The translations under genes were made by a program, and so were the position numbers. From assembly GCA_001000675.1 (NCBI GenBank), contig LCHW01000001.1, forward strand, positions 463-64,462: a DNA stretch of 64,000 nucleotides, read 5' to 3'. This DNA comes from Candidatus Wolfebacteria bacterium GW2011_GWE2_44_13 (GTDB lineage: Bacteria; Patescibacteriota; Minisyncoccia; UBA6257; UBA9933). Positions 1 through 64,000 of this stretch are shown in pieces (positions within the stretch are counted from its first letter, which is position 1; every line of letters begins with the position of its first letter). The notes below the pieces were generated by a model, which was not told the origin of the DNA, made no database searches, and saw only the letters and a list, made by a program, of their open reading frames with translations.

Positions 1-3000
1 AGCGCCACCTCCTCCAGTAATATTAGCGCCTCCTATTGTATTGGAAGCAGTTGCAGCTACTATTGGTTCACAAGAACCATTCCCTCCGTCGCCTCCCTGT
101 GCCGTTGCTTTTACTTGTCCATCATAAGTGACGCTACTAGAAAAGCCCGAATCCCCATAATAACTCATCTCTGCCTCTCCTCCTTCACCTCCCCCTCCAG
201 CAACCGATATTGTTACTGAGGTTACGCCAGCGGGCACGGTCCATGCTGTTGAAATTGGAGTAAGGAAAGAAATGGTTGTAGCAGCTGTTCCCGCATCAGT
301 TGCCGCCAATGTTAACGTTGCACTTGTCGAAGATGCGTTGGCCGCTCCTGCATTTATTACAATAGAACCCGTCGGCGCGGTTGTATCGAGTGCAATCGTA
401 TCCGTAACGTCAGTGGTTGTATTTCCTACTGCATCCTTGAATCGCATGTAGACGGTTTTTGTGCCATCCCCCGTAGTAAGTGTGTGAGCCTTAGTAGTCG
501 CCGTAGTTGTCCAGTTGGTTGGACTTGCGGTGTTGCCATATGCCATTTGCACCGGACCGTTTGCGTCAGTCGGCACAGTCACGTTCAACGTGACTGACGT
601 AGAAGAAGCAGTAGTTGCATCTGCGTTGACCTTGAACGATCCACCAGTTGGGGCAGTGGTGTCGAGGGTGATACTGTCCGTTGAGTAATTTGCTGTGTTC
701 CCTCCTGCGTCACGGAACTTTATGTAAACGGTCTTCGTGCCATCCCCTGTGTCGAGGGTATGGGCTTTGCTTGTTGTTACGGCTGTCCAGTTGGTTGGAG
801 AAAAAGTATTGCCATATGCCATCTGCAATGGAGTCCACGCATCAGTTGGTGCTGTGATGTTTAGCGTGACGGTCGTTGAAGATGCATTAGCCGCTCCTGC
901 GTTAATCGAAACCCCTCCGCCAGTTGGGGCAGTGGTGTCGAGGGTGATGGTATCCGTCGTGTCAGTGGTTGCGTTCCCTGCCGCATCCATAAATCGCATG
1001 TACACGGTTTTTGTTCCGTCGCCCGTCGTGAGGGTATGCGCAATTGATGTGCTCGTAGCAGTCCAGTTGGTTGGGCTTGCGGTGTTGCCGTATGCTATCT
1101 GGCTGGCATCGGTTGGCACGGTCACATTCAAGGTAACTGCCGTAGTCGATGCGTTTGCTGCATCTGCGTTCACTTTGAACGACCCACCGATTGGGGCTGT
1201 GGTGTCGAGGACAATCGTATCAGTATATTGGCTCGTTATATTTCCCGCTGCATCTCTAAATCGCACGCGAATTGTTTTCGTACCGTCACCCGCGGTCATT
1301 GTATGCGACACGCTCGTTGTTGCAGCGGTCCAGTTGGTAGGAAAATCGGCATTGCCATACGCAACTTCAACAGGGCCGTTTACATCCGTTGCCATTGTTA
1401 TATTGAGCGTAACTATAGTCGAAGATGCGAGAGGCGCACCCGCATTAATTAAGACACCTCCTGAAGCTGGGTCAGTAGTATCGAGGATAATAGTATCTGT
1501 AGTATCTGTAGTTGTGTTACCTACCGCATCCTTGAATCGTATGTAGACGGTCTTTGTTCCGTCACCTGTTGCGAGTGTATGTGTAATTGATGTAGCCGCA
1601 GTTGTCCAATTGGTTGGACTTGCGGTGTTACCATATGCCATTTGTATCGGACCATTTGTATCGGTTGGTACGGTTACATTCAAGGTGACCGATGTTGAAG
1701 ATGCATATGTTGTTCCTGCGTTAATCGCTACTATACCGCCCGTTGGGGCAACAGTATCAACTGTTGCGTTTACTGAAGTTGAACTTGCCGTGCCATTAAG
1801 CACATCGCCATCTACGGCGGTTATACGCACCTTGAATGTCGCCGAATCTGCATTGGTTAAATATTGCTGCACGTTCCAATAAGCCGAATACGCAGTGTCG
1901 CTTCCCGTTGCAACAGTGCCCACGTTATTAAACGCGGCTCCTGCTACGGTTGTTAGTTGCGCTGTTGGTATCGTTGTCCACGTACTGCTCGTGCTGTATT
2001 CAAATGTTGTTGTCGCCGTTAGCGTTGTTGAATCAGCGTCTCGTAATGAGAAGTCTATTTTCATCTTGCCGTAATTTGCATCGGCACTTGAGGTAATTTG
2101 AGATGCAGTTATTGATGCAATTGCGGGCGGAACGTTGTATATATAGGAAGGCTTTACTTCAGAAACAGTTGGAGTATTTTGTCCGGTAGAAGTTAAGTCG
2201 ACTTTATATTGAAAATATTGATCGCCTGAGCCATCTTTCATTGCAGCGGGAATCGCTGAAGAAGCACAGGTAACTGTGTCTGTTGCCTTAGTGCATCCTG
2301 CAGTTGCATTCGTAAACGCAGTCCATGACCCTAGTGTTGATGTTGCGGTGCCTGTGCGAAGAGAAACAGTGACCGTTGTCCCTGACGGAAGACTTGCTGT
2401 TTCTTTCCATACCAACCCCGTCATGACGTTATATGCGCTAGTGGAGTTATATGCAGAAGATGTTACCGAACCCGTAGTAGCATACAGGCCGTAGGTTATT
2501 GTCACATCATCAAGCGATGGACTTTGTGCTGTGTTCGCAGTAGAAAGCGTTGCTTGATATTGAATATACTGATGTCCTGCGGTTGCGCCGAGAGCTACAA
2601 AAGAAGTACCGCTTACTGTGGTCGGAGCCCCCCATGCACCACTCGTGGCTGCGGCAGATGAAGCGCCAGTACGTACCTTCATGGAAACAGTTTGTCCACC
2701 CGAGTTTGTCCACGATATATTGCCCCAGTTCGCAACTGGTACTCCTGTATCAATAACACCGGAAGTAAACGTACCGGAAGTATAGTAAGCGGCAGAGGGT
2801 GTAACCGAACCCGTCACGCTATCAAGTGAGGGGGTAATTGCCGTATTGCCACCGTTTGCCAACGTAACCTGATACCAAAGATATCGGCTATTGGTCGGAG
2901 CGCATGTCGTGTTGAGTGTTATAGATCCATTGGTTGCAACGGCTCCCGAGTCACATGTCCCAGATGCAAAGCTTGGAGCACTTGCAGTCGTGCTGCCCTT

Positions 3001-4794
3001 TACCTTAATAGAGAGGGTTGAGCCGGATGGATATTGTCCTGTATATGTAAGTGAGTTCCAGGTATAGGATGCTGCTCCACCTGCATCGAGGTAGGAAGTG
3101 TATACACCAGCCCCTAAATTAATCGCGCTTTGTACTGGAGCGGTGCGGTCCGTTTGTGTTCCATCTCCTAATTGCCCATTCCAATTCACCCCCCACGCCC
3201 ATACTGTTCCGTCGCTCTTGAGAGCGAGGGAGTGCTGCTCTCCTGCGCCAATTGTAGCTACCCCGACTAAACCAGGAGTTTGTATTGGGGTGCCTTGATC
3301 TCCAGCTGTAATACTCCCAAGTCGCCCATCAGAAAAATATTGAAGGTACGTAGGACTTTTGTCGTCAGTATCGAGGCTTCCGTTAGCCCCCCACGCCCAT
3401 ACTGTTTCGTCGCTTTTGAGAGCGAGTGCGTGATATTGTCCCGCGAAGATTGCAGTTACTCCAGTTATACTTACCACTTGCACCGGAGTGCTGCGACTTA
3501 CCTGCGTTCCATCTCCTAATTGCTTATATTGATTCCACCCCCACGCCCATACTGTGCCGTCGCTTTTGAGAGCGAGGGAGTGGTGGTATCCTGCGGCAAT
3601 CGCAGTGACTCCGGTTAAAAATCCAGTACCTCCTACTCCCTTTACTTGTACCGGAGTAGTTCTCCACCCGCTTGGCACTCCATCCCCTGTTTGCCCATAC
3701 GTCGCATATCCCCATGCCCATACTGTTCCGTCGTCTCTAAGAGCGAGAGAGTGAATACCTCCCCCGGCAATGGCAGTAATGTCAGTTAAATACCCAGTAC
3801 CTCCTACTCCCTTTACTTGTACCGGAGTAGTGCGTTGAATTAGTGATCCGTCGCCTAGCTGCCCGTTTGTATTGCTTCCCCACGCCCATACTGTTCCGTC
3901 GCTCTTGAGAGCGAGGGAGCTACTTTGTCCTGCAGCAATCGCAATGACTCCAGTTAAGAATCCAGTACCTCCTACTCCCTTTACTTGTACCGGAGTAGTG
4001 CGTTGCGTTGTTGATCCGTCGCCTAGCTGGCCACTTGTATTAACCCCCCACGCCCATACTGTTCCGTCGCTCTTGAGAGCGAGGGAGTGGGCAGCTCCCG
4101 CAGCAATTGAGGTTACTCCAGTTAGGGTTGAAACTTGCACCGGAGTAGTGCGTTGCGTTGTTGATCCGTCGCCTAGCTGCCCGGTTGTATTATGCCCCCA
4201 TGCCCACACCGTTCCGTCGCTTTTAAGAGCGAGGGAATGGTTGTATTTTGCGGAGAGTGCTGGCGTAGCAATTGCGCTTCCGAGCACTACGCTTGCACTA
4301 TCGCCCGTTAAGCCGTTTTGCACAGTAGAGGCATTCGTTCCATATGCCCATCCTCCTTGTTGCGCTGGTGTGGCAACAGTGGCCGTATTGTTGGTTGTGG
4401 TGATGCTTTGTGTTGCAGACTGCGAGCCAAGCAATACAGAAGCGCTCGCCCCTGTTCCGGTAACTGTTGTAGATGCAGTTGTGTACGTGCCGTATTTAAA
4501 ACCAGTTACAACTGCAGTGGCGTCACTCGTTTGCGTTACTGCCGTCGTCGCAATAGGCAACGTTATTGTCGTTGCTGTTTGCGCTGTCGACACCGAGTAC
4601 TGTATCCATGCAGTACGGTTCGTTGGCTCAACAGGTACAGCGGTTGTTGCGCCGCCGACCCATGACGTTTGATCGAACGATGCGGTTGTTGCTGCTTGTG
4701 CTTGTCCGATAACCATCGTCGCAAGCGTAATAAACGCAAGAGCGGTTCCGAAGGCTTTTTTAAAAATATGTTTGTAGTTTGTGAGGAGTTGCAT
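1..4794 (-). CDS. Giant secreted/surface protein with RCC1 (alpha-tubulin suppressor-like) beta-propeller repeats and tandem ~93-aa Ig-like modules. C-terminus lies beyond the window start, so the CDS is partial.
   Basis: Reverse-complement translation from ATG at 4794..4792 gives MQLLTNYKHIFKKAFGTALAFITLATMVIGQAQAA, a signal-peptide-like N-terminus. Repeated motif VWAWGxNxxGQLGDGSTTQRTTPVQV (about 7 copies, RCC1-type) spans roughly 3100-4300. About 5 tandem ~280-bp modules (TLDTTAPTGGxxxINAGAxxASSTSVTLNVTVPTD...GDGTKTVYxRFKDAxGN) span roughly 300-1800. The window edge carries a glycine-rich GGGG tail. The plus-strand ORFs in the track over this span (737..1546, 3872..4672, etc.) are antisense artefacts. 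Confidence 0.8.
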   Translation of the reverse strand, partial: MQLLTNYKHIFKKAFGTALAFITLATMVIGQAQAATTASFDQTSWVGGATTAVPVEPTNRTAWIQYSVSTAQTATTITLPIATTAVTQTSDATAVVTGFKYGTYTTASTTVTGTGASASVLLGSQSATQSITTTNNTATVATPAQQGGWAYGTNASTVQNGLTGDSASVVLGSAIATPALSAKYNHSLALKSDGTVWAWGHNTTGQLGDGSTTQRTTPVQVSTLTGVTSIAAGAAHSLALKSDGTVWAWGVNTSGQLGDGSTTQRTTPVQVKGVGGTGFLTGVIAIAAGQSSSLALKSDGTVWAWGSNTNGQLGDGSLIQRTTPVQVKGVGGTGYLTDITAIAGGGIHSLALRDDGTVWAWGYATYGQTGDGVPSGWRTTPVQVKGVGGTGFLTGVTAIAAGYHHSLALKSDGTVWAWGWNQYKQLGDGTQVSRSTPVQVVSITGVTAIFAGQYHALALKSDETVWAWGANGSLDTDDKSPTYLQYFSDGRLGSITAGDQGTPIQTPGLVGVATIGAGEQHSLALKSDGTVWAWGVNWNGQLGDGTQTDRTAPVQSAINLGAGVYTSYLDAGGAASYTWNSLTYTGQYPSGSTLSIKVKGSTTASAPSFASGTCDSGAVATNGSITLNTTCAPTNSRYLWYQVTLANGGNTAITPSLDSVTGSVTPSAAYYTSGTFTSGVIDTGVPVANWGNISWTNSGGQTVSMKVRTGASSAAATSGAWGAPTTVSGTSFVALGATAGHQYIQYQATLSTANTAQSPSLDDVTITYGLYATTGSVTSSAYNSTSAYNVMTGLVWKETASLPSGTTVTVSLRTGTATSTLGSWTAFTNATAGCTKATDTVTCASSAIPAAMKDGSGDQYFQYKVDLTSTGQNTPTVSEVKPSYIYNVPPAIASITASQITSSADANYGKMKIDFSLRDADSTTLTATTTFEYSTSSTWTTIPTAQLTTVAGAAFNNVGTVATGSDTAYSAYWNVQQYLTNADSATFKVRITAVDGDVLNGTASSTSVNATVDTVAPTGGIVAINAGTTYASSTSVTLNVTVPTDTNGPIQMAYGNTASPTNWTTAATSITHTLATGDGTKTVYIRFKDAVGNTTTDTTDTIILDTTDPASGGVLINAGAPLASSTIVTLNITMATDVNGPVEVAYGNADFPTNWTAATTSVSHTMTAGDGTKTIRVRFRDAAGNITSQYTDTIVLDTTAPIGGSFKVNADAANASTTAVTLNVTVPTDASQIAYGNTASPTNWTATSTSIAHTLTTGDGTKTVYMRFMDAAGNATTDTTDTITLDTTAPTGGGVSINAGAANASSTTVTLNITAPTDAWTPLQMAYGNTFSPTNWTAVTTSKAHTLDTGDGTKTVYIKFRDAGGNTANYSTDSITLDTTAPTGGSFKVNADATTASSTSVTLNVTVPTDANGPVQMAYGNTASPTNWTTTATTKAHTLTTGDGTKTVYMRFKDAVGNTTTDVTDTIALDTTAPTGSIVINAGAANASSTSATLTLAATDAGTAATTISFLTPISTAWTVPAGVTSVTISVAGGGGEGGEAEMSYYGDSGFSSSVTYDGQVKATAQGGDGGNGSCEPIVAATASNTIGGANITGGGGA

Positions 4795-5361
4795 GTTTAG
4801 TTGAGTTGTTTGGAAAATATATTTTACTGCTTTTTTTAAATCAAATTCTTTTTTATGTCTTGTCTTCTGTTTTCTTTGTTCGTATCGATGCAACTTGCTA
4901 TCGAGCGTTGCATCGTTTTGATGATAATATATTTCTTCACCAACTCGTTCTTTCTGTTTATACCAAGTGCTTTCGAATAAACTTCTTTCCACTCGCTGAA
5001 GCACATTCTGCTTCCAACCTTTTTTACTCAACTTGTTTTTATTACTATGCTGTTTGTCATTTCTGCGAAGACTGATACTTGGCGTAATCGAGGAATCTGT
5101 TTTTACATACTGCAGATCCTTCGACAAGCTCAGGATGACACGTGCAGCGGAATAATTTTTGAAACACAAAATTTCCTTTTTGCTAAAGGATTTCATTTCT
5201 TTATATATGCTTAATGACGCACGCAAGAGTGTCATTTATTTCGTAGTGATGTATCGATTATTCAACGCAAGAAGAATGTTCGACAACTTATTTTTTGTTA
5301 CCCATGTAACATGCTTTTATTATATGCTTCTTGTTATTACAACGCAAGCATATTTTAAAAA

Positions 5362-5392
5362 AATAAACACCGATGTCGGTGTTTATTTTTTT
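5362..5392. terminator. Bidirectional intrinsic terminator hairpin (AAACACCGATGTCGGTGTTT) flanked by A/T runs.
   Basis: Perfect inverted repeat with a T-run, immediately 3' of the recombinase gene on the minus strand. Confidence 0.5.
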
Positions 5393-6291
5393 CTTCTGCG
5401 CCCGTGAAATGTTTGGTGTATTTCTTTTAGCTCCTTGTTTGTGATGTGTGTATAAATTTGCGTCGTCGCTATGTTTGCATGCCCCAGCATTTCTTGTACC
5501 GACCGAATATCTGCACCGTTGATTAATAAGTCAGTGGCGAACCCGTGACGTAACATATGCGGATGCACATGCTTTGCGATGCCCGCCTTACGTGAATAAA
5601 AATCTACGAGGCGTTGCACTGTCCGAGGGATAATCCGCCCAATCACTTTCGGGCTCGTTGCTTTTGTATAACTCACGAACATTGCCTCCTCTGCGTCACC
5701 TCGACGGTCTAGATATTCTTTTATTCTCCTTACAGACCGTTCATCAAGAAACACCACCCGCAACTTATTACCCTTACCCCGAACCGTCACCTCTCCACGA
5801 TTAAAATCGATATACCTGTTTAAGCTACATAGCTCAGAAATACGCAGCCCTGTTGAAAATAATACTTCGAGAATTGCACGATCTCGTAACCCTTTTACAC
5901 TCCCTCCGTCCACTGTGTTCAATAAGCGTTCTAGTTCATCATACTCAATAACTTCTATTTGCCTTGTTGGCACTTTAGGAAGTTCAATTTTATCGGGTGA
6001 CAATACCTTGTAATCATTCTTAATCAAGTACTTCAGGAAGTTCCTCAACGCTATTATATAGTAGCTCTGTGTCGACTTGTTATATTGCTCCCCTCGCCCA
6101 TTCGAAGAACGTGCTAAGTGTAGGCGAAAATCTCGCACGCGCTCCACGGTTATATCGGTCTCATTTTTGATATTCTCCACTTCGAAGAACTTTTTTAAAT
6201 ATCGTTGATAATTCTCCCCCGTCTTTTGCGCACGGTTCTTTTCGATCTCGAGATAGTCGATATATTCTTTTAGGAGAATGTTTACGTCCAT
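5383..6291 (-). CDS. Tyrosine site-specific recombinase, XerC/XerD (phage integrase) family.
   Basis: 302 aa. The C-terminal catalytic region HPHMLRHGFATDLLINGADIRSVQEMLGHANIATTQIYTH carries the R..HxxR..Y signature. The N-terminal SAM-like domain is present. Confidence 0.85.
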   Translation of the reverse strand: MDVNILLKEYIDYLEIEKNRAQKTGENYQRYLKKFFEVENIKNETDITVERVRDFRLHLARSSNGRGEQYNKSTQSYYIIALRNFLKYLIKNDYKVLSPDKIELPKVPTRQIEVIEYDELERLLNTVDGGSVKGLRDRAILEVLFSTGLRISELCSLNRYIDFNRGEVTVRGKGNKLRVVFLDERSVRRIKEYLDRRGDAEEAMFVSYTKATSPKVIGRIIPRTVQRLVDFYSRKAGIAKHVHPHMLRHGFATDLLINGADIRSVQEMLGHANIATTQIYTHITNKELKEIHQTFHGRRRKK

Positions 6292-6393
6292 TGCTCTTAG
6301 TATACCAAAATGTTTTACGACAGACTAATTGACATGGGGCTCAGCAACGCTTTATCTAATTGATTTATCTCGGTCGTCTGTCACCCCCCGCAC

Positions 6394-6700
6394 TCAGGTC
6401 CCCGTATACGCGAGGATAAACTCCGGCGGGGATTCATAAAAATACTGGATTCCCGCCTGCGCGGGAATGACAATGCGAAAGAGGCTCTGGCATTCCGAGC
6501 CCTTCAGCACGCTCAGGATAAACTCTGTCGAGGAATCTGCTCTCACTATATTCTTACTGCAGATTCCTCCACTTCGTTTCACTGCGGTCGGAATGACAAT
6601 ACAAAATACTGGATTCCCGCCTGCGCGGGAATGACAATGCGAAAGAGGCTCTGGCATTCCGAGCCCTTCAGCACGCTCAGGATGACCCCGTAAAATTCGC
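6394..6700. repeat. Tandem pair of REP/MITE-like elements, each ending in the GATTCCCGCCTGCGCGGGAATGACA hairpin motif.
   Basis: An ~80-bp direct repeat (AATACTGGATTCCCGCCTGCGCGGGAATGACAATGCGAAAGAGGCTCTGGCATTCCGAGCCCTTCAGCACGCTCAGGAT) occurs at about 6437-6520 and 6602-6685. Track ORFs 6394..6705 and 6579..6842 (peptides VIPAQAGIQ...) are translations of this repeat. Confidence 0.6.
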
Positions 6701-6811
6701 TCCACTCATCACGGGGCGAGCAATGCAAAAGCAAAGGCCACCCCGCCTCCAACAGGAGGCGGGGTGGCGGGCTTCCCAGAAAGCTTTTTTGCCTAACTTC
6801 CTGTTTTCCTA

Positions 6812-7087
6812 GTGTGAAACAAAAATGTTTCACACGGCCCAAACTGCCGATATTTGTTTCACGTGAAACAATTTGTCACGTTTTACGCCCCCATTTCGAA
6901 ACTTTTGTTTCACGTGAAACATTTTGTCACGCTTTTGCTTCCCAGGTGTGAAACATTTTTGTTTCACACCGATTATTTTGTTTCACGTGAAACATTTTTA
7001 AATTCACCTTTGGAAGATTTGTTTCACGTGAAACATTTTGTTTCGTTTCACACCATGTTTTTCGCAATATTTGTTTCACGTGAAACA
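6812..7087. promoter_or_regulatory. parS: Array of parS (ParB-binding centromere-like) sites: five perfect 16-bp palindromes TGTTTCACGTGAAACA plus two degenerate inverted-repeat variants.
   Basis: Perfect TGTTTCACGTGAAACA at 6855-6870, 6906-6921, 6979-6994, 7020-7035 and 7072-7087. Variants GTGTGAAACA-N4/5-TGTTTCACAC at 6812-6835 and 6946-6969. The sequence matches the conserved chromosomal parS consensus tGTTtCACGTGAAACa. Confidence 0.75.
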
Positions 7088-7142
7088 AAAGTGCTCATTT
7101 TAACCCTAAGCCCTGCCTATCTATTTGGCATTACCCCCAAGG

Positions 7143-7166
7143 TTATCCACAATTCTTTGTGGATAA
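7143..7166. promoter_or_regulatory. Inverted pair of perfect DnaA boxes (TTATCCACA-N6-TGTGGATAA).
   Basis: TTATCCACA at 7143-7151 and its reverse complement at 7158-7166, about 55 bp downstream of the last parS site. Confidence 0.5.
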
Positions 7167-7254
7167 CTCGGCAAAACTATTGCCAAGCCTTTTTGTTCTC
7201 TTTTCTTGGCTGTCATTCCGATGCTGACCACGGGGCAAGTAATACTGGGGATTC

Positions 7255-7330
7255 GATTAATCAAGTGCCTTGTCATTCCCGCGGAGGCGGGAATCTATTA
7301 GGTGCTGGATTCCCTCCTCCGCGGGAATGA
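7255..7330. repeat. REP-like compound palindrome (TGTCATTCCCGCGGAGGCGGGAATC, 12-nt spacer, GATTCCCTCCTCCGCGGGAATGACA).
   Basis: Member of a dispersed palindromic family also seen at 59706-59765, 61885-61945, 48598-48640 and 6394-6700. Confidence 0.6.
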
Positions 7331-7379
7331 CACACCTTCGCTTTTACATACTCAGTCTTCCGCCGTATACTTTCTCTAT

Positions 7380-7796
7380 ATGACCGACCATCTTCAAACA
7401 GGTTCACTCGGTGAAGACGCTGCGTGCGCATATCTTGTGTCTCAAAAATTTTCCATTCTTGAAAGAAACGCTCGAGAGAAATTTGGGGAAATCGATATCA
7501 TCGCAAAAGATCCCGATGGTATTCTTGTCTTCGTCGAAGTGAAGACACTTAGCTCTCCCGAATTCTTGTTCCCCGAGGACAACTTGACCCGAGCTAAGTT
7601 TAAGAAACTTTCCCGCACTTGTCTGGCTTATGCGAATGCTCATCCCGAGCTTGTTGATTCCCAACTCGGATGGCGTATCGACCTTGTCGCCATAGTCGTA
7701 AACCCTCCTTACTCAACCACCCCAGACGCTCACCTATTTCAATACGGCAAAAATAATTTTGCCATATCGCATTACAAAAATATCTCGCTCGCATAG
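7380..7796 (+). CDS. yraN: YraN/UPF0102-family predicted endonuclease.
   Basis: MTDHLQTGSLGEDAACAYLVSQKFSILERNAREKFGEIDIIAKDPDGILVFVEVKT matches the UPF0102 pattern (GE..A..YL...G..IL.RN.R...GEIDII..D....VFVEVK). The ATG at 7380 is in frame with track ORF 7302..7796; the upstream portion of that ORF overlaps the REP element. Confidence 0.7.
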   Translation: MTDHLQTGSLGEDAACAYLVSQKFSILERNAREKFGEIDIIAKDPDGILVFVEVKTLSSPEFLFPEDNLTRAKFKKLSRTCLAYANAHPELVDSQLGWRIDLVAIVVNPPYSTTPDAHLFQYGKNNFAISHYKNISLA

Positions 7797-7815
7797 TGCG
7801 AGCGAGATTTGTTTT
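7783..7815 (+). terminator. Intrinsic terminator: 11-bp perfect stem TCTCGCTCGCA/TGCGAGCGAGA whose loop is the yraN stop codon, followed by TTTGTTTT.
   Basis: Seen directly in the sequence. Confidence 0.6.
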
Positions 7816-7820
7816 ACCCC

Positions 7821-7850
7821 TTGTACTTATTGCCGAATATTTTGTATACT
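7821..7850 (+). promoter_or_regulatory. Candidate sigma70-type promoter (TTGTAC, 18 nt, TATACT) upstream of the giant gene.
   Basis: Sequence match only; the implied leader is long (about 390 nt to the ATG at 8237), so the assignment is uncertain. Confidence 0.3.
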
Positions 7851-8236
7851 GTACTCAGATATACATCGGAAACACAACCTCAGTCTTGATCCTTCTTGCG
7901 TTGGAAATATAGGCTACACATTTTACATATCACATGACACTCTTGCGTTTGTCATTCACTCTTTATCGTTTTATTTTGTCTTTTTTGAAAAAGACTTTTT
8001 TGCGTTTTACTCGCCTTACTATCCTTGCGCAACGGCTCGTTAGAAGTAGGGAAATGAGTGTACATATTTTTACAAAATCATTTCGAAATCAGTCCTTCTC
8101 TATTTTAAAATATCTACGGCGCTCGCTCCTGAGACGCAGGAGAGTTGGGGAGCAAGTCTTACAACTCACCCCTCGATACAACTACCGCCGACTCAACACA
8201 CTCACTATCCAAAACTCAACTCTTCCTACTATAACA

Positions 8237-11200
8237 ATGCAACGACTTACCAGAACAATCGCATCACTTATCCAATCACAACGACGTACGCTAACACGTG
8301 GGCTTGTAATTGTACTGGCAATCATGACTGTCGTTGCACCACTCGCACCAGCGTTCGCCGCGACGTATACGGTGACACAATCGAGTTGGACTGGGGGAGC
8401 TTCATCAGCCAACGCAAGTCACCCAACCAACGCAACTGGATGGACAAACTTTTCAACTACCTCTCAAGCCGTTGCGGGAAGTGCCGTCACCTCCGCAGTA
8501 GTCGCAAGCTCAACAACACAAACAACGTTTGCGGATTTTACTGGTGGCGCTACGAGCTCAGTGGATATTAACGGAACTCCCGATGCTTCACTTGCATTGC
8601 AACGTCTTACAACCCCAACGACGTTTGGAGGGGATGCACAAAAAACCATTTCTCTTAACACACCGAATGCTTCTGCACTTGATACTGTAAACAACAAAAT
8701 TTATATCGCGGATACTAATAATCACCGAATTGTTAAAATGGATTCGGGGACTGGCGGCACTACATTTGGCAATAATGCTCAGACCCTCGGAGGTCCTACG
8801 GCTGGAACTGGCGTTGGACAGTTTTCTTCACCTACTGGTATTACCGTAGACCCGATTAATAATCTCGTATATGTCACAAGCGCTACCACGGATAACGTTA
8901 TTAAATTTTCCTCCGGTGGTGCTGGACTTATGGCAACGAGCACCTGGACTTCTATTGCAGTTACTAATCCTAACGCAGTTGCTCTTGATGTCTCTGAAAA
9001 TTTGGGGTATGTAGTCACCGCCAGTAACGAAGTCGTTCTATTTAATACCGCAACCATGGTGCGTATGGATGCTATGGGAAGTACTGGTACCGGAGCACAC
9101 CAATTTTACGCCCCAGTGGGTGCTGTTATTGATTCTGTTTACAACAAAATTTACGTTGCTGACACAAACAATAACCGAATTGTCAAAATGGATTCGGGAA
9201 CAGGAGGAACAGAATTTGGAGCGAACCGTCAAACATTAGGTGGCCCTGCATCTGGAAGCGGTACTGGACAATTCAATGCCCCAAAAAGTTTGGCACTTGA
9301 TTCTGTGAACAATATGCTTTATGTCTCTGATACCGGCAATCATCGTATTACTAAACTTGCTTCCGGTGGAGCGGGCGCAATGTCTACAAGCACATGGTAT
9401 ACACTAGGAGGAACCGCTTCTGGATCAACGGCGGGTAAGTTCGCCTCTCCACGAGGAATTTTTGTCGACACCGTAAATAGCTTCGTCTATGTTGCCGACG
9501 TAGCAAATGATCGCATTGTTAAGTTTTCCTCCAATGGAACGGGTGCTATAACTACGACTGGATGGAATACCCTTGGTGCAAATGGAACGGGTATTGGCCA
9601 ATTTGGAAATCCTTTTGGAATTACTGTCGATGTTACAAATGCAATGGTGTATGTCGCAGACTTAACAGGCCCACGCATTGCGAAATTTTCTTCCGGTGGA
9701 GCGGGAACGATGTCGACAAGCACATGGTTTACACTCGGTACTTTTGGTTCTGGCGCTGGTCAATTTACTGGGCTGGAGGATATTGCGCTAGATAGCGTAA
9801 ATAATTTTCTATATGCCGCAGATGCTAGCCGTGTAGTAAAATTACCCACTAATGGAGCTGGTGCGCTTACGACTACAGGCTGGACAACACTTGGAACAAG
9901 TGGGAGTATAAGCGTTGGACAATTTGATGACTTAACCGGCATTACTGTCGACGCCACTAATAATGTTGTGTATGTTATCGACAATGGACGTAGCGGTGTC
10001 GTACAATTTTCTTCCGGTGGAGCGGGAGCGATGTCTACGACTGGGTGGGATTCAATTGCTTCCCTAGGAGCAGGGACCCACGAGCTACGTAGTCCTTCTA
10101 GTGTTGCAGTTGATGCGTCAGCTAATAAGGTATATGTAACCGAATCTTCTAATAATCGCGTATCTAAATTTAACTCTGGTGGCGGAGGAACCGAGTTTGG
10201 AACCGCCCGACAAAATCTTGGAGGGCCTACCGGTGGCTCGGGTGTTGGGCAATTTTATGTGCCTCAGGGTATCGATATCGATACAACTAATAATTTTGTG
10301 TATGTTGCGAACATGCAAACAGACACTATTATTAAGTTTGCTTCGGGTGGAGCGGGAGCGATGTCTACGACTGGGTGGTCTACCTTGGGCGCGAGTGGGA
10401 CGGGCATTGGGCAGTTTGGACAGGCATACGATGTTGATGTTAATACACTTAACGGACGTTTATTTGTCACTGATTATGAACATGATCGCGTAGTTACCTT
10501 TGCTTCGGGTGGAGCGGGAGCGATGTCTACGACTGGGTGGGATGCCTTAGGCAGCTCAGGATCTGGATTAATGCAACTAAGTCAACCTTATAAAATATCC
10601 ATCGATCGCGTTAATAATAAGGTGTATGTGGCTGACAGAATCAACAACCGTATCGTAAAGATGGATTCCGGTACTGGCGGCACTACGCTAGGGAATAACC
10701 GACAGACTCTTGGAGGGCCTACAGCTGGCTCAGGTACTGGGCAATTCAATAGCCCTATTGGCCTATTTGTCGACACAGTTAATAACTTCGTGTACGTTGG
10801 CGATGATGGTAATAATCGTATTGTAAAGTTTTCTTCCGGTGGAGCAGGTGCAATGTCTACGACTGGATGGAATACGTTAGGATCCTCTGGCTCGGGTGTT
10901 GGCCAATTCCAGACTCCTACCGACGTTTTTGTCGACACCGTTAATAACTTCGTGTACGTTTCTGATAGTCTCAACCACAAAGTTGCAAAGTTTTCTTCCG
11001 GTGGAGCAGGTGCAATGTCTACGACTGGATGGAATACGTTAGGATCAACCGGCACGGGTGTTGGTAAATTTACAACCCCTGAAAGTCTCTCCATTGATAC
11101 GACAAACGACTACGTCTATGTAATTGCGTCTAATTTTGTTGTTAAATTTCCTTCCGGTGGAGCGGGTGTCATGACTACGGACACTTGGCAAACGATTGGT

Positions 11201-14200
11201 GGAACAGGGGTCGGAGTCGGCCAATTTACAAGTGCGAAAGGAATATTTATTGACCCCGTTAACAATTACGTGTACGTTGCCGACACAGGAAACGACCGCA
11301 TTGCGAAGTTCGCCTCGGGCGGAGCTGATAGTATGTCGACGAGCACATCGTGGCAAACTGCGCCTGTATCAACAGACCCGTACGGCGTCTTTGTTGATAC
11401 CGTTAACGCGCGCGTATACGCAGTTTCAAGCCCCACTAACGCAGTCTATTCTTTCACCTCTGGCGACCCAATGATTGCCTATGTTTCAGCTGGGGCATAC
11501 ACATCTTCTGTTATCGATGCAGGAGTAAACACCCGAGCGGGTTCTGTTTCTTTGAGCTGGACTGATTCCATCTCCGCATCTATCAACACTGCAACGCCAG
11601 TCGGACTGCAAGTTGCGAGCAGTAACAGCGCAAGCGGTCCATGGACATTTTACGGGCCGGCGGGAACAACGGCTGCAAGCGATGTCTATACCACAAAGAC
11701 AGGGACGATTCTTAACGCAATCCATAACGGAGCGCGCTACTTTAAGTATACAGTTACGTTACAAACGGGAGACGTTACACTAACCCCCGAAGTTCTTTCG
11801 GTAACATTTAATTACGATAGCTATGCGTCTGCTTCCTATATAATCTCTTCTCCATATAACACAGGGGACATCAGTAACATTATTGGGAAACTCCAATGGG
11901 TTGCGAACAGCACACCTTCGGGCACGTCTATTAAGTTTCAACTCCGCAGTGCTCCGGATGTAGCAGGAGCTCCAGGAGTGTGGAGTAACTGGGTTGGTCC
12001 GGACGGACAAACGAGCTCGTACTTTACCACTGCCGCTGGAACCGACTCTATCCCGAGTATGTTTACCACTAACTCGCAGTGGTTCCAATATAAAGCGTAC
12101 TTTGATTCTACTGGTATCAACACGGCCTCTCTTGGTAGCGTCACCACTACGTATTTAGTAAACAGTCCTCCGCAGGTTGGAGCTACTGGCGTTACTGCAT
12201 ACCAAATTCCCACCTCGACCGACGCAAACTACGGTAACGTTGCTATTGCCTTTTCAGTAAAGGACACTGACTCTGAAACAGGCCTTGCCACCACGACGCT
12301 TGAATATAAAAATGGCGCAAGTTGGGTTCCTTTGACGAACGCTACAATTTATAACGCATCGAGTAATCCAGTAACAAGCCCGCTCGTTGCGCCAACTTCA
12401 ACATTTGCTTCATATTCCGTTATATGGAATGCAGCTGCACAGCTCGGCTCTGTGGCCACCTCTACACAAATCCGCGTTACGCTTAACGACGGAGCACTTG
12501 GCAACGCAACTGCATCGTCATCAAGCACTGCATTTTCAATCGACACTGTTGCCCCTACCGGAGGCTCGCTTACCTTTGACGCAGGTATCGCTGGGCAAAC
12601 AAACAGTGGTTCAATTGTCATTGTTCCGGCAACCGATACGAATACCCGCCAGTATACAATTTCTGACGGCACAACCACAAACGACTGGGCTTCAATTTCT
12701 ACTACAGTCACTATTCCGTGGACATTTAGCTCCACCATTAATGCAAAGACACTATCCCTTCAATTTAGGGATGCTTTTGGCAATACTGCGGCAACTTCAA
12801 CCTATACTACTCCAATACCTTCTGACCCAAGCGGATTTCTTATTCAAGACGTTTCAAAAGTTGGCACCGCAGATTATCGCCTTTATATAGGATGGGCTAC
12901 ATCGTCGGCCGTCAACTTCGGTTCGTATAAACTCGAGTACGCAACGTCAACAGACAACACAACGTTCGGGACATATTCCGATGCCGCTCTTATCACTGAT
13001 GTTGCGACAAACTACTTAGTTCACGTCAATCTTAACAACGCATTGTATTATCGATATCGTCTTGCCGTTAAAAACACTCAAGGTAATACGTCTGTTCGAT
13101 CGAATGCGTATATTAACGCACGCCCTGATGGTATACAGAACCTCGGCGAAGGAGGGGGAGGGACTACTGCATCTGCAGCATCAATCACAACCGTTTCTCC
13201 TGTGCAAACTACTTCCGCAGGTACGGTTACCGTTGCATATACCCTCGTCGATACATCTATCACGAGCAAAACAAATCCGTTGTACGAAGGATATGTCTTC
13301 TATAATATAGGAACAACTGTTTCAACATCGGACGCAACGACAATTACCCTATCCGATGCTTCACATCTTCCAGCTAGTGGATTTATTCAGGTTAACAATG
13401 AAATCATCGGATATACATCCAAGACCGGAAATGTTTTGAATGGCATCACGCGCGCAACATGGCCGACTCCCGCAACTACACGAGCAACCCGACAAAATGC
13501 GTTGATTTTGAGCAACACGCCAGTGTGGGTGCAGGCAAGTTCGACAAAAACAACGATTACCAATAGCACTATTGCGACCGGCCAAGCGGGGACTATTATA
13601 TGGAACACACAGAATGAGCCGGCACTTACGGGAGCAACGTATGCCAACACAGGCGTGCGCGTATTGGTGCATGATAATCAAGCCGCAGAGTCAGGTCCTA
13701 TTACTACGCAGAGCGACCAGTCAAACGATGGAACATTGGCAACACTTGATATGAGCGCGCCGACGATTCAATTCACAACCGCAAATGCTAGCGGACTCGA
13801 AACAACTGGATTTGCAACTTCAACAATCATCCTATCAAAGCCATATCCGTTGAGTGTTTCTACAAATTATGCCGTGACCGGAACAGCGACAGCGACACAT
13901 GGGCTTTTGGGTTATTGGCCATTTGAAGGAAATGCGAATGATACGAGTGGGAACGGGAATAATGGAACATGGTACGGAACTTCTACGAGCCGATATGGAA
14001 CAGGAGTGCACGGTACGAGCGGAGCATTAAATGGAAGTAGCGATTATTTAGATTTTGGTAATAGCACCACATTTAACGGAATGAGTGCTCTTTCAGTTGA
14101 AACGTGGGTAAAATTAGACGCTTATCCTTCTACGGGCTTAAATTATTCTCCTGCAGGTAAGGATGCTGCATATCGATTTACAATAGGGCCATCAGGATCT

Positions 14201-17200
14201 GTTTCATTTACCATTGCAACGGTAAATAATGGCTGGTACACTCCTGGAACTAGTGTGTCCGCCAGTGGAGCTCTTCAATTGGGGGCTTGGTATCATTTAG
14301 TGGGAACCTATGACGGCGCACGCACAAAGATTTATGTAAATAGCGGTACACCCGTACAAGGAGCACAGGCTATTTCAGGGAACACTGTCACTAACGTAAC
14401 TTCTTTTAAATCGAGCTATAACACTGGGAATATTACTTATTTAAAGGGCGCTATTGATAGTACTGCTCTTTATAACCGCGCACTCACTCCTTCAGAAATT
14501 GCAGATCTTTACGCTTTTGGCGTGCAAGATTATGGCCTTTCAACTAACGCGACCACAGGTACGGTAACAATTGCAACAGGAGCAACATCAACTGCAATTA
14601 CGGCGAATATCATAAACGATCAACTCCCTGGCATCGACAAGAATTTCACCATAACCTTGTCGAGCCCAACCAATGCAACTCTTGGGGCGAACACGGCACA
14701 CACCTATACGATCACCGAAGTAACTCCAAATCCGACTATCGGGTTCTTGAGCGCAACTGCATCAACGACCGAAGCGGAAACTATCGTTACTGTGCCCGTT
14801 GTTCTTTCAACTGCATCTGCCGTTGATACATCGGTAAGCTATTCAATTGCTGGAGGTACGGCCATTATCGGAACAAACTATTCTGCAACCACGACAAGTG
14901 GAACAGTAACTATCCCTGCAGGTGCAACATCTACAAGCATTACCTTTGCCATCAAACAAAGCGCACAGAAGGACTCTGACCTTACGGTCTTGGTCACTTT
15001 GTCGAGCCCAACGAATGTAACGCTTGCAACATCAACACACACGCACACCATCAAAGACAGCAGCGTTACGCCGACGGTGTACTTTACTACGGCAAGCGGA
15101 TCAGGGTCTGAAGCAACGGCAAATCCAACGATTGGCATTTCACTTTCAAACCCTTCTGCATCTGCAGTAACTGTTACCTATACGGCAACTACTTCGAGCG
15201 ACAACTCAGCCAATGGTTTGGTTGGCTTATGGCAGTTTGAAGGGAATGCAAATGATACGAGTGGAAATGGGAATAATGGAACACCTCAACTAGGTGCAAC
15301 ATTTTCTTCTCTAGGGGGCGGCAAATTTGGAACACAAGCGGGGGTTTTCGATGGAGGTGCAAGTGCCTATGCAACATTGAATAGCGAAATTCGATTCTCT
15401 GATTCTCAACCATGGACTCTTTCTTCGTGGATTTATCAAACCGGAACAAAATCCTTTGAATTTTGGATAGGGGATAAGGATACAGTAGGGATGGCTATAA
15501 ACTTGGGTAGCGCCACTGGCCTTGTACAGTTTAGAGACCGCGCACTTGCCTATCATGATTGGAATGTTGGATTTAATTATAAAAATGCGTGGCATTACTT
15601 TACTTGGATCGCGCGCGGAGACAACACTATTGAGATGCTCGTTGATGGAATCTCTTATGGACTCGTCACAACTCCAAGTCAGTTTTATATAGACGCCATC
15701 GGACGAGGATATGGAACGGGCACTCAGTGGAACTATACAGGGCGTTTAGACAACACCGCCATCTACAACCGTGCCCTTTCGGCAGCGGAGGTTAAGGCCC
15801 ACTATGCAGCGGGTATCGACACACTTCCTGCAATCGGAACAGTAACTATTCCAGCAGGACAGACATCTGCAATCATAACGCCAACTATCATCAACTATGG
15901 ATCGTACGAAGGGGATCGTGAATACAAACTGGTTCTCTCCACTTCAACCAATGCAACCATTGGAGCAACAAGTACATACACATACTCGATTACTGAATCA
16001 AGCGCACTTCCTGCGATTGGATTTACCGTAGCAACTGGCACAGGACTTGAAGCTGCTACAACAACGGTTACTGCCTCAATCGCATATCCGTCTGTCTTTG
16101 ACATAACGGCAACGATTGCACAGTCGGGAACTGCGGTCAGTGGGGTCAACTATACAATCCCTGCAACCACAATCACGATTCCTGCCGGCGCTACATCGAC
16201 ATCGTTTGTTTTGACAACGCTCAATAACGGTGTGCGTGATCCATTGCTTTCCGCTGTTCTTACCTTGACGAGCCCAACAAACGCAACCGTCAATGCAGGT
16301 GCATCGACATATACGTACAGTATCCAAGACAACAATGTCATTCCAACGATTGGCTTTGCTTCTACTGGTTCAACCGTTGATGGAGTTGTATCAACAATCA
16401 CTATTCCTGTGAGCTTGTCTTCTGCAATGAACCAAGATGCGTCTGTGGGATATACGGTGACAGGAACTGCTGTCTCGGGCCTCCACTACAACGCAAGCTT
16501 CGCTTCAAGTGGTACAGTATCTATTGCAAGCGGCGCAACAACAACCAATCTAACAATCCCATTGCTCGATGATGCCATCAGTGGCCCTGTTACAACGACT
16601 GTTATTATTTCTCTCGCAGATCCAGTCAATGCGACGACGACAAATGCAACCACGACGTATACATTGACCATCAATGAAGTAACGGCAGATCCAGCAATTG
16701 GATTTACCAGCACTTCTGCTTCAGGACTTGAGAATATTGCTTCCATAGCCATCCCGGTGTCTATTGATGCAACGTCAACACAGGCAATCACTGTCACCTA
16801 TACCGTATCTGCATCATCAACTGCAGTCAGTGATACAAACTATGTTCTTGCAAATGGAACGGCTACTATCGCAGCAGGTGAAACAGCAACAACGATCAGT
16901 GCATCCATTCTCAACAATCCTGTGCGTGAATTGGACAAGACCCTCATCGTTACCTTGGGCACTCCAGTAGGAGCAACGCTCGGAGCAGCAACTACATACA
17001 CGTACACAATTCAGGACATCATTACCACAACTGCTCCGGTGATGAGCAATATCATCCCGACGCAGAGTACTACGAACGGAACAGTATCAGTTGCATACAC
17101 CATTACCGACGAAGCATCCACCAACAAGGTATTGCCATCATATGAAGGCTATGTCTTCTACAATATTGGTACGACTGTATCTTCTGCAGATGCAACAACC

Positions 17201-20200
17201 ATCACTGTTTCTGATGCAACGCACTTGCCAACCGCAGGCTCTATCCAAATTGGCAATGAAGTTATTACCTATACCACAAAGACAGGCAATGTTCTTTCTG
17301 GGTTGACCCGTGGTACATGGCCAACAACGGGAGCTCGCACAACACGACAGAACACAACTATTGTTGCTGGTACTCCGGTTTGGATTCAAGCAGCTTCGAC
17401 AAACACAACCATCGTCAATTCGACGATTGCAACAGGACAATCGGGAACCATCGTATGGAACACACAAAATGAACCTGCACTTGCAGGAGCAACATACAGC
17501 AATGTAGCTGTCCGAGTTCTTGTACATGACAATCAATCTGCAACAACCGGTCCGCTTTCTTCACAGAGCGATCAATCCAATGATGGAACATTGTCGTTGC
17601 TTGATATGAGCGCGCCGACGGTGAGCTTTGCTACTACTGCTTCCAGCGCCTTCGAGAATGCAACAACATCAACCACACTAACTGTTGTTCTTTCGAAGAT
17701 TGCACCTGTTGATGCTTCTGTCGGCTATACCATTACGGGAACTGCCGTAAGTACGGTTGACTATATAGCGGAAACCGAAGGAACGCTTACCATTCCTGCA
17801 GGAGCAACATCAACCACACTCTCGATTCAGCCAATTGCTGACCATGTGTTTGGAGTAGACAAGACCGCAATTGTAACGCTTTCTTCTCCAACCAATGCAA
17901 CAGTGGGTGCACCAAATGCATATACACTTACGATTGTTGAAGCAGATGTTCTTCCTACAATTCAGTTTGATGTCGCATCGGCATCTGGACCGGAAACCAC
18001 ACCGTCTTACGATATCGTTGTGCGTCTTTCTACGACAACAGCTGCAACAACTACTGTTGCCTATGCTGTGTCGACCTCGACTGCACTTGATGGAATAAAC
18101 TTCTCCCTTACTGCAGGAACACTTACCATCCCAGCAGGAGAACTTACCGCATCCATTCCACTCACAGTCATTCATGACAACTTGTTTGGTGCGGACACTT
18201 CGGTGACGGTAGCGCTTACTAACCCAACCAATGCAACGCTTGGAGAAACAACATCCTTTGTGTATACGATTACTGAAACGGATCTTACTCCAGAAGCAAA
18301 CTTCTCTGTAGATTCTTTGAACGTAGATGAACTTACCGGCACAACCACGGCAACGGTAACGCTTTCCTATCCATCCAACCAGGACATTACTATCCCTGTT
18401 GTGGCAGATCCCGCATCAACTGCCGTAGCGGAAACCAACTATACCCTTCCGGTATCTTCAGTTACCGTTCCTGCGGGAGATACGACTGCATCGTTTACGA
18501 TCATAGCGCTCCATGATACAACCTACGGCCCAGACAAGACGCTTACCCTTTCCTTGGGCAGTGTTGATGGGATGACCTTGGGATCATCTACTACCTACAC
18601 GCTTCTTATCACCGAAGTAGATAACACCGCTCCGGAAGTCGCATCAGTTTCTGCGGCACAGGTTGCATCTTCAACTGAAGCAAACTTTGGAAAGGTGGAA
18701 ATTGTCTACACCGTTCGGGATACCAATACGAATAGCGGAACAGTAAACCCAACATTCATCACCCCTTCGTTCGAATACAACACAGGGCTTGGATGGAATG
18801 TAATTACCACACTCCAAGCAGAAGACATCGCAAACAAATCTGTAGCAGAAGACGTCTTTGCGCCATACACTGCACTATGGGATGCGCAAGCACAGCTCGG
18901 GTCTGTTTCATTGCCTGCCGTAGAAATTCGCGTCAGCGCAAATGACAATGAACCGCTCAATGGCATCGGACAAGGCACAAGCACTTCGTTTGCCTTTGAT
19001 CGCCAAGCACCACAAATCGGACAGTTCAAGTTTGATGCACGTACCGGTGTGCTGACCATCGCAATTACCGACGCAGCTTCATTCACGTATGCTGTTTCCA
19101 ACAACGCAGACCTTTCTGCCGATGGCGTCAACGCAACAAGCGGTATCAGTACGGCAGCTCCAGCAGGCACGCTTGCATCAACAGAACTATGGACTGTTGC
19201 ATCGGGTGATTACCCAAGCATTTACTTGCAGGTACAGGATGCCCTTGGCAACGCAGCAACCCGTCAGATTACTATCCCAACAAAGCCACAAAACTTTGCC
19301 TTTACCGATATCTCCGACGTAAAGAGTTCACTCTTCAAGGAGCTTGTCAGCTGGTTGCCGTATGTTTCCACATCGAGTGCACCATTTGCTTCCTACGATA
19401 TCTATCGCTCTATCGATGGCGCTGAATTTGCGCTCCTTACCACGAAGAGCGAAATTGCCAACAATTTCATTGTTGATGAAGGACTTGCATCATCCAGCGT
19501 CTATACGTACAAGATGACCATCACCGATACCGCGGGAAATGTTTCTGAGTATTCGGAGACTGTAACCGATACTCCTGATGGACAGGGTCAAACAGACCTT
19601 GTTCCTCCAATCATCTCCGTCGTTACCGCAGCAACGGTCCGCAATACTTCTGCAATCGTCACATGGACTACGGATGAAATTGCAGATTCCATCGTTCGTT
19701 ATTCCCTTGCATCAGATGCAGGATCATATCGCACCGCCTCATCAACCGGACTTGTTACTGACCATTCCGTTACATTGACTGACCTTATCCCGAACACGGA
19801 TTATACGTTTATCGTACAGTCAACCGACCCAACAGGAAATGCTTCTGCATTCTCTGATTCAATTGCCTTCACTACAACAGGAGGTCCGATTATTACCGAC
19901 ATCGTTGCAACTCCCGCCGACAAGGCTGCGACAATCACATGGAATACCAACAAAGATTCTGATTCAATTGTTACCTATTCAAAGAGCTCAAACTTCAATG
20001 GCTTCAATGCAATCGTGGGCACAGTCACCCCTGTGGGAGATGCTTCAACCACGGATGTATTCACGCATGAAGTTTCGATTACCGGACTTGATTCCGGATC
20101 AACCTTCTACTACAAGGTGAGCTCGACTGACAGCAGCGGAAACGAATCAGTTGATGACAACAATGGAGTGTACTACACATTCCGAACACTGAGTGATACC

Positions 20201-21892
20201 TATGCCCCAGTCATTACCGGCATCACCGTTCCGCTCAGCACACCGCAGTCGTTGATTATTTTCTGGAAGACCGACGAGCTCGCTACGTCACAAGTTGAGT
20301 ATGACCAGACAAGTACTTCGACCTTTGCACGAAGCACGACACTCGATTCTACGCTTTCGATTTATCATTCGATAGTGGTTCCGGATCTTACTGCAAATAC
20401 GACTTACAATTATCGCGTCCGTTCACGAGATGCATTTGGGAATGAGGCAATATCTACATCTACCAGCGCAACAACGGCAAAGGAGGGTGAAGTACGTATC
20501 GTCACTATCGGAGGCGGATCAGGTGCAGGGCAATTTACCACACCGCCAGAGGTGAAGGATACAACAGCTCCTATCATTTCAGCCGTTACGGTCGCCGCAA
20601 CAACCGCGTTTGGAGCGACGATTACGTTTACAACCAATGAGCCAACTGTTGCCTTTATCGACTATGGCAAGGACGCAACTTATGGATCGTCATTAGGGAG
20701 CAAGAATCTTGCCACACAACATAGCCTTACTATCTCTGGATTGCGCATGGGAACTGAATATCATTACCAGCTCAAAGCTATTGATAAGGCATTTAATGAA
20801 TCTGTAGGCACAGACCAGACATTCTCAACCAAGTTTCTTTCTGAGCCAGGGGATGACCTACAGACGCTCGAAGACGTTACTGCATATGAACAGGTGTCTG
20901 ACGAAGCCCTTGAATCAATCTTGCCGAGCATTCCCCCGCCGTTCATCGAAGAGCCGCGCGTCGTTGAAACAACAGAAAATACAGCGACTATCCGATGGAG
21001 AACAAACATTAACGCGTATGCAGGTATTCTTTATTCAGAGGCAACTGCATATAGCGCTTCATCTACAAATCCATACACTGATGAGCTTTCTCAAGCAACG
21101 ACAAAGGAGAAGGAACACACCATTACGCTTGTCGGCTTAAAGCCAAACACTACATACCACTTCATGGTTCGCTCATTCTCGCTTCCGCAGGTAGTTGGTC
21201 GAAGCCAAGATATGACATTTACCACGAAGGCGGCTAAAGTCTCGGCTCGTGTTATCAACGTAAAGAATACGTCATTCACCGTGGTATGGAATACAGAGAC
21301 GCCTGCCTCGACTATCGTTGAATATAAGAATATGAGAACAGGCGAGATACAACGCAAGATCGACAATAATCGAAAGCTTGATCATGACGTACTTGTTGAT
21401 CGCCTTATCCCTGCAACGGGCTATGAAGTTTCTGTATTCGGATACACTGAAGGTGGAAACTTGATTGAAGGAGGTATGCCAATCACCATCACTACCTCGC
21501 GCGACGTCATAGCTCCGAAAATATCTAACTTCAAAGTTGATGGGGCATTAGTTCCAGGGAGAACCGATCGAATTCAGACGGTTATCACGTGGACTACGGA
21601 CGAAGCCTCTGACTCAACTATTTACTACCAAGAAGGTTCTGGGGCAGTAACTGAGTTTGCTAACAAGACAGCCATCACTGATACTCTTACCCAAAACCAT
21701 ACCATTTTACTTTCCAGCTTAAAGCCAGGGACCATTTACCAGATGAAGGTAGAGTCGGTTGACGCTGCAGGGAACAAGGGAACATTTGGCCCACGAACTA
21801 TCATTACTCCACAAAAAGGTGAATCGATCTTCGACGTCATCTTCAAGAACTTCGAAGAGACATTCAAGTTCTTGAGAGGAGCGGGGCAGTGA
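8237..21892 (+). CDS. Giant (about 4550 aa) secreted multidomain surface protein. Order: signal peptide; about 18 NHL beta-propeller repeats; beta-sandwich modules; two LamG/ConA-like lectin jellyrolls; about 12 Calx-beta-like modules; about 9 fibronectin type III domains.
   Basis: Track ORF 7934..21892 is one continuous frame. Start chosen at ATG 8237 (MQRLTRTIASLIQSQRRTLTRGLVIVLAIMTVVAPLAPAFA|ATYT, a signal peptide with an AFA-A cleavage site); in-frame alternatives at 8054 and 7934 cannot be excluded. NHL motif (YIADTNNHRIVKMDSGTGGT / YVADxxNxRIxKF) repeats from 8640 to 11400. LamG_3-like domains begin LLGYWPFEGNANDTSGNGNNGT (about 13900-14520) and LVGLWQFEGNANDTSGNGNNGT (about 15220-15810). 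Calx-beta-like modules (GTVTIPAGATSTxITxxIxxDxxxExDKTLxVTLSSPTNATLG...TYTI) run about 13750-18600. FN3 domains (DLVPPIISVVTAATVRNTSAIVTWTTDE...NTDYTFIVQSTD) run about 19560-21800. Confidence 0.85.
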   Translation: MQRLTRTIASLIQSQRRTLTRGLVIVLAIMTVVAPLAPAFAATYTVTQSSWTGGASSANASHPTNATGWTNFSTTSQAVAGSAVTSAVVASSTTQTTFADFTGGATSSVDINGTPDASLALQRLTTPTTFGGDAQKTISLNTPNASALDTVNNKIYIADTNNHRIVKMDSGTGGTTFGNNAQTLGGPTAGTGVGQFSSPTGITVDPINNLVYVTSATTDNVIKFSSGGAGLMATSTWTSIAVTNPNAVALDVSENLGYVVTASNEVVLFNTATMVRMDAMGSTGTGAHQFYAPVGAVIDSVYNKIYVADTNNNRIVKMDSGTGGTEFGANRQTLGGPASGSGTGQFNAPKSLALDSVNNMLYVSDTGNHRITKLASGGAGAMSTSTWYTLGGTASGSTAGKFASPRGIFVDTVNSFVYVADVANDRIVKFSSNGTGAITTTGWNTLGANGTGIGQFGNPFGITVDVTNAMVYVADLTGPRIAKFSSGGAGTMSTSTWFTLGTFGSGAGQFTGLEDIALDSVNNFLYAADASRVVKLPTNGAGALTTTGWTTLGTSGSISVGQFDDLTGITVDATNNVVYVIDNGRSGVVQFSSGGAGAMSTTGWDSIASLGAGTHELRSPSSVAVDASANKVYVTESSNNRVSKFNSGGGGTEFGTARQNLGGPTGGSGVGQFYVPQGIDIDTTNNFVYVANMQTDTIIKFASGGAGAMSTTGWSTLGASGTGIGQFGQAYDVDVNTLNGRLFVTDYEHDRVVTFASGGAGAMSTTGWDALGSSGSGLMQLSQPYKISIDRVNNKVYVADRINNRIVKMDSGTGGTTLGNNRQTLGGPTAGSGTGQFNSPIGLFVDTVNNFVYVGDDGNNRIVKFSSGGAGAMSTTGWNTLGSSGSGVGQFQTPTDVFVDTVNNFVYVSDSLNHKVAKFSSGGAGAMSTTGWNTLGSTGTGVGKFTTPESLSIDTTNDYVYVIASNFVVKFPSGGAGVMTTDTWQTIGGTGVGVGQFTSAKGIFIDPVNNYVYVADTGNDRIAKFASGGADSMSTSTSWQTAPVSTDPYGVFVDTVNARVYAVSSPTNAVYSFTSGDPMIAYVSAGAYTSSVIDAGVNTRAGSVSLSWTDSISASINTATPVGLQVASSNSASGPWTFYGPAGTTAASDVYTTKTGTILNAIHNGARYFKYTVTLQTGDVTLTPEVLSVTFNYDSYASASYIISSPYNTGDISNIIGKLQWVANSTPSGTSIKFQLRSAPDVAGAPGVWSNWVGPDGQTSSYFTTAAGTDSIPSMFTTNSQWFQYKAYFDSTGINTASLGSVTTTYLVNSPPQVGATGVTAYQIPTSTDANYGNVAIAFSVKDTDSETGLATTTLEYKNGASWVPLTNATIYNASSNPVTSPLVAPTSTFASYSVIWNAAAQLGSVATSTQIRVTLNDGALGNATASSSSTAFSIDTVAPTGGSLTFDAGIAGQTNSGSIVIVPATDTNTRQYTISDGTTTNDWASISTTVTIPWTFSSTINAKTLSLQFRDAFGNTAATSTYTTPIPSDPSGFLIQDVSKVGTADYRLYIGWATSSAVNFGSYKLEYATSTDNTTFGTYSDAALITDVATNYLVHVNLNNALYYRYRLAVKNTQGNTSVRSNAYINARPDGIQNLGEGGGGTTASAASITTVSPVQTTSAGTVTVAYTLVDTSITSKTNPLYEGYVFYNIGTTVSTSDATTITLSDASHLPASGFIQVNNEIIGYTSKTGNVLNGITRATWPTPATTRATRQNALILSNTPVWVQASSTKTTITNSTIATGQAGTIIWNTQNEPALTGATYANTGVRVLVHDNQAAESGPITTQSDQSNDGTLATLDMSAPTIQFTTANASGLETTGFATSTIILSKPYPLSVSTNYAVTGTATATHGLLGYWPFEGNANDTSGNGNNGTWYGTSTSRYGTGVHGTSGALNGSSDYLDFGNSTTFNGMSALSVETWVKLDAYPSTGLNYSPAGKDAAYRFTIGPSGSVSFTIATVNNGWYTPGTSVSASGALQLGAWYHLVGTYDGARTKIYVNSGTPVQGAQAISGNTVTNVTSFKSSYNTGNITYLKGAIDSTALYNRALTPSEIADLYAFGVQDYGLSTNATTGTVTIATGATSTAITANIINDQLPGIDKNFTITLSSPTNATLGANTAHTYTITEVTPNPTIGFLSATASTTEAETIVTVPVVLSTASAVDTSVSYSIAGGTAIIGTNYSATTTSGTVTIPAGATSTSITFAIKQSAQKDSDLTVLVTLSSPTNVTLATSTHTHTIKDSSVTPTVYFTTASGSGSEATANPTIGISLSNPSASAVTVTYTATTSSDNSANGLVGLWQFEGNANDTSGNGNNGTPQLGATFSSLGGGKFGTQAGVFDGGASAYATLNSEIRFSDSQPWTLSSWIYQTGTKSFEFWIGDKDTVGMAINLGSATGLVQFRDRALAYHDWNVGFNYKNAWHYFTWIARGDNTIEMLVDGISYGLVTTPSQFYIDAIGRGYGTGTQWNYTGRLDNTAIYNRALSAAEVKAHYAAGIDTLPAIGTVTIPAGQTSAIITPTIINYGSYEGDREYKLVLSTSTNATIGATSTYTYSITESSALPAIGFTVATGTGLEAATTTVTASIAYPSVFDITATIAQSGTAVSGVNYTIPATTITIPAGATSTSFVLTTLNNGVRDPLLSAVLTLTSPTNATVNAGASTYTYSIQDNNVIPTIGFASTGSTVDGVVSTITIPVSLSSAMNQDASVGYTVTGTAVSGLHYNASFASSGTVSIASGATTTNLTIPLLDDAISGPVTTTVIISLADPVNATTTNATTTYTLTINEVTADPAIGFTSTSASGLENIASIAIPVSIDATSTQAITVTYTVSASSTAVSDTNYVLANGTATIAAGETATTISASILNNPVRELDKTLIVTLGTPVGATLGAATTYTYTIQDIITTTAPVMSNIIPTQSTTNGTVSVAYTITDEASTNKVLPSYEGYVFYNIGTTVSSADATTITVSDATHLPTAGSIQIGNEVITYTTKTGNVLSGLTRGTWPTTGARTTRQNTTIVAGTPVWIQAASTNTTIVNSTIATGQSGTIVWNTQNEPALAGATYSNVAVRVLVHDNQSATTGPLSSQSDQSNDGTLSLLDMSAPTVSFATTASSAFENATTSTTLTVVLSKIAPVDASVGYTITGTAVSTVDYIAETEGTLTIPAGATSTTLSIQPIADHVFGVDKTAIVTLSSPTNATVGAPNAYTLTIVEADVLPTIQFDVASASGPETTPSYDIVVRLSTTTAATTTVAYAVSTSTALDGINFSLTAGTLTIPAGELTASIPLTVIHDNLFGADTSVTVALTNPTNATLGETTSFVYTITETDLTPEANFSVDSLNVDELTGTTTATVTLSYPSNQDITIPVVADPASTAVAETNYTLPVSSVTVPAGDTTASFTIIALHDTTYGPDKTLTLSLGSVDGMTLGSSTTYTLLITEVDNTAPEVASVSAAQVASSTEANFGKVEIVYTVRDTNTNSGTVNPTFITPSFEYNTGLGWNVITTLQAEDIANKSVAEDVFAPYTALWDAQAQLGSVSLPAVEIRVSANDNEPLNGIGQGTSTSFAFDRQAPQIGQFKFDARTGVLTIAITDAASFTYAVSNNADLSADGVNATSGISTAAPAGTLASTELWTVASGDYPSIYLQVQDALGNAATRQITIPTKPQNFAFTDISDVKSSLFKELVSWLPYVSTSSAPFASYDIYRSIDGAEFALLTTKSEIANNFIVDEGLASSSVYTYKMTITDTAGNVSEYSETVTDTPDGQGQTDLVPPIISVVTAATVRNTSAIVTWTTDEIADSIVRYSLASDAGSYRTASSTGLVTDHSVTLTDLIPNTDYTFIVQSTDPTGNASAFSDSIAFTTTGGPIITDIVATPADKAATITWNTNKDSDSIVTYSKSSNFNGFNAIVGTVTPVGDASTTDVFTHEVSITGLDSGSTFYYKVSSTDSSGNESVDDNNGVYYTFRTLSDTYAPVITGITVPLSTPQSLIIFWKTDELATSQVEYDQTSTSTFARSTTLDSTLSIYHSIVVPDLTANTTYNYRVRSRDAFGNEAISTSTSATTAKEGEVRIVTIGGGSGAGQFTTPPEVKDTTAPIISAVTVAATTAFGATITFTTNEPTVAFIDYGKDATYGSSLGSKNLATQHSLTISGLRMGTEYHYQLKAIDKAFNESVGTDQTFSTKFLSEPGDDLQTLEDVTAYEQVSDEALESILPSIPPPFIEEPRVVETTENTATIRWRTNINAYAGILYSEATAYSASSTNPYTDELSQATTKEKEHTITLVGLKPNTTYHFMVRSFSLPQVVGRSQDMTFTTKAAKVSARVINVKNTSFTVVWNTETPASTIVEYKNMRTGEIQRKIDNNRKLDHDVLVDRLIPATGYEVSVFGYTEGGNLIEGGMPITITTSRDVIAPKISNFKVDGALVPGRTDRIQTVITWTTDEASDSTIYYQEGSGAVTEFANKTAITDTLTQNHTILLSSLKPGTIYQMKVESVDAAGNKGTFGPRTIITPQKGESIFDVIFKNFEETFKFLRGAGQ

Positions 21893-21934
21893 CAATAGAG
21901 ATGTGAGATGAGAGTTGAGAGACTCGAGGGACAC

Positions 21935-21960
21935 AAAGAGGAATCGCCTAGGCGGTTCCT
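21935..21960. terminator. Hairpin GGAATCGCCTAGGCGGTTCC downstream of the giant gene; its reverse complement recurs at 27857-27876.
   Basis: Near-perfect inverted repeat followed by CTCTTT. An identical element in inverted orientation lies between the 26093..27817 gene and tsaE. Confidence 0.45.
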
Positions 21961-22041
21961 CTTTGATAATAGACGCCACCTTTACAGGGGATTGTGTTCT
22001 TTTCTTAAAACAAGTATCATTATCTTAATAAAGCACTGACT

Positions 22042-22278
22042 ATGAAAATTACAGCATACAAAAAAAGTAAGGTAGCTCTCATCACCCTTTCATGCGTTGC
22101 TGGTATTGTTGGCTTAGTGACTGCATACAAGGAAGTTATTACTACTGATTGTGGTGGCGAGGATTCCCGTAAAAATGCGGCAAGAGACGGCTCCACAAAC
22201 ACCGCCATAGCACAGAGCGAGTGCTCTCAAACTGATGAGAATGACTATTTGTTTGTAGGATGCAATGGATTTTTCTGA
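22042..22278 (+). CDS. Small secreted or lipoprotein-like hypothetical protein (78 aa).
   Basis: N-terminal hydrophobic segment KVALITLSCVAGIVGLVTA. No recognisable family. Confidence 0.35.
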   Translation: MKITAYKKSKVALITLSCVAGIVGLVTAYKEVITTDCGGEDSRKNAARDGSTNTAIAQSECSQTDENDYLFVGCNGFF

Positions 22279-22327
22279 GGCGCATATACAACCACTAAAA
22301 ATCCCGGAAACGGGATTTTTAAATACT

Positions 22328-23023
22328 ATGATAACAGTCAAAAATCTGCATATAGCGTACGCAAACACAGGACACGAAGCATTACGGGATATTTCATTCG
22401 ACGTACGGCAAGGCGAGCGTGTTGCTATTTTAGGTCCATCCGGATGCGGAAAAACTACAATTCTTCATGCGATTGCGGGCCTATTACAGAGCCCTACAAT
22501 AATCCAGAAAGGATCTATTACAATAGCAGGACAAGCCCGTATTGGTATGGTTTTCCAGCACCCAACTTTATTACCGTGGAAAACTGTCGCACAAAACATA
22601 GCGTACGGAAGCGTTACTGCGGGAAAACCAACCACCTCATCAACAGACGATGCACTTTTACAGATGATCGGTTTGCAAAAATTTAAGCAGTATTACCCCG
22701 AACAACTTTCTTTGGGAATGCAACAACGCGTTAACTTTGCAAGGGCACTTTCTATCCAACCCGATCTCCTTCTTATGGATGAACCCTTTTCTGGCCTTGA
22801 TATTGCGACTAAGAAATCTATTCAGGATGAATTTAAAGCTATCTTAGAAAAGACCCGCGTAACAACTCTTTTTGTTACCCATAGTTTAAGTGAAGCGACA
22901 TTTTTAGCTGACCGTATTGTGATTCTCTCGGCAGGCCCAGGAACGGTGCAAACTATTATGGTAAATAAACCCGGGCAGCACTCAATACCAGAATATCAAT
23001 ACATAGACAATGATGAGGAGTAA
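22328..23023 (+). CDS. ABC transporter ATP-binding protein, NitT/TauT (nitrate/sulfonate/taurine-type) family.
   Basis: Walker A GPSGCGKTT, ABC signature LSLGMQQRV and Walker B LLLMDEPFSGLD are present. Start chosen at MITVKNLHIAY, which is typical for the family. The track ORF extends to 22265, an alternative ATG with an AGGA 4 nt upstream. Confidence 0.85.
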   Translation: MITVKNLHIAYANTGHEALRDISFDVRQGERVAILGPSGCGKTTILHAIAGLLQSPTIIQKGSITIAGQARIGMVFQHPTLLPWKTVAQNIAYGSVTAGKPTTSSTDDALLQMIGLQKFKQYYPEQLSLGMQQRVNFARALSIQPDLLLMDEPFSGLDIATKKSIQDEFKAILEKTRVTTLFVTHSLSEATFLADRIVILSAGPGTVQTIMVNKPGQHSIPEYQYIDNDEE

Positions 23024-23765
23024 CCCCTTAAAACGATATATTACTATTATCCCCTTTGCTCTTTTGCTTGCACTATGGGAGCTTCTTGTTCGAACAGAAT
23101 TTGCGAATCCGTTTTTTATCAGTAGCCCAAGCGCTATTCTTACAAGTGGTTTTTCATTACTTGCATCAGGAGAAATGACTCCTCATATTATAACGAGCAT
23201 GGGCGCGGTATTTATTGCATTACTCCTGGCGCTTATTATCGGAGTCTCCCTTGGTATTCTTGCGGGGTTTTACTCAAAAGTGGGTGACGTAATTAGCCCC
23301 TATCTATTCACCCTTAACTCGCTGCCTATCGTCGCAGTAACGCCCCTCTTTATTCTTTGGTTTGGCTTTGGTATGGGCGCTAAGATACTTATTATATTCC
23401 TTATGGCAGTAATTCCTGTTATTATCGCGGCCATGGATGGTGCAAAAAGTGTTGATACCAACCTTATTACTATGGCCCGCCTTTACAAGGCAAGTGACTC
23501 AACCATCCTTCGCTCAATTGTCTTCTATCATGCTGCACCTTTTATTTATTCAGGCATGCGCGTCGCAGTAGGAAGAGCCTTTATTGGCCTAGTTATCGCA
23601 GAAATCTTTGGTTATAATAAGGGCTTAGGCCATCTCATTGCCCTCTATAGTTCAAACTATCAGACGGCGTTGTTGATGTTTACTATCATCTTTCTCCTTG
23701 CTTGTAATGTTTTACTCGTAAAGCTCATCACCTTCCTTGAGAAAAAAACTATTAATTGGAAATAA
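23010..23765 (+). CDS. ABC transporter permease (binding-protein-dependent inner-membrane component; SsuC/TauC-like).
   Basis: 251 aa, about six predicted TM helices. Overlaps the ATPase gene by 14 nt, consistent with an operon. Confidence 0.8.
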   Translation: MMRSNPLKRYITIIPFALLLALWELLVRTEFANPFFISSPSAILTSGFSLLASGEMTPHIITSMGAVFIALLLALIIGVSLGILAGFYSKVGDVISPYLFTLNSLPIVAVTPLFILWFGFGMGAKILIIFLMAVIPVIIAAMDGAKSVDTNLITMARLYKASDSTILRSIVFYHAAPFIYSGMRVAVGRAFIGLVIAEIFGYNKGLGHLIALYSSNYQTALLMFTIIFLLACNVLLVKLITFLEKKTINWK

Positions 23766-23769
23766 CATC

Positions 23770-24777
23770 ATGTATAAAAAACCCTTATTTATTATTCCCG
23801 TAATCATACTTGCCGTCATATCTATCTGGGCACTTACAAGCCGCACTGCAGAACAGCCGGTTAGCACGCAACCCCTTAAGATGATTGTTGTTCGCGATTT
23901 AGGTGATGTTAACTTGGTACAAGAGATAGCGACAAAAAAGGGCTTTTTTGAAAAAAATAGTGTACAAGTAGAGCAGGTTGTCTTGGAAAAAATATCAGAT
24001 ACAAGAAACGTAAACACGGTACTGCTTAGCGGAGAGGCGGACGTCCTTATGACAGGAATAATGGGAGAATTTGCCGTCTATTTAAACAATGCCGACGTAC
24101 GTTGGATTGCACAAACGTTTACTCCGTTTAGCTTTTTTGCAGTAAGCCGATTTGAGCGAAACGATTTTAGCAACATAAAAACGGTTGGAGTTATTCGTTT
24201 TGGGGGAGAGCCGGCGCTTATTACCGACGCTGTTCTTAGCGCAACGCACCTTGACCCTGCTAATGTTAAGCTAGTAGCAATCCCTACTAACGCAGCAAGG
24301 AAGGAGCTTCTTGATAAGGGCGACTTAGACCTTATTATCGTAAACTCGGAGCAGTTCATATATGAATCAAAACTGGATACACGCTATACAGTCGTGTCTC
24401 CTGAAGAACTCTTTGCCGGATCTTCTCTCTATCGCGGCATTATGACGACCGGAAAGGTGCTCCAAGAAAACCCCGAGGCAGTAAAGCGCTTCGTTGCATC
24501 AATTTATCAGACCATGGAATATATTAAGGCAAACCCAGAAGAGGTTAAGCAATACATGCGTGAGGCTTATCGATATTCCGATGAACAAGCGAGCCAGTCA
24601 TACGGCCGATTTATCGCCGCATATACCGGCGTGAACTTTGTTCCCTCCATTAGCCTTCTCGAAAATACGCTTACCACTATTAAGGATAAGTTTAAACCAA
24701 CCAACCCCGAGCGGGGCTTAGGGGAATTTATCTATGAAGCGTTTGCACGTGATGCCGTTACTGCAGGTGCGAAATAA
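23770..24777 (+). CDS. ABC transporter substrate-binding protein (NMT1/SsuA/TauA-like) with an N-terminal membrane anchor.
   Basis: Start at MYKKPLFIIPVIILAVISIWALTS, 5 nt after the permease stop. Overall periplasmic binding-protein type 2 architecture. The family assignment is approximate. Confidence 0.7.
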   Translation: MYKKPLFIIPVIILAVISIWALTSRTAEQPVSTQPLKMIVVRDLGDVNLVQEIATKKGFFEKNSVQVEQVVLEKISDTRNVNTVLLSGEADVLMTGIMGEFAVYLNNADVRWIAQTFTPFSFFAVSRFERNDFSNIKTVGVIRFGGEPALITDAVLSATHLDPANVKLVAIPTNAARKELLDKGDLDLIIVNSEQFIYESKLDTRYTVVSPEELFAGSSLYRGIMTTGKVLQENPEAVKRFVASIYQTMEYIKANPEEVKQYMREAYRYSDEQASQSYGRFIAAYTGVNFVPSISLLENTLTTIKDKFKPTNPERGLGEFIYEAFARDAVTAGAK

Positions 24778-26071
24778 TGTGCTTTGTTTTTGTGTCCGAC
24801 TTCCAAGTATCTACAAATACGATAGTGAGGGGTAGAAATACGCCTCGCTCGACAAGATCTTGCAATGTCGCTTTTGCAGAAAGGTGCAATGATGCGCTTA
24901 TTTTCTTATTGATAAGCGCTGTAAATGTCGGGTCATTTTTGAGGTTCAATTGCCCAACTTGTGGGCGAAGATGTAGCTCAAGACGAGGCAATACGCCACG
25001 AGGCGTTTGCTCTTCAAATACGTGCATTTGAAATGTCTGCTCGATACTATCCTTGACCGTTGCAACTGCATTAGCGATTGCCTCCGTGTGCAAGATAACG
25101 CCAAATGCATGCAATACATCAAACCCGGCCCTTCCGCCAAGCACAAGGGTAAATGGATTTCCACATGGGCACGCGATGCGCTCAAGGGATCCGATATCTC
25201 CGGTCTTATATCGAATCATGGGAAATGCCTTTTTAGTCAGGTCGGTGTGCACAATCTCACCGGGGACGCCCCATGGCGTAAGTGTTCCATCGGGGGCGCA
25301 TATTTCTAAAAGTGCCCCCTCAAACGGATGGAATGTGCTCGGACTCTTTTCATTTGCCAAATGCCGGCACCGATATCCTCTCCCAAAGCCAATCTCAGAC
25401 GTTCCAAATCGAAAGTTGAAAAATGCGTTAGGAAATACACTTTTAAAATGAGCAAGTTTCGCTTCCGAGCAATATTCACTTCCTAATGATATCCACGTGA
25501 TGCCCGCACAATCGAACTCACAGGCACGCAACTCATGTATAAATGCTTCTAAAATAGTCGCAGTCGTAATAAGACCCTGTGTTCCCACTTCTTTTGCCAT
25601 CATCGCCATTGGGTTTAGCTTATTAATATCTCCCCCGATTACCGAAGGGTATTTTTTTTCAACAAGAAATGACCGGATAAACACCGGGGCAAGCGGTGGG
25701 AGCAATAACATTAACTTTCGAGCGCCAAATTCTCTTAGCTCATCTTCTATAAACCAATACTTACTGAATACGTCTAGATAAAATGTAGCGTGGGGAATAA
25801 TCGTAGGTTTTTTTGCCTGCGTTGTCCCGCTCGACATGGAATAATATGCGACGTCTTCCTCCGGAATAAATATGCGAGCGGTAAGCGGCACGGCGAGAAT
25901 ATCCGCCTTTTCAAGAAAAGGAATGCGAGTGAACTCCTCATACGAGGCAACTGGAAGGCGCGGCTCTCCGTGTAGCTGATTGTAAAACGAAGAGTAGTTG
26001 TTATGCAGAGCGAATGAAAGCGCTTTATTAAGTTCTTCTAAAGGGATTGCGTCAAAATTTGTGGATTCCAT
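24758..26071 (-). CDS. Adenylate-forming enzyme, phenylacetate-CoA ligase (PaaK) / coenzyme F390 synthetase family.
   Basis: 437 aa. AMP-binding motif SSGTTQAKKP and the IRYKTGD motif are present. Length and motif spacing are typical of PaaK-like ligases. Confidence 0.75.
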   Translation of the reverse strand: MESTNFDAIPLEELNKALSFALHNNYSSFYNQLHGEPRLPVASYEEFTRIPFLEKADILAVPLTARIFIPEEDVAYYSMSSGTTQAKKPTIIPHATFYLDVFSKYWFIEDELREFGARKLMLLLPPLAPVFIRSFLVEKKYPSVIGGDINKLNPMAMMAKEVGTQGLITTATILEAFIHELRACEFDCAGITWISLGSEYCSEAKLAHFKSVFPNAFFNFRFGTSEIGFGRGYRCRHLANEKSPSTFHPFEGALLEICAPDGTLTPWGVPGEIVHTDLTKKAFPMIRYKTGDIGSLERIACPCGNPFTLVLGGRAGFDVLHAFGVILHTEAIANAVATVKDSIEQTFQMHVFEEQTPRGVLPRLELHLRPQVGQLNLKNDPTFTALINKKISASLHLSAKATLQDLVERGVFLPLTIVFVDTWKSDTKTKHIISHLQ

Positions 26072-26092
26072 GGAATAGGGTATTATTGGGAT

Positions 26093-27817
26093 ATGAGAAA
26101 AACTGCTTTCTTTTTAGGGATAGGCGCTGTGCTTATGCTCCTTATTGTATCATTAATACTTTTTTTTAAAAACGAAGCGGGTGAGCATTCCCAAAACCCC
26201 ACCCTTATACAAACTGGGGAAGAGGTTGTTATCACCCCTACCTCTCGTTGGCCCAAGAAGCAGGGTATACGTATAAACGGAGACACTGCCGTGTATGACG
26301 TTGAAGGCCTTGCCGTCTATCGCGATGGCGTGCCAGGTTCATACGGGGAGCAGGGAGAACGTGCACAACGCGTTGCCTATTTTGCTACATGGATGGAACT
26401 CGACCCTCTTTTCGCATCAGCGTATATAGATATTCCCCAGACGCAAAAAACGATTACTGGCCTGCAAAAAACGCAAGATCGTTTTAAAAATGAACTCCGC
26501 GAAACAAGCGATGTATACCCAATTACATTTCTTACTGCTTTTCTTACTGCATCTGCGTCTTTTAAAGATTTCGAAAAGACGTACTCCGAGCAGGCTGCTT
26601 ATACACTCCTTGCGCACATAAAAAAGGCTCGCGACGCTTACGAACAGAACATCCGCAATTTACAAAAGGTCATAGCGCCGCTCATAACGCAACCGCATAA
26701 GCTCGTTTTTCTTGATGGACAAGGAATCTCTGACTACGCGCGAATTTCTGCCGACTTAGATATTATGCTTCGCAATGCTATCGCAATAAAAGATGCAATT
26801 GCTCTACGTGAACAATGTCTCACAAAAGATGCAGGTGCATGCTCCCTTTCGTTACCCTCTACAAAGGAACCATCCCCTATAGAATGGTCTCAAAAAACAT
26901 ATACTGTTTTAAGCCCGAAAGAACTCCACCTCCGTAAGGGCACGCGGTATGATGGTCCCTATCGCGTCGAAGGCCAGTGCTGGAAGGAATCTACCGAACA
27001 ATCAATGCTTGTCGGCACGGAATGCCCCGATTCTCTTAACTACTGTTTCCAAAAATCATTCATAACGGATGATGCATATTACGTAGAAGCTACCACAGGG
27101 AGTTCGTACGAAAAATTCTACAATCAAGGAATTCAAGCTGTTCCCCAGAGCGCAACCACTCCGTACGATTGCATTGACCTTGAATACCAAATGGAGCTCG
27201 CAACAGTACACTCTTTTGTTCGTACCTATGCAAACGAAGCAATTTTCCCACAAATACTCTCCCTAGAGGATCTCAGTGTTTCTGAAAAACAGTCCATGCA
27301 AAGAGGGGCTGAGGCAGAGCGTTTATTCTTTCAAAGTTCCTCTCCTTCTGTTCGTGAACTCGATTACCTTGGAGATTGGTATGGGTATGCGTATGGTATG
27401 CTAGCTATCAACCATCCGGATACTGACCACATACAAAATCTTTTACTCCATCGATACGCCGAGCAGCGAGAGCGCATGTCTGATTTTTATTTGCTCGCTA
27501 ATAAGACATATTTTCATTTTGATAATTTTATCGATGAGCGTGTTTCAAGTAACACATCAACGCCAACGTCTCTTCCCGCCTATGTGTACCCGATACGAAG
27601 CCACTACTCGTTGCTGTATATGAATACCTCTCCTCTTGTTTGGAGAATTCAGGAGCATCCTTTGTATATGCTCAAGAACCAGCCCGCGCCCAAACGGCCT
27701 GAACAAGGGGGTATTCGCAGCAGAGCATACATGTTTGACAAGTATGGTAAGGAGGCTGTTTTACGTTGGCAAGATATGTATGACGCTATTACACCCTTTG
27801 CGCATGATGACAGATGA
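26093..27817 (+). CDS. Hypothetical membrane-anchored protein (574 aa) with one N-terminal TM helix and a large extracytoplasmic domain.
   Basis: MRKTAFFLGIGAVLMLLIVSLILFF. No recognisable catalytic motifs. Confidence 0.55.
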   Translation: MRKTAFFLGIGAVLMLLIVSLILFFKNEAGEHSQNPTLIQTGEEVVITPTSRWPKKQGIRINGDTAVYDVEGLAVYRDGVPGSYGEQGERAQRVAYFATWMELDPLFASAYIDIPQTQKTITGLQKTQDRFKNELRETSDVYPITFLTAFLTASASFKDFEKTYSEQAAYTLLAHIKKARDAYEQNIRNLQKVIAPLITQPHKLVFLDGQGISDYARISADLDIMLRNAIAIKDAIALREQCLTKDAGACSLSLPSTKEPSPIEWSQKTYTVLSPKELHLRKGTRYDGPYRVEGQCWKESTEQSMLVGTECPDSLNYCFQKSFITDDAYYVEATTGSSYEKFYNQGIQAVPQSATTPYDCIDLEYQMELATVHSFVRTYANEAIFPQILSLEDLSVSEKQSMQRGAEAERLFFQSSSPSVRELDYLGDWYGYAYGMLAINHPDTDHIQNLLLHRYAEQRERMSDFYLLANKTYFHFDNFIDERVSSNTSTPTSLPAYVYPIRSHYSLLYMNTSPLVWRIQEHPLYMLKNQPAPKRPEQGGIRSRAYMFDKYGKEAVLRWQDMYDAITPFAHDDR

Positions 27818-27852
27818 AGTTTTTTATCACAAGCATCGTACCTACTAAAAAA

Positions 27853-27880
27853 GGAACCGCCTAGGCGATTCCTTTTTTGT
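27853..27880. terminator. Bidirectional terminator hairpin GGAACCGCCTAGGCGATTCC with flanking A/T runs.
   Basis: Inverted repeat lying between convergent genes. It is the reverse complement of the hairpin at 21937-21958. Confidence 0.5.
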
Positions 27881-27881
27881 T

Positions 27882-28325
27882 TTATTTAACTTCTATTATT
27901 CGTTCCTTTGCTGTGTCGCCGTGTGCCAACACTACAGTCACTTTTTCTCGGGGGAGTATTGTGCGTATTCGCTCCGGCCACTCTATAAGAATAATATTTT
28001 TAGGATCTTTCAGTAGGTCACTAAATCCCAAATCATTCATCTCTTTCGCTTCGCCAATTCGATAGCAGTCGAAGTGATGCACTTTTGAAAAATTCCCCGC
28101 TCGCACCGTATATGAACGAAGGAGGGCAAACGTCGGACTAAGAATTCTTTTCTTTACACCCAATGCACGCATTAAACCCTGCGTAAATGTAGTCTTCCCA
28201 GCGCCAAGGTCACCTTTAAGGAGCACTGCCAGCGCGCGCTTTCTTGGTGTTATCGCTACAAGCTCCTCGGCAAATATTTTTGCCACAAGCTTTGTCTCCG
28301 TTGCTGACTTCGTCTTATACTTCAT
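27882..28325 (-). CDS. tsaE: tRNA threonylcarbamoyladenosine (t6A) biosynthesis protein TsaE (YjeE ATPase).
   Basis: P-loop LKGDLGAGKTTFTQGL. Start at MKYKTKS, within track ORF 27882..28361. Confidence 0.75.
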   Translation of the reverse strand: MKYKTKSATETKLVAKIFAEELVAITPRKRALAVLLKGDLGAGKTTFTQGLMRALGVKKRILSPTFALLRSYTVRAGNFSKVHHFDCYRIGEAKEMNDLGFSDLLKDPKNIILIEWPERIRTILPREKVTVVLAHGDTAKERIIEVK

Positions 28326-28367
28326 TGTTTGTATGATGCAAAATATTCCACGGAATTGCAACTATTC

Positions 28368-28412
28368 CACCCCAACAAAAAACAACCCATACGGGTTGTT
28401 TTTTGTTGGCCG
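28368..28412. terminator. Bidirectional intrinsic terminator (AACAACCCATACGGGTTGTT stem with T/A runs on both sides).
   Basis: Seen in the sequence between rpsI and tsaE. Confidence 0.55.
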
Positions 28413-28419
28413 ATATATA

Positions 28420-28977
28420 TCAGCGCTTCTTCCACTGTGGGGCACGTCGTGCCTTGCGAAGACCTGGCTTCTTTCGTTCTACTGCTCGTGGATCACGAGT
28501 AAGTAGATCGAGTCGGCGCAAGCGCTTCTGGAATACCGGGTTGAACTCAATCAACGCACGGGCGATTCCGAGGCGAGCTGCCTGGGATTGAGCCATAGGG
28601 CCTCCTCCTTTTACCTTGATGATTGCTCCAAGCTTGTCTACGATTTTCATCTTCTCAAGCGGGCTTTCAACATCTTTCTCATAACGCTCTACTCCAAAGT
28701 ATTCCTTAAGCGTTTTGTTGTTTATCACGATACCTTCCATCTTTGTGAAGAGGCGTACGCGAGCAACGGCAGTCTTTCGTCGCCCTACGGCTTCGAAATA
28801 CTTGTCCTTCTTTCCGCTGCGCTTTGCCTTTCCTTCAGTGGCTTCAACCTCTTCCTCTACCGAGACTTCGGCGGTCACATCAGCAACCTCTTCGACGGTC
28901 TCCGTATCGGCAACTACTTCTGTCTTTGCCTTGGTTGGGACTTTTTCGGTTTTAATTTTTTTCGTTGTTTCCGTCAT
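28420..28977 (-). CDS. rpsI: 30S ribosomal protein S9 with an acidic N-terminal extension.
   Basis: YFEAVGRRKTAVARVRLF...C-terminal LLTRDPRAVERKKPGLRKARRAPQWKKR matches the S9 signature. 185 aa, compared with about 130 aa typically. Confidence 0.9.
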   Translation of the reverse strand: MTETTKKIKTEKVPTKAKTEVVADTETVEEVADVTAEVSVEEEVEATEGKAKRSGKKDKYFEAVGRRKTAVARVRLFTKMEGIVINNKTLKEYFGVERYEKDVESPLEKMKIVDKLGAIIKVKGGGPMAQSQAARLGIARALIEFNPVFQKRLRRLDLLTRDPRAVERKKPGLRKARRAPQWKKR

Positions 28978-28986
28978 AGGTTTTTA

Positions 28987-29328
28987 TTATTCGATGACCA
29001 ACCGCTTAATGCGGATAATTTGCAATCGGTTCTTTGGCAACATGCGCATAACCGCTCGTCGCAATACCTCCTGCTTTCCTTTCTTTGCAACCACTTCCTC
29101 ATAGGTTTCCTGTTTTATTCCACCCATGAATCCGGTGTGTCGGTAGTAGATCTTGTCGGTCTCTTTCCGTCCACTGATTGTCATGCCTTCAATGTTCTTC
29201 ACGATTGCTCGATCTTCTCCTGCAAGCCGTGGCTCGTAGTTCGGGCTCTTTTTGCCCTGTAAGATCGTCGAGATTTCCGTTGCAAGGCGTCCCATGTTTT
29301 TATTTTTTGCGTCTAATATATAATCCAT
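28987..29328 (-). CDS. rplM: 50S ribosomal protein L13.
   Basis: LGRLATEISTILQGKKSPNYEPRLAGEDRAIV...YYRHTGFMGGIK matches the L13 pattern. Confidence 0.9.
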   Translation of the reverse strand: MDYILDAKNKNMGRLATEISTILQGKKSPNYEPRLAGEDRAIVKNIEGMTISGRKETDKIYYRHTGFMGGIKQETYEEVVAKKGKQEVLRRAVMRMLPKNRLQIIRIKRLVIE

Positions 29329-29477
29329 TGTTCTGTAGCTCGTCCGCTCGATGGCTTATGAGTTTAGGGGTAGTATTTACCAGTAAACTTATCCTGCCAC
29401 AAACTAAGTCGCTAGTCAAATTACTTACACAGCGCTATTTCTTTGCACTGTGCTTCTACTACCCTGTTTGGGTAGTA

Positions 29478-31622
29478 TTATTTTCGGCCTTCAACAACCT
29501 GTTGAGTGATGTTGTTTGGCACTTCTTCATAATGGCTAAACACCATTGAGAAGCTTCCTCGACCTTGTGTCATTGACCGCAGCCTCGTTGCGTATCCGAA
29601 CATTTCAGACAACGGCACTTGAGCGTCGATCACCTTTATGTTTGAGCGATCATTCATCTCTTCGATTCTTCCTCGCTTTGCGCTGATATCGCCGGTGATG
29701 TCTCCCATGAATTCAGTAGGTATTAATACCTGCACTTTCATAAACGGTTCCATCAATACTGGCTTACATCGCTTTGCGGCATCGGCAAACGCCATACCTG
29801 CTGCGAGTTTGAATGCGATTTCCGACGAGTCGACTTCGTGGTACGATCCATCGTACAACGTTACCTCAACGTCAGTCATTGGGAATCCTGCGATCGTTCC
29901 CTTATCCATACATTCTCGAAGTCCCTTTTCAACCGGGGAGATAAATTCCTGAGGAATCGTACCACCCTTAATTTGGTTGTTAAAGACAAATCCTTTTCCT
30001 TGTTCAGCTGGCTTCATCTTGATCTTTACGTGACCGTATTGACCCTTACCACCCGACTGCTTTACATACTTTCCTTCGGCATCCGCTTCGCCTTTGATAG
30101 CTTCGCGATATGCAACCTGAGGACGTCCGGTGTTTGCTTCTACGTTAAACTCTCGCTTCATGCGGTCGATGAGAATTTCAAGGTGAAGTTCTCCCATACC
30201 TGCAATGATCGTTTCTCCCGTTTCTTGATCGCTCGAGATTCGGAATGTTGGATCTTCTTCAGCAAGGCGTCGCATAGCGATACCCATCTTTTCTTGGTCA
30301 GCCTTTGTCTTCGGTTCGATACGAACTGAGATAACTGGCTCTGGGAATGTAATCTTCTCGAGCATGATTGGCTTCTCCGGATCGCACAAGGTGTCTCCCG
30401 TTGATGTATTCTTCAACCCGACGATTGCGCCAAGGTCTCCTGCATACATTTCGTCAACTTCTTCACGCTTGTTTGAGTGCATACGTACGATACGGCTAAT
30501 GCGCTCTTGGTTTCCCTTGCTTGCGTTTAAGATGTAGCTGCCCTTTTTAAGAACACCTGCATATACACGGAAGTAGGTGAGTGAACCTACGAACGGATCG
30601 GTTGCAATCTTGAACGCAAGACCAGTGAATGGTTCTTCGTCATTCGGCTTACGCGTCATAACGATTGATTCATCACGTACGTCTGTTCCTTTGATTGGCT
30701 TCAACTCATCGATATCGATTGGGGAAGGCAAGTAGTCAAGAATTGCATCGAGTAAAAGCTGTACACCCTTGTTCTTCAATGCTGAACCGGTCAACACAGG
30801 CACAATCCTGTTATCAATCGTTGCCTTGCGCAATCCTGCGCGCAACTCGTCTTCTGAGATTTCTTCACCAGCGAGGTATTTCTCCATGAGAGGCTCGTCG
30901 GTTTCAACAATCTTTTCTACGAGAATGCCTCGCATTTCTTCAACCTTACCTGCGATATCAGCAGGAATATCTCCTTCGATAATGTTTTCACCGTGATCAC
31001 CCTGGAAGCGAATTGCTTTCATGGTCATAAGGTCTACAACACCTTCAAAGGCAGCTTCTGACCCGATTGGCCACTGGATTGCCACCGCATTGGTGGTTAA
31101 TCGCTCGTGGATAGAACGGAATGAATTTTCAAAGCTTGCTCCCGTGCGATCCATTTTGTTGATGAAACACATGCGGGGAACTCGATACTTATCAGCTTGA
31201 TGCCAAACCGTTTCCGATTGTGGCTCAACGCCTGCAACGCCGTCGAAAGCAACTACGCCACCGTCGAGTACACGCAATGAACGCTCAACTTCAACGGTGA
31301 AGTCTACGTGCCCTGGGGTATCGATGATGTTAATACGATGTTCTCCAAGCTTCTTTGCTTCTTGTCGTGCTGCGTCATCTTTTAAGTGACGTGTCTTGCG
31401 GCTTGAAGTCCAGAAACAGTTTGTTGCAGCAGATGTGATGGTAATACCTCGCTCTCGCTCTTGCTCCATCCAGTCCATGATTGCTTCTCCTTCGTGTACC
31501 TCACCAATACGATGGGAGATACCCGTGTAGAACAAAATACGTTCGCTGATCGTGGTCTTACCCGCATCGATGTGGGCAATGATTCCGATGTCGCGATATC
31601 TTTCTATTGGATATTGTCTCAT
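29478..31622 (-). CDS. fusA: Translation elongation factor G.
   Basis: [28 protein letters not shown], 714 aa. Contains a lineage-specific insertion of about 20 aa ([22 protein letters not shown]) before the [10 protein letters not shown] motif. Confidence 0.95.
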
Positions 31623-31645
31623 ATACTACGATTTATGTGTTGTGA

Positions 31646-32113
31646 TTATCGAGCAAAGTGTGCAAAGGCGCGGTTTGCTTCGGCCATCTTATGCACGTTC
31701 TGTTTCTTCTTGATCGCAGTTCCTTCGCCCTTATAGGCTGCGATGAGCTCTTCAGCGAGACGCTCTGACATAGCCTTGCCCTTTTTGGCTCGTGCTGCGT
31801 CGATCATCCACTTACAACCGAGGAAGAACTTTCGTTCTGCTCGTACTTCGCGGGGAACCTGGTAGTTTGCACCACCAACGCGCTTACTAACAACTTCGAG
31901 AAGGGGAGAAGCATTTTCCAATGCTTTCTCAAACACTTCCAACGGGCTCATTTGCAATTCCTTTTCGATGATGTCAAATGCTCCGTATACTACTCGTTCT
32001 GCAACTGTCTTTTCTCCATCGTACATTAAGTAATTGGTGAAGCGAGACAGTGCGATTGATCCGTGCTTTACGTCCGGAGTGTGATATTTTTTGAATTTTC
32101 TGTTTCTTCGCAT
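31646..32113 (-). CDS. rpsG: 30S ribosomal protein S7.
   Basis: 155 aa, lying between rpsL and fusA (str operon order). Confidence 0.95.
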   Translation of the reverse strand: MRRNRKFKKYHTPDVKHGSIALSRFTNYLMYDGEKTVAERVVYGAFDIIEKELQMSPLEVFEKALENASPLLEVVSKRVGGANYQVPREVRAERKFFLGCKWMIDAARAKKGKAMSERLAEELIAAYKGEGTAIKKKQNVHKMAEANRAFAHFAR

Positions 32114-32126
32114 AGATGTGTTCTAT

Positions 32127-32546
32127 TTATTTAGCTGTCTTTGCCTTCTTAGCTCCATACTTACTTCGGCTCTGGTTCATTTTTACACAGCCTGTCGTAT
32201 CAAGAACTCCACGAACGATGTGATATCGTACACCTGGTAAATCCTTTACGCGACCACCGCGAATCATAACTACAGAGTGCTCCTGGAGGTTGTGTCCCAT
32301 TCCTGGAATGTACGCAGACACTTCCATACCGTTGGTCAAACGAACACGAGCGACCTTTCGAAGTGCCGAGTTCGGCTTCTTCGGAGTGGTGGTGAACACC
32401 TTCAAACATACGCCTCGTTTAAACGGAGACGTCGAGTTCACCGGGCGATTCAAGATCGTATTGAAATACAATCCCATTGCTGGCGACTTAGACTTCTGAG
32501 CTTTGCTCTGTCGTCCTTTTTTAATCAACTGTCTTATAGTAGGCAT
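32127..32546 (-). CDS. rpsL: 30S ribosomal protein S12.
   Basis: [27 protein letters not shown]...GHNLQEHS...[18 protein letters not shown]. Carries an insertion of about 12 aa ([18 protein letters not shown]) relative to the E. coli length. Confidence 0.95.
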
Positions 32547-32574
32547 CCTCTTTAAGAACGTATGCCTTTAGCGA

Positions 32575-32685
32575 ACTGCTTTGTTGCCGTCTTTGCGCGC
32601 GCCCTCGAAGGAGGGTTTCTCCATCTCGGTTACGTGCTCGCCGGCGCCTCGCATTTCATCTAAACTCATGCGTTCTTTTTGTTAA
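32575..32685. repeat. Copy A of an about 90-bp repeat (core CTCGAAGGAGGGTTTCTCCATCTCGG...CGCCGGCGCCTCGC...ATCTAA) in the rpsL upstream region.
   Basis: Direct repeat with copy B (32850-32945). A third, more diverged copy lies at 49155-49250 in the rpmH-rnpA spacer. Confidence 0.6.
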
Positions 32686-32849
32686 TATATATCTAATAAC
32701 ATCCCTTCTAACGGATTTCTGCGCATAATAGTTGGACTACATCTCCTCCAGAAAAATTAATTTCCTTCTTAGACATAGGAACGATTCCGCTATCATGAGT
32801 GCGTAGATCCAAAAGGGTTTCATTCGAATTTTCGCAATTAGCAAATCGC

Positions 32850-32945
32850 TTCGTTGCCTTCCTCGCAATCTTCCTCGAAGGAGGGTTTCTCCATCTCGGT
32901 CGTTTGCTCGTCGGCGCCTCGCGCTTTATCTAATTACAGAAATCC
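32850..32945. repeat. Copy B of the same about 90-bp repeat.
   Basis: Nearly identical core to copy A. Confidence 0.6.
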
Positions 32946-33108
32946 GCCATCTTCATTAGTACCTGCGCCACTACTTCTTTTTTACTCGTAGTGCCGTATG
33001 TTTCCCGATGAAGTTTGTCCCCCGTTATATCTTCTTTATTTGGATCAGTGCCAAATAGATAGTATATATCGATGACTATTCCAAATCTAGGTAAAACCTA
33101 GAAAAGGG

Positions 33109-33182
33109 TGGATGCTGGGGGATTCGAACCCTCGACCCCCTCGGTGTAAACGAGGTGCTCTAACCAACTGAGCTAAGCATCC
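33109..33182 (-). tRNA. tRNA-Val (anticodon TAC).
   Basis: Minus-strand read GGATGCTTAGCTCAGTTGGTTAGAGCACCTCGTTTACACCGAGGGGGTCGAGGGTTCGAATCCCCCAGCATCCA. Clean cloverleaf with anticodon loop TTTACAC. CCA is not genomically encoded. Confidence 0.85.
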
Positions 33183-33377
33183 AGATGTAATAACCAAATA
33201 CCAAGAAACAATAATCAAACATTTCGCAAAAAGAAAGCTACTAAAATATATCTTTCTCGGCTGGAAATGCCCACTTCTTAAGTGCATCTATAATACCGCT
33301 ACTTATATAAATAGTCAATATTTATCAGAACCCAAAGGAAGTTCGAACTCATACCTATACTATCTACATTCTAATAA

Positions 33378-33402
33378 AAAAAGACGGCCGTAGGCCGTCT
33401 AT
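33378..33402. terminator. Terminator hairpin AGACGGCCGTAGGCCGTCT preceded by an A-run (T-run on the minus strand).
   Basis: Lies 3' of the minus-strand gene 33421..33696. Confidence 0.5.
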
Positions 33403-33420
33403 GCCGAATAATAGCCGCTA

Positions 33421-33696
33421 TTAAAGAAGTAGGTGTACAGGCTCCTTCCCCTCCTCTTCGATTATTATTTTTACTTTCGGATCCTTGTCGATATTCGCGA
33501 CCAGAATGCCGAGTTTGAAAAATTTCGTTATGAGCGTTCGACGGCCCTCCCCACGCTCTTTACTGATGCGATTCATTTCTTCCATCACCTTATCAGGGAT
33601 AGTTATAACATTCCTCCCAAAATGGATGTCTTTTCTGAACACAAAAGCAAAAACAGCGATGACAGCTCCAAACTTGATAAACATTTCCAGATTCAT
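33421..33696 (-). CDS. Small hypothetical protein, possibly a ribbon-helix-helix (CopG/Arc-like) DNA-binding protein with a hydrophobic N-terminus.
   Basis: Segment RNVITIPDKVMEEMNRISKERGEGRRTLI resembles the RHH beta-strand/helix pattern. Weak call. Confidence 0.3.
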   Translation of the reverse strand: MNLEMFIKFGAVIAVFAFVFRKDIHFGRNVITIPDKVMEEMNRISKERGEGRRTLITKFFKLGILVANIDKDPKVKIIIEEEGKEPVHLLL

Positions 33697-33806
33697 AAAT
33701 CCTCCGATCGCTATGGGTTTAGTAGGGGCTGCTGATTATTTAACACAAATAGACTCCCTGGTCAACTTTTAAAGCCACACGAGACCCTTTTAGTGGGCTC
33801 CCAACC

Positions 33807-34442
33807 CTAGTTCTCCTTAGGAAACTCCACATCTTCTTTTATAGTCTTTGTAATGCAATATTCTACGGTAAAGACGATAATTAAGAACAAAGCAGCCCCA
33901 AACATGAACGTTTTTACGTCTTTTTTGAGTAAATGCACCCTATCTGCGAACATATATCCTAAGGAAACGAAGGTTGTTGCCCAAATGAACGCCGCTGGGA
34001 GGCTGTAAGTAAGGAGTTTTTTTAGGGGAGTTTTAGAGTATCCGCTAGAAAGTAGCGTTACTCGATTCATGCCCCATGCAAATTTTGATGCAAAAATATA
34101 AATTCCCTCTCTTTTCTTCATTTTTATGAAGAATTTCTCCATTTTCTTGATATTTATGAACCAAAAACGTTCTTTTCCTGTTTTATGTATCATTTTCCCG
34201 ATATACCAATAGCCAACATCATGGATTGTTACTCCGACAAAAGCTATAAGAATCGTATTCATATAGTCAATTGCCTCTCCGTTTATTAATATACCCGCTA
34301 AAATAAGAAAAGCTTCTCCTTCGATAAACATACCCGCAAAAATAATCGCGTACGTTGTATATTGCCCAATTTCAGAAAAATTTGTGAGTAATTGCTCTAC
34401 CATATATGTGTTTCGTCCGTAGAGTATACCATCGTTTTGCAT
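33807..34442 (-). CDS. DedA/SNARE-associated (TVP38/TMEM64) family membrane protein.
   Basis: Multi-TM protein; AIIFAGMFIEGEAFLILAGIL is a DedA-like motif. The start may be the internal MVEQLL. Confidence 0.6.
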   Translation of the reverse strand: MQNDGILYGRNTYMVEQLLTNFSEIGQYTTYAIIFAGMFIEGEAFLILAGILINGEAIDYMNTILIAFVGVTIHDVGYWYIGKMIHKTGKERFWFINIKKMEKFFIKMKKREGIYIFASKFAWGMNRVTLLSSGYSKTPLKKLLTYSLPAAFIWATTFVSLGYMFADRVHLLKKDVKTFMFGAALFLIIVFTVEYCITKTIKEDVEFPKEN

Positions 34443-34494
34443 TATTTAACAAAAAACCCGCCTGTTTCCATAGGCGGGCAGTTTTTAAGGCTTT

Positions 34495-34917
34495 TTAGTG
34501 GAACATATAGTCTCGCAGGACCCATTGTTCCACCATGGTTTTCCCGTCCCCATTAAAGAGAAATGCCTTTGAAACCGTCCCGATTACTCGATTTCGCCGG
34601 TCATACGCGACTGCCATCACGCTAACCACCACGTTATCCCGCAGTTGGTTATTAATTAGCAGTTCGGTTTCGGTTTTCGGCATGTTCCTCCCGGGCAATT
34701 CCGTACCATTTTTCACGTATCGCACCCAGTACTGCGATGCGTTGACGAGGTAGAGGTGAGAATGGAGATAGAAACCATTCTCACCCTCGGGAGCATATTC
34801 CCGACTGTAATCTTGCTTCCCTTCAAGTGGCACGGGTGGAGTAATAATCAGCTGCATACCACTGCAACCACTCAGAATCGCCATCGTAACCACGATTATC
34901 CAGATACACTTCTTCAT
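34495..34917 (-). CDS. Putative lipoprotein (140 aa).
   Basis: Signal peptide plus lipobox MKKCIWIIVVTMAILSGCSG. Confidence 0.55.
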   Translation of the reverse strand: MKKCIWIIVVTMAILSGCSGMQLIITPPVPLEGKQDYSREYAPEGENGFYLHSHLYLVNASQYWVRYVKNGTELPGRNMPKTETELLINNQLRDNVVVSVMAVAYDRRNRVIGTVSKAFLFNGDGKTMVEQWVLRDYMFH

Positions 34918-35077
34918 TACATCCTCCTTGCGTCGGGATAGGGGTTAAATTTCTCCTGTACTGTTTCTATAGTGCAAGTTTTCCTTCTTCTTGTCAACTT
35001 TTCTTGACTTTTCCTCCTATTCTTTGCATACTATTTTCAGCTTTTATCTTTAACATCATTCTTCTGGAGGTGCATCA

Positions 35078-35527
35078 ATGTTTGAGCTCTGGCACAACAC
35101 TAGCCCCGTACTGCTGATAACGTTCGCTCTACTGGTGATTGTCACCGCTTTTATTAACGTAAACACGGTTTTCGGCTTCACTCGAAGTGCGGGCACTTTC
35201 AATCCTTCGGCCGACGTCCTTGGCTGCCTCGGTGGAATTCTCTTTCTTTTCATCTCTCTCGGCTTTGCGTTGTATATCGGCCACAGCTCGGGAGTTATCC
35301 ATGGCGCCGGCACGCCACTGCAAAAACTAAGGGTGGGCGAGCCGTATCGCGTAGATGCAGTTGCGAGAGATGCCTTCATCCTTACGCAGGTTTCTACCGG
35401 CAGAGAGGCGTACTTTAAAATTCGCATTACGCCCACTCCTCCCCAGGTGGACGACCGTATTCTCATTGATGCTACTGGAGACTGTCATATCGTGCGGCCG
35501 AATCAAAAGCCCGTACTCAGTCCTTAA
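35078..35527 (+). CDS. Small two-TM membrane protein. Paralog of 35645..36073.
   Basis: GGAGGTG RBS 7 nt upstream. Two hydrophobic helices followed by a soluble C-terminal domain (GEPYRVDAVARDAFILTQV). Confidence 0.6.
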   Translation: MFELWHNTSPVLLITFALLVIVTAFINVNTVFGFTRSAGTFNPSADVLGCLGGILFLFISLGFALYIGHSSGVIHGAGTPLQKLRVGEPYRVDAVARDAFILTQVSTGREAYFKIRITPTPPQVDDRILIDATGDCHIVRPNQKPVLSP

Positions 35528-35537
35528 ACGTTCCTTT

Positions 35538-35567
35538 GCGCCCGCATTCATGCGGGCCTTTTTTATT
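35538..35567 (+). terminator. Intrinsic terminator GCGCCCGCATTCATGCGGGC plus T-run.
   Basis: Seen in the sequence. Confidence 0.7.
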
Positions 35568-35644
35568 ACTGCACCTTGACTTTTTTATTCATTCGTCTCA
35601 CTATATATTCAGATTTTAACTTTAACAACTGACTGGAGGTTCCT

Positions 35645-36073
35645 ATGTTCCCGAAATCTGCGTCCTTGCAAATCCGAGTTTTGTTCATTTTTTCCTTCCT
35701 TTTTGCATTTGCTGGATTATTATTCGGGTTTACTCTCCCCGATTATCTCGCAATGCTTTCGGTAAATCAGCGCTTTCCACTCTTTATGTTGTCCCTTTTC
35801 CTCCTCTTTATCGTTGCCATTTTAATGTTTTGTTTCGGGAAAGGTGCCGGCAAGGATGAGCATCGAGGGATGCCTACTAGCGACCTTGTTGCGGGGCAGG
35901 TTTATCGGGTGAAGGCGCAGTGCGAAGATTTTTTCCTCCTTTATTGCCACTCAACCAAGCAAACTATTTTCTTCTTCTCTAAAGAGAAGAGGCCTCCCTT
36001 GGTTGAACAATGCTTTATTCCTGATTATTCTGGAGACTGGTATTCGGTTGGAGACCCGCCCGAAAAGTCTTGA
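35645..36073 (+). CDS. Small two-TM membrane protein. Paralog of 35078..35527.
   Basis: GGAGGT RBS. Same architecture, with C-terminal GQVYRVKAQCEDFFLLY. Confidence 0.6.
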   Translation: MFPKSASLQIRVLFIFSFLFAFAGLLFGFTLPDYLAMLSVNQRFPLFMLSLFLLFIVAILMFCFGKGAGKDEHRGMPTSDLVAGQVYRVKAQCEDFFLLYCHSTKQTIFFFSKEKRPPLVEQCFIPDYSGDWYSVGDPPEKS

Positions 36074-36095
36074 GGGAATGGTTTGTGATTCCCCG

Positions 36096-36127
36096 CCCGT
36101 TCCGCATCTTGCGGAACGGGTTTTTTG
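36096..36127 (+). terminator. Intrinsic terminator CCCGTTCCGC-ATCTT-GCGGAACGGG plus TTTTTT.
   Basis: Perfect 10-bp stem with a T-run. Confidence 0.75.
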
Positions 36128-36149
36128 TTAAAATGACTTTTTATACTCT

Positions 36150-36316
36150 GTCATCCCGAGCCTAACCCTCGGCATTGCGGACGAGTGTGCGGGCGTGCAA
36201 TGCGCTGGGATGCTCGGGGCTCATAAGGTTTGCGCGCTCCGGGTGTCGAGGGATCTGCAGATCGTACTACAGATTCCTCGGCTCCGCGCAATACCGCTTC
36301 ACTCGGAATGACATAC
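36150..36316. repeat. MITE-like element of about 165 bp with terminal inverted repeats TGTCATCCCGAGC ... CTCGGAATGACA. Related to the 6394-6700 repeats.
   Basis: The internal segment TACTACAGATTCCTCGGC...CGCTTCACTCGGAATGACA matches the 6560-6600 segment of the tandem copies. Confidence 0.5.
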
Positions 36317-36353
36317 TCCCACAAAAATGCACGGCAATCGCCGTGCATTTTTA

Positions 36354-38186
36354 TTATTTCTTTAGTTCTGGCTCAATTTCTTTTAAGAATGCGCTTACTT
36401 TCTTTACTCCTAGGTCTCCATCTCCACGCTTTCTCACTGCCACGCTCTTCGCTTCTATTTCTTTATCGCCTACTACTAAGAGGTAGGGGATGCGCTTCAT
36501 TTCCGCTTCGCGAATCTTTTTCCCAACACTTCCATCATAGTCAGCCACTTCAACGCGAGCACCGAGCGCTTCGAGTTGTGCTGCAACTTCTTTTGCATAT
36601 GCAAGATGCCCTTCGCCTACGTTGATCACTTTTACTTGCACTGGTGAAAGCCATGTTGGTAAATCACCTGCGGTTGATTCGAGTAGAAACGAGAAGAATC
36701 GTTCGAATGAACCTAGAATTGCGCGGTGAATAACAACTACTGGCTGTTCTTTACCCTCGTTATCGATGTAGTTCAAGTTAAACTTTTGTGCGGAGTAATA
36801 ATCTACTTGAATTGTTGCAATAGTATCTTCCTTGCCATAGATATTTTTAATTTGAATATCTATCTTTGGCCCATAGAATGATGCTTCCCCAACTCCTTCC
36901 ACAAAATCGAGTTTGAGCTTTTTCAAAACATTCTTTAGTACATTTGCACCCTCATCCCAAATCTTTTTATTCTTCACGTCGCCAAACTTCTCCTTATTCT
37001 TGAAGTCGGGAAGTGAGAGACGGAACCAGTAGCCGCTAATATTAAAATCGTCGTATACCTTTTTAAATAAATCGAGGATCCCAATGATTTCTTTTTCTAG
37101 TTGATCTTGTGATGCGTAGATGTGTGAATCATTTTGAGTAAACCCGCGCGTGCGAATCATACCGTTTAATGTTCCTGATCGTTCAAAACGAAACACTGTT
37201 CCAAACTCAGCCATGCGCAACGGAAGGTCACGATAACTCATTAATTTATGGTTATAAATTGAGTGGTGATGCGGGCAATTCATCGGGCGCAAATAATATC
37301 GCTCGCCTTCGATTTCAATCGGCGCGTACATATCGTCCTTATAATGCGCAAGATGTCCTGACGTTTTATAGAGCCCTTCTTTTGCAAGAATCGGCGTTAA
37401 TACGTGCTTATATCCAGCCTTTTGCTCCTTTTCGTACATATAACTCTCGATGAGATGACGAATAAGGTATCCGTTTGGTAACCACAGGGGAAGTCCTTTT
37501 CCAATCTTTTCATCCATCATAAACAACTCTAACTTTTCAGCGAGTACACGATGATCTCTGCGCTCTGCTTCTTCTAACATGTGCAAGTGCGCTTCAAGCT
37601 CTTCTTTTGTTTCGAATGCGAGCCCGTAAATACGGGTAAGCATCGGATTTTTTTCTGATCCTTTCCAGTACGCTCCCGCAAGCTTTTGTAATTTAAATGC
37701 TTCTGGATTTATTTCTTTTGTGGATGCAACATGCGACCCTGCGCATAAGTCAGCAAAAATAACTTCCTTACCATCTTTTGTGGCATACATCGTCGGCTCT
37801 TTGCCGTCCTTCTTTAAATCTTTTATGAGCTCAAGCTTGTATGGCTGCGCTTTAAAGAATTTCTTTGCGTCATCATATGTTGTCTTTTCTTTTTTAAACA
37901 CCAACTCCTTATTCATCAGCCCGCGCATACGATTCTCAAGAACCTGCAAATCCTTATCAGTTACTTTTGCGGTTCCAAAATCAAAATCGTAATAAAACCC
38001 GTTTTCAATTACTGGGCCAATACCAAGCTTTGTTCCTGGAAACTTTTTTAACACTGCCTCCGCCAATAGGTGAGAAAGTGAGTGCCGTACCTTTTCGATG
38101 TTATTATTTGATGCCGCTTTTTTCACGGTCTTTTTAGTTGCTTTCATAGTTGTTTTAATACCTTTATTAAACGCCAAAGCGAACAA
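36354..38186 (-). CDS. thrS: Threonyl-tRNA synthetase (lacks the long N-terminal TGS extension).
   Basis: 610 aa; class II aaRS core and anticodon-binding domain (…HRAILGSFERF…). The start may be the internal MKATKK. Confidence 0.9.
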   Translation of the reverse strand: MFALAFNKGIKTTMKATKKTVKKAASNNNIEKVRHSLSHLLAEAVLKKFPGTKLGIGPVIENGFYYDFDFGTAKVTDKDLQVLENRMRGLMNKELVFKKEKTTYDDAKKFFKAQPYKLELIKDLKKDGKEPTMYATKDGKEVIFADLCAGSHVASTKEINPEAFKLQKLAGAYWKGSEKNPMLTRIYGLAFETKEELEAHLHMLEEAERRDHRVLAEKLELFMMDEKIGKGLPLWLPNGYLIRHLIESYMYEKEQKAGYKHVLTPILAKEGLYKTSGHLAHYKDDMYAPIEIEGERYYLRPMNCPHHHSIYNHKLMSYRDLPLRMAEFGTVFRFERSGTLNGMIRTRGFTQNDSHIYASQDQLEKEIIGILDLFKKVYDDFNISGYWFRLSLPDFKNKEKFGDVKNKKIWDEGANVLKNVLKKLKLDFVEGVGEASFYGPKIDIQIKNIYGKEDTIATIQVDYYSAQKFNLNYIDNEGKEQPVVVIHRAILGSFERFFSFLLESTAGDLPTWLSPVQVKVINVGEGHLAYAKEVAAQLEALGARVEVADYDGSVGKKIREAEMKRIPYLLVVGDKEIEAKSVAVRKRGDGDLGVKKVSAFLKEIEPELKK

Positions 38187-38254
38187 AATTGCAAAAACCC
38201 TATTCTCTCCGCTATAACAAAAAGGGTCTCGCTCGTGCGAGACCCAAAACCGTA

Positions 38255-38623
38255 TCAGGGCAATTTCATTGCCTCAATTGAAAGAGCTTTCTTTTTCCCC
38301 GTTATGCCGTTTACTTCGTATCGCACAAGAACCTTTGATGCGTGTCTGACGGCGTCATAGAGCTTTCCGTCGACCACCATAGTTGCTTTCTCTTTTTCGC
38401 CCCAGCCGACCGTAAGTCTCCACTCGCAGGTCCAATTAACCGATCCACTTTCAATTTGAATATAGGAAATGTGCTTCTCTTGCACCTCTCCTACAACTTC
38501 ACACTTCTTTTTCAACCGCCATCCCATGATAATCGGATAGAGTAGCACGATGAAAATCGTCGCTACCGCTCCTACGATAAACTTCCCTTGCCAGCACCCC
38601 ATCATTATCTCCAAGTAGTCCAC
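38255..38623 (-). CDS. Hypothetical small membrane protein (122 aa).
   Basis: One N-terminal TM helix (FIVGAVATIFIVLLYPIIMGW). Confidence 0.45.
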   Translation of the reverse strand: MDYLEIMMGCWQGKFIVGAVATIFIVLLYPIIMGWRLKKKCEVVGEVQEKHISYIQIESGSVNWTCEWRLTVGWGEKEKATMVVDGKLYDAVRHASKVLVRYEVNGITGKKKALSIEAMKLP

Positions 38624-38788
38624 GGCGCACCCTTTCGTCTCGTTGATAATATGCTGATATAAGTAAATCTCTTTTACTCTTTGGTGTCAATTTTATTCTC
38701 TTACAAATATTTTTCTTGACATTCCTCCCTGCCTGCGGTATTTATTATTCAGCAACTTTTCATCAACCCCTAACAGAGGAGTAGGACG

Positions 38789-39232
38789 ATGCAGAAAATT
38801 TTTGGTATTTTTATGGCGCTCGTGATCTCAGTTTTGTTTACTTCGTTACCGGCTTTTGCCGAGTGGGACCCTCAAATTCCCACGCCCGAACAGACGCGCG
38901 CAATGCTCGCACCTCCGAGTGCCGGCCCTGAAGCTCCCTTGCCTCAGAACCTGATTTACCAGTCCGGCGTCAACACCAGCTATGACATGGATTGGGCGCG
39001 CCTCCAGTACCTAAAGGCGCTTAGTCAAAATAATTTTGAGACGTGCCAAAGTCTGTATAAAGGCAACACGATTCTCCTTCTCGCAGGGAGAATCCCCACA
39101 GCACACGTTTCCAATCTTGTTTTCCGGGAATTACAGGCTGATGTTTTTTGTCTGACAGCACAAGCCCAGGCCCTCGAATACGAACGTCTTCTCGACAATC
39201 TCATCCCGCGCTACATTCGCAGGATGGAATAA
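38789..39232 (+). CDS. Hypothetical secreted protein (147 aa).
   Basis: Signal peptide MQKIFGIFMALVISVLFTSLPAFA. A TTGACA-17-TATTTAT promoter-like sequence lies at about 38717-38746. Confidence 0.55.
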   Translation: MQKIFGIFMALVISVLFTSLPAFAEWDPQIPTPEQTRAMLAPPSAGPEAPLPQNLIYQSGVNTSYDMDWARLQYLKALSQNNFETCQSLYKGNTILLLAGRIPTAHVSNLVFRELQADVFCLTAQAQALEYERLLDNLIPRYIRRME

Positions 39233-39268
39233 TCCTGCCCAAGCATACCACTTTCAAGGAGATTACCG

Positions 39269-39688
39269 ATGAGGAACCTTGTTTTAATGTTTATGGCAAT
39301 AAGTGCGCTGCTTCTGTCTTTCGTAAACCCCTCCCTGAGCTGCGACGTCGCTTCGCTGACTCTGCCGACAAGGCAGGCTGTTAAGCCTTGCTTGAACACC
39401 AGCCTCCCGACAGACTTCGTTATCCTTTCGGGCGATTTCGACATTCGTCGCTTCAATGAGCTTCGCGCAGCTGCTTTTAACGTCGCGTCTGAGCGCAACT
39501 TCGCGCAAAGTGCTGCCCTCTATAAGCAGGTTGAAAAGATCCTCAATAGTCGCGGCCTTGAGCAGAACGAGCTCGAGGAGGCCGTTTCTCTTGAAACGCT
39601 CGCCGGCTCACTCTTTCACTTGGCAACTTGGCAATACGACCAATACCAAGAAATTCAGGGACGACTACAAGCCACGGCTTCGCAGTAG
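39269..39688 (+). CDS. Hypothetical secreted protein (139 aa).
   Basis: Signal peptide MRNLVLMFMAISALLLSFVNPSLSC. Probably co-transcribed with the preceding gene. Confidence 0.55.
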   Translation: MRNLVLMFMAISALLLSFVNPSLSCDVASLTLPTRQAVKPCLNTSLPTDFVILSGDFDIRRFNELRAAAFNVASERNFAQSAALYKQVEKILNSRGLEQNELEEAVSLETLAGSLFHLATWQYDQYQEIQGRLQATASQ

Positions 39689-39707
39689 TTACAAGTTTCG
39701 TTTACGT

Positions 39708-39742
39708 ACCAAAAAGCCGGCGCATGCGCCGGCCTTTTTTAT
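39708..39742. terminator. Bidirectional terminator GCCGGCGCATGCGCCGGC flanked by A/T runs.
   Basis: Lies between convergent genes. Confidence 0.7.
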
Positions 39743-42700
39743 TACACAAGCTCTACCGCTCCTTCGCAAATGAATTTCATTTCTGAGTCTTTCGCAGAAA
39801 GTTTTCCTTCGGCAACGATAAGCTTATTTTCAGTCCACAGATTTGGATTGCGTGCGAGTGTTTCCGTAAACACAATCGCTTCAATACTTTCGTTTGCGTC
39901 TTCTATGCGCGCAAACGCCATTGCCTTTCCATTCTTGGTTGTAATTTTTTTAACTCCTGTCACTACTCCAGCGATGCGATGCTTATTTTGATCTTTTTGA
40001 TCGATCAATAATAAATCGCGAATCGTCTTTACCTTATATTGCATCAGCTGCGCCTTATGTTCGGACAGAGGATGATCGGAAATATATAATCCCAACAATT
40101 CTTTTTCCCAATTCAACTTATCCTTTTTCGAAATTGGCTCTGCATCTCTAAGATTCAAAACACTCTTCGAATATACTGTCCCGAATAAATTGTTCTGATT
40201 ATTTGTTTCGTTCTTTTTGATTGTTTGTGAATAGCGCAATATTTCATCCATGTTTGCGAGAATTTTTCCTCGCTCAAGCTTGAATGAATCGAATACTCCT
40301 GCTTTCGTTAAACTCTCAATCGACTTCTTGTTAATGTCTTTGTGCTTTACGCGCGTCAACACATCCTCGAGGCTTTCGTACGGTCCGTTTTGCTTTCTCT
40401 CTTCGATAATAGCTTCAACTACTGCGGATCCGACGTTTTTAATAGCGAGCAATCCAAAGCGGATATTATTATCTTGCGGTGCAAAGTTTACTGCACTTTC
40501 ATTGATGTCGGGTGGAGCCACGGTAATGCCGTGCTTTTTCGCTTCATCAATCAAGAATGCAATACGCTCAATGTCGTCACTCTCCGAATTAAAGAGTGCG
40601 GTCATAAACTCAATCGGATGGTGCGCTTTTAGATATGCTGTTTGGTATCCTATTAATCCATAACAGACACTGTGCGATCGGTTGAATCCGTACTTTGCAA
40701 ACGGTGGAAACAATTCCCAAATCTTTCGCGCGGTCTTTTCGTTGATGCCATTAGCAATCATTCCGTCAATCAGCTTAAACTCCTGTTCGTCGAGCAACGC
40801 CTGAATTTTTTTACCGATTGCCTTGCGCAATGTGTCTGCCTCTGCAAGTGTGTACCCTGCAAGGTCGCGCGCAATGCGCATCATCTGTTCTTGGTAGATA
40901 CCAATACCGTATGTCTTACCAAGAATCGGTTGTAGCAATGGATGCAATAGCTTCACCTCTTCGCGACCATACTTTCTATTAATATAGTCGGGGATAAGTT
41001 CCATCGGCCCCGGGCGATAGAGCGCAACCATAGCGACCACGTCTTCAAATTCAGTAGGCTTCAACTCTTTTAAGTAGCGCCGCATACCCGCTGACTCAAA
41101 TTGGAACACGCCCACCGTATCTCCGTTTTGCAATACTTCAAACGTTTTTGGGTCATCGAGCGGAATCTCCGAAATGTTTATTAACTCGCCCGTACTTTCC
41201 TGCAATAAGCGCAATGCCTCTTCTATAATAGTAAGGTTTCGCAATCCAAGAAAGTCCATCTTAAGCAGCCCGAGCTTTTCTATAATGCCTTGCTCAAATT
41301 GCGTTATGACTGAATTTTCATTTTGTGGCGATCGTTGTAATGCCACAACGTTCGTTAGTGGCTCTGCCGCGATAATGATTCCACAAGCGTGTACTGATGC
41401 GTGTCGGGCAACTCCTTCTAATTTCTTTGCAGCGTCAATTAATTTTTTTGCATCAGGGTTTGTATTGTACAGTGTTCGCATCTCTTCCACTGCATCAAGC
41501 GCCTGCGCAAGATTCTTTACTGGTGTTGGGGGAGCGGGGACAAGTTTTGCAACCTGATCGCAAAATGCGTACGGCAATCCAAGCGCACGTCCTGCATCAC
41601 GAATAGCAGCGCGTGCCGCCATTGTTCCGAATGTAATAATTTGCGCAACACGATCAGCTCCGTATTTTTCTCGCACATAATTTACCACTTCGTCGCGTCG
41701 CTTATCGGCAAAGTCGATATCAATATCCGGCATCTGAATACGATCTGGATTTAAAAATCGCTCAAAAAGTAAATCGTATTTTATTGGATCTACGTCGGTG
41801 ATTGTTAACACATATGCAACAAGACTTCCTGCTGCCGAACCACGCCCTGGCCCTACTACTACTCCATGGTCGCGTGCCCATTTAATAAAATCTTGCACGA
41901 TAAGAAAGTAATCGGCATAGCCCGTGTTACGAATAACACGGATTTCGTACTCCATTCGGTCCTGCACTTCTTGTGTAATTTCTTTGTACCGTGAAGAAAG
42001 CCCTTCTCGAATAATCTTTTCGAGATAGTCCATACTGTCCATTCCTCCTGGTGTTTCGAACTTCGGCAAGCGCACAACGTCGAGTTCAAGCTCTACATTG
42101 CATCGTTCGGCAATCTTATTTGTGTTCTCGATTGCCTCGGGAATATCCGCAAACCATTCGGCCATTTCTTCTGCCGAATTCATTGCATAATTTTCCGTCA
42201 TCATCGACATACGCCCTGTATCATTTACCGTGTTGCCGGTTTGTACTGCAAGAAGAATATCTTGGTACTCTGCGTCTTCGGGTCTGGCATAGTGAATATC
42301 TTTTGTTGCAACCACAGGGATGTCTAACTTTTTTGCAATTTCCCGTAACCCTTTTACTGCGATTGCCGCGTCAGGAATATTTGGTAAGTGCCATAGCTCA
42401 ATAAAGAAATTTCCTTTCCCGAATAAATTTACATATTCTTTTGCTTTTGCTTCTGCCTCCTCCATTCGTCCGTGCAAACAAAATTGTGCTATTTCTCCAC
42501 CGAGGCACCCTGATAATGCGATGAGTCCTTCATGCCACTTTTCTAAAATCTCTTGATCGATCCGTGGCTTATAATAAAACCCCTCCAAGTGCGAGCTGGA
42601 AGATAACTTTAATAAATTCTTCCACCCGGTTTCATTTTCACAAATTAAGGTGAGGTGGTTATAGTTTTCTTTTGCTTTTTTCCCGACGCCAGAGCTTTCA

Positions 42701-42945
42701 TCTTTTACAAGTTGTCGGTCATGTCGGCTGCCCTTTGCTACATAGGCTTCAAGCCCTAAAAGGGGCTTTATTCCTGCCTTTTTTGCCTTTGAATAAAATT
42801 CTACCGCTCCATATAGGTTGCCGTGATCGGTGAGCGCAAGTGCCTCCATGCCGAGTTCTTTTGCTCGATCTACAAGATCATCGATCTTTGCAAGGCCGTC
42901 GAGCAGGGAATAGTGTGAGTGGGTGTGGAGGTGGACGAATTTCAT
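39742..42945 (-). CDS. dnaE: DNA polymerase III alpha subunit.
   Basis: PHP domain start MKFVHLHTHSHYSLLDG; about 1067 aa from that ATG (the track ORF extends 10 codons upstream). Confidence 0.9.
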   Translation of the reverse strand: MKFVHLHTHSHYSLLDGLAKIDDLVDRAKELGMEALALTDHGNLYGAVEFYSKAKKAGIKPLLGLEAYVAKGSRHDRQLVKDESSGVGKKAKENYNHLTLICENETGWKNLLKLSSSSHLEGFYYKPRIDQEILEKWHEGLIALSGCLGGEIAQFCLHGRMEEAEAKAKEYVNLFGKGNFFIELWHLPNIPDAAIAVKGLREIAKKLDIPVVATKDIHYARPEDAEYQDILLAVQTGNTVNDTGRMSMMTENYAMNSAEEMAEWFADIPEAIENTNKIAERCNVELELDVVRLPKFETPGGMDSMDYLEKIIREGLSSRYKEITQEVQDRMEYEIRVIRNTGYADYFLIVQDFIKWARDHGVVVGPGRGSAAGSLVAYVLTITDVDPIKYDLLFERFLNPDRIQMPDIDIDFADKRRDEVVNYVREKYGADRVAQIITFGTMAARAAIRDAGRALGLPYAFCDQVAKLVPAPPTPVKNLAQALDAVEEMRTLYNTNPDAKKLIDAAKKLEGVARHASVHACGIIIAAEPLTNVVALQRSPQNENSVITQFEQGIIEKLGLLKMDFLGLRNLTIIEEALRLLQESTGELINISEIPLDDPKTFEVLQNGDTVGVFQFESAGMRRYLKELKPTEFEDVVAMVALYRPGPMELIPDYINRKYGREEVKLLHPLLQPILGKTYGIGIYQEQMMRIARDLAGYTLAEADTLRKAIGKKIQALLDEQEFKLIDGMIANGINEKTARKIWELFPPFAKYGFNRSHSVCYGLIGYQTAYLKAHHPIEFMTALFNSESDDIERIAFLIDEAKKHGITVAPPDINESAVNFAPQDNNIRFGLLAIKNVGSAVVEAIIEERKQNGPYESLEDVLTRVKHKDINKKSIESLTKAGVFDSFKLERGKILANMDEILRYSQTIKKNETNNQNNLFGTVYSKSVLNLRDAEPISKKDKLNWEKELLGLYISDHPLSEHKAQLMQYKVKTIRDLLLIDQKDQNKHRIAGVVTGVKKITTKNGKAMAFARIEDANESIEAIVFTETLARNPNLWTENKLIVAEGKLSAKDSEMKFICEGAVELV

Positions 42946-43107
42946 AGCAGAAGAGGTTGGCGGTGTTACCCCCATTATACGAGAAGAATCAGGTTTGTAA
43001 ACAAAAAATATTTATTCTTTTCTCCCTATTGACAGCTTTCTAAAATCCATTACTATGTATCACAAATAAAGGTCATATTTATTACTTTTACCAATTAGAA
43101 ATTTTAA

Positions 43108-43344
43108 ATGACACAAGAACGCATTGCCACTCCTATACTGAACTATTCAGAAAGTGAAGACCTTATCTTTGAGATAGGGGATGAAGAGCCTACAACAACC
43201 AAGAAATCTGCAAACGATGACCGTGTTGGATACGGTCATGAAGTTGAGCCGGATGAGGAATCTGATATTGTCGAAGAGGATGATGACATCCTTGACGAAT
43301 TCTCTGATTTTGACTGGGACGACGAGGAAGAGCCCGCTGAATAA
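43108..43344 (+). CDS. Small, highly acidic hypothetical protein (78 aa).
   Basis: DEEPTTTKK...EEDDDILDEFSDFDWDDEEEPAE. A TTGACA-17-TATGTA promoter candidate lies at about 43029-43058 and a terminator hairpin at about 43362-43392. Confidence 0.45.
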   Translation: MTQERIATPILNYSESEDLIFEIGDEEPTTTKKSANDDRVGYGHEVEPDEESDIVEEDDDILDEFSDFDWDDEEEPAE

Positions 43345-43484
43345 GTATTCGAAAAAAAGACTGTAGTAATACGGTCTTTTTTGTTAGTTTTTCATAATTT
43401 TAGTACACTATATAGATACTCCTTTTTGTATTATATTGACTTTCCGTAATTTTTATCGTGTAATTCCCATTTACTCATTCTCCT

Positions 43485-45572
43485 ATGACCACATCTACTC
43501 ATCCCCATAAACGAGCTGACCACAAAAGGCGCAATCTTATTATTAAGATTATCTCCATATCTATTGTTCTTATCGTTGCACTTGGTATCGCTGGTGTTAT
43601 ACACGTAGCGCGTATCGCTAAGAATTTGCCTGACCCACAAAAATCGGGCAGTTGGCAAATGCAGGAATCGACCAAGCTGTATGACCGAACGGGGGAGATT
43701 CTTTTGTATGAGGTAAACGCACAAGGAAAACGCACTGTTATTCCATTTGACCAGATTCCAACAAATGCAAAGAATGCAACTGTTTCCATCGAGGATGCAG
43801 GGTTTTACAGCCACTCTGCAATTGACCTTATCGGTATTTTTCGCGCAGTGTTTATTAACCTTATGAGTGGCGAAATTACGCAAGGAGCATCCACTATCAC
43901 GCAGCAGTTGGCAAAAAATGCATTCCTTACGCCAGAACGCACGTATGCGCGAAAGATTAACGAAATTATTCTCGCATTTTGGATTGAACGGTATTACAGT
44001 AAGGATGAAATTTTAAATCTCTATCTTAATCAGATTGCGTACGGCGCCGGTGCTAACGGCATTGAAGCAGGGTCGCAAACTTATTTTGGAAAATCTGCTA
44101 AAGACTTAACACTTCTTGAAGCTACAACGCTCGCGGCTATTATTCAGCGCCCAAGCTATTATTCCCCTTGGGGCTCTCATAAAGCAGACCTTATTAAGCG
44201 CAAGGATCGTGTCTTGGAAGAAATGTACGCTGCGGGGCATATCTCCCAGAAGCAACGCGATGACAACTTAAAAATATCTCCTCGTTTTCTTGAACAAAGT
44301 ATCGGTTCTATTAAGGCACCTCATTTTTCCATGGCGGTTCGCGACTATCTTCTTAACAAGTATGGGGAAGATGTTATTAATAAAGGCGGTTTGAAAGTTA
44401 TTACTACGCTTGATTACAACCTCCAACAAGTTGCAGAACGTGTTGTAAAAGAGGGGGCTGCAAACAATGCCGAATTATATAAGGGACATAATGCTTCCCT
44501 TGTTGCGCAAGACACTAAAACAGGACAAATTCTTTCTCTTGTTGGGTCTGCTGATTATTTTGACGAAACAATTGATGGTAATTTTAACGTTGCTATTCAG
44601 GGGTTGCGACAGCCAGGATCATCCATTAAACCGTTTGCGTATATGACTGCATTCCAAAAAGGATACACGCCTGAAACTATCCTTTTTGACGTTTCTACTG
44701 AGTTCGATACGAGTGGAACAGTGAGTTATCGTCCTGAAAACTACGATCATACCTATCGCGGCCCAATTAATTTGCGCGATTCATTGGCACAATCAATAAA
44801 CGTGACCGCTGTTAAAGCACTCTATCTCGCGGGTCTTGATGATACAATTAAAAATGCTTTTGATTTTGGTCTTTCTACGTTAACCGACCCAAAGCGATAC
44901 GGCCTTTCATTTGTTCTTGGAGGAGGAGAGATTCGGTTGTTCGATATGGTTGGCGCCTATTCTGTTCTTGCACAAGATGGCATTAAACATCAGCAATCCC
45001 TTATTTTAAGTGTTGAAGATGCCCGAGGAAATCTGTTAGAGAAATATCTCGATCGTTCAACACAAGTTATTGAGGCTCAATATCCTCGTATGATTAATGA
45101 TGTTCTTTCGGATCCGGAAGCTCGACGCCCTCTTTTTCAAAACAGCTTTGATTTAACGGTATTCCCTGATCGTGATATTGCCTTAAAAACAGGAACAACA
45201 AACGATTATCGGGATGCTTGGGTTTTTGGTTATACTCCTTCGCTTGTAGTAGGTGTTTGGGCGGGGAATAACGACAATACACCAATGCAACGCAGTGGTG
45301 GTAGTATCCTTGCGGCAGTTCCTATTTGGAACGGTTTTATGGCTGAAGCATTATTAACGCAACCGACGGAAACATTTACTCGTCCTGAGCCCGTTTCTGT
45401 CGCAAAACCAATGTTCGATGGCAATTATCTTTCTAACGGAGAGATACATTCCATACTCCATTACGTTGATCGTGCAGATCCTACTGGATCTATCCCTGGG
45501 AATCCTTCTCAAGACCCCCAGTACCCGCTCTGGGAAGCCCCTGTACGCACGTGGGCAATCAACAACGGATAA
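43485..45572 (+). CDS. Class A penicillin-binding protein (bifunctional glycosyltransferase/transpeptidase, PBP1A-like).
   Basis: N-terminal TM anchor; GT51 motifs (EDAGFYSHSAID, RKINEI); transpeptidase SxxK (GSSIKPF), SxN (SLAQSIN) and KTGT. Confidence 0.9.
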   Translation: MTTSTHPHKRADHKRRNLIIKIISISIVLIVALGIAGVIHVARIAKNLPDPQKSGSWQMQESTKLYDRTGEILLYEVNAQGKRTVIPFDQIPTNAKNATVSIEDAGFYSHSAIDLIGIFRAVFINLMSGEITQGASTITQQLAKNAFLTPERTYARKINEIILAFWIERYYSKDEILNLYLNQIAYGAGANGIEAGSQTYFGKSAKDLTLLEATTLAAIIQRPSYYSPWGSHKADLIKRKDRVLEEMYAAGHISQKQRDDNLKISPRFLEQSIGSIKAPHFSMAVRDYLLNKYGEDVINKGGLKVITTLDYNLQQVAERVVKEGAANNAELYKGHNASLVAQDTKTGQILSLVGSADYFDETIDGNFNVAIQGLRQPGSSIKPFAYMTAFQKGYTPETILFDVSTEFDTSGTVSYRPENYDHTYRGPINLRDSLAQSINVTAVKALYLAGLDDTIKNAFDFGLSTLTDPKRYGLSFVLGGGEIRLFDMVGAYSVLAQDGIKHQQSLILSVEDARGNLLEKYLDRSTQVIEAQYPRMINDVLSDPEARRPLFQNSFDLTVFPDRDIALKTGTTNDYRDAWVFGYTPSLVVGVWAGNNDNTPMQRSGGSILAAVPIWNGFMAEALLTQPTETFTRPEPVSVAKPMFDGNYLSNGEIHSILHYVDRADPTGSIPGNPSQDPQYPLWEAPVRTWAINNG

Positions 45573-45577
45573 CACAT

Positions 45578-45615
45578 CAAAAAAATTGCTTCGTCGTCTG
45601 ACGAAGCAATTTTTT
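45578..45615. terminator. Bidirectional terminator AAAAAATTGCTTCGTCGTCTGACGAAGCAATTTTTT.
   Basis: Lies between convergent PBP and dnaN. Confidence 0.7.
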
Positions 45616-45647
45616 ACAAACTTTATTTTTTAGGGTGTTATATTTTT

Positions 45648-46766
45648 TCACTCCGACTTTATCGGCATGATTATATAAAAATAATCAGTTACATTCATTG
45701 GCTTTATAATCGCTGGTTTGTTATCCCCATTTAATCCAATAGTCACATTTTCTGTGGTAATACTTTTCATACCATCGAATAAGAATTTCCAGTTAAACAC
45801 AATCTCCATCGAATCTCCTTTTATTTTTGCAGGAATAAGATACTGGTTTTCTCCTAAAATCGGGTTTGATGAGAATAATTCAATATTCTTTACACCCTCT
45901 TTAATAATAACCCGAATTTCATTCATCTTATCCGAGAATGCTCCTGTTAATTTAAGTGCATTAACTAGCTGATCTCTATTTACAATTACTTCGATTGATG
46001 TTTCTTTCGGGATAATCTGCTGATAATCAGGAAAATCTCCGTTAATTACACGAGAAACGAGTTCGAATTTTTCAGTTCTAAATAATATTTGGCTTTGATC
46101 AAAATAGATCTTTATCTTTTCATCATCCTTTTCCGACATTATCCGCACAAGCTCTTGAATCGTCTTTAGTGGAACAATCATCTTCACTTTCTGTTCGATA
46201 TTCGCTTTATATCTATTTTCATTAATCGTTTTTTCCGCAAGACGGAAACTATCGGTTGCAGCAAACTTCACGAAATTTACTTGATAATCAAAGAGTATTC
46301 CTCCAAGTTCAGGACGAATCGCTGATCCTTGGCTTGCGGTAATAATCGAGAGGAATGAATCTTTTAGTAATCCACTTTCTATTTCGATATATTCCTTTTC
46401 GTTTTCTATTTTCGGAATAATTGGAAACTCTTCTTTCTTTGTTCCTTGTATTTTAGCCTGATAATTCTCTGTTTTAATAATCAAGTTATTCGCTTTTGTT
46501 TCCAAACTAACGCGCTCGCTCTCGAGATTATTAATAATCGAAGAGAGGACACTTAGCGGAACGGTAATACTCCCATCCTGTATCACTTTTGCAGGGATAA
46601 CACTTGCTATCGCCATTTCTAAATTTGTTACTGAAAACTTTATTTTATTTTCGTGTGTTTCAATAAGACAATTTTTTAAGATTGGGAGTGATGCATTTTC
46701 AGACCCAATCTTCCCAAGGGAAGCGATCCCTTCACGTAAATTTGTTTTCAGTACAATTAGTTCCAT
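45648..46766 (-). CDS. dnaN: DNA polymerase III beta sliding clamp.
   Basis: 372 aa, immediately downstream of dnaA. Confidence 0.9.
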   Translation of the reverse strand: MELIVLKTNLREGIASLGKIGSENASLPILKNCLIETHENKIKFSVTNLEMAIASVIPAKVIQDGSITVPLSVLSSIINNLESERVSLETKANNLIIKTENYQAKIQGTKKEEFPIIPKIENEKEYIEIESGLLKDSFLSIITASQGSAIRPELGGILFDYQVNFVKFAATDSFRLAEKTINENRYKANIEQKVKMIVPLKTIQELVRIMSEKDDEKIKIYFDQSQILFRTEKFELVSRVINGDFPDYQQIIPKETSIEVIVNRDQLVNALKLTGAFSDKMNEIRVIIKEGVKNIELFSSNPILGENQYLIPAKIKGDSMEIVFNWKFLFDGMKSITTENVTIGLNGDNKPAIIKPMNVTDYFYIIMPIKSE

Positions 46767-46933
46767 AGGTAAAATTTTATACTCAGTGCATTCATACTAT
46801 ATCTATTACTATATTATATTAAAAATAGTAGTAGGAGTAGTAGGGGTGTGGACAGTGTGGATAAGTGGATATAAAGGAGTAACGGAGCGGATTTTTTAAG
46901 AATTATTTTTGTGGATAACAGGGGAGTAATAAA
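46767..46933. promoter_or_regulatory. oriC: dnaA-dnaN intergenic region carrying DnaA boxes and an AT-rich segment. Candidate oriC / DNA-unwinding element.
   Basis: TGTGGATAA at 46856-46864 and 46910-46918, plus degenerate boxes (TGTGGACAG, GTGGATATA). AT-rich stretch at 46780-46845. Confidence 0.55.
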
Positions 46934-48301
46934 TCACTTACTGTTGATAACTTCTTTAATAGAAGATATCTTATTTGCTATTTTTTGATCAGAGGTAAGT
47001 AACTTCCCGATTTTATCACATGCGTGCATAACAGTTGAGTGGTCTCTTTTCCCCATCTTATGCCCGATATCTGAGTAGGACATCCCAAGGAGATCCTTCA
47101 TGAGAAACATAGCAATTTGACGAGGCTCAACAATTTCTTTTCGTCTTCCTTGATCAGTTAAATCCTTTTCGGTGAGTTCGAAGAAGTTAGAAACAACTTG
47201 CATAACCTGATTCGGGGTTACATTCTTAAACGAATGTTTTGTTGTTTTATCAATAATATCTTCTACAATCGAGCGCGTAACTTCTACGCCTTTTACGTCT
47301 TGATAAAACATAATCTTTTTCAAAACACCTTCAATTTCTCTAATATTTCGCTGCATTTTTTCAGCGATAAACTCAGTAACTGAGTCTGGGATTGAAATAT
47401 GTTCCTGTTCAAGCTTCTGTTTAATGATAGCGAGGCGCATTTCATAGTCCGGATACGATATATCCACAATCATTCCACTACTAAAGCGAGAGCGTAGGCG
47501 TTCCTCAAGAATAGAGGTTTCGTGTGGAGGACGATCAGAGGAAAGAATAATCTGCTTATCGTTGTCGTATAGCGCGTTGAATGTGTGGAAAAATTCTTCC
47601 TCACTCGCAGCTTTACCGGCGATAAATTGAATATCGTCGATAATAAGTACGTCTACTGAGCGATATATTCGCTTCATATCCTCCATTCGCTTGTTTTTAA
47701 TAGAAAATACGATGTCATTCACGAACTTTTCCGATGGAATATACTTTACTTTAATAGTATTCCCATGGGTTTGGCGTATCTGATTGCCAATAGACTGCAT
47801 CAAATGGGTCTTTCCAAGGCCGGAACCGCCATAAATGAATAGTGGGTTGTATTTCTTTCCCATGTCTTTAATAACGGCAAGGGAAGCTGCATAGGCGAGT
47901 TCATTTGAAGATCCTACAACATAGGATTTAAAGGTATATTTAGGGTGTAAATTTGTCTCAGCGTCTATTTTAAACTCGTCAAATGTGGCCTGTTGAGGTA
48001 TTGAGGAGTGTGATTTCTTTGCTTCCCCTGTTGTTTTCTGAGGTTCTACAGGCATAATTGCCACAATATAGCGCACTTTTCGTACGGAATCATCAAGAGA
48101 AATAAGGATTTCTAGGATGGATTTATGGTACTTATTTTCCACCCATTCCTTTGCAAAGTTATTAGCAAGGGAGACAACAAGTTCCCCTTCTGGAGATCGG
48201 TCAATAAGGCGGCTGTTTTTAAACCAAGTCAAAAAATTTGGCTGGGTCATTTGTACTTCGAGCTCCGCTAAAGCGGATTTCCAGAGTTGATCAAGTTCCA
48301 T
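46934..48301 (-). CDS. dnaA: Chromosomal replication initiator protein DnaA.
   Basis: 455 aa; AAA+ Walker A GGSGLGKTHL and the C-terminal DNA-binding domain. Confidence 0.95.
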   Translation of the reverse strand: MELDQLWKSALAELEVQMTQPNFLTWFKNSRLIDRSPEGELVVSLANNFAKEWVENKYHKSILEILISLDDSVRKVRYIVAIMPVEPQKTTGEAKKSHSSIPQQATFDEFKIDAETNLHPKYTFKSYVVGSSNELAYAASLAVIKDMGKKYNPLFIYGGSGLGKTHLMQSIGNQIRQTHGNTIKVKYIPSEKFVNDIVFSIKNKRMEDMKRIYRSVDVLIIDDIQFIAGKAASEEEFFHTFNALYDNDKQIILSSDRPPHETSILEERLRSRFSSGMIVDISYPDYEMRLAIIKQKLEQEHISIPDSVTEFIAEKMQRNIREIEGVLKKIMFYQDVKGVEVTRSIVEDIIDKTTKHSFKNVTPNQVMQVVSNFFELTEKDLTDQGRRKEIVEPRQIAMFLMKDLLGMSYSDIGHKMGKRDHSTVMHACDKIGKLLTSDQKIANKISSIKEVINSK

Positions 48302-48560
48302 TGGTGTAAGAAATAACTAAAACTCACTTCTCGTGGGTTAATACATGCATTATACATATTTCTAAAAGTAATGCTAATAGTGTGGAAAACTTTATAAATG
48401 GGGAATAGGTGTGGATAACTCGTATGCCCCGCATTAATACTGGCTTAAACCGCTTTTACTATTGACATATATATTCAAAAAATTGGCTTATAAAAAGGTT
48501 TTAGAAGTTGTCCCGTGAGTTATCCACATAAGGAAAATAGGCAATAATCAAGAAGTAATA
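48302..48560. promoter_or_regulatory. dnaA upstream region with DnaA boxes and AT-rich sequence (origin / autoregulated dnaA promoter region).
   Basis: TGTGGATAA at 48410-48418, TTATCCACA at 48520-48528, TGTGGAAAA at about 48381. AT-rich at 48455-48505. Confidence 0.55.
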
Positions 48561-48597
48561 AACAAAAATAATGGAATGATGTAACGTCGTTCCTCAG

Positions 48598-48640
48598 CTC
48601 CTGTCATTCCCGTGAAGACGGGAATCTAGGGTTTTTAAAT
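48598..48640. repeat. Half-copy of the REP-like palindrome (TGTCATTCCCGTGAAGACGGGAATC).
   Basis: Matches the dispersed family. Confidence 0.5.
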
Positions 48641-48757
48641 GTACTTTTTTCTAGAAAAAAGTACCCTCGCCGGCTTCGTGTGGGAACAAATACTTCGCCG
48701 GCATGCCGGCACGTTGCACACTTGCTCTACTCGCTAGCAACGCCAAGGCTCAAGTCA

Positions 48758-48925
48758 CGAACCAGAAATATTTCGGGGTCGCCTCCAAAACAGCAGAAGC
48801 TCGGAACTCGCACGCCAAGGGTAGGCGCGCTCAAACACCGAGCCCATTCGGCAAGCTCAGGGTAAAGCTTCTTCCGATATTTTTCCAGCACCCTTGATCC
48901 GAAATATTCCCATGTTCGTAGGTAA
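48758..48925. repeat. About 165-bp repeat (ACCGAAATATTTCGGGGTCGC...GCTCGGAACTCGC...CTCAAACACCGAGC...ATCCGAAATATTCCCATGTTCGTA). A second copy lies at 61728-61866.
   Basis: Two copies with about 85% identity. Both are adjacent to REP-like palindromes. Track ORFs 48680..48865, 48703..48897 and 48727..48930 fall inside it and are probably spurious. Confidence 0.55.
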
Positions 48926-48989
48926 AGCAAGGAGAAGGCCTAGCTTCTGCTCTTGCATTTTCTTAACAATTCCGATATAGTAGACCATT

Positions 48990-49136
48990 ATGTCAGTCAC
49001 ATACCAACCAAACAAGCGAAAACGAGCTCGAACACACGGGTTTTTGGAGCGAACTTCGACTCCAGGTGGACGACGGGTTCTTATTGCACGACGCCGGAAG
49101 GGACGGAAGCAGTTGACCGTTAAAAAGGCCTGTTAA
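48990..49136 (+). CDS. rpmH: 50S ribosomal protein L34.
   Basis: Not in the ORF track (48 aa). The sequence [48 protein letters not shown] matches the L34 consensus (TYQPxxRKRxRxHGFRxRMxTxxGRxVLxxRRxKGRKxL). Confidence 0.85.
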
Positions 49137-49154
49137 ACGATTAAATTTGGCGAT

Positions 49155-49250
49155 TTGCGTTGTCGCCTTCCTCGTTTGTTCCCGCGAAGGAGTTTACTCC
49201 ATCTTGGTCGCAAGCCTCGTCGGCTTCTCGCAACTCATCCAAATTAAAGC
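49155..49250. repeat. Copy C of the rpsL-leader repeat (CGCGAAGGAGTTTACTCCATCTTGGTCGCAAGCCTCGTCGGCTTCTCGC...ATCCAA), lying in the rpmH-rnpA spacer.
   Basis: Sequence similarity to 32575-32685 and 32850-32945. Confidence 0.5.
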
Positions 49251-49269
49251 GTTTAATAATTCTTACGGA

Positions 49270-49593
49270 ATGCTCGCAAAGCGTTACAAGTTGAATATCG
49301 GAGAATTTATCGAAAAAAGGCCTACTTTTGTAAAGAAAGGCCCTTTTTTTGCAGTAAAAATAATAGGAAATGGACTTTCCTACAGCCGTTTTGGTGTGGT
49401 GATAGGGAAAAAGGTAGATAAACGGGCAACGGAGCGCAATAAAATCCGCAGAATGTTCTACCGTATTATTCGAGAAAGAAATCTTGTCATGACTCCCGGG
49501 CAAGATATTATGATCGGAGTGTTCCCTGAGATCAAAAAACTCTCCCAAGAAGAAATAGTAAAAATTGTAAGAGAATTTGTATTTGTAAAATAA
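49270..49593 (+). CDS. rnpA: Ribonuclease P protein component.
   Basis: Directly downstream of rpmH; basic 107-aa protein (…GVVIGKKVDKRATERNKIRRMFYRIIRE…). Start at the internal ATG 49270. The track ORF begins at TTG 49147 and would run through the repeat. Confidence 0.75.
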   Translation: MLAKRYKLNIGEFIEKRPTFVKKGPFFAVKIIGNGLSYSRFGVVIGKKVDKRATERNKIRRMFYRIIRERNLVMTPGQDIMIGVFPEIKKLSQEEIVKIVREFVFVK

Positions 49594-49662
49594 ACGCTCG
49601 GTCTTATTAATGAGGCCGAGTGTTTATTTTGAGTATCCACATCGTCCCCCCCCTAGGTTAAC

Positions 49663-50406
49663 TCATTTTTCTCCTATTATTATCATACAAGCAACCTTTC
49701 CCCTTATCTTATTAAAAAGTGCGTATTGGTCTGCTATTTCTTCAGGGAACACAGGTTCTTTGATGTTTAGTACTTTTAACCCCGCATTTAGAATTGCCGT
49801 AAAGTGATCTTGTAATGTGGTATGTATAACACCCACTTCAAAAAAATCACCTTGCACGGTTTTAAGCTTTGCCTTGAATTGCTTACCCCTACTTTTAATA
49901 TAGTCGTATGTATCGATTTCGTATTTAGCCGCATCACCAAAATCAGTTATCAGCTCTAAAATAGGATGTGGCATTAATAAAATAAATTTTCCCCTACTTT
50001 TTGTAACTCTTGAAATCTCTTTATAAAATTTCAGCAAATCTTCTTGATTCAAATAATTAGTAATATATGTTCCAACGCACAGGTCAATTTCCGAATCTTT
50101 AATACTAATTAGGTCAACCGCATTACCGACTCGATAGTCGATGCCTAATGTATCGATTTGTTCTCTTGCTATGGCAAGTTTGATCATTTCTTCGGATAGG
50201 TCAACTCCTATAACATGCTTTGCGATGCGCGCAATTTTTCTCGTAAAATAACCCTCCCCGCATCCGATATCTAAAACAATCTGGTCAGCTCCGAGGGATT
50301 CAATGATTGCATAAGTTTCTGGGCGACCACAGAAATCACTCTTATGTTTAGGCTCATCTCTGTGCCATTTTGTTGCTTGATGGTCGTAATCAATTGTCAT
50401 AGTCAT
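49663..50406 (-). CDS. Class I SAM-dependent methyltransferase.
   Basis: Motif I VLDIGCGEGYF and the post-I acidic residue (GVDLSEEMI). Confidence 0.75.
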   Translation of the reverse strand: MTMTIDYDHQATKWHRDEPKHKSDFCGRPETYAIIESLGADQIVLDIGCGEGYFTRKIARIAKHVIGVDLSEEMIKLAIAREQIDTLGIDYRVGNAVDLISIKDSEIDLCVGTYITNYLNQEDLLKFYKEISRVTKSRGKFILLMPHPILELITDFGDAAKYEIDTYDYIKSRGKQFKAKLKTVQGDFFEVGVIHTTLQDHFTAILNAGLKVLNIKEPVFPEEIADQYALFNKIRGKVACMIIIGEK

Positions 50407-50513
50407 ATTTATTAGTTACTTTGAAATTCTTCAGTTCTTCAAAAATAATTGACCAAATAGCCCCGAATAAGAACGCACGCTATTGTTAGAAGTACTATGT
50501 GGCTGGGTACTTA

Positions 50514-50834
50514 TCATGCTAATTCTAAAAATAATATCGAACTAACTCCAAGGGTTATGCCAACCATTTGTAGAGGAGAGAGCGGTTCTTTAAAATAAGC
50601 CCAACTAATAAGAGAAAGCGTGGCGATATTTACAATAACAAAAATAGTAGAAGCGACAGCTATATTTTTATATTTAAAACTATACGAAAGGAAAACTAAA
50701 CCAACAAGATAGACGAGTAATCCGAATATAAATAAAAGGCGGTCATTATTAAGAACCCATTTTTTCATAATGATATCACCCACCGTAAGGGTGCATCCGC
50801 CAAGAAAGAGTAGTAGGTAAGGAAAATAATGCAT
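50514..50834 (-). CDS. Small 4-TM membrane protein, SMR/DMT-superfamily-like.
   Basis: 106 aa with four hydrophobic helices. Weak family call. Confidence 0.45.
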   Translation of the reverse strand: MHYFPYLLLFLGGCTLTVGDIIMKKWVLNNDRLLFIFGLLVYLVGLVFLSYSFKYKNIAVASTIFVIVNIATLSLISWAYFKEPLSPLQMVGITLGVSSILFLELA

Positions 50835-50896
50835 TGGGGTAAGGTATATTTCTTAGCATACCAACCTCACTCATGTCTGTCTATGTATCAAAAATG

Positions 50897-50935
50897 TCTA
50901 TAACTATTGCTATAGCAATAGCTATAGACACTTAT
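50897..50935. repeat. 38-bp near-perfect palindrome TGTCTATAACTATTGCTATAGCAATAGCTATAGACA. A twin lies at 54978-55017.
   Basis: Two copies of GTCTATAAC-T-NTTGCTATAGCAAN-A-GTTATAGAC in intergenic regions. Confidence 0.6.
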
Positions 50936-51011
50936 TAAGAATAAAGAGTGTTGCATTGTTTTAAAACAATACTAAGCCTTTTACTTGGATGTATATAAAT
51001 AATTTTCATGC

Positions 51012-51626
51012 TTATTTAGCTAACTTATTTTTCCACAATCCTTTAATTGAAAAGAATGTGGTTGTGGCTACGAGCGCTCCGAGTGTGTCGGCAAGCATGT
51101 CTTTTTGTGCGTCCCAAATATCTCCCTGTGACCCGAGGTAGGCTATGCCCGCTTCTGGGTTTGCGGTTGCTGCATAAATCCATTCGATAAGCTCATAGCT
51201 CATCGCGAGCGAGGCGATAACAAAAACGGGGTAGGTGAATAAAATAAATTTACTGGAAACTAATTTGCGTACAAAGAGCCATTCGGCGATTGCGAATGCA
51301 TAAAAGCCAACCGAGAAATGCGCAATGCGATCAAAGTGGTTACGAGAGAAATCAAACATATTCGTTATCCATCCAAACGGAACATTCGCAAAGGTATAAT
51401 GCCCACCTATGGTGTGTAAATAAATAAGTACAAACATAAGAACGTACGCCATGTTTGAGAAGCGAATTTTTAAGGCATACAAGGCTACGATGGCGGCGAT
51501 AATAAGCCAGACGGTTAGATTTTCCACAAACCATGTTGCCATGTCGACTGGATTAATTGCGAGTACTAAGAATTCGATAGCGTATATTCCAAGAAGCCAG
51601 TAAAGACATTTTGACGATTTTTGCAT
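51012..51626 (-). CDS. Integral membrane protein (YjdF/DUF2238-like).
   Basis: 204 aa with about six TM helices. Weak family call. Confidence 0.5.
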   Translation of the reverse strand: MQKSSKCLYWLLGIYAIEFLVLAINPVDMATWFVENLTVWLIIAAIVALYALKIRFSNMAYVLMFVLIYLHTIGGHYTFANVPFGWITNMFDFSRNHFDRIAHFSVGFYAFAIAEWLFVRKLVSSKFILFTYPVFVIASLAMSYELIEWIYAATANPEAGIAYLGSQGDIWDAQKDMLADTLGALVATTTFFSIKGLWKNKLAK

Positions 51627-51721
51627 AAAGGAATGTATTAAAAGTTAATACCTATATAATGCGGCCTAGCGGAATTGATGTAAAGTACAAAAAACCTACC
51701 CAGTGTGGGTAGGTTTTTAGC

Positions 51722-53476
51722 TTAGATCAGTTGATAATTAATTTCCTTTACCCCATTAACTGCCTTTAGCTTAAAAATAAGTTTCTCAGCCTTTTCCTTG
51801 CTATCTATATCACATAAGATTTTAATAATAGGAAACGCAGTTTTTGAGGGAGGGTGAATATTGGTCAGATTAAGAATGTTTACTCGGGCACGAGAAATAA
51901 CACTTGAGATATCCTTTATTAATCCCAAACGGTCACTTGCAGTGATGCGTATTTCAAGCTGTGGCCCCTTGCGCAATACCGATGTTTCTTTACGAATAAC
52001 ACTGCGAATATGCTGCTTTGCAGCAGATGTTTTTGCTATCTTAAGCCACGACTCAGAAGGCTTTTTATTTTTCTGCACCAAGATGTCTACGAGGTCGCCT
52101 GATTCAATCTGGTAATCAAGCGGAACCATTTTGTTATTCACCTTTGCTCCTACGCAATGGTCGCCAATTTCGCTATGAATTTGGTACGCAAAGTCGATAG
52201 GGGTTGAGCCGGTAGGTAGGTCGATAACTTCGCCTTTCGGTGTGATGGCAAAAACGCGATGCTTAAAGAAGTCTATTTTTAGCGACTGCACAAATTCGTC
52301 TGGTCCGGTAAAATCTTTTTGCCAATTACGGAGCTGATTAACCCAGTTGAGATCAGCCTGCTTTACGGAGAAGGATTTATCTCCTGCGATAAATTCTTTA
52401 GACGTCTTTGCTTGGCTGTATGCCCAGTGAGCGGCGATACCGTTCTCCGCTTCCTCATGCATTTGTAGTGTTCGAATTTGTATTTCGGTCACTCGCTTGT
52501 CTTCGCAAAAGACGGTCGTGTGAAGACTCTTATATCCGTTTGGTTTTGGAAGCGCTATATAATCCTTAATACGACCGGGCATCGGCGGCCATAGTTGGTG
52601 CACCATGCCGAGCGCGCTATAACATTCTTCGACGGTGTTTACGATAACGCGAAGCGCAACAAAGTCATAAATTTGCTCGAGGTTCATGTCGGACCTGAGT
52701 AATTTTTTATATAAACTCGAAAGGCGTTTTGCGCGGTAATCTATTTTTATCGGCTCTATGTTTGCTTTCTTAAGTGCAGTACGCAAAAGAGGCTCAACGC
52801 GTTCAAGATATTGTACGCGCTCTTCATACTGTTCGCTTACATTTTTCTTCATCCATTCATATTCTTCCGGATGGAGATACATAAACGTAAGATCCTCCAG
52901 CTCACCCGAAAGATTTTGCATACCAAGGCGGTAGGCGAGTGGAGCGTATATTTCCAGCGTTTCCAGCGCGATACGCTTTTGTTTTAGGGAAGGGACAGAC
53001 CCAAGGGTGGTCATGTTATGTAAGCGGTCTGCGAGCTTCACAAAAACAACACGAAGGTCTTCGCTGATTGCGAGAATCATCTTACGCAGATTCTCCGCTA
53101 AATGCTCCATACGCTCATGCTCTGTTTTTACAGAGGTACGATATTTAAGATGTCCAAGCTTTGTTACGCCGTTTACTAAAAAGGCGATTTCTTCTCCAAA
53201 GTCTTTCTGTAACGTCTCGAGTTTATATGAGGTGTCTTCAACAGTGTCATGAAGCAACCCCGCGGCAATTGTCGCTGTATCAAGATCCCAGCTTGCGAGG
53301 GTGAGCGCTGTTTGGAACACGTGGTTAAAGTATGGCTCTCCAGAATTCCGTTTTTGGTTTTCGTGCGCTTTTTGCGAAGTTAAGTAGGCCTTTTTTAAAA
53401 GCTCAACTTCGGCGTCGGATAATTTTCTCCGCTTTTCTATTACTTGCAAAAGCGTTTCTAGTGAAGATTTCTGCAT
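51722..53476 (-). CDS. rel: Bifunctional (p)ppGpp synthetase/hydrolase, RelA/SpoT homolog (RSH).
   Basis: N-terminal HD hydrolase (HDTVEDT), synthetase domain, TGS and C-terminal ACT; 584 aa. Confidence 0.9.
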   Translation of the reverse strand: MQKSSLETLLQVIEKRRKLSDAEVELLKKAYLTSQKAHENQKRNSGEPYFNHVFQTALTLASWDLDTATIAAGLLHDTVEDTSYKLETLQKDFGEEIAFLVNGVTKLGHLKYRTSVKTEHERMEHLAENLRKMILAISEDLRVVFVKLADRLHNMTTLGSVPSLKQKRIALETLEIYAPLAYRLGMQNLSGELEDLTFMYLHPEEYEWMKKNVSEQYEERVQYLERVEPLLRTALKKANIEPIKIDYRAKRLSSLYKKLLRSDMNLEQIYDFVALRVIVNTVEECYSALGMVHQLWPPMPGRIKDYIALPKPNGYKSLHTTVFCEDKRVTEIQIRTLQMHEEAENGIAAHWAYSQAKTSKEFIAGDKSFSVKQADLNWVNQLRNWQKDFTGPDEFVQSLKIDFFKHRVFAITPKGEVIDLPTGSTPIDFAYQIHSEIGDHCVGAKVNNKMVPLDYQIESGDLVDILVQKNKKPSESWLKIAKTSAAKQHIRSVIRKETSVLRKGPQLEIRITASDRLGLIKDISSVISRARVNILNLTNIHPPSKTAFPIIKILCDIDSKEKAEKLIFKLKAVNGVKEINYQLI

Positions 53477-53607
53477 AATTATAGTATAGATACTATGTAG
53501 TAATTATAACGAATATGCAAACAAGCCGTTTCTTGACGCGCGCGTATATCCATGATTAAATCGGGGTAGCAAATTAAACTTCAGAAGAGAGAGGAAGGGT
53601 ACTGTGT

Positions 53608-54015
53608 ATGCCATATTTTTATGGAGATTGTAGGCGCAAGGGGATCCGGGTGACACTAAGATCCGCAAATCTAATTCATGCGCTCCTTTCAACAGGCATT
53701 TTTACAAACAAAAAATTCTCTGTCCAAGAAATGGAGATGCTCCTTCATTATTTGTGGGAGAAGAGCTCCCAAGCAACGAGTAACTCGCACAACCAAGAAG
53801 CATGGATGCGCTTGCAAATCATCCTGCGAAATCGCGGGGTGAGTGTCGAGATTTTCTCTGCGGACGAACGATTGCTTTCCGGCGCGATGGTAAATGCGCC
53901 AGCGAAAAATGTGTACCACCTATTGTGGTCTGCTGCCGTTGGACAGCCGCGCTACATCAAGCGCGAGTGGCAACTTCTTGGCAGGCAGCTCTCGTTGTTC
54001 GGTATTTTCGTATAA
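53608..54015 (+). CDS. Hypothetical protein (135 aa).
   Basis: GGAAGGG RBS; followed by the terminator GGCCCGTCT-TTCG-AGACGGGCC plus T-run at about 54028-54054. Confidence 0.45.
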   Translation: MPYFYGDCRRKGIRVTLRSANLIHALLSTGIFTNKKFSVQEMEMLLHYLWEKSSQATSNSHNQEAWMRLQIILRNRGVSVEIFSADERLLSGAMVNAPAKNVYHLLWSAAVGQPRYIKREWQLLGRQLSLFGIFV

Positions 54016-54136
54016 CCTGTTTGCAGTGGCCCGTCTTTCGAGACGGGCCTTTTGTATTAGTTGACAGCTTTTGTGCGAATTGGTTTACTAGGGGCAGAAT
54101 CATATTCTTAATAATTTAATAGAGAGGAGTTGGACT

Positions 54137-54862
54137 ATGTTGCAGACATATTCTGTAGATCAGCTTGAGTACGCGGCACGAAAGTCGGCCGCTTGGCTAA
54201 CAGTCGCTGGGATTTTTGGAGTACTTGTTTCCTATTATTGCGGATTTTTTACGGGGAAGCTCGATGCGCGGATAGGGGGTGGCCTTATTGTGTACCTGTT
54301 GCTCGTGATTATGGTCACGCATTTTTCGGAGGCGCGCGAAAAGGCAAAGTTTGGACACATTAGCGGCGCGGTCATGGAGGTGGTTGAGGGTGAGGTCGTT
54401 GGCTACCACCAAGGACCGCTTCTCTACAAGTTTTCTGAGCTGGGTGAGCGGACACTCGTTCCGTTCTCTATAGAGCGAATGACTGTGACGAGGATGATGG
54501 CGGTTGCATGGATGCCAGGGTTGATCACGACGTACACAGTTGTAATAACCGTGGGCCCAAACCCGCATCATCTGCAGGAGTACTATGAAGGTGCGTGTCA
54601 CGGCGTTGAATTCATCACGGGGAAAGTTCTCGGGACGTTTATCTTACAGAGTGCATCCCAAGAGTGGCCATTTCCTGAAATAAGCGCGCGAACGCAAAAA
54701 GGAGAGGGTGTATATACACTAACCTCCTCAATGCGGGATTTGCTTGCAAAAGAATTGAGAAGTCACGGGTTGTTGCTCTATCACGCGAGTGATTGCTCGG
54801 TCGGCGTGTGGCCGTTCCTTGAGAGTAAGAAAGGATGCGTTAGGAAAAGTGAACTTATGTAA
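54137..54862 (+). CDS. Paralog 1 of a two-TM membrane protein family (241 aa).
   Basis: N-terminal 2 TM, then the family core …VMEVVEGEVVGYHQGPLLYKFSELGERTLVP…. Own promoter (TTGACA 54061, -10 TTTACT) with the leader motif TAGGGGCAGAATCAT. Terminator GGCCCGCTT-AAAA-AGCGGGCC plus T-run at about 54868-54896. Confidence 0.65.
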   Translation: MLQTYSVDQLEYAARKSAAWLTVAGIFGVLVSYYCGFFTGKLDARIGGGLIVYLLLVIMVTHFSEAREKAKFGHISGAVMEVVEGEVVGYHQGPLLYKFSELGERTLVPFSIERMTVTRMMAVAWMPGLITTYTVVITVGPNPHHLQEYYEGACHGVEFITGKVLGTFILQSASQEWPFPEISARTQKGEGVYTLTSSMRDLLAKELRSHGLLLYHASDCSVGVWPFLESKKGCVRKSELM

Positions 54863-54977
54863 TAAGGGGCCCGCTTAAAAAGCGGGCCATTTTTTATGTA
54901 TGTAAAAAGTAAATACGAGATCCCTCGTACGTCTAATGATATATACAACGTGCATTTTTCCTTCTCACCTTCTTTTT

Positions 54978-55017
54978 AAAAGTGTCTATAACTCTTGCTA
55001 TAGCAAGAGTTATAGAC
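54978..55017. repeat. 38-bp perfect palindrome GTGTCTATAACTCTTGCTATAGCAAGAGTTATAGACAC. Twin of 50897-50935.
   Basis: Seen in the sequence. Confidence 0.6.
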
Positions 55018-55200
55018 ACTTGGGAGGCTATGATAGACATAAAAAACAGACATATTTTACAGTAGGGTATTTTTTATTTTGATTAAGAAGAGATAACCCT
55101 TGCGAGCTGATTAAATGCTCTTGAGTTGACAGCCCTGCAAAATTTGTGGTATTGACTACTCAGGACACAAACAACTTAAAAAAGAAATGGAGAGCTGGAA

Positions 55201-55890
55201 ATGAAGATTTATACGTGGGAAGAAGGGATGAAGGCGAAGCAAGGAATTGCCACGCTTAGCATTGTATGCGTGTTTATTTTCGGAGTGCTCGCGTTATGGG
55301 GGCTTCGCACTGGGTGGATTGAAGTATTTGTTGGTTCACTTATGTTTGCGGGGGGTATCGCGGTGTTGGCAGTAAACCGGCTAGATACATTTCGGGCTTT
55401 TGGGCCGGCGTTTATCGTCGACGCCAAACAAAACGTGCTCGGGTACTATCCGGAGGGAGGGTATGTCCGGAAGAGAGAACTGAAGGAAGGGGGAGGGAAG
55501 ATCATTCCCCATAAGCTCGGTCCTATCGATGAGAAGCGACAGCTCCGGGCTGTTGTCGACGGAAAGATTATGACGGTTTGCGTGCGTGCTAGAGTATTCT
55601 GTCACGCAAAGAAGCATCAACTGTATTTTGACAAGTTCTTGCGGTCTGTTCGTGGTGCGGCGCCAACGCCTAATGAGATTGTCGGCAACCTGCTTGCCGT
55701 TTTTCTGCGGCAAAATGAATCTGCGCTTCCAGGGATGTACGACACACAAGGGCAAGACAGCTGTCTTGTAATGGAGCTCCTTGTCGGAGATCTCCTTGCG
55801 GGGTATTTGCTTGACGAACTCGCGTCAAGCGCCCTCCAACTCGATGGCGTCGGGTGTAAGGTTGATGTTGAAACGTCCAGTATTTCATAA
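55201..55890 (+). CDS. Paralog 2 (most divergent) of the two-TM membrane protein family (229 aa).
   Basis: Same N-terminal two-TM layout; core …NVLGYYPEGGYVRKRELKEGGGKIIP…. Terminator GGCCTAGCTCGTTTGCC-AATA-GGCAAACGAGCTAGGCC plus T-run at about 55914-55960. Confidence 0.6.
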   Translation: MKIYTWEEGMKAKQGIATLSIVCVFIFGVLALWGLRTGWIEVFVGSLMFAGGIAVLAVNRLDTFRAFGPAFIVDAKQNVLGYYPEGGYVRKRELKEGGGKIIPHKLGPIDEKRQLRAVVDGKIMTVCVRARVFCHAKKHQLYFDKFLRSVRGAAPTPNEIVGNLLAVFLRQNESALPGMYDTQGQDSCLVMELLVGDLLAGYLLDELASSALQLDGVGCKVDVETSSIS

Positions 55891-56040
55891 TTTACGGAAG
55901 AGACTGCGTAAGGGGCCTAGCTCGTTTGCCAATAGGCAAACGAGCTAGGCCTTATTTTTTAGAAATTTTCTTGACAACCCTTTTAATATAGCGTTGAATA
56001 GGGGCAGATTCATTATCAATTTGAAAAGGAGTGTGGCGAG

Positions 56041-56724
56041 ATGAGGATGTATCCAGATGATTACAAGGAAAAAAGGGCGAGAAGAGCATTGCACGGAATC
56101 TTTGTTGGTTTATTTGTAGGTATGATCCCCGCCTACATAGGAGCGACAAAAGGGATGGGGCCTATTTTTTGGCTCGGGATAATCGGCATGTTTTTAGTCG
56201 CACTCTCCTGCATTTTGTACGCGTACTTTGTTGCTACGAAATTTGCATGGTGTGCAGGGGGTATTCTTGAGGCGCTGGACGGAAAGATTGTCACGTATCA
56301 CGCGGGACCTTTTTGCTACAAAGTTAAGGAGCTGGCGGGCGTGCAGCTTGTGCCTATTACGTTTAAACCGATTACGGTGACGCGAACATTGCGTACTGGG
56401 GTACGGCGAGGAGAGATTCTCTTATATCAGGTCGTATGCGCAGCAATACCCCTTAATCCTCAACTGTTTTACAACGCATTTCTAAGGCCCAATGAGGATG
56501 GGGAGCTTACGCCGGAAGATACGATCGGTAGACGAATCGAAGAATTCCTGGCTGAAAATGCCGAGGAAATCAGGCTGTTCTATTATCGAGGGGGCGAACA
56601 GTATGTCCTCGACATGACTCAAACAGCTGCCGAGCAGCAACTTGCGCGAGCGCTGGATGAATATGGGTTGCACTGCACCAAAGCAGTCCCCATATGTAAA
56701 ATAGAAGCCCTGTTCATTTCCTAA
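56041..56724 (+). CDS. Paralog 3 of the two-TM membrane protein family (227 aa).
   Basis: Core ILEALDGKIVTYHAGPFCYKVKELAGVQLVP. Promoter TTGACA (55971) -17- TTGAAT, then leader AGGGGCAGATTCATTATCAAT (56000-56020). Terminator GGCCCATCCGCTAGCGGATGGGCC plus T-run at 56744-56775. Confidence 0.65.
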   Translation: MRMYPDDYKEKRARRALHGIFVGLFVGMIPAYIGATKGMGPIFWLGIIGMFLVALSCILYAYFVATKFAWCAGGILEALDGKIVTYHAGPFCYKVKELAGVQLVPITFKPITVTRTLRTGVRRGEILLYQVVCAAIPLNPQLFYNAFLRPNEDGELTPEDTIGRRIEEFLAENAEEIRLFYYRGGEQYVLDMTQTAAEQQLARALDEYGLHCTKAVPICKIEALFIS

Positions 56725-56858
56725 ACAGGACGAAAATAATACAGGCCCATCCGCTAGCGGATGGGCCTTTTTTTATCCTATTAATTTTGATTGACAACGC
56801 ATTAAATATATTGTTTAATAAGGACAGATTCATTATCAATTTTGAAGGGAGAAGAGGA

Positions 56859-57533
56859 ATGAGGACATACACTTATGGGCAAAGAGGAAAAGCGTGTAAT
56901 AAAGCGCTTGCCGTGACAATGGTTGGTGCGATCATCATCTTACTTGCTGATTTATCTCTACCTAAGCCCCAATCTATTCCGTGGGTGTGCGCAGGGGTGC
57001 TCCTAGCGGTTTTCGGGCTCGCTCTAATGACCTATGTCGGGTCCCGTTTCAAGCGGTGCGAGGGAAGCGTACTCGAGGTGTTGGATGGGAAGGTTGTTAC
57101 ACACCATGCAGAACCCTTTTACTACAAGCTGAAGGAGTTGGGTGGTGTGCAGCTTGTCTCGGTGCCTATGGACGCCTTCAGTGTTTCGAAAAAAGTCTTC
57201 TTTACGGCTGGCCAAGGGGTCGCTTCTTTTGAGCTGGAATGCTTCATAGGTGTCGTAAACTGGCAGAACTTTTATGATGCGTTCTTGCGTCAGGGTGAGT
57301 GTCAGACTGCACGAACGCCAAAAGAAGTGGCCGAATTGTCTCTGAGGAGTTTTCTTAAGGGATATTTCTTCTTCGGAAAGATGTACTACGACAGTGGGTG
57401 TTCTGAGGAATTTGTCTGCGTGGCAACAACCCCTCTTGCTGAGGCGCATCTTCAACGACAGCTTGCTACGCACGGTCTCGGGTGCTCAATGGTTAAACCC
57501 AAGTTTCAGAATGATACGCACTTTATTCTGTGA
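56859..57533 (+). CDS. Paralog 4 of the two-TM membrane protein family (224 aa from ATG 56859).
   Basis: Core VLEVLDGKVVTHHAEPFYYKLKELGGVQLV. Promoter TTGACA (56791) -17- TTTAAT, leader AAGGACAGATTCATTATCAAT (56820-56840), RBS GGGAGAAGAGGAATG. An identical terminator GGCCCATCCGCTAGCGGATGGGCC lies at 57561-57592. The track ORF start at 56787 lies inside the promoter. Confidence 0.65.
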   Translation: MRTYTYGQRGKACNKALAVTMVGAIIILLADLSLPKPQSIPWVCAGVLLAVFGLALMTYVGSRFKRCEGSVLEVLDGKVVTHHAEPFYYKLKELGGVQLVSVPMDAFSVSKKVFFTAGQGVASFELECFIGVVNWQNFYDAFLRQGECQTARTPKEVAELSLRSFLKGYFFFGKMYYDSGCSEEFVCVATTPLAEAHLQRQLATHGLGCSMVKPKFQNDTHFIL

Positions 57534-57589
57534 ACCTCTTGATCTGGTTAAAATGCACAAGGCCCATCCGCTAGCGGATGGGCCTTTTT

Positions 57590-59704
<2,115 letters not shown>

Positions 59705-59705
59705 T

Positions 59706-59765
59706 CATTCCCGCGGAGGCGGGAATCTATGTAACTCTGGATTCCCGCCTCCGCGGGAATGACAA
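59706..59765. repeat. REP-like compound palindrome TGTCATTCCCGCGGAGGCGGGAATC-(12 nt)-GATTCCCGCCTCCGCGGGAATGACA.
   Basis: Perfect 25-bp inverted arms. Confidence 0.65.
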
Positions 59766-59957
59766 ATTTACTCCTAGTATACCATATCTACTACAGGGTT
59801 TGACAAAAAGGTAATGATAGAGTATGGTATTACTTTCCAAGACATGGAGGAGTAGGAGTGTGCTCACCGGCGCGGTCTCTCGAGATTGTCGGCCAACGAG
59901 GCCTCCCTCCTCCATGTTACGGAAGTAGCTCTTTACATAAAAATCGATGACAAGTGT

Positions 59958-60092
59958 TGGGGTGTAGCTCAGTAGGTAGAGCGTCTCTTGGTTTTATCGC
60001 GACCTGTTTCTGAAAAATAGAACAATTGGCCCACAAAGGCCCGCGCGGTAATCAAGAGGAGGTCGCGGGTTCGAATCCCGTCACTCCAGCCA
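59958..60092 (+). tRNA. tRNA-like gene (135 nt) with canonical acceptor, D- and T-arms and encoded CCA, but an insertion of about 60 nt in place of a normal anticodon loop.
   Basis: 5' TGGGGTG-TA-GCTCAGTAGGTAGAGC-G-TCTCT...; 3' ...AGAGG-AGGTC-GCGGGTTCGAATCCCGT-CACTCCA-G-CCA. Between the putative anticodon-stem halves (TCTCTTG/CAAGAGG) lies TTTTATCGCG...GGCCCACAAAGGCCC...CGCGGTAAT, which forms an extended helix. Identity undetermined. Confidence 0.55.
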
Positions 60093-60190
60093 GTCATTGA
60101 AATAAATTTCCAAAGTTAAGTGGGTGTAATAATTAATTAAATCCTTATCGGATTTGATGGAGGCGGAATTCCTTCCACCCTAACCTGTTT

Positions 60191-60319
60191 GGTCTAGTAG
60201 CTTTGAGCGACTATTACAACTCGCACCTCTTTTTAAGAGGCGCAAGGGTGTGACTGTGAGCGGAGAGCGGTCGGACGATGTTCCGGCAGGCGGTGGTGTA
60301 AATCCACTCTAGGCCGCCA
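60191..60319 (+). tRNA. Second tRNA-like element (about 129 nt): 7-bp acceptor pairing GGTCTAG/CTAGGCC, T-arm GGTGG-TGTAAAT-CCACT, discriminator G and CCA, with an internal hairpin ACCTC-TTTTTAA-GAGGC (possible anticodon TTT) but excess internal sequence.
   Basis: Eyeball fold only; possibly a pseudogene or insertion-bearing tRNA. Confidence 0.3.
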
Positions 60320-60326
60320 AGTGTGT

Positions 60327-60415
60327 GTGCATATAGCTCAGTAGGTAGAGCACCGGACCTGTCTTCTGACAGATGTATGCGGAGGTCGCGGGTTCGAATC
60401 CCGTTATGCACGCCA
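60327..60415 (+). tRNA. tRNA gene (89 nt incl. CCA) with D- and T-arms identical to 59958..60092 but a non-canonical anticodon region (20 nt between stem halves CCGGA/TGCGG containing hairpin CTGTC-TTCT-GACAG).
   Basis: GTGCATA-TA-GCTCAGTAGGTAGAGC-A-CCGGA-CCTGTCTTCTGACAGATGTA-TGCGG-AGGTC-GCGGGTTCGAATCCCGT-TATGCAC-G-CCA. Shares GACCTGTYTTCTGA with the insert of 59958..60092. Confidence 0.55.
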
Positions 60416-60439
60416 CATTAAACTTTGGTAAAAATGTGT

Positions 60440-60514
60440 CGGGAGGTGGCGCAGCCTGGTAGCGCGCTTGTCACCAGCAAGAGGCCGGTGGTTCAAATCC
60501 ACTCCTCCCGACCA
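60440..60514 (+). tRNA. tRNA gene (75 nt incl. encoded CCA); anticodon not resolved with confidence.
   Basis: CGGGAGG-TG-GCGC-AGCCTGGTA-GCGC-G-CTTGT-CACCAGC-AAGAG-GCC-GGTGG-TTCAAAT-CCACT-CCTCCCG-A-CCA. The D and T loops match initiator-like loops. The anticodon arm is atypical: the best reading is CCA (Trp-like) but with A at position 33 and a 3-nt variable loop. Needs tRNAscan-SE or ARAGORN. Confidence 0.6.
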
Positions 60515-60826
60515 ACAGTTTCGAATTTCCGCTTGGTGGCAAGGGCCACACCTTGGGTTACCCCCAAGGACGAGTTGTCGATTTGCAATACTTGTAAAGA
60601 CCTTATAGGTCTGCGCAGGGGACGTGAATCAATTCCGAACAACAGCGGAAATCAAATTTGTGCACCTTGTGGGAAGGCTTAGTAGTTCCAACTCTATCTA
60701 GCTGGAGACAGATAGGATTAGCGGAACAAAGGTATGAGGTTGGTACTGCCTCCTCAATGGCCGAGCCTTTTCCTTGGTGTGCAATGTTAACCCAGTGACC
60801 TCCCCAGGGAGGCCACTTTTTTTATT
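60515..60826 (+). ncRNA. Candidate structured non-coding region of about 310 nt downstream of the tRNA cluster, ending in an intrinsic terminator (CCTCCCC-AGG-GAGG plus T7).
   Basis: Several local hairpins (CCTTGGG-TTAC-CCCCAAGG; GACC-TTATA-GGTC; CTATCT...AGATAG) and a strong terminator at about 60798-60826. No convincing match by eye to RNase P, SRP, tmRNA or 6S motifs. Could be co-transcribed with the tRNAs. Confidence 0.3.
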
Positions 60827-60893
60827 GCTATTTTAAATTGGGTGTGGTAGTTTTTCGGTAGTATCTTAACCCGCAGATGAAAGGATTCGAAAG

Positions 60894-61142
60894 ATGTTCG
60901 AAGTGTATCGATGCCCTATTTGCAGGGAGCCGCTTTTTAAACAAAGGATTGCCGCTGTACACATTGCCAAGTGTATGGCTCTTGCTGAAGTTGGCGAAAA
61001 GGAAATGCGGCAATGTCCATATTGCAGACGACAATTCAACCACACTGAAATGATGTTTGAGGCACACAAAAAAGGGTGCCCGAAGAAGCCTGTGGATCGG
61101 TCGTGGGATTTTGGAGATTGCCATTGCTGTGAGTGTCACTAA
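60894..61142 (+). CDS. Small cysteine-rich zinc-finger-like protein (82 aa).
   Basis: AAAGGA RBS 7 nt upstream. CPIC...H..C and CPYC...H..H...C pairs resembling C2H2 or zinc-ribbon motifs. Confidence 0.5.
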   Translation: MFEVYRCPICREPLFKQRIAAVHIAKCMALAEVGEKEMRQCPYCRRQFNHTEMMFEAHKKGCPKKPVDRSWDFGDCHCCECH

Positions 61143-61146
61143 TCCT

Positions 61147-61182
61147 GTTTGCAAAAAACAAAGGCGACCTATTCGGTCGCCT
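61147..61182. terminator. Bidirectional terminator AAAGGCGACC-TATT-CGGTCGCCTTTTTT between convergent small genes.
   Basis: Perfect stem with A/T runs on both sides. Confidence 0.7.
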
Positions 61183-61195
61183 TTTTTGTGCGCAA

Positions 61196-61414
61196 TCATG
61201 CGGCGTAAGGCGCATATATTGGACCTCTTGCCCCACACTCTTCACACTTGAGATGTTCGTTCCCTCTTGTGTAGAGCACGGTGATAGTCGCTCCGAAACA
61301 ACGAGGACATGTTTTTGCCTCTGGCGTTCCAAAGCACCATCGATCGAGCGCTTCTTCGCGAAGCGCGAGGCTTTCACGCATTAATCGCTCGGACTCTTCT
61401 CGATAGTTGTCCAT
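61196..61414 (-). CDS. Small zinc-ribbon protein (72 aa).
   Basis: Strong RBS AAGGAAGGAG 7 nt upstream of ATG (MDNYREESERL...). CPRC...C..C (CxxC-N17-CxxC). Confidence 0.5.
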   Translation of the reverse strand: MDNYREESERLMRESLALREEALDRWCFGTPEAKTCPRCFGATITVLYTRGNEHLKCEECGARGPIYAPYAA

Positions 61415-61727
61415 ATAGCTACTCCTTCCTTTAGTTGTAAATGAGCTCTTCAAAAAACAAAAAAAGCTGGTCCCTAGGGGCCAGCTTTTGTTTCGATGAA
61501 TGAGTTTAGTTAATCAAATTAACTACATGCACGACAAAAAGCTGGTCCGTTGGTAAACCAGTAAAAGCTAAAGGAAAACATAGACTTGTTTGCTTTTTGT
61601 AACATGTGAGAAAAGTATAGCAAGAATAAAAAAGAAATCAAAGGTTTCTTTGCACGTTTTTTAAAAGTCGACGGAGTTGAATTAAAAAGGTTCGTTATAC
61701 TTTTTTGAAAAAGTATGTCAAAAACAA

Positions 61728-61866
61728 CGAACCGAAAATATTTCGGGGTCGCTTCCAAAACGGTTGAAGCTCGGAACTCGCGCACTAAAAAAGAGCGCTC
61801 AAACACCGAGCTTCTTCCGATCTTTTTCCAGCGCCCTTTATCCGAAATATTCCCATGTTCGTAAGG
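61728..61866. repeat. Second copy of the about 165-bp repeat seen at 48758-48925.
   Basis: AACGAACCGAAAATATTTCGGGGTCGCTTCCAAAAC...GCTCGGAACTCGC...CTCAAACACCGAGC...ATCCGAAATATTCCCATGTTCGTA. Confidence 0.55.
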
Positions 61867-61884
61867 AAAATGCCCTACCTCTGT

Positions 61885-61945
61885 CATTCCCGCGCAGGCG
61901 GGAATCCAGTATTAAATATATTCCCGTGTTCGCGGGAATGAAAAG
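61885..61945. repeat. REP-like palindrome copy (TGTCATTCCCGCGCAGGCGGGAATC ... TTCGCGGGAATGAAA; second arm degenerate).
   Basis: Family member. Track ORF 61764..61949 (…SFPRRRESS…) is its translation. Confidence 0.55.
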
Positions 61946-61946
61946 C

Positions 61947-61992
61947 TAAAATAAAAATGCGCGGTTCTATTAATAGAACCGCGCATTTTTAT
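61947..61992. terminator. Terminator TGCGCGGTTCTATTAATAGAACCGCGCA plus T-run on the 3' side of topA (minus strand); bidirectional.
   Basis: Perfect 12-bp stem. Confidence 0.65.
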
Positions 61993-64000
61993 TATTCGTC
62001 ACTAGTATTTTCTCCACCCTCTTCCCCTTCGCTACCCTCCTTTGTTTCGGGTTTTTTCCACGATGCATAATCGCAATCAGGGTATCGCGAGCAGCTATAG
62101 AAGCCGCGTCCGCGCTTCGATTTCTTTTTAATAATGTCTCCTTCTTTGCATGTCGGACACTTGCCGAGTGCCTTCTCTTCTTCAGTTAAAATCTTTTTCG
62201 TGTGCCTACATTCTGGGAATCCAGAGCATGCGAGAAACTTTCCAAAGCGGCTATACTTGATAAGCATTTGTTTTCCACAGAGTGGGCATACTTCGTCGGA
62301 AACTTCGAGTGCGCGTTCAATCTTCGGTACCTCCTTCATTTTTGCTTCGAGATTTTTTTCGAACGGCCCATAAAATGTTCCGATAACATCTTGCCAGCGC
62401 TTGTTGCCTTCAGCAATTTCGTCGAATTCATCTTCCATCTTCGCGGTGAATTGCACATCCACAATTTGCGGGAAGTGCGCGCAGAGCATCTCGTTAACCG
62501 CTTCGCCGATCTCGGTTGGCTTAAATCTACGCTGATCAGTCTTCTCTACATAATTGCGCGTTTGAATAGTCGAGATGGTCGGTGCATAGGTAGATGGCCG
62601 ACCGATGCCATACTCTTCGAGTATCTTAATAAGGCCTGCTTCGTCGTAGCGCGCTGGAGGTTCTGTAAAGTGTTGCACCGGGATTATTTTTTCTGCATGC
62701 AAAATATCTCCGACTGTCATACGAGGCATTACCTTTTCTTCGCCACTCGTTGGCATTATTTTTTGGAATCCATCAAAGACAGTAACCGTACCACTCGCAC
62801 GAAATTCAAATGTTTTGTTTGCTGTGGCGTTCGTGCCGACAACTTCAATCGTTGTGGTTTTGTGTGTTGCTTGAGGAAGCTGTGATGCGATAAAGCGACG
62901 CCAAATTAATTCGTATAATTTTTTCGCCTTTGGATCGTCATCAATAGTAAACAGCTCTGGAGAAATAGCCGGGTTTGTTGGACGGATTGCTTCGTGCGCT
63001 TCTTGTGCAAGCTTGGACTTTGTTTTAAATACGCGCGGTGTATCTGTGGCGTATTGTTCGCCAAGATTTTCAACAATCCATTTTTTTGCAGCTTCAAGAG
63101 ACTCCTTAGAGAGGTTTACCGAGTCGGTACGCATATAGGTAATAAGCCCTTTTTCATACAGGCCCTGCGCTATTGCCATGGTTTGCTTTGCTGAATAGCG
63201 AAGCTTTTTGCTTCCCTCTTGCTGCAGCGTACTTGTGGTGAATGGGGCAAGCGGATTCTTTTTTGATTCACGCTCCTCTATTTTTCCTATTGCATAGGTC
63301 GATGCAGTAAGTTGTTCTTTTGTTTCCTGTGCAATTTTTTCAGTAGGAAGCCCAAACTTTCCAAGTGCTTCATTGTTAATAGAAACAAGGTTTGCGTCGA
63401 TTACGATATCGGAGCCCTTTTCTTTAAACAGGGCAGACATGGTCCAATATTCTTCGGCGATAAACTTTTTTATTTCTGCCTCTCGGTCGCAAATAATACG
63501 GAGTGCGACGGATTGTACGCGCCCAGCGGAAAGACGCTTCATAACTTTTTCCCAGAGGAACGGAGAAAGCTTATAGCCCACAAGCCGATCGAGTACGCGG
63601 CGCGCTTGTTGCGCATGCACGAGCGCGTCGTTGATCTTGCGAGGATGCTTAAGCGCTTCTTCGATTGCGGTTTTGGTGATTTCGTGAAAGGTGATGCGCT
63701 GCACCTCTGCTTCAGGGCGATCCTTTAATTTAAGCGCTTCGGTTAAGTGGTAGGCGATTGCTTCCCCTTCTCGGTCTTCGTCGGATGCGAGAATAACGAT
63801 GTCGGCTTTTGCCGCATCTTTTTTCATTTGCGTGACACGTTTCTTTGCCTTAACCGGAATAATGTAGCTCGGTTCGAAGTCGTGTTCTATATCAATGGCA
63901 AGCTTACTCTTAGGAAGATCGCGAATATGGCCGAATGAAGATTCGACTTGGTACCCCTTTCCGAGAAATTTACTAATCGTTTTGGCTTTTGTTGGAGATT
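61992..64000 (-). CDS. topA: DNA topoisomerase I (N-terminal about 10-15 aa beyond the window end).
   Basis: The frame stays open upstream of the track start (…SPTKAKTISKFLGKGYQVESSFGHIRDLPKS…, Toprim) through to the window edge. Toprim acidic motif DEDREGEAIAYH, catalytic core, and C-terminal C4 zinc ribbons (CPLCGKQM…C..C; CPTC…C..C). Confidence 0.9.
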   Translation of the reverse strand, partial: SPTKAKTISKFLGKGYQVESSFGHIRDLPKSKLAIDIEHDFEPSYIIPVKAKKRVTQMKKDAAKADIVILASDEDREGEAIAYHLTEALKLKDRPEAEVQRITFHEITKTAIEEALKHPRKINDALVHAQQARRVLDRLVGYKLSPFLWEKVMKRLSAGRVQSVALRIICDREAEIKKFIAEEYWTMSALFKEKGSDIVIDANLVSINNEALGKFGLPTEKIAQETKEQLTASTYAIGKIEERESKKNPLAPFTTSTLQQEGSKKLRYSAKQTMAIAQGLYEKGLITYMRTDSVNLSKESLEAAKKWIVENLGEQYATDTPRVFKTKSKLAQEAHEAIRPTNPAISPELFTIDDDPKAKKLYELIWRRFIASQLPQATHKTTTIEVVGTNATANKTFEFRASGTVTVFDGFQKIMPTSGEEKVMPRMTVGDILHAEKIIPVQHFTEPPARYDEAGLIKILEEYGIGRPSTYAPTISTIQTRNYVEKTDQRRFKPTEIGEAVNEMLCAHFPQIVDVQFTAKMEDEFDEIAEGNKRWQDVIGTFYGPFEKNLEAKMKEVPKIERALEVSDEVCPLCGKQMLIKYSRFGKFLACSGFPECRHTKKILTEEEKALGKCPTCKEGDIIKKKSKRGRGFYSCSRYPDCDYASWKKPETKEGSEGEEGGENTSDE

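Follow-up and report, generated by a model that had tools for sequence, protein, structure and literature searches.

A compact, helically phased parS array as the probable chromosomal centromere of a Candidatus Wolfebacteria bacterium

Organization of the array locus

The locus described here lies in a 64-kb stretch of DNA from Candidatus Wolfebacteria (Patescibacteria/CPR), hereafter called the window, and all positions are given in window coordinates. An array of parS sites occupies the intergenic region between a gene for a Xer-family recombinase and yraN, which are divergently transcribed, together with half-sites, a DnaA-box palindrome and several hairpins, as follows.

5383-6291, minus strand: Xer-family tyrosine recombinase of 302 aa with a housekeeping role, next to the array on its left side in the Wolfebacteria subclade
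6439-6683: REP/MITE-like insertions, an 81-nt perfect direct repeat (6439-6519 and 6603-6683) containing ATTCCC-N8-GGGAAT hairpins
6737-6768: GC-rich perfect hairpin (arms 14 nt, loop 4 nt), past the REP elements and ahead of the array
6812-6835: everted half-site pair GTGTGAAACA-AAAA-TGTTTCACAC, left of the array, with two copies of the accessory 10-mer TGTTTCACAC
6855-6870: parS site 1, perfect TGTTTCACGTGAAACA, invariant in the alignment with the related loci L126 and L128
6906-6921: parS site 2, perfect, 51 bp from site 1
6946-6969: everted half-site pair GTGTGAAACA-TTTT-TGTTTCACAC, within the array, flanked by sites 2 and 3
6979-6994: parS site 3, perfect, 73 bp from site 2
7020-7035: parS site 4, perfect, 41 bp from site 3
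7044-7053, plus strand: degenerate half-site CGTTTCACAC, directly past site 4
7072-7087: parS site 5, perfect, 52 bp from site 4
7143-7166: inverted pair of perfect DnaA boxes, TTATCCACA-N6-TGTGGATAA, 55 bp past the array
7271-7332: REP-like inverted hairpin pair, past the DnaA-box palindrome and ahead of yraN
7380-7796, plus strand: yraN (UPF0102, PD-(D/E)XK nuclease-like, 138 aa), the conserved right neighbour of the array
48302-48989: candidate oriC, an intergenic region that separates minus-strand dnaA from plus-strand rpmH (48990-49136) and contains perfect DnaA boxes starting at 48410 and at 48520

A universal ParB-binding 16-mer consensus was reportedly set out by Livny in 2007. The five copies of TGTTTCACGTGAAACA, which fall within 233 bp (6855-7087) at exactly the positions given by a first-pass annotation of this DNA, are 16-bp palindromes that match the consensus TGTTNCACGTGAAACA perfectly. 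No further parS with two or fewer mismatches was found in the 64-kb window or in the next 15 kb to the right, none of 100 dinucleotide shuffles of the window equalled the observed count, and within about 83 kb around oriC parS is confined to the array. Exact 8-mer half-sites are similarly concentrated, with 14 of the 15 in the window lying within 6814-7087. The two degenerate inverted variants that had been described as flanking the array both exist, in the form of everted half-site pairs, but only the pair at 6812-6835 flanks it; the pair at 6946-6969 lies inside, and has two homologues in L126 and one in L128.

The array is not a tandem direct repeat of a fixed unit, as is sopC of the F plasmid: its spacers are unrelated and 25-57 bp long, and an origin by tandem duplication was rejected, Tandem Repeats Finder giving just a weak 19-bp half-site signal. 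An open reading frame that runs over the array (6854-7330) was discarded as spurious, no such gene being called in relatives. With Rfam at gathering thresholds, tRNAs were the only structured RNAs detected in the window.

Position relative to the replication origin

The inverted pair of DnaA boxes 55 bp from the array and the distance of about 40 kb to dnaA (46934-48301) are as first annotated, and the pair makes up two of the six perfect DnaA boxes in the window, the other four of which flank dnaA. The description of the module as origin-like did not hold: the canonical gene order rpmH-rnpA / dnaA-dnaN is intact about 41 kb from the array, and oriC is located at this junction, with the four remaining perfect boxes and the minimum of the cumulative GC skew (49-52 kb). 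The skew minimum thus falls in the dnaA region and not at the array, and at 5-9 kb the skew is negative throughout with no inflection. GC content is 0.43-0.44 at the array versus 0.36 at dnaA. A DnaA-box cluster, an AT-rich unwinding element, a skew switch and an adjacent dnaA were not found together at the array; all of these features are present instead at 46.8-49 kb. Since oriC is at the rpmH-rnpA / dnaA-dnaN junction with the skew minimum, the array is ori-proximal yet distinct from the origin; contigs of 541-790 kb encode these proteins.

Neighbouring genes and repeats

A tyrosine recombinase at 5383-6291 was correctly recognized at first pass, and lies on the minus strand. It carries the domains PF00589 and PF02899, scores 232 bits against the XerA_Arch model (above the cutoff of 220) and about 240 bits against each of the XerC and XerD models (under their equivalog cutoffs), and its 120 best homologues, 64-92% identical, are single-copy-like and belong to Wolfebacteria or Patescibacteria. 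Homologues occur throughout Wolfebacteria. The catalytic domain and SAM-like N-domain, the HMM matches and the vertical inheritance are those of a Xer chromosome-dimer resolvase, and the recombinase is the vertically inherited Xer of the clade.

Stacked REP/MITE elements are indeed present upstream of the array, but their ATTCCC-N8-GGGAAT hairpins are dispersed through the window, with further copies at 48606, 59707, 59741, 61886 and 61920, and such hairpins are absent from the corresponding region of relatives. Both REP insertions are outside the conserved module. The module had also been assigned to the divergent promoter region of two giant genes. The array does not abut these directly: xer and yraN stand between, and beyond each of them, in its own orientation, comes a giant gene. 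Around the module in relatives, the giant genes are absent or otherwise placed, and on this ground the suggestion that ParB or DnaA regulates them from here is not supported. Xer recombinase, REP hairpins and giant genes all neighbour the array without being components of it.

Conservation in Wolfebacteria and other CPR lineages

We found that the array is kept in the divergent yraN-xer intergenic region of three related species, whose Xer proteins are 91%, 86% and 74% identical to that of the window and whose loci contain 5, 6 and 4 (+1) perfect parS sites, respectively. When the window was aligned with L126 and L128, all 80 parS columns were identical versus 52 of 153 spacer columns, which indicates selection on the sites themselves. 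The DnaA-box palindrome is perfect in L128 and has one mismatch in L126, with a different spacer sequence in each; at the corresponding position of L130 it is not conserved.

The yraN gene adjoins the arrays of L126, L128, L130, L158, L189, L256, L232, L241 and L250, of which L158, L189 and L241 are placed in the CPR by Xer or YraN similarity and shared synteny only. L250, a member of Paceibacterota, carries a similar array, and in L256 (Paceibacterota/Minisyncoccia) the gene order is tsaD / array / yraN-yebC-ruvC-dnaA. L258, from Moranbacteria, packs 15 sites into 985 bp at a distance of about 1 kb from dnaA. The array is thus placed upstream of yraN in Wolfebacteria and Paceibacterota, and beside dnaA in Moranbacteria. 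Perfect DnaA boxes also adjoin the arrays of L158, L232 and L250, and DnaA-box density is 0.144/kb near arrays versus 0.033/kb overall, nearly all cases being CPR loci. The accessory 10-mer TGTTTCACAC reaches 2.14/kb at CPR arrays versus 0.01/kb elsewhere. One further locus, L160, looks like that of a Firmicute. The fixed position directly upstream of yraN is also compatible with a regulatory role.

Helical phasing of the sites

The spacings of the perfect sites in the window (41, 51, 52 and 73 bp) correspond to whole numbers of helical turns. Across the four Wolfebacteria species (n=16 spacings), phasing reached R=0.94 at 10.6 bp, a value not equalled in any of 20000 null resamples; with one array per yraN-linked lineage (n=26), R was 0.73 at 10.4 bp (1/20000), and in L139 alone, which is the same locus as L258 (n=14), it was 0.78 (13/20000). 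The maximum R for non-CPR arrays was 0.14. Because the spacing is in whole turns, bound dimers would face one side of the DNA, the arrangement that characterizes iterated plasmid centromeres.

Intrinsic DNA curvature was considered as the cause of the phasing and rejected on AA/TT periodicity, the AA/TT power at 10-11 bp in the array being ordinary (40th-70th percentile of window segments); with parS masked, the periodicity was in the top 6.5% of window segments. The everted half-sites and the DnaA palindrome could not be placed on the same lattice, their distances from the parS sites, calculated by hand, not being consistent multiples of 10.5 bp.

Search for ParB and ParA

ParB and ParA were sought by Pfam scans of all sizeable window open reading frames, by tblastn with Spo0J and Soj of B. 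subtilis, and with HMMs built from about 150 ParB and ParA sequences of the loci analysed (E<=10); the HMM seeds contained no CPR ParB, so that the search was not aimed at Wolfebacteria. Candidate ParA seeds from low-GC loci were set aside, as they proved to derive from Alphaproteobacteria or Clostridia and not from CPR. Between about -4 kb and +79 kb neither protein was found, and the CPR loci of relatives, about 200 kb in all, contained neither, nor did about 20 kb beyond xer in a relative. A cognate ParB is assumed in the model presented below.

Comparison with known centromeres

The first-pass annotation contrasted the array with chromosomal parS sites that are normally scattered singly. 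This premise was too strong: a genome frequently carries a single parS or a few that lie close together (PMC8357415), and in our sampling many phyla commonly had tight pairs and triplets, for the most part immediately upstream of parA. Tight arrays lay within 500 bp of parA at 54 of 120 loci from genomes and at 72 of 120 from metagenomes. Such arrays, for example those of Collinsella (3 x 39 bp) and of the Lachnospiraceae MAG L088 (7 sites), resemble the one in the window in having 2 to 7 or more perfect consensus sites in a few hundred bp. They differ in showing no helical periodicity (maximum R 0.14, n=265 spacings), in lacking TGTTTCACAC (0/233) and, for the most part, in lying upstream of parA, where the window array does not. 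CPR arrays are a class separate from the tight parS arrays of the other phyla sampled.

The ori-proximal parS clusters of the ParABS/SMC system, such as parS1-4 of P. aeruginosa, those of C. crescentus and C. glutamicum, and the 22 sites of M. xanthus (PMC7022226, PMC3899335, PMC7083940, PMC8357415), share with the array the 16-bp consensus, the ori-proximal position and the grouping of several sites, and presumably a role in ParB nucleation, ori segregation and SMC loading. However, the known clusters spread over kilobases, their sites being "separated by a few kb" (PMC8357415), and usually include or adjoin parAB, whereas the window has five sites per 233 bp in one spacer, at whole-turn spacing, with DnaA boxes and extra half-sites and with no parAB within tens of kb. 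The sopC centromere of plasmid F, which consists of 12 direct repeats of 43 bp with a SopB site in each (PMC3177203), is likewise built from many identical sites, each a 16-bp inverted repeat, at short intervals of roughly helical-turn length. Yet sopC, beside sopAB on a plasmid, repeats one fixed unit in true tandem, whereas the arrays considered here have unrelated spacers, variable spacing of 41-83 bp and the chromosomal consensus site, and the window array belongs to a vertically inherited chromosomal locus.

Two accessory features also have counterparts elsewhere. DnaA of Caulobacter crescentus binds DnaA boxes at parS, according to the statement in PMC6399470 that cites Mera 2014, and there too the boxes lie near parS, at a distance from the origin itself; the boxes in the window differ in forming a perfect inverted pair of putative binding sites, and the lineages are unrelated. 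ParB of P. aeruginosa binds half-parS sites (PMC5961200, PMC10419367), which resemble the additional half-site motifs of the array, although in that species they are scattered genome-wide, whereas TGTTTCACAC is concentrated at the array and often forms everted pairs.

A proposed centromere model

The array is probably the conserved chromosomal centromere of a tiny groundwater bacterium of Candidatus Wolfebacteria, and this possibility, raised at first pass as that of a main chromosomal centromere, is supported by the analysis: the sites match the consensus, are ori-proximal, represent the only parS in about 83 kb around oriC and are under purifying selection in three related species. As a best reading, we regard the array as a compact, helically phased centromere that loads ParB. 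Canonical ParB dimers would nucleate on every 16-mer and, with CTP, may close into clamps that slide onto the flanking DNA. More parS sites lead to faster loading of ParB clamps and more stable condensation (PMC8299390), and five adjacent loading sites could thus provide a high loading rate at a single point, which would mark the ori region for segregation and for loading of SMC. A single loading zone may also avoid collisions between SMC complexes, as clustering of parS does (PMC8357415).

The phasing suggests, by analogy with iterated plasmid centromeres, a structured nucleation complex in which dimers on the same face could make side-by-side contacts; the current sliding-clamp model gives no reason for phasing, and this part of the mechanism is speculative. 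By analogy with Caulobacter, the conserved DnaA palindrome suggests that DnaA may bind at the centromere, and the extra TGTTTCACAC half-sites suggest auxiliary low-affinity binding of ParB.

Alternative interpretations

The array might instead serve mainly as a transcriptional operator, at which ParB or another reader of the 16-mer, together with DnaA, would repress or time the divergently transcribed yraN and xer units, as well as the genes that follow, with segregation secondary or absent. We consider this improbable, though it is the most serious competitor. In its favour, the array is directly upstream of yraN in at least 7 independent CPR loci, often with a DnaA box between the two; the tight arrays of other phyla are in the parA promoter region, which suggests autoregulation; and P. 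aeruginosa ParB bound at intergenic parS represses adjacent promoters (PMC7022226). However, the 15-site array of Moranbacteria has no recognizable yraN beside it, and 4-15 perfect consensus sites far exceed the needs of an operator. The genes downstream of yraN and xer also vary between species, and in the window a 130-bp REP insertion parts the palindrome and the array from the yraN promoter, with the sites nevertheless kept.

It is distinctly less probable that the 16-mers are read not by canonical ParB but by another protein, such as a paralogue of the ParB/Noc kind or YraN binding the CACGTG core, and that these CPR have no ParABS. The failure to find parAB within about 80 kb of oriC or near any CPR array, the strict link to yraN and the CPR-specific TGTTTCACAC accessory sites are consistent with such a reader. 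Against it, the search for parAB covered only about 10% of the genome, and YraN is common in bacteria that have no parS nearby. The 16-mer itself, moreover, matches the consensus universal for ParB, and Wolfebacteria, Paceibacterota and Moranbacteria all keep it perfect, for which a conserved ParB HTH is the simplest explanation.

It is very improbable, and largely refuted, that the module belongs to an integrated plasmid, ICE or phage, whether as a functional cassette for origin and partition or as what is left of one, with the recombinase as its integrase. Dense identical repeats next to a tyrosine recombinase do resemble the architecture of mobile elements (cf. sopC of F, PMC3177203), but this recombinase matches the XerC, XerD and XerA models equally, and its 120 best homologues are, as described above, single-copy-like proteins of Wolfebacteria or Patescibacteria. 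The order yraN-array-xer is conserved in three further species amid the core genes tsaE, rpsI, fusA and gyrA, so that comparison with relatives revealed no synteny break. There is no rep, parA, parB, transfer or conjugation gene nearby and no break in composition; no match was obtained among 72,556 plasmids, and matches to phages were short and partial (8-22% of the query), involving parS-like fragments only. A second or relic replication origin is equally improbable: two perfect DnaA boxes do lie just 55 bp from the array, which in other CPR lineages is 1-2.5 kb from dnaA, so that the boxes could be a relic of an ancestral oriC-adjacent position, but there are only these two, the skew and GC content at the array are not those of an origin, and the rpmH-rnpA / dnaA-dnaN origin with its skew minimum is intact 41 kb away.

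Significance

A full-text search of the open literature for parS or ParB together with Patescibacteria, Parcubacteria or CPR returned no relevant paper on chromosome segregation in CPR. Read as a centromere, the locus would provide a concrete and conserved example for uncultivated, ultra-small bacteria. The whole-turn spacing of its perfect sites represents a design rule that the ParB sliding-clamp model does not predict and that is absent from 265 spacings of other phyla. Functional phasing would mean that the geometry of ParB nucleation complexes can be a defined one, an idea that is testable in vitro with synthetic DNA and recombinant protein and for which culture is not needed.

More tentatively, Parcubacteria-type CPR (Wolfebacteria, Paceibacterota/Minisyncoccia and Moranbacteria) may have in common a plasmid-like phased centromere, composed of 4-15 perfect parS sites, DnaA boxes and TGTTTCACAC, located at the yraN promoter or at dnaA and unlinked from parAB. 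A structured same-face complex of ParB plus DnaA might there link the initiation of replication with segregation in cells that are ultra-small and contain very few ParB molecules; taken to its extreme, the proposal has the complex working without canonical ParA or ParB. The recurrent DnaA boxes carry the idea of DnaA at the centromere from Caulobacter to a distant lineage, and the arrays make a good marker of the ori region in fragmented CPR assemblies.

Array of parS sites between yraN and xer

We found that the five perfect copies of TGTTTCACGTGAAACA in the intergenic region between yraN and xer lie exactly where the first-pass annotation had placed them, that the 64-kb window holds no further parS match at up to two mismatches, and that the observed count was reached in 0/100 shuffles. 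Half-sites are concentrated too, 14 of the 15 exact 8-mer half-sites of the window falling within 6814-7087. Perfect DnaA boxes number six in the window, the palindrome pair beside the array and four flanking dnaA.

Features around the array and dnaA
1-5235, minus: giant RCC1-repeat gene, after xer on the same strand
Left of array: xer, tyrosine recombinase, 302 aa; XerC, XerD and XerA models score about equally
6812-6835: everted half-site pair GTGTGAAACA-N4-TGTTTCACAC
6855, 6906, 6979, 7020, 7072: five perfect parS sites
6946-6969: everted half-site pair GTGTGAAACA-N4-TGTTTCACAC
7044-7053: degenerate half-site
7143-7166: DnaA-box palindrome TTATCCACA-N6-TGTGGATAA
7380-7796: yraN (UPF0102), right of array, tag UW32_C0001G0005
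7934-21892, plus: giant NHL/FN3-repeat gene, 4652 aa, after yraN on the same strand
45648-46766, minus: dnaN
46934-48301, minus: dnaA
46856, 46910, 48410, 48520: perfect DnaA boxes around dnaA
48990-49136: rpmH, divergent from dnaA/dnaN
49270-49593: rnpA, divergent from dnaA/dnaN

The dnaA-rpmH region, with its boxes, the lowest GC content of the window (0.36) and the cumulative GC-skew minimum (49-52 kb), is oriC. The window is chromosomal and ori-proximal, with about 41 kb between the array and oriC.

A 155-aa gene called over the array and DnaA boxes in ENA assemblies (6863-7330, plus) is a spurious ORF, because related species have no such gene call. ATTCCC-N8-GGGAAT hairpins (6449, 6613, 7275, 7309, 48606, 59707, 59741, 61886, 61920) are intergenic, often in inverted pairs; those around the array are dispersed REP-like elements that also occur at 48.6, 59.7 and 61.9 kb. 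An 81-nt composite REP/MITE-like unit is duplicated perfectly (6439-6519 and 6603-6683). The yraN ATG is preceded, at a distance of 7-9 bp, by a conserved TATACT-like hexamer (window 7360-7382) in all four Wolfebacteria compared (the window and relatives L126, L128 and L130), which suggests that the transcript may be leaderless or have a very short leader. Just past the right end of the window, dprA and topA stand side by side (L260/L261, 4803-7698). Together with xer and yraN, they may resemble the yraN-comM-dprA-xerC neighbourhood of actinobacteria.

Elsewhere in the window, Rfam matches a tRNA over 132 nt at 59958-60089 (plus), where ARAGORN makes no call, and this length points to a tRNA that carries a long insertion or intron; the next tRNA (60327-60415, plus) was left without an assigned anticodon by ARAGORN. 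Five consecutive same-strand ORFs of 135-248 aa (53608-57533, plus) have no Pfam matches and are called genes in several assemblies. Window proteins have exact counterparts in Rifle groundwater assemblies, on contigs of 541-608 kb, and the NCBI name of the organism is Candidatus Wolfebacteria.

Conservation in Wolfebacteria and interpretation

Xer neighbourhoods were fetched from relatives, and the divergent yraN/xer pair with a parS array between was found in species whose Xer is 91%, 86% and 74% identical to that of the window, with five, six and four perfect sites, respectively (plus one 1-mismatch site in the last). When the three closest genomes (the window, L126 and L128) were aligned, 80/80 columns of the 16-mers were invariant, versus 52/153 identical spacer columns, which is direct evidence of purifying selection on the parS sites themselves. 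Two relatives retain the DnaA-box palindrome, one perfectly and one with a single mismatch, and its 6-nt spacer differs in sequence in each. In more distant Wolfebacteria (Xer at most 72% identical) the synteny is different, and parS is missing within 10 kb of xer.

A compact chromosomal centromere, one of the readings offered by the first-pass annotation, is the best-supported interpretation: the parS sites are perfect, ori-proximal and kept in three relatives under purifying selection. That the array, lying directly upstream of yraN, is mainly regulatory at the yraN promoter is a live, minor rival to the centromere. The annotation had also proposed a plasmid or ICE cassette and ParB/DnaA-mediated regulation of the giant genes, and both readings were removed by the comparison with relatives. 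The yraN-array-xer synteny is conserved, a comparison of the array region with 72,556 plasmids gave no match and one with phages only short parS-like stretches, and the best 120 homologues of Xer (64-92% identity) all come from Wolfebacteria or Patescibacteria, which fits a vertically inherited housekeeping recombinase. The giant genes are absent or placed differently where the array is kept: the 74% relative has none, its module being flanked by ribosomal-protein, tsaE and gyrA regions, and the 91% relative carries an RCC1 gene behind yraN rather than behind xer. Among strains and species (L002, L003, L126, L128, L130), the RCC1 and NHL/FN3 giant genes vary in length, position or presence, and assemblies tend to break within them. 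The 'origin-like module' was not borne out, since the array carries just two DnaA boxes and no skew inflection, with oriC about 41 kb off.

Tight parS arrays in other bacteria

The premise that chromosomal parS sites are normally scattered singly was too strong, because dense arrays are common. A scan of genomes, each species represented once, for pairs of perfect parS 20-50 bp apart gave at least 120 loci in many phyla (per 300 bp, 91 with two sites, 24 with three and five with four to six), and scanning metagenomes for three perfect parS at such spacing gave at least 120 loci (92 with three, 13 with four, 14 with five, one with six). Among the matches listed, parA starts within 500 bp of the array at 54/120 genome and 72/120 metagenome loci. 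Perfect arrays of 2-7 sites directly 5' of parA are common in Firmicutes, Actinobacteria, Proteobacteria, Bacteroidota and others (L006-L125, L136-L255). Collinsella species share three parS at exactly 39-bp spacing. One locus binned as the archaeon Nitrosopumilus (L064, CAXQPB010000082.1), with four parS and bacterial-type parA and parB, is probably a mis-binned bacterial contig.

A distinct class of arrays in CPR bacteria

Low-GC metagenome loci with 4-7 perfect parS directly upstream of a yraN homologue, without parAB, were found at L158, L189, L216/L256, L232, L241 and L250. L158 also has an Xer 51% identical to that of the window, the L250 YraN is annotated as Candidatus Paceibacterota, and the L256 DnaA groups with Paceibacterota/Minisyncoccia; gene order in L256 is tsaD, array, yraN-yebC-ruvC-dnaA-dnaN, the array being 2.5 kb from dnaA. 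The densest array seen, in Moranbacteria (L139/L258, JGI Ga0180436_10000184), has 15 perfect parS in 985 bp (L258 7941-8924) between cca and dnaA, and is helically phased too.

Phasing, DnaA boxes and an accessory half-site set the CPR arrays apart from parA-linked arrays. Their spacings cluster at 41-44, 50-55, 60-65, 72-75, 83-86, 93-94, 103, 115-116 and 126 bp. For the spacings of four Wolfebacteria species (n=16), the mean resultant length R was 0.94 at 10.6 bp (0/20000 nulls). With a single array taken from each yraN-linked lineage (n=26) it was 0.73 at 10.4 bp (1/20000), and the Moranbacteria array by itself (n=14) gave 0.78 (13/20000); the maximum R for 265 spacings of non-CPR arrays was 0.14. 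Spacer lengths differ between Wolfebacteria species by about 10, 21 or 31 bp, and thus insertions and deletions appear confined to whole turns. A perfect DnaA box within 300 bp of the array occurs almost exclusively at CPR-class loci. The 10-mer TGTTTCACAC occurs at 2.14/kb at CPR arrays versus 0.01/kb elsewhere, and at 0/233 non-CPR array loci. It consists of the parS half-site followed by AC, often forms everted pairs (window, L126, L128, L232, L250, L256), and at 11553 in L250 stands beside a lone parS (11534).

ParB/ParA were not found in the window, in extensions of about -4 kb to +79 kb, in about 20 kb past xer in a relative or at other CPR loci by Pfam gene lists, tblastn and our own HMMs (E<=10). 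The search covered about a tenth of the genome and so shows parAB to be unlinked to the ori and to parS, rather than absent. Since the universal consensus stays perfect across three CPR orders, a canonical ParB is strongly expected in these bacteria.

Possible mechanism and meaning

At a compact centromere, ParB dimers would nucleate at each parS site, followed by the loading of CTP-dependent ParB clamps that slide outward. With several neighbouring sites, loading may be faster and condensation more stable, as reported for larger numbers of parS (PMC8299390), and a single loading zone would avoid SMC collisions (PMC8357415). The clamp model does not require whole-turn spacing. Such spacing would place bound dimers on one helix face, suggesting that ParB dimers touch laterally or build a nucleation complex of defined form, as at the iterated plasmid centromere F sopC (PMC3177203). 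The AA/TT periodicity of the array does not point to intrinsic curvature. DnaA binding was reported at the Caulobacter centromere (PMC6399470) and half-parS binding in P. aeruginosa (PMC5961200, PMC10419367); the DnaA boxes and extra half-sites here are parallels at which binding is predicted only.

Chromosomal parS clusters are an already-known element, and tight arrays occur widely. No description of the CPR feature combination was found in the searchable literature, and what appears new in the CPR version is helical phasing, DnaA boxes, linkage to yraN/dnaA and lack of parAB linkage, combined.

Follow-up and report, generated by a model that had tools for sequence, protein, structure and literature searches.

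The 64,000-nucleotide stretch of DNA analysed here (the window), from a groundwater bacterium with a tiny genome (Candidatus Wolfebacteria, Patescibacteria/CPR), carries a 13.7-kb gene. Its product belongs to a large protein family that has no name in Pfam or NCBIfam, and is expanded to an unusual degree for a member of it. Comparison of two alleles shows the gene to be a mosaic in which LamG units have been exchanged between close strains along module boundaries. The product appears to be a Sec-exported, non-enzymatic, fibre-like surface protein that binds host cells or glycans and whose specificity is varied by module exchange, a reading to which we assign a probability of about 0.65. The giant gene itself is an expected, ordinary kind of feature for this lineage, and its orthologue is already public as KKR12461.1; what stands out is how far this member of the family is expanded, and the swapping of its LamG modules, which are of a sugar-binding type.

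Reading frame and modular architecture

A single stop-free frame of 4,652 codons, counted from the first ATG, runs along the plus strand (7934..21892), confirming across 13.9 kb the uninterrupted ORF of about 4,550 residues proposed in the preliminary description. Three start codons are candidates (7934, 8054 and 8237). Translation from the ATG at 8237 gives 4,551 residues, with the stop codon at 21890-21892, and an N-terminus of MQRLTRTIASLIQSQRRTLTRGLVIVLAIMTVVAPLAPAFA followed by ATYTV; the signal peptide claimed earlier is recognisable by eye with this start as a basic n-region, a hydrophobic core of 18-20 residues and an AxA motif. The orthologue is annotated from the ATG equivalent to 7934, and long basic leaders before the hydrophobic segment are common among gene calls of the family. 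A start at 7934 would place a basic segment of 120 residues before the hydrophobic core, an arrangement not typical of cleaved Sec signals; if translated from there, the core could be an N-terminal membrane anchor. An inverted copy of the first 23 nt of the leader (7934-7956) lies upstream of a minus-strand paralogue, at 5213-5235, and promoter-like sites are found at 7949-7977 and 8083-8111. The terminator-like hairpin at the end of the upstream gene suggests that the giant gene forms its own transcription unit. Thr, Ser, Ala and Gly account for 46% of the residues of the protein, and cysteine is absent.

The whole protein was scanned against Pfam and judged by the curated cut-offs, and repeats were counted with HMMs built from the protein's own repeats. 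All four domain assignments made earlier exceed the cut-offs: NHL (PF01436; 5e-37, 124.5 bits against a cut-off of 20), Calx-beta (PF03160; 2e-33, 115.2 bits against 27), Laminin_G_3 (PF13385; 2e-27 for the whole protein, with 85.2 bits for LamG1 and 45.1 bits for LamG2 against 27.6) and FN3, the last matched both by the FN3-type domain Pur_ac_phosph_N (PF16656-type; 1e-25, 90.1 bits) and by fn3 (PF00041; 2e-24, 85.9 bits). The proposed order of signal, NHL array, beta-sandwich modules, two LamG, Calx-beta and FN3 domains holds as well, and the repeat counts require partial revision. About 18 NHL repeats had been placed at 8640-11400, and 18 blades were found at nt 8660-11479, 17 of them by HMM and one degenerate (aa 244-291), with a period of about 54 aa. 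The two LamG domains were recovered by Pfam and by the internal HMM alike. Calx-beta modules, estimated at about 12, number only nine by internal HMM, and the C-terminal FN3 array comprises seven domains instead of about nine, two more being located elsewhere, one at the end of each A module. The start motif L(L/V)GxWxFEGNANDTSGNGNNGT singled out for the LamG domains is present but not distinctive: it is the ordinary N-terminal signature of Laminin_G_3 and the consensus among about 50 unrelated LamG proteins.

The NHL region matches the solved six-bladed NHL propellers of TRIM71, Thin, TRIM2 and SOQ1 (phmmer, 1e-17 to 1e-11) in alignments spanning 150-250 residues. Eighteen blades fit three times six, and the variable head of the protein is probably built of three six-bladed beta-propellers. 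By inspection, the acidic cluster that characterises Ca2+-binding Calx-beta domains (DDxxxExDE, as in NCX1 CBD1) is degenerate in all nine modules, the loop motif being reduced to (N/H/D)(D/N)xxxGxDK with one or two acidic residues. The Calx-beta sequences therefore support neither Ca2+ binding nor Ca2+-dependent rigidity. Pfam and NCBIfam scans revealed no catalytic or toxin domain in the 4,551 residues, no S-layer, SLH or cell-wall-binding domain in the whole protein, and no match to the N-motif region.

The LamG domains are not arranged as beads on a string, each sitting in a loop of a Calx-beta module. When LamG1 is spliced out, the two halves of Calx-beta module 1 align to the Calx-beta profile in one stretch (positions 6-101 of 119, 33.6 bits against the cut-off of 27); module 3 spliced without LamG2 reaches 18 bits (E=0.003), under the cut-off. 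Judged by these alignments, each LamG domain is nested within a Calx-beta module. The structure model of LamG1 has a jellyroll fold (pLDDT 80-93), and its best structural match is the carbohydrate-binding jellyroll of AbnA domain 4 (TM-score 0.76 normalised to the target), with further matches to the lectin-like Hc-N jellyrolls of clostridial neurotoxins. Structures similar to the model of the A module are tandem arrays of FN3/Ig domains, among them the BIg domains of the adhesin SiiE (2yn3). In the model of X and A1, built on a four-sequence alignment, the mean pLDDT is 57.6 and the confident part is the first A1 sandwich; in that of B1 and Calx[LamG1] (mean pLDDT 61.6) it is LamG1 together with a 45-residue hairpin subdomain of B1. 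Models of X, most of B and the split Calx halves have low confidence, and the fold searches were informative for LamG1 and, loosely, the A module only.

Table 1. Positions of the modules of the giant protein and of adjacent features in the window (residues counted from the ATG at 8237)
Feature	Position	Strand	Residues	Remarks
Paralogous giant gene, RCC1 head	1..~4764	-		cut by the left end of the window
Intrinsic-terminator-like hairpin	7782..7808	+		12-bp stem, T tail; end of the upstream UPF0102 gene
Arg/Lys-rich leader	7934..8236	+		101 codons, in-frame, stop-free, 5' of the signal sequence
Sec-type signal sequence	8237..8359	+	1-41	by eye; ends AFA before ATY
N-terminal family motif region	8360..8659	+	42-141	ATYTVTQSSWTGGASS...HPTN...
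18 NHL blades	8660..11479	+	142-1081	variable head; Pfam, internal HMM, PDB propellers
X module	11480..12136	+	1082-1300	all-beta, family-specific, without Pfam name
A1 module	12137..13156	+	1301-1640	Ig/FN3-like sandwiches, three in tandem; third one FN3-like
B1 module	13157..13756	+	1641-1840	unnamed; 60-72% identical to B2
Calx-beta module 1	13757..14713	+	1841-1887 and ~2101-2159	interrupted by LamG1
LamG1	13898-14536	+	1888-2100	nested in Calx-beta module 1
Calx-beta module 2	14729..15052	+	2165-2272	
Calx-beta module 3	15068..15991	+	2278-2326 and ~2531-2585	interrupted by LamG2
LamG2	15212-15826	+	2326-2530	nested in Calx-beta module 3
Calx-beta modules 4-6	16007..17011	+	2591-2925	
B2 module	17012..17611	+	2926-3125	
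Calx-beta modules 7-9	17612..18610	+	3126-3458	
A2 module	18611..19606	+	3459-3790	31-44% identical to A1
Seven FN3 / Pur_ac_phosph_N-type domains	19607..21784	+	3791-4516	short linkers behind the third and fourth domains
Amphipathic C-terminal tail	21785..21892	+		conserved; ends ...TPQKGESIFDVIFKNFEETFKFLRGAGQ, then stop codon; no LPXTG, transmembrane segment or RTX repeats

An unnamed family with variable heads

Members of the family are built of a hydrophobic signal segment, an N-motif, a variable head, an X-A cassette, about seven FN3 domains and an amphipathic C-terminal tail. The preliminary description held that the domain combination is not a named family, which is true of Pfam and NCBIfam, but a protein of the same architecture, the 'adhesin' KKR12461.1, was already present in GenBank. 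Word-indexed searches returned one match to X-A-B and nine weak matches to a 12-sequence X-A profile, their candidates being mostly low-complexity Thr/Ser-rich proteins; since such proteins swamp a word-indexed search, an exhaustive HMMER search was needed. With E<=1e-3 as the limit, the X-A cassette profile then retrieved 6,801 cluster representatives; 2,725 remain at <=1e-10 and 833 at <=1e-30, and each of the best 150 has an E-value below 1e-94. The cassette aligns over its full length to P0001 and 12 locus-encoded homologues with 29-37% identity. Genome matches to the family are mostly Patescibacteria MAGs; a few contigs with family members bear the database labels Acidobacteriaceae or Gammaproteobacteria.

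About 100 of the 150 best representatives display the order head, X, A, about seven FN3 domains and tail. The tail was found in 106 of the 150, ending 2-7 residues before the C-terminus, and follows the consensus TPxxxES(V/I)xx(V/I)IxKNFExTF(G/K)(W/F), in which fixed positions are occupied by F in 100% of cases, by P in 98%, by I in 96% and by N in 93%; the giant protein ends in TPQKGESIFDVIFKNFEETFKFLRGAGQ. At the other terminus, the N-motif ATYxFxQ(T/S)(S/D)WxGG...HPTN directly follows the hydrophobic segment in about 60 of the 150, so that the ...A-A-T-Y junction recurs in these representatives, and the giant protein carries it as AFA-ATYTVTQSSWTGG. Heads vary: the giant protein has NHL, the neighbouring paralogue and at least 15 representatives have RCC1, and others carry Gly_rich_2, LVIVD or no head. 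Most members have no LamG.

Typical members, usually of 1,350-2,500 aa (P0001, P0121, P0123 and P0132), share the signal segment and N-motif, the X-A cassette, the FN3 array and the C-tail with the giant protein, but have one head or none and lack the B, Calx and LamG block. In the giant protein this block, A1-B1-Calx[LamG1]-Calx-Calx[LamG2]-Calx x3-B2-Calx x3, is inserted between X and the last A. The full arrangement is found elsewhere only in the orthologue (P0114); a protein of 3,028 aa (P0116) has the middle block without the NHL head, and two others (P0235 and L081) contain a smaller insert, A-B-Calx x3.

The giant gene had been described as the dominant accessory feature of the window, yet it is not the sole giant gene there. 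The minus-strand paralogue points in the divergent direction, with an open frame that reaches upstream to 5235, and encodes in order a signal sequence, the N-motif (ATTASFDQTSWVGGATT), a seven-bladed RCC1 propeller head, X-like modules, an A-like module, about six repeats of 95 aa and the beginning of a Gly-rich domain. The giant gene has xerC, UPF0102 and an ABC importer of NMT1/BPD type as neighbours, with no adjacent glycoside hydrolase. A prophage tail fibre was rejected as a candidate, the adjacent integrase-family gene being the conserved chromosomal XerC.

Proposed function and its alternatives

We infer a surface location, a stalk-and-head geometry, a binding function and a role for the tail. 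The Ig, FN3 and Calx-beta sandwiches would form a long stalk. Ligand binding would fall to the NHL propellers and to both LamG jellyrolls, which are ConA-like, and the likeliest targets on a host or partner cell would be glycans or surface proteins. The N- and C-terminal elements shared across the family might direct export of the protein and keep it at the envelope. As the protein has no recognised anchoring signal, both its retention at the surface and the direction in which it points are guesses. Whole binding modules may be replaced by homologous recombination, so that specificity would vary in the population, the exchanged units being LamG within the giant gene and different heads among the paralogues.

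An unlikely alternative is a structural role, in which the protein would give the cell shape or protection as part of its envelope or coat, for instance in a fibrous layer or matrix at the surface, with the propeller and LamG modules mediating self-association or binding the cell's own wall polymers. The cysteine-free composition rich in Thr, Ser, Ala and Gly would suit such a role, as would the wide distribution of the family in Patescibacteria and the family-wide conservation of the terminal elements, which assembly or anchoring would predict; the fibrous surface of Vampirococcus is itself thought to be due to giant proteins (PMC8080830). A purely structural protein, however, is not expected to swap its head among paralogues (NHL, RCC1, Gly-rich or none), nor to have a lectin-like module replaced between strains that are 94-97% identical elsewhere, and the Pfam and NCBIfam scans found no S-layer or SLH domain.

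The protein could also act in nutrient scavenging, as a non-catalytic, CBM-like scaffold capturing environmental polysaccharides or detritus, and not in cell attachment. FN3 or Pur_ac_phosph_N-type and LamG_3 domains are common accessories of secreted glycoside hydrolases, and AbnA domain 4, the best structural match of LamG1, is a carbohydrate-binding domain of a GH43 arabinanase. In phages of Patescibacteria, ConA-like genes have been associated with adhesion as well as with the cleavage of glycans (PMC12911398). We give substrate capture only a small chance, since none of the 4,551 residues belongs to a catalytic domain, the neighbourhood offers xerC, UPF0102 and the ABC importer in place of a glycoside hydrolase, and LamG is absent from most of the family.

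The proposed adhesive fibre has counterparts among known surface proteins. The giant adhesins SiiE, LapA and MpIBP, secreted by type 1 systems of Gram-negative bacteria, likewise combine a stalk of Ig- or Calx-like sandwiches with ligand-binding modules, and a LapA domain scores 24.5 bits in the giant protein, under the cut-off of 27. Unlike these adhesins, the giant protein has a Sec-type hydrophobic signal and lacks RTX repeats, a T1SS signal and an N-terminal retention module; its organism, like CPR bacteria in general, has no outer membrane. No RTX or haemolysin-type match was obtained in the whole protein with Pfam or NCBIfam, and a T1SS/RTX adhesin was rejected on this ground and on that of the N-terminal hydrophobic signal. 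Gram-positive LPXTG adhesins of the MSCRAMM type share the Sec signal, a repetitive Ig/FN3-like stalk, a distal binding domain and a monoderm envelope. They differ at the C-terminus, where the giant protein has the family-specific amphipathic tail: the last 45 residues contain no LPXTG motif, hydrophobic segment or basic tail, no NCBIfam sorting-signal model matches within the last 120, and assignment as an LPXTG protein was rejected.

Giant surface proteins of CPR bacteria have indeed been proposed as host-attachment factors, as the preliminary description had it (PMC8080830, PMC11809585, PMC12206443), those of Vampirococcus and Patescibacterium being candidate adhesins whose domains are suspected to have been reshuffled (PMC8080830, PMC11809585). 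Other giant Patescibacteria proteins include FhaB-like exoproteins of two-partner secretion (PMC11809585); for the present protein this type was rejected, as neither an N-terminal TPS/haemagglutination domain nor FhaB repeats were matched by Pfam or NCBIfam over its whole length. In Saccharibacteria, PilX2 is the sole minor pilin required for the host-tethering function of the T4P-2 pilus, has an RCC1 beta-propeller and has been proposed as the adhesin of that pilus (PMC12206443). PilX2 of Nanosynbacter lyticus TM7x thus likewise places a beta-propeller on a surface appendage of Patescibacteria, and RCC1 heads occur in the present family; PilX2, however, is pilin-associated and part of a type IV pilus, whereas the giant protein is stand-alone and without pilin features.

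Module replacement between close strains

The search for a homologue of the same domain order identified KKR12461.1 (HBI25859.1, UniRef100_A0A0G0NI08) of Candidatus Wolfebacteria bacterium GW2011_GWC2_39_22, with 4,651 aa against 4,652 aa for the giant protein counted from 7934. Its gene lies in the same neighbourhood on six contigs, NCBI and ENA assemblies among them, one copy being a 789,550-bp scaffold, and its neighbours match those in the window (RCC1 giant, xerC, UPF0102, ABC importer and EF-G). The window is 94-97% identical to the GW2011_GWC2_39_22 contig over about 31.8 kb of nucleotide sequence, in agreement with the small-genome CPR source suggested beforehand. The protein collection searched contains no exact match to the window's DnaA or to the giant protein with either of two alternative starts, and a literature search by assembly and BioSample accession found no paper characterising KKR12461.1. 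The name 'adhesin' of that entry is the depositor's label.

Divergence between the two alleles is concentrated in the LamG units. The two proteins are 99-100% identical in the N-terminus, NHL, X, FN3 array and tail and 94-98% identical across most of the middle. Precisely where Calx-beta module 1 begins (aa 1841), nucleotide identity drops from 0.98 to 0.57; it is regained at about aa 2140-2155, making the Calx1[LamG1] unit (13757..14713) an allelic replacement block. The LamG1 alleles share 40% amino acid identity, with indels, between flanks of 98%, and positions 14004-14471 of the window give no blastn alignment to the orthologue. LamG2 has 80% amino acid identity, and 62-82% nucleotide identity inside flanks of 93-97%. 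Synonymous divergence (dS) ranges from 0 to 2.1 across segments. The mosaic of these two alleles may well have arisen by homologous recombination.

DGRs are frequent in CPR genomes, and with divergence focused on a binding domain, a hypermutation system, either a diversity-generating retroelement or a phase-variation cassette, might be held responsible in place of ordinary recombination between strains. We consider this very improbable. Among window ORFs of at least 300 aa there is no reverse transcriptase, and the window DNA has no near-copy of the LamG regions resembling a template; LamG1 and LamG2 share a single DNA repeat, the 71-nt N-terminal motif with 80% identity. The block itself combines indels with saturated synonymous change (dS 1.4-2.1) and a dN/dS of about 0.2, as expected of an old imported allele and not of adenine-targeted mutagenesis. 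On this evidence from the window, a DGR target was rejected.

The exchange of whole binding modules between close strains is here seen directly in sequence; domain reshuffling in giant proteins of Patescibacteria had so far been no more than a suspicion (PMC11809585). How ultra-small CPR bacteria find and hold their partners is little understood beyond a few cultured Saccharibacteria. It is conceivable, though we would sooner doubt it than assert it, that the N-terminal element (hydrophobic segment and ATYxFxQTSWxGG) and the tail TPxxxESVFQVIxKNFExTFGW-COOH are the handles of an undescribed, mainly Patescibacteria system for display or anchoring. Such a system would serve hundreds to thousands of modular surface fibres, in which recombination would exchange nested LamG cassettes as well as heads (NHL, RCC1, Gly-rich, LVIVD and others) and retarget the specificity for a partner or host. 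The pair of divergent giants on either side of xerC would then act as a specificity locus, and a host-range switch would be in progress where Calx[LamG1] has been replaced, module by module boundary, between strains 94-97% identical. The family definition (N-motif, X-A, FN3 and C-tail) offers profile models for hundreds to thousands of giants now called 'hypothetical', and the NHL or RCC1 heads and nested LamG domains are candidate specificity modules that can be expressed for binding tests.

That the giant ORF is a pseudogene in decay, or that its repeats were collapsed or made chimeric in assembly, is scarcely credible: the gene is highly repetitive in protein sequence, and such problems do arise at the locus, as indicated by the adjacent RCC1 paralogue of the related genome, apparently frameshifted within a repeat of about 490 nt and 95% identity, but the internal DNA repeats of the giant gene have diverged to 85% identity in the closest pair (73% over 249 nt for B1 and B2), and the orthologue is of nearly equal length, which argues against a collapse. 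Purifying selection acts on the gene, with dN/dS of 0.01-0.22 in each differing segment where it could be computed. Together with an orthologue of the same architecture on six contigs, these values show that the gene is real and constrained.

Domain architecture of the giant protein

The plus-strand frame 7934..21892 is free of stops and holds 4,652 codons counted from its first ATG; the ATG at 8237, the start proposed in the preliminary description of a single long ORF, gives a product of 4,551 aa. The protein is composed of 16% Thr, 11% Ser and 10% Ala (46% Thr, Ser, Ala and Gly together for 8237-21889 of the plus strand), and there is no cysteine among its 4,551 residues; the RCC1 paralogue, a second family member at the left end of the window, has a few. 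Whole-protein Pfam matches to NHL (5e-37), Calx-beta (2e-33), Laminin_G_3 (2e-27), Pur_ac_phosph_N (1e-25) and fn3 (2e-24) all surpass the curated cut-offs and bear out the earlier NHL, LamG, Calx-beta and FN3 assignments. Pfam and NCBIfam scans detected no catalytic or toxin domain, and modules X, A and B gave no match in either collection even at E<=1. The order of modules was derived from self-comparison and from HMMs made of the protein's own repeats.

Modules of the giant protein, with residues numbered from the 8237 start, and nucleotide position of the second family member
Feature	Position	Strand	Remark
Signal sequence	aa 1-41
Conserved N-terminal region	aa 42-141
NHL blades, 18	aa 142-1081		17 detected and 1 degenerate
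X	aa 1082-1300
A1	aa 1301-1640
B1	aa 1641-1840
Calx-beta 1, bearing LamG1	aa 1841-2159
Calx-beta 2	aa 2165-2272
Calx-beta 3, bearing LamG2	aa 2278-2585
Calx-beta 4-6	aa 2591-2925
B2	aa 2926-3125		60-72% identical to B1
Calx-beta 7-9	aa 3126-3458
A2	aa 3459-3790		31-44% identical to A1
FN3 domains, seven	aa 3791-4516
C-terminal tail	aa 4517-4551
Second family member	1..~4764, frame open to 5235	minus	gene cut by the left end of the window

The preliminary description was correct and apt, apart from small count errors and one architectural point. Its estimate of about 18 NHL repeats agrees with the blades found; the region also matches solved six-bladed NHL propellers, and the 18 blades probably form three propellers. 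The approximately 12 Calx-beta modules reduce to nine, and the approximately nine C-terminal FN3 domains to the seven of the terminal array, with one more FN3-like domain closing each A module. Both LamG domains were recovered, and what had been missed is their apparent nesting. The N-terminal half of a Calx-beta module (positions 1-49 of the internal HMM) comes before each of them and the C-terminal half after. With LamG1 deleted in silico and the halves joined, a single alignment covers positions 6-101 of the 119 in Pfam Calx-beta and scores 33.6 bits (cut-off 27 bits); the same operation on LamG2 aligns positions 6-110 and scores 18 bits (E=0.003), under the cut-off. The LamG domains thus appear to sit inside Calx-beta modules and not in series with them, a reading drawn from sequence, as AlphaFold models LamG1 confidently (pLDDT 80-93) and the Calx halves not. 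The LamG1 model is nearest to carbohydrate-binding domain 4 of the arabinanase AbnA (target-normalised TM-score 0.76), and the lectin-like Hc-N jellyrolls of clostridial neurotoxins are also among its nearest matches. The LLGYWPFEGNANDTSGNGNNGT motif noted in the preliminary description is the usual N-terminal signature of Laminin_G_3, and about 50 unrelated LamG proteins share it as their consensus.

Within B, only a subdomain of about 45 residues, ...ITLSDASHLPASGFIQVNNEIIGYTSKTGNVLNGITRATWPT..., is modelled with confidence (pLDDT 84-91); it lies in B1 at 13445-13580 (aa ~1699-1744), with an equivalent stretch in B2. It may resemble the 'E-I-I-x-Y...GN-x-L-x-G-x-x-RG' hairpin motif of phage tail-fibre-like proteins.

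The protein family and its termini

In the homologue P0001 (1,377 aa), X, A, the full set of seven FN3 domains and the C-terminal tail have alignable counterparts, but NHL, B, Calx and LamG are missing. Genome scans placed this scaffold in MAGs of Wolfebacteria, Terrybacteria, Magasanikbacteria, Taylorbacteria, Moranbacteria, Saccharibacteria and other Patescibacteria; a few scaffold-bearing contigs carry other taxonomic labels. An X-A profile run against 1.84 billion cluster representatives matched 6,801 of them at E<=1e-3, 2,725 at <=1e-10 and 833 at <=1e-30. About 100 of the 150 best representatives are arranged as [head of 0-1,300 aa]-X-A-FN3(about 7)-tail. In 106 of these 150, the tail carries the consensus TP(R/Q/K)xxES(V/I)(F/I)(Q/D)(V/I)IxKNFExTF(G/K)(W/F), which stops 2-7 residues short of the C-terminus, and the tail is predicted to be amphipathic (hydrophobic moment 0.45-0.55). 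At the other end, ATYxFxQ(T/S)(S/D)WxGG...HPTN directly follows the hydrophobic segment in about 60 of the 150. Family heads are RCC1 propellers in at least 15 members and NHL in three, the remainder being Gly_rich_2, LVIVD, of unknown type or absent. This makes the window protein an expanded member of a large unnamed family, mainly of Patescibacteria. The homologue P0116 (3,028 aa) has the middle block and no NHL; P0235 and L081, two further relatives, carry a smaller insert, A-B-Calx x3.

The search for homologues with the same domain order returned one among the family members compared: P0114 (4,651 aa), which ranks first in the exhaustive profile search and alone shares the full architecture. 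This orthologue (KKR12461.1 / HBI25859.1 / UniRef100_A0A0G0NI08) belongs to Candidatus Wolfebacteria bacterium GW2011_GWC2_39_22 and is encoded by six contigs, DNTT01000008.1 and a 789,550-bp scaffold among them. Its locus follows the order of the window: RCC1 giant, xerC, UPF0102, giant, ABC importer, on to EF-G. A nucleotide identity of 94-97% to the orthologue's contig across ~31.8 kb places the window in a close relative of that strain and confirms the small-genome CPR bacterium first proposed. The orthologue retains the entire frame with a length difference of at most one codon, dN/dS is 0.01-0.22 in all segments where computable, and the internal DNA repeats of the gene are at most 85% identical; the giant gene is real and under constraint. 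Such a gene is to be expected in a CPR genome, and databases already list its orthologue as 'adhesin', the label given by its source. What is new here is the definition of the family, its conserved terminal elements and the putative module-precise allelic replacement.

The N-terminus from 8237 consists of a basic n-region and a hydrophobic core, followed by a junction between AFA and ATY; the hydrophobic segment may be either cleaved off as a signal or kept as an N-terminal membrane anchor. Stop-free leaders precede the signal sequence in the giant gene (101 codons) and in the RCC1 paralogue (157 codons), with chance probabilities that we estimate at ~0.3% and ~0.01%, assuming ~0.056 stops per codon at local base composition. 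Long basic leaders also precede the hydrophobic segment in many family gene calls. An identical 23-nt sequence, ATGACACTCTTGCG..GTCATT, begins both giant frames (7934-7956 and 5213-5235), and a second short block is common to their upstream regions (4746-4771 and 8062-8087), the copies being inverted in both pairs. These blocks may be regulatory, as a common operator or promoter, or may encode a conserved N-terminal leader. Promoter-like hexamers within the leader (7949-7977 and 8083-8111) speak only weakly against its translation.

Mosaic divergence between strains and proposed function

Divergence from the orthologue is distributed in blocks. Protein identity is 99-100% in the N-terminus, NHL, X, FN3 array and tail, 94-98% in most of the middle, 80% in LamG2 and 40-48% in LamG1. 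Judged by dS, which ranges widely, the N-terminus (0), the FN3 array (0.013) and NHL (0.06) have changed least; X, A, B and most Calx modules lie at 0.16-0.37, LamG2 reaches 1.0, and Calx1[LamG1], the first Calx-beta module with LamG1 inside, 1.4-2.1. Resolved to 20 codons, nucleotide identity falls from 0.98 to 0.57 precisely where Calx module 1 begins (residue 1840/1841) and is regained where it ends (residue ~2140-2155); 14004-14471 gave no blastn alignment to the orthologue contig. A second divergent block is limited to LamG2 (62-82% nucleotide identity, flanks 93-97%). Such block-wise change at module borders in the two alleles compared is the pattern of homologous recombination, which would have brought in old, divergent alleles of whole binding modules. 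Hypermutation of the LamG domains in situ is argued against by the dN/dS of ~0.2 and the indels in the divergent block, and by the absence of a reverse transcriptase among the window ORFs of at least 300 aa and of a template repeat in the window.

The giant is constrained and non-enzymatic, with a Sec-type N-terminal signal sequence, a beta-sandwich build and two lectin-type jellyrolls. It is probably displayed on the cell surface as a fibre. Binding to glycans or proteins of a partner cell would fall to the NHL propellers and LamG modules, spacing to the FN3, Ig-like and Calx-like modules, and export and retention to the conserved termini. Against this picture stand the degenerate Ca2+-binding cluster of the Calx modules and the lack of a recognised anchoring signal in the protein. 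Two observations fit a specificity-determining adhesin better than the less probable readings of a nutrient-capture scaffold or a purely structural coat: paralogues differ by swapped heads, and the LamG-bearing module appears replaced at exact boundaries between near-identical strains. The same adhesin role has been proposed for giant proteins of Vampirococcus (PMC8080830) and of Patescibacterium, where domain reshuffling is suspected (PMC11809585). The host-tethering pilus T4P-2 of Saccharibacteria needs PilX2, a minor pilin with an RCC1 propeller, to function (PMC12206443).

Neighbourhood and the RCC1 paralogue

In the RCC1 paralogue, a signal sequence and the shared N-motif lead into a 7-bladed RCC1 propeller; X-like and A-like modules follow, then 95-aa repeats and the beginning of a Gly-rich domain. 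The two giants are divergent and separated by ~3 kb with xerC and a UPF0102 gene; a strong terminator-like hairpin (7782-7808) lies between UPF0102 and the giant gene. The presence of dnaA and dnaN in the window puts the giant locus at most ~25 kb from the probable replication origin. In the related Wolfebacteria genome (L089/L090), gene calls give the RCC1 paralogue 2,202 or 2,357 aa, and a 2,118-aa FN3 gene comes directly after it. In L090 (1-2400), it ends out of frame within a ~490-nt repeat (copies 1-490 and 1287-1774, 95% identical), which the next gene carries on in a different frame. The two look like one ~4,300-aa gene split by a frameshift or an assembly error.

Between xerC and UPF0102, an intergenic and small-ORF region holds 5-6 copies of the perfect 16-nt palindrome TGTTTCACGTGAAACA at a spacing of 41-54 nt (6850-7092), which look like candidate binding sites for a dimeric DNA-binding protein. 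An 81-nt direct repeat with 100% identity (6439-6519 and 6603-6683) contains the GC-rich hairpin GGATTCCCGCCTGCGCGGGAATGAC; related hairpins occur at the 5' end of the UPF0102 gene (7267-7332), and these repeats resemble REP-like palindromic elements. Further along the plus strand, a 132-nt Rfam tRNA match, ~60 nt over normal tRNA length and without an ARAGORN call (59958-60089), and an 89-nt ARAGORN tRNA with undetermined anticodon (60327-60415) are candidates for tRNA genes that contain an intron or are atypical in another way. A 574-aa ORF without a Pfam match (26093-27817, plus strand) is conserved in the related genome (L089 28157-29881).

What the first reader, a model, noticed from the sequence alone, without database searches (positions are those of the whole stretch)
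54061..57592. Tandem array of four paralogous two-TM membrane proteins, each an independent transcription unit sharing a promoter and leader module
Genes 54137-54862, 55201-55890, 56041-56724 and 56859-57533 share architecture. Each has two N-terminal TM helices and a conserved core (V/I)LE(V/A)LDGK(V/I)VT(Y/H)HA(G/E)PF(C/Y)YK(V/L)KEL(A/G)GVQLV, followed by a divergent C-terminal domain. Three of them carry the same promoter build: TTGACA, a 17-nt spacer, TT(G/T)A(A/C)T, then immediately the motif aGG(g/a)GCAGA(T/A)TCAT(T/A)TC at the predicted transcript start (54089, 56000, 56820). The last two share an identical terminator (GGCCCATCCGCTAGCGGATGGGCC). This points to recent duplication plus a common operator or leader element. 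Tandem, individually terminated paralogs with variable C-termini resemble immunity or receptor-diversification cassettes. The function is unknown. The pair at 35078-36073 has a similar layout and may be a second, more distant family.
Basis: partly seen in the sequence, partly recalled or inferred. Interest (0 to 1): 0.65.

Follow-up and report, generated by a model that had tools for sequence, protein, structure and literature searches.

The report
Hidden SPFH-fold membrane protein gene array
Four neighbouring genes of a tiny uncultured groundwater bacterium (Candidatus Wolfebacteria) encode very diverged copies of a small membrane-anchored protein predicted to have the fold of stomatin/prohibitin (SPFH) scaffolds. 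Each gene has its own strong promoter and terminator, so this is an unrecognised, fast-evolving, stripped-down branch of a well-known protein superfamily, not a wholly new system.

Summary
Four intact ORFs (54137-54862, 55201-55890, 56041-56724, 56859-57533) are true homologues. Each has an N-terminal two-helix membrane hairpin, a perfect TTGACA -35 box upstream and an intrinsic terminator downstream. Three share a motif, YAGAWTCAT(T/A)..C, at the predicted +1.

- **Age:** the copies are ancient paralogues, not recent duplicates. Third-codon-position identity is about 0.32, near random.
- **Domains:** the supposed variable C-terminal domain is the second half of a single domain.
- **35078-36073 pair:** it is unrelated.
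- **Fold:** two independent AlphaFold models hit only SPFH/Band-7 structures at the top (stomatin, prohibitin, HflK/C, flotillin, QmcA). No sequence model detects this. The proteins end where the SPFH domain ends, with no coiled-coil.
- **Family size:** 18 cluster representatives out of 1.84 billion.
- **Location:** almost all members lie in one island between relA/spoT and ligA in related Wolfebacteria. Flanking genes are 79-88% identical there, island proteins only about 20-35%.
- **Motif:** it recurs upstream of homologues in three other genomes, so it is under selection.

Best reading: co-regulated, possibly hetero-oligomerising, cytoplasm-facing mini-SPFH membrane scaffolds. A role in phage or host conflict is not excluded. 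This is a new variant of a known kind, of moderate interest.

The parts
53608..54015 (+). Small soluble 'partner' gene (135 aa). It belongs to an orphan family found just upstream of a mini-SPFH gene in related genomes.
   Evidence: Homologues occupy the same position in L005, L007, L008, L010/L043, L044, L045 and L047 (window vs L005 E 2e-17, vs L047 E 4e-19). There is no Pfam, PDB or PHROG match. Only 6 clusters were found among 5.8 billion proteins.
54028..54049 (+). Intrinsic terminator after the partner gene
   Evidence: 9-bp stem with 7 GC pairs, followed by a T run.
54061..54109 (+). Promoter and leader of gene 1: -35 TTGACA (54061-54066), -10 TTTACT (54084-54089), +1 motif CAGAATCATATTCTT (54095-54109)
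54137..54862 (+). Gene 1, mini-SPFH paralogue (241 aa)
   Evidence: Leave-out profile E 7.9e-35. Its own AlphaFold model (pLDDT 74) hits prohibitin, stomatin and HflK/C first.
54868..54888 (+). Terminator of gene 1
55126..55200 (+). Promoter and leader of gene 2: TTGACA at 55126-55131, probably TGG-TATTGA as an extended -10. It lacks the shared motif. Its leader (GACACAAACAAC ... GAAATGGAGAG) resembles that of its closest relative, P0015, in L046.
55201..55890 (+). Gene 2, mini-SPFH paralogue (229 aa). It belongs to a different subfamily, with P0015, P0016 and P0018.
   Evidence: E 3.5e-21 against a profile lacking its own subfamily.
55912..55953 (+). Terminator of gene 2 (19-bp stem)
55971..56019 (+). 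Promoter and leader of gene 3: -35 TTGACA (55971-55976), -10 TTGAAT (55994-55999), +1 motif CAGATTCATTATCAA (56005-56019)
56041..56724 (+). Gene 3, mini-SPFH paralogue (227 aa)
   Evidence: The AlphaFold model has pLDDT 92.9 and pTM 0.78. The top 22 PDB hits and the top 12 viral hits are all SPFH/Band-7 proteins.
56743..56787 (+). Terminator of gene 3 plus a 20-nt tail. It is 98% identical to 57560-57604 and so carries a copy of the last five codons of ligA.
   Evidence: The ligA stop is at 57590.
56791..56839 (+). Promoter and leader of gene 4: -35 TTGACA (56791-56796), -10 TTTAAT (56814-56819), +1 motif CAGATTCATTATCAA (56825-56839)
56859..57533 (+). Gene 4, mini-SPFH paralogue (224 aa)
57559..57586 (.). 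Terminator shared by gene 4 (+) and the convergent ligA (-)
   Evidence: Called on both strands. ligA is 57590-59689 (-).

Best explanation
**What it is**
- The four genes are ancient, strongly diverged paralogues of a small, lineage-restricted family of membrane proteins in Candidatus Wolfebacteria (CPR/Parcubacteria).
- Each protein has a short basic N-terminal tail, a two-helix membrane hairpin and one SPFH (stomatin/prohibitin/flotillin/HflK-C) domain.
- The protein ends exactly where the SPFH domain ends. It lacks the coiled-coil and C-terminal cap segments of canonical SPFH proteins.
- The positive-inside rule places the N-tail and the SPFH domain in the cytoplasm. So does a predicted contact between the N-terminus and the SPFH domain.
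- The genes lie in a hypervariable island between relA/spoT and ligA, next to the replication origin. In related genomes this island always holds one to four such genes, usually with a small soluble partner gene.

**How it is expressed**
- Each gene is a separate transcription unit: a perfect -35 TTGACA, a spacer of 17-18 nt, a weak or extended -10, a strong Shine-Dalgarno sequence and an intrinsic terminator.
- Genes 1, 3 and 4 begin their predicted transcripts with the same 14-15 nt motif, YAGAWTCATTATCAA.
- I read this motif as a shared operator overlapping +1, or as a 5'-terminal mRNA signal, that co-regulates the copies.

**Inferred mechanism**
- Like other SPFH proteins, the copies self-associate laterally on the inner face of the membrane. 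Because they are co-expressed paralogues, they may form mixed oligomers as HflK/HflC, PHB1/2 and flotillin 1/2 do.
- They would thereby corral or regulate membrane proteins or lipids.
- Without coiled-coils they would form open rings or patches rather than closed cages.

**Shown versus inferred**
- Shown: paralogy, architecture, predicted fold, synteny, hypervariability, conservation of the motif.
- Inferred: topology, oligomerisation, scaffold function, what the motif binds.
- The confidence of 0.55 is for the whole statement. For the shown part alone (a diverged SPFH-fold family in a hypervariable island, with separate units and a selected +1 motif) I would put it at about 0.8. For the scaffold mechanism alone, about 0.4.
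For: **Homology and size of the family**
- Word-index searches of 5.8 billion proteins found only self-matches or a few unnamed metagenome proteins.
- An exhaustive profile search of 1.84 billion representatives found 18 proteins of 182-241 aa (all but one truncated member 210 aa or more) with the same architecture.

**Fold**
- The gene 3 model (pLDDT 92.9) hits stomatin, prohibitin, HflK/C, flotillin and QmcA as PDB ranks 1-22. Foldseek probability is 0.99-1.00, E goes down to 3.7e-5, and TM-score normalised to isolated SPFH domains is 0.45-0.57.
- An independent gene 1 model, built from a 4-sequence alignment, gives the same answer.
- The order of secondary-structure elements matches the Band-7 domain layout as I know it: beta strands, a long beta hairpin, three helices, then a final strand after a conserved GL. 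The chain ends at residue 227.

**Island**
- Synteny between relA and ligA holds in L005, L007, L009, L046 and L047.
- Between genomes, LigA is 72-83% identical and RelA 79-88%. Members are 13-40% identical and the partner 27-36%.
- Several members per island also occur elsewhere: L005, L007, L044 and L046.

**Transcription units**
- Searches support separate promoters and terminators.

**Motif under selection**
- It sits at a fixed distance of 28-29 nt after TTGACA in w1, w3, w4, L002, L005 and L007. The spacers between -35 and -10 are unrelated in sequence, and the downstream proteins are only about 30% identical.
- The YAG at +1 is kept in all ten promoters of this type.

**Topology**
- The N-tail plus the post-hairpin segment carry about 3-6 K/R residues (my count from the sequences), against at most 2 in the very short loop between the two helices; the hydrophobic segments are.
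- The model shows an N-terminal beta bridge to the domain.
Against: - No sequence method links the family to Band-7. Pfam gave nothing even at E <= 10 for all 18 members. NCBIfam, PADLOC, PHROGs and PDB sequence searches were also negative.
- The fold assignment rests on predicted structures. TM-scores normalised to the query are only 0.4-0.5, and the rmsd is 4-12 A.
- The coiled-coil, the main oligomerisation element of characterised SPFH cages, is absent. Oligomerisation may therefore not occur.
- No FtsH, NfeD or other usual SPFH client gene is adjacent.
- Extreme divergence beside 80%-identical neighbours is unusual for a housekeeping scaffold.
- The promoters, the +1 position and the terminators are all predictions. 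There is no expression data.
- The motif was seen only in close relatives (same genus or family level). It is degenerate in L008-L010 and absent from gene 2.
Confidence: 0.55

Rival explanations
1. **Conflict system.** The island is a phage-defence, superinfection-exclusion or host-interaction locus. The membrane-anchored SPFH-fold proteins, with the small partner, would sense or block an invader at the membrane. The arms race would drive their extreme divergence and their copy-number variation.
For: - Island proteins are only 13-40% identical while the flanking LigA and RelA are 72-88% identical.
- Gene number and subfamily content differ in every genome examined.
- Non-coding flanks are far better conserved than the coding interiors: terminator 98%, promoter and leader 80%. 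This fits cassette exchange between conserved flanks.
- Phages and giant viruses also carry SPFH proteins.
Against: - There is no hit to any PADLOC defence model or PHROG.
- No nuclease, toxin, NTPase or other effector is in the island in any genome.
- The locus is embedded in core genes next to dnaA/dnaN, with no integrase or other mobility gene.
- The variable domain is predicted to be cytoplasmic, not surface-exposed.
- A full-text search for SPFH together with 'phage defense' returned three papers, and in those checked the two terms are unrelated.
Confidence: 0.25
2. **Not SPFH at all.** The fold match would be a coincidence of a small alpha/beta domain. The proteins would then be some other kind of two-TM membrane protein, such as holin-like proteins, small transport regulators, or immunity proteins of an unrecognised toxin system.
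For: - There is no sequence-level link to Band-7.
- TM-scores are moderate.
- There are weak sub-threshold Pfam hits of the TM region to LydA and P21 holins (E 0.0097 and 0.1).
Against: - Two independently built models and two structure libraries give SPFH proteins, and only SPFH proteins, at the top.
- The element order and the conserved GL-plus-final-strand match the Band-7 domain layout.
- The holin hits cover only hydrophobic helices and lie far below the gathering thresholds.
- No toxin gene is nearby.
Confidence: 0.1
3. **Recent duplication and decay**. A recent tandem duplication produced the array, and the copies are now drifting or decaying. On this view the shared promoter, leader and terminator are merely leftover duplicated DNA.
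For: - The terminator and its tail are 98% identical between genes 3 and 4. The copy after gene 3 includes a duplicated fragment of the ligA 3' end.
- The promoter and leader of genes 3 and 4 are 80% identical over 69 nt.
Against: - Third-codon-position identity between any two copies is 0.25-0.36, against about 0.26 expected at random.
- Genes 1, 2 and 3/4 fall in different old subfamilies that have members in other genomes.
- All four ORFs are intact and keep the family's conserved positions.
- The same motif stands upstream of genes only about 30% identical in other genomes, beside unrelated spacers.
- Only the terminator segment looks recently copied or converted.
Confidence: 0.03

Closest known systems
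SPFH / Band-7 superfamily (stomatin, prohibitin, flotillin, HflK/HflC, QmcA/YbbK, bacterial FloA/FloT)
   Same: - N-terminal membrane anchor followed by an alpha/beta SPFH domain; this is the best structural match in the PDB and in viral structure sets.
- A hairpin anchor with a cytoplasm-facing domain, as in stomatin and flotillins.
- Adjacent paralogues, as with HflK/HflC, PHB1/2 and flotillin 1/2, which co-assemble (established knowledge of these families).
   Different: - No detectable sequence similarity to Pfam Band_7.
- No coiled-coil or C-terminal cap region; about 225 aa in total, against 255-420 aa for the matched chains.
- No NfeD or FtsH neighbour.
- Extreme divergence between close genomes.
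- One promoter and one terminator per gene instead of an operon.
- A conserved motif at +1.
The twelve prokaryotic SPFH subfamilies of Hinderhofer et al. 2009 (PMC2636767)
   Same: Membrane-anchored prokaryotic SPFH proteins, often several per genome, with patchy distribution.
   Different: - Those subfamilies were defined by sequence and by conserved operon partners (NfeD, FtsH link). This family has neither.
[quoted passage not shown] Here a reduced-genome CPR bacterium carries four cryptic SPFH-fold genes.
Arrays of immunity or receptor-diversification cassettes (for example orphan immunity genes downstream of polymorphic toxin loci)
   Same: Tandem diverged paralogues in a hypervariable slot between conserved genes, with conserved non-coding flanks.
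   Different: No toxin or effector gene is in or next to the island. The proteins have an SPFH fold. The locus is present in every related genome examined and lies among core genes near oriC.

Membership tests
SPFH / Band-7 superfamily | Alpha/beta SPFH-domain fold | tested here: met
   For predicted structures only. Foldseek probability is 0.99-1.00 to stomatin, prohibitin, HflK/C, flotillin and QmcA from two independent models. TM-score normalised to isolated SPFH domains is 0.45-0.57.
SPFH / Band-7 superfamily | Sequence match to Band_7 profiles (Pfam PF01145 and relatives) | tested here: not met
   None of the 18 family members matches any Band-7 model even at E <= 10. A PDB sequence profile search found no SPFH chain.
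SPFH / Band-7 superfamily | N-terminal membrane anchor (TM helix or hairpin) | tested here: met
   Two hydrophobic helices by hydropathy and in the models.
SPFH / Band-7 superfamily | C-terminal coiled-coil (CC1/CC2) and cap that build the ring or cage | tested here: not met
   The model ends with the last SPFH strand at residues 210-223 of 227. No long C-terminal helix follows. All family members are 182-241 aa.
SPFH / Band-7 superfamily | Formation of large homo- or hetero-oligomers on membranes | not testable with these tools
   This needs multimer prediction or biochemistry.
Stomatin-NfeD / HflKC-FtsH type operons | Adjacent NfeD-family or FtsH-related partner gene | tested here: not met
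   The neighbours are RelA/SpoT, LigA and the orphan partner. The partner has no Pfam, NCBIfam or PDB match.
Known anti-phage defence systems (PADLOC) | Match to a defence-protein model | tested here: not met
   No hit at E <= 1 for the four proteins or the partner.
Holins | Significant match to a holin family and a phage lysis-cassette context | tested here: not met
   There is only a sub-threshold match of the TM region (16.4 bits against a cut-off of 28.4). No endolysin or phage genes are nearby.
Structured 5'-UTR RNA element (riboswitch or leader) | Conserved secondary structure with covariation, or an Rfam match | tested here: not met
   RNAalifold predicts no pairs for six leaders. Rfam finds only tRNAs in the window.

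The most novel reading that the evidence does not exclude
The relA-ligA island may be a previously unknown kind of membrane-based conflict or self-recognition module of CPR bacteria. In it, coiled-coil-less SPFH-fold proteins and their small soluble partner would be the only components. They would diversify by cassette exchange between conserved promoter/leader and terminator flanks, and a dedicated regulator would switch them through the conserved +1 motif.
Probability: 0.15. Interest if true: 0.75.

Novelty: new variant of a known kind. Interest (0 to 1): 0.5.

Why it matters
- **A hidden branch of a well-known superfamily.** The SPFH superfamily has members that no sequence profile can see, here in the poorly understood Candidate Phyla Radiation. 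These members are a natural minimal version: hairpin plus SPFH1/2, with no coiled-coil. They could test which parts of SPFH proteins are needed for membrane binding, lateral assembly and client regulation.
- **A contrast with reduced genomes.** Organisms with no SPFH protein are reported to be almost exclusively endosymbionts or endoparasites (PMC2636767). Here a reduced-genome symbiont keeps four copies in a dedicated, fast-evolving locus.
- **A handle on CPR gene regulation.** The conserved +1 motif and the perfectly conserved -35 box give a rare, testable cis-regulatory element in CPR bacteria, whose gene regulation is almost unstudied.
- **A possible new link.** If the hypervariability reflects an arms race, it would tie SPFH scaffolds to phage or host conflict.

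Tried and rejected
1. **Sequence family searches.** Pfam, NCBIfam, PADLOC, PHROGs and PDB sequence searches on the four proteins and the partner gave nothing above noise.
2. **Scan of species-representative genomes.** A scan with a gene 3/4 pattern found no relative.
3. **Metagenome-wide scan for the motif.** TTGACA-N28/29-YAGAWTCATTWYCAA gave 32 hits. None is next to a family member, and most look like chance matches in AT-rich coding DNA. One, L024/L025, is a real-looking promoter of thyA-folA.
4. **RNA-structure reading of the leader.** There are no consensus pairs.
5. **Fur-box reading of the motif.** Only one half-site, ATTATCA, matches the 7-1-7 Fur consensus. The other half matches 3 of 7 positions by my inspection. 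Rejected.
6. **GANTC methylation-site reading.** GAWTC sits inside the motif, but GANTC is not depleted or enriched in the window (181 observed, 195 expected). Dropped.
7. **Upstream ORF in the leader.** There is no ribosome-binding site and the frame is not conserved between copies. Rejected by inspection.
8. **Relation of the 35078-36073 pair to this family.** hhalign probability is below 1%.
10. **dN/dS.** It cannot be computed because synonymous sites are saturated.

Full report
**Where the window comes from**

- Exact matches name the source as Candidatus Wolfebacteria bacterium GW2011_GWC2_39_22. The proteins are UT41_C0001G0038 and UT41_C0001G0040, also deposited as ACD_81. This is a CPR/Parcubacteria genome on a 789,550-bp contig.
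- The region is core chromosome beside the origin. The nearby genes are dnaE (39742-42975), PBP1a (43485-45572), dnaN (45648-46766), dnaA (46934-48301), a methyltransferase, a DUF2238 protein, relA/spoT (51722-53476, minus strand), the array, ligA (57590-59689, minus strand), tRNAs and topA.
- Cumulative GC skew has its minimum at about 48-52 kb.

**Checking the observation**

- The four ORFs exist as described.
- Pairwise BLASTP is significant for most pairs: g3-g4 7e-29, g1-g3 2e-15, g1-g4 3e-9, g2-g3 3e-8. Profiles that exclude the window's own sequences score all four at E <= 1.5e-32.
- Hydropathy and both AlphaFold models show two N-terminal hydrophobic helices.
- TTGACA occurs only 18 times on both strands of the 64-kb window. 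Four of these stand 69-76 nt upstream of the four start codons.
- TTGACA-N17-TNNANT occurs four times against 0.85 expected, three of them here.
- The motif GGRGCAGAWTCAT is exact at 54091 and 56001 and has two mismatches at 56821.
- Terminator-like hairpins follow the partner gene and each of the four genes: 16 in 4.6 kb against 5.0 +/- 2.5 in shuffles.
- The 24-nt palindrome GGCCCATCCGCTAGCGGATGGGCC occurs only at 56744 and 57561.
- Gene 2 has a differently built promoter without the motif.
- The consensus promoter scan did not call any of these promoters, because the -10 hexamers lack A at position 2. Across ten homologous promoters the better register may be an extended -10, with a G at about -14 followed by TTATAT-like bases.

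**Not a recent duplication**

- Codon-aligned comparison gives 22-32% amino-acid identity. Third-position identity is 0.25-0.36, close to the roughly 0.26 expected from composition.
- In a tree of the soluble domain, genes 3 and 4 join only weakly. Gene 1 stands alone. Gene 2 groups with P0015, P0016 and P0018 from other genomes.
- Against this background the non-coding DNA is strikingly similar. The promoter and leader of genes 3 and 4 are 80% identical over 69 nt. The terminator and its tail are 98% identical over 45 nt.
- The second terminator copy overlaps the last five codons of ligA (57590-57604). The copy after gene 3 (56773-56787) is therefore a duplicated ligA fragment. That segment must have been copied or converted recently, whereas the coding interiors are old.

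**What the proteins are**

- No sequence library recognises them.
- The family is tiny. Word-index searches of 5.8 billion proteins returned only self-matches or a few unnamed metagenome proteins. An exhaustive HMM search of 1.84 billion cluster representatives returned 18 proteins at E <= 1e-3. The 14 that are not from this window are 182-235 aa, with the same two-helix N-terminus.
- The only invariant residue is Q141 (gene 3 numbering), in an LQxFYDAFL helix. Other recurrent features are the N-terminal M(R/K)xY, a Cys-x-Gly after the second helix, the (V/I)LEVxDGKV strand region and a C-terminal GL.
- With this 18-sequence alignment AlphaFold gives a confident model of gene 3 (pLDDT 92.9, pTM 0.78). 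It has helices 7-37 and 40-67, strands between 68 and 137 including a long hairpin (111-120 and 125-137), helices 140-148, 158-172 and 174-206, and a final strand 210-223.
- Foldseek against the PDB returns SPFH proteins at ranks 1-22: human stomatin, prohibitin, HflK/C, flotillin, QmcA and isolated stomatin SPFH domains. Probability is 0.99-1.00, E goes down to 3.7e-5, and sequence identity is 8-13%.
- The top 12 viral predicted structures are all annotated SPFH/Band-7, HflK/HflC-like or prohibitin-domain proteins, or are unnamed. The best is a Pandoravirus SPFH protein (E 4.8e-6, rmsd 4.1 A over 169 columns).
- The lower-confidence gene 1 model, built from only the four paralogues, gives the same list.
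- The element order corresponds to the Band-7 domain layout as I know it. That layout ends with a helix followed by 'G(I/L)-x-V' in a final strand. Here the chain stops a few residues after that strand, so the coiled-coil wall and cap of canonical SPFH cages are missing.
- Charge distribution and the predicted contact between the N-terminus and the domain place the SPFH domain in the cytoplasm, as in stomatin and flotillins (inference).

**Genomic behaviour of the family**

- Contigs carrying relatives are syntenic with the window wherever enough DNA is available.
  - L005: relA, truncated member, partner, member, 73-aa ORF, member (P0007), ligA.
  - L007: two distant members, partner, member (P0008), ligA. 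The two distant members score hhalign probability 67% and 93.5% against the family and 7e-15 against each other.
  - L009: partner, member, ligA.
  - L046: relA, two members, ligA.
  - L047: relA, partner, one member, ligA.
- One member (P0014, L001) lies elsewhere as a single copy, upstream of ruvC with nusA further along on the other side.
- Between these genomes LigA is 72-83% identical and RelA 79-88%. Members are 13-40% identical and the partner 27-36%.
- The island is therefore always present but hypervariable in sequence, copy number and subfamily content. In all examined genomes it contains only this superfamily and the partner, apart from one unassigned 73-aa ORF in L005.
- The partner (window 53608-54015) is a small soluble orphan protein with two 'LW' helix motifs and a conserved C-terminal end. 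It has no match anywhere.

**The shared leader**

- Ten promoters of this type, from the window and from L002, L005, L007, L008, L009, L010 and L044, were anchored on the -35 box. All ten have TTGAC(A/T), a 17-18 nt spacer of unrelated sequence, a T-rich -10 and YAG five nucleotides later. That position is where transcription should start.
- Six continue with AGAWTCAT(T/A)(A/T)(T/C)C(A/T)(A/T). The form is CAGATTCATTATCAA in genes 3 and 4, TAGAATCATTATCAA in L002, TAGATTCATTACCAA in L005 and TAGAATCATTTTCAA in L007. L047 keeps TAGAAT.
- The spacers are random and the proteins are only about 30% identical, so this block is under selection.
- It forms no conserved RNA structure. It has no Rfam match. 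It occurs nowhere else in the window.
- I therefore read it as an operator overlapping +1, or as a linear 5'-terminal mRNA signal. The data cannot separate these two readings.
- Other subfamilies carry their own conserved leaders (see the items noticed in passing). This suggests that tight control of expression is a general property of these genes.

**Mechanism and rivals**

- The best-supported reading is a set of co-regulated, cytoplasm-facing, membrane-anchored mini-SPFH proteins. By analogy with HflK/C, PHB1/2 and flotillin 1/2, they would associate laterally, perhaps as mixed oligomers, and organise or regulate membrane components. This functional step is inferred.
- The hypervariability next to conserved neighbours, and the conserved flanks around saturated interiors, keep a conflict role alive (phage or host), at about one chance in four. 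However, no defence model, effector or mobility gene supports it.
- A spurious fold match is unlikely, given three concordant searches.
- The recent-duplication reading is contradicted for the coding regions.

**Novelty**

- Full-text searches found no paper that links SPFH proteins with CPR bacteria, Wolfebacteria or phage defence in substance.
- The classification of prokaryotic SPFH proteins (PMC2636767) rests on sequence and on operon partners, and this family has neither.
- I rate it a new variant of a known kind: an SPFH fold that is sequence-cryptic, lacks the coiled-coil, and is arrayed in a hypervariable island with a conserved +1 motif.
- Interest is moderate (0.5). The fold assignment removes much of the mystery. 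The evolutionary pattern and the regulatory motif remain unexplained and testable.

Noticed in passing
window 54980-55021: A perfect 42-bp palindrome (21+21 nt, no loop): AAGTGTCTATAACTCTTGCTA/TAGCAAGAGTTATAGACACTT. It lies in the unusually long (338 nt) gap between genes 1 and 2. It is not followed by a T run and its function is unknown.
   Followed up: partly
window 56773-56787 vs 57590-57604: The terminator repeat after gene 3 carries a copy (12 of 13 nt) of the last five codons of the convergent ligA gene. This terminator segment was therefore copied or converted recently, although the flanking coding sequences are saturated.
   Followed up: yes
L007 100-208 and 900-1015; L043 1040-1154; L044 90-187; L045 30-119; L047 3040-3122: A second conserved leader type stands upstream of the partner-containing operons in related genomes. 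It has TTGAC(G/A/T), then a short hairpin whose stem changes in a compensatory way (GTGGA/TCCAC, GCGGG/CCCGC, GCGGAA/TTCCGC), followed by (A/T)TTTACAA(C)GG and the ribosome-binding site. The window's own partner gene (upstream region 53477-53607) lacks it.
   Followed up: partly
L001 7900-8000; L046 1830-1938 and 2610-2711: A third conserved promoter and leader type serves the more distant subfamily: TTGACATT(C/T)CT ... (T/C)ATAA(G/A)(G)GAA(A)(A)C(C)AG(A/G/T)(A)C(C)TTA.
   Followed up: no
L024 6519-6567 and L025 4742-4790: In an unrelated large metagenome contig the same build, TTGACA-17-TTATAT-5-CAGAATCATTATCAA, precedes a thyA-folA operon. It is either chance or a sign that this +1 sequence is used more widely.
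   Followed up: partly
window 35078-35527 and 35645-36073: Two adjacent paralogues (E 1e-8) encode small two-TM proteins with a short C-terminal domain. Each has its own TTGAC-type promoter-like sequence and terminator. They are unrelated to the SPFH-fold family.
   Followed up: partly
window 7934-21892: A giant ORF of 4652 aa on the + strand, not examined.
   Followed up: no
window 59958-60089, 60327-60415, 60440-60514: Rfam calls a tRNA that spans 132 nt, suggesting an insertion or intron, and ARAGORN does not find it. ARAGORN reports the next tRNA with an undetermined two-base anticodon and the third as tRNA-Gly with the unusual anticodon ACC.
   Followed up: no
window 45648-48301 and skew profile: dnaN and dnaA lie next to the cumulative GC-skew minimum (about 48-52 kb). 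The array therefore sits within about 6-10 kb of the probable replication origin, and its genes are co-oriented with replication.
   Followed up: partly
L005 2749-3138: A 129-aa ORF looks like the C-terminal half of a distant family member without its membrane hairpin. It is possibly a decayed copy (by eye only).
   Followed up: no
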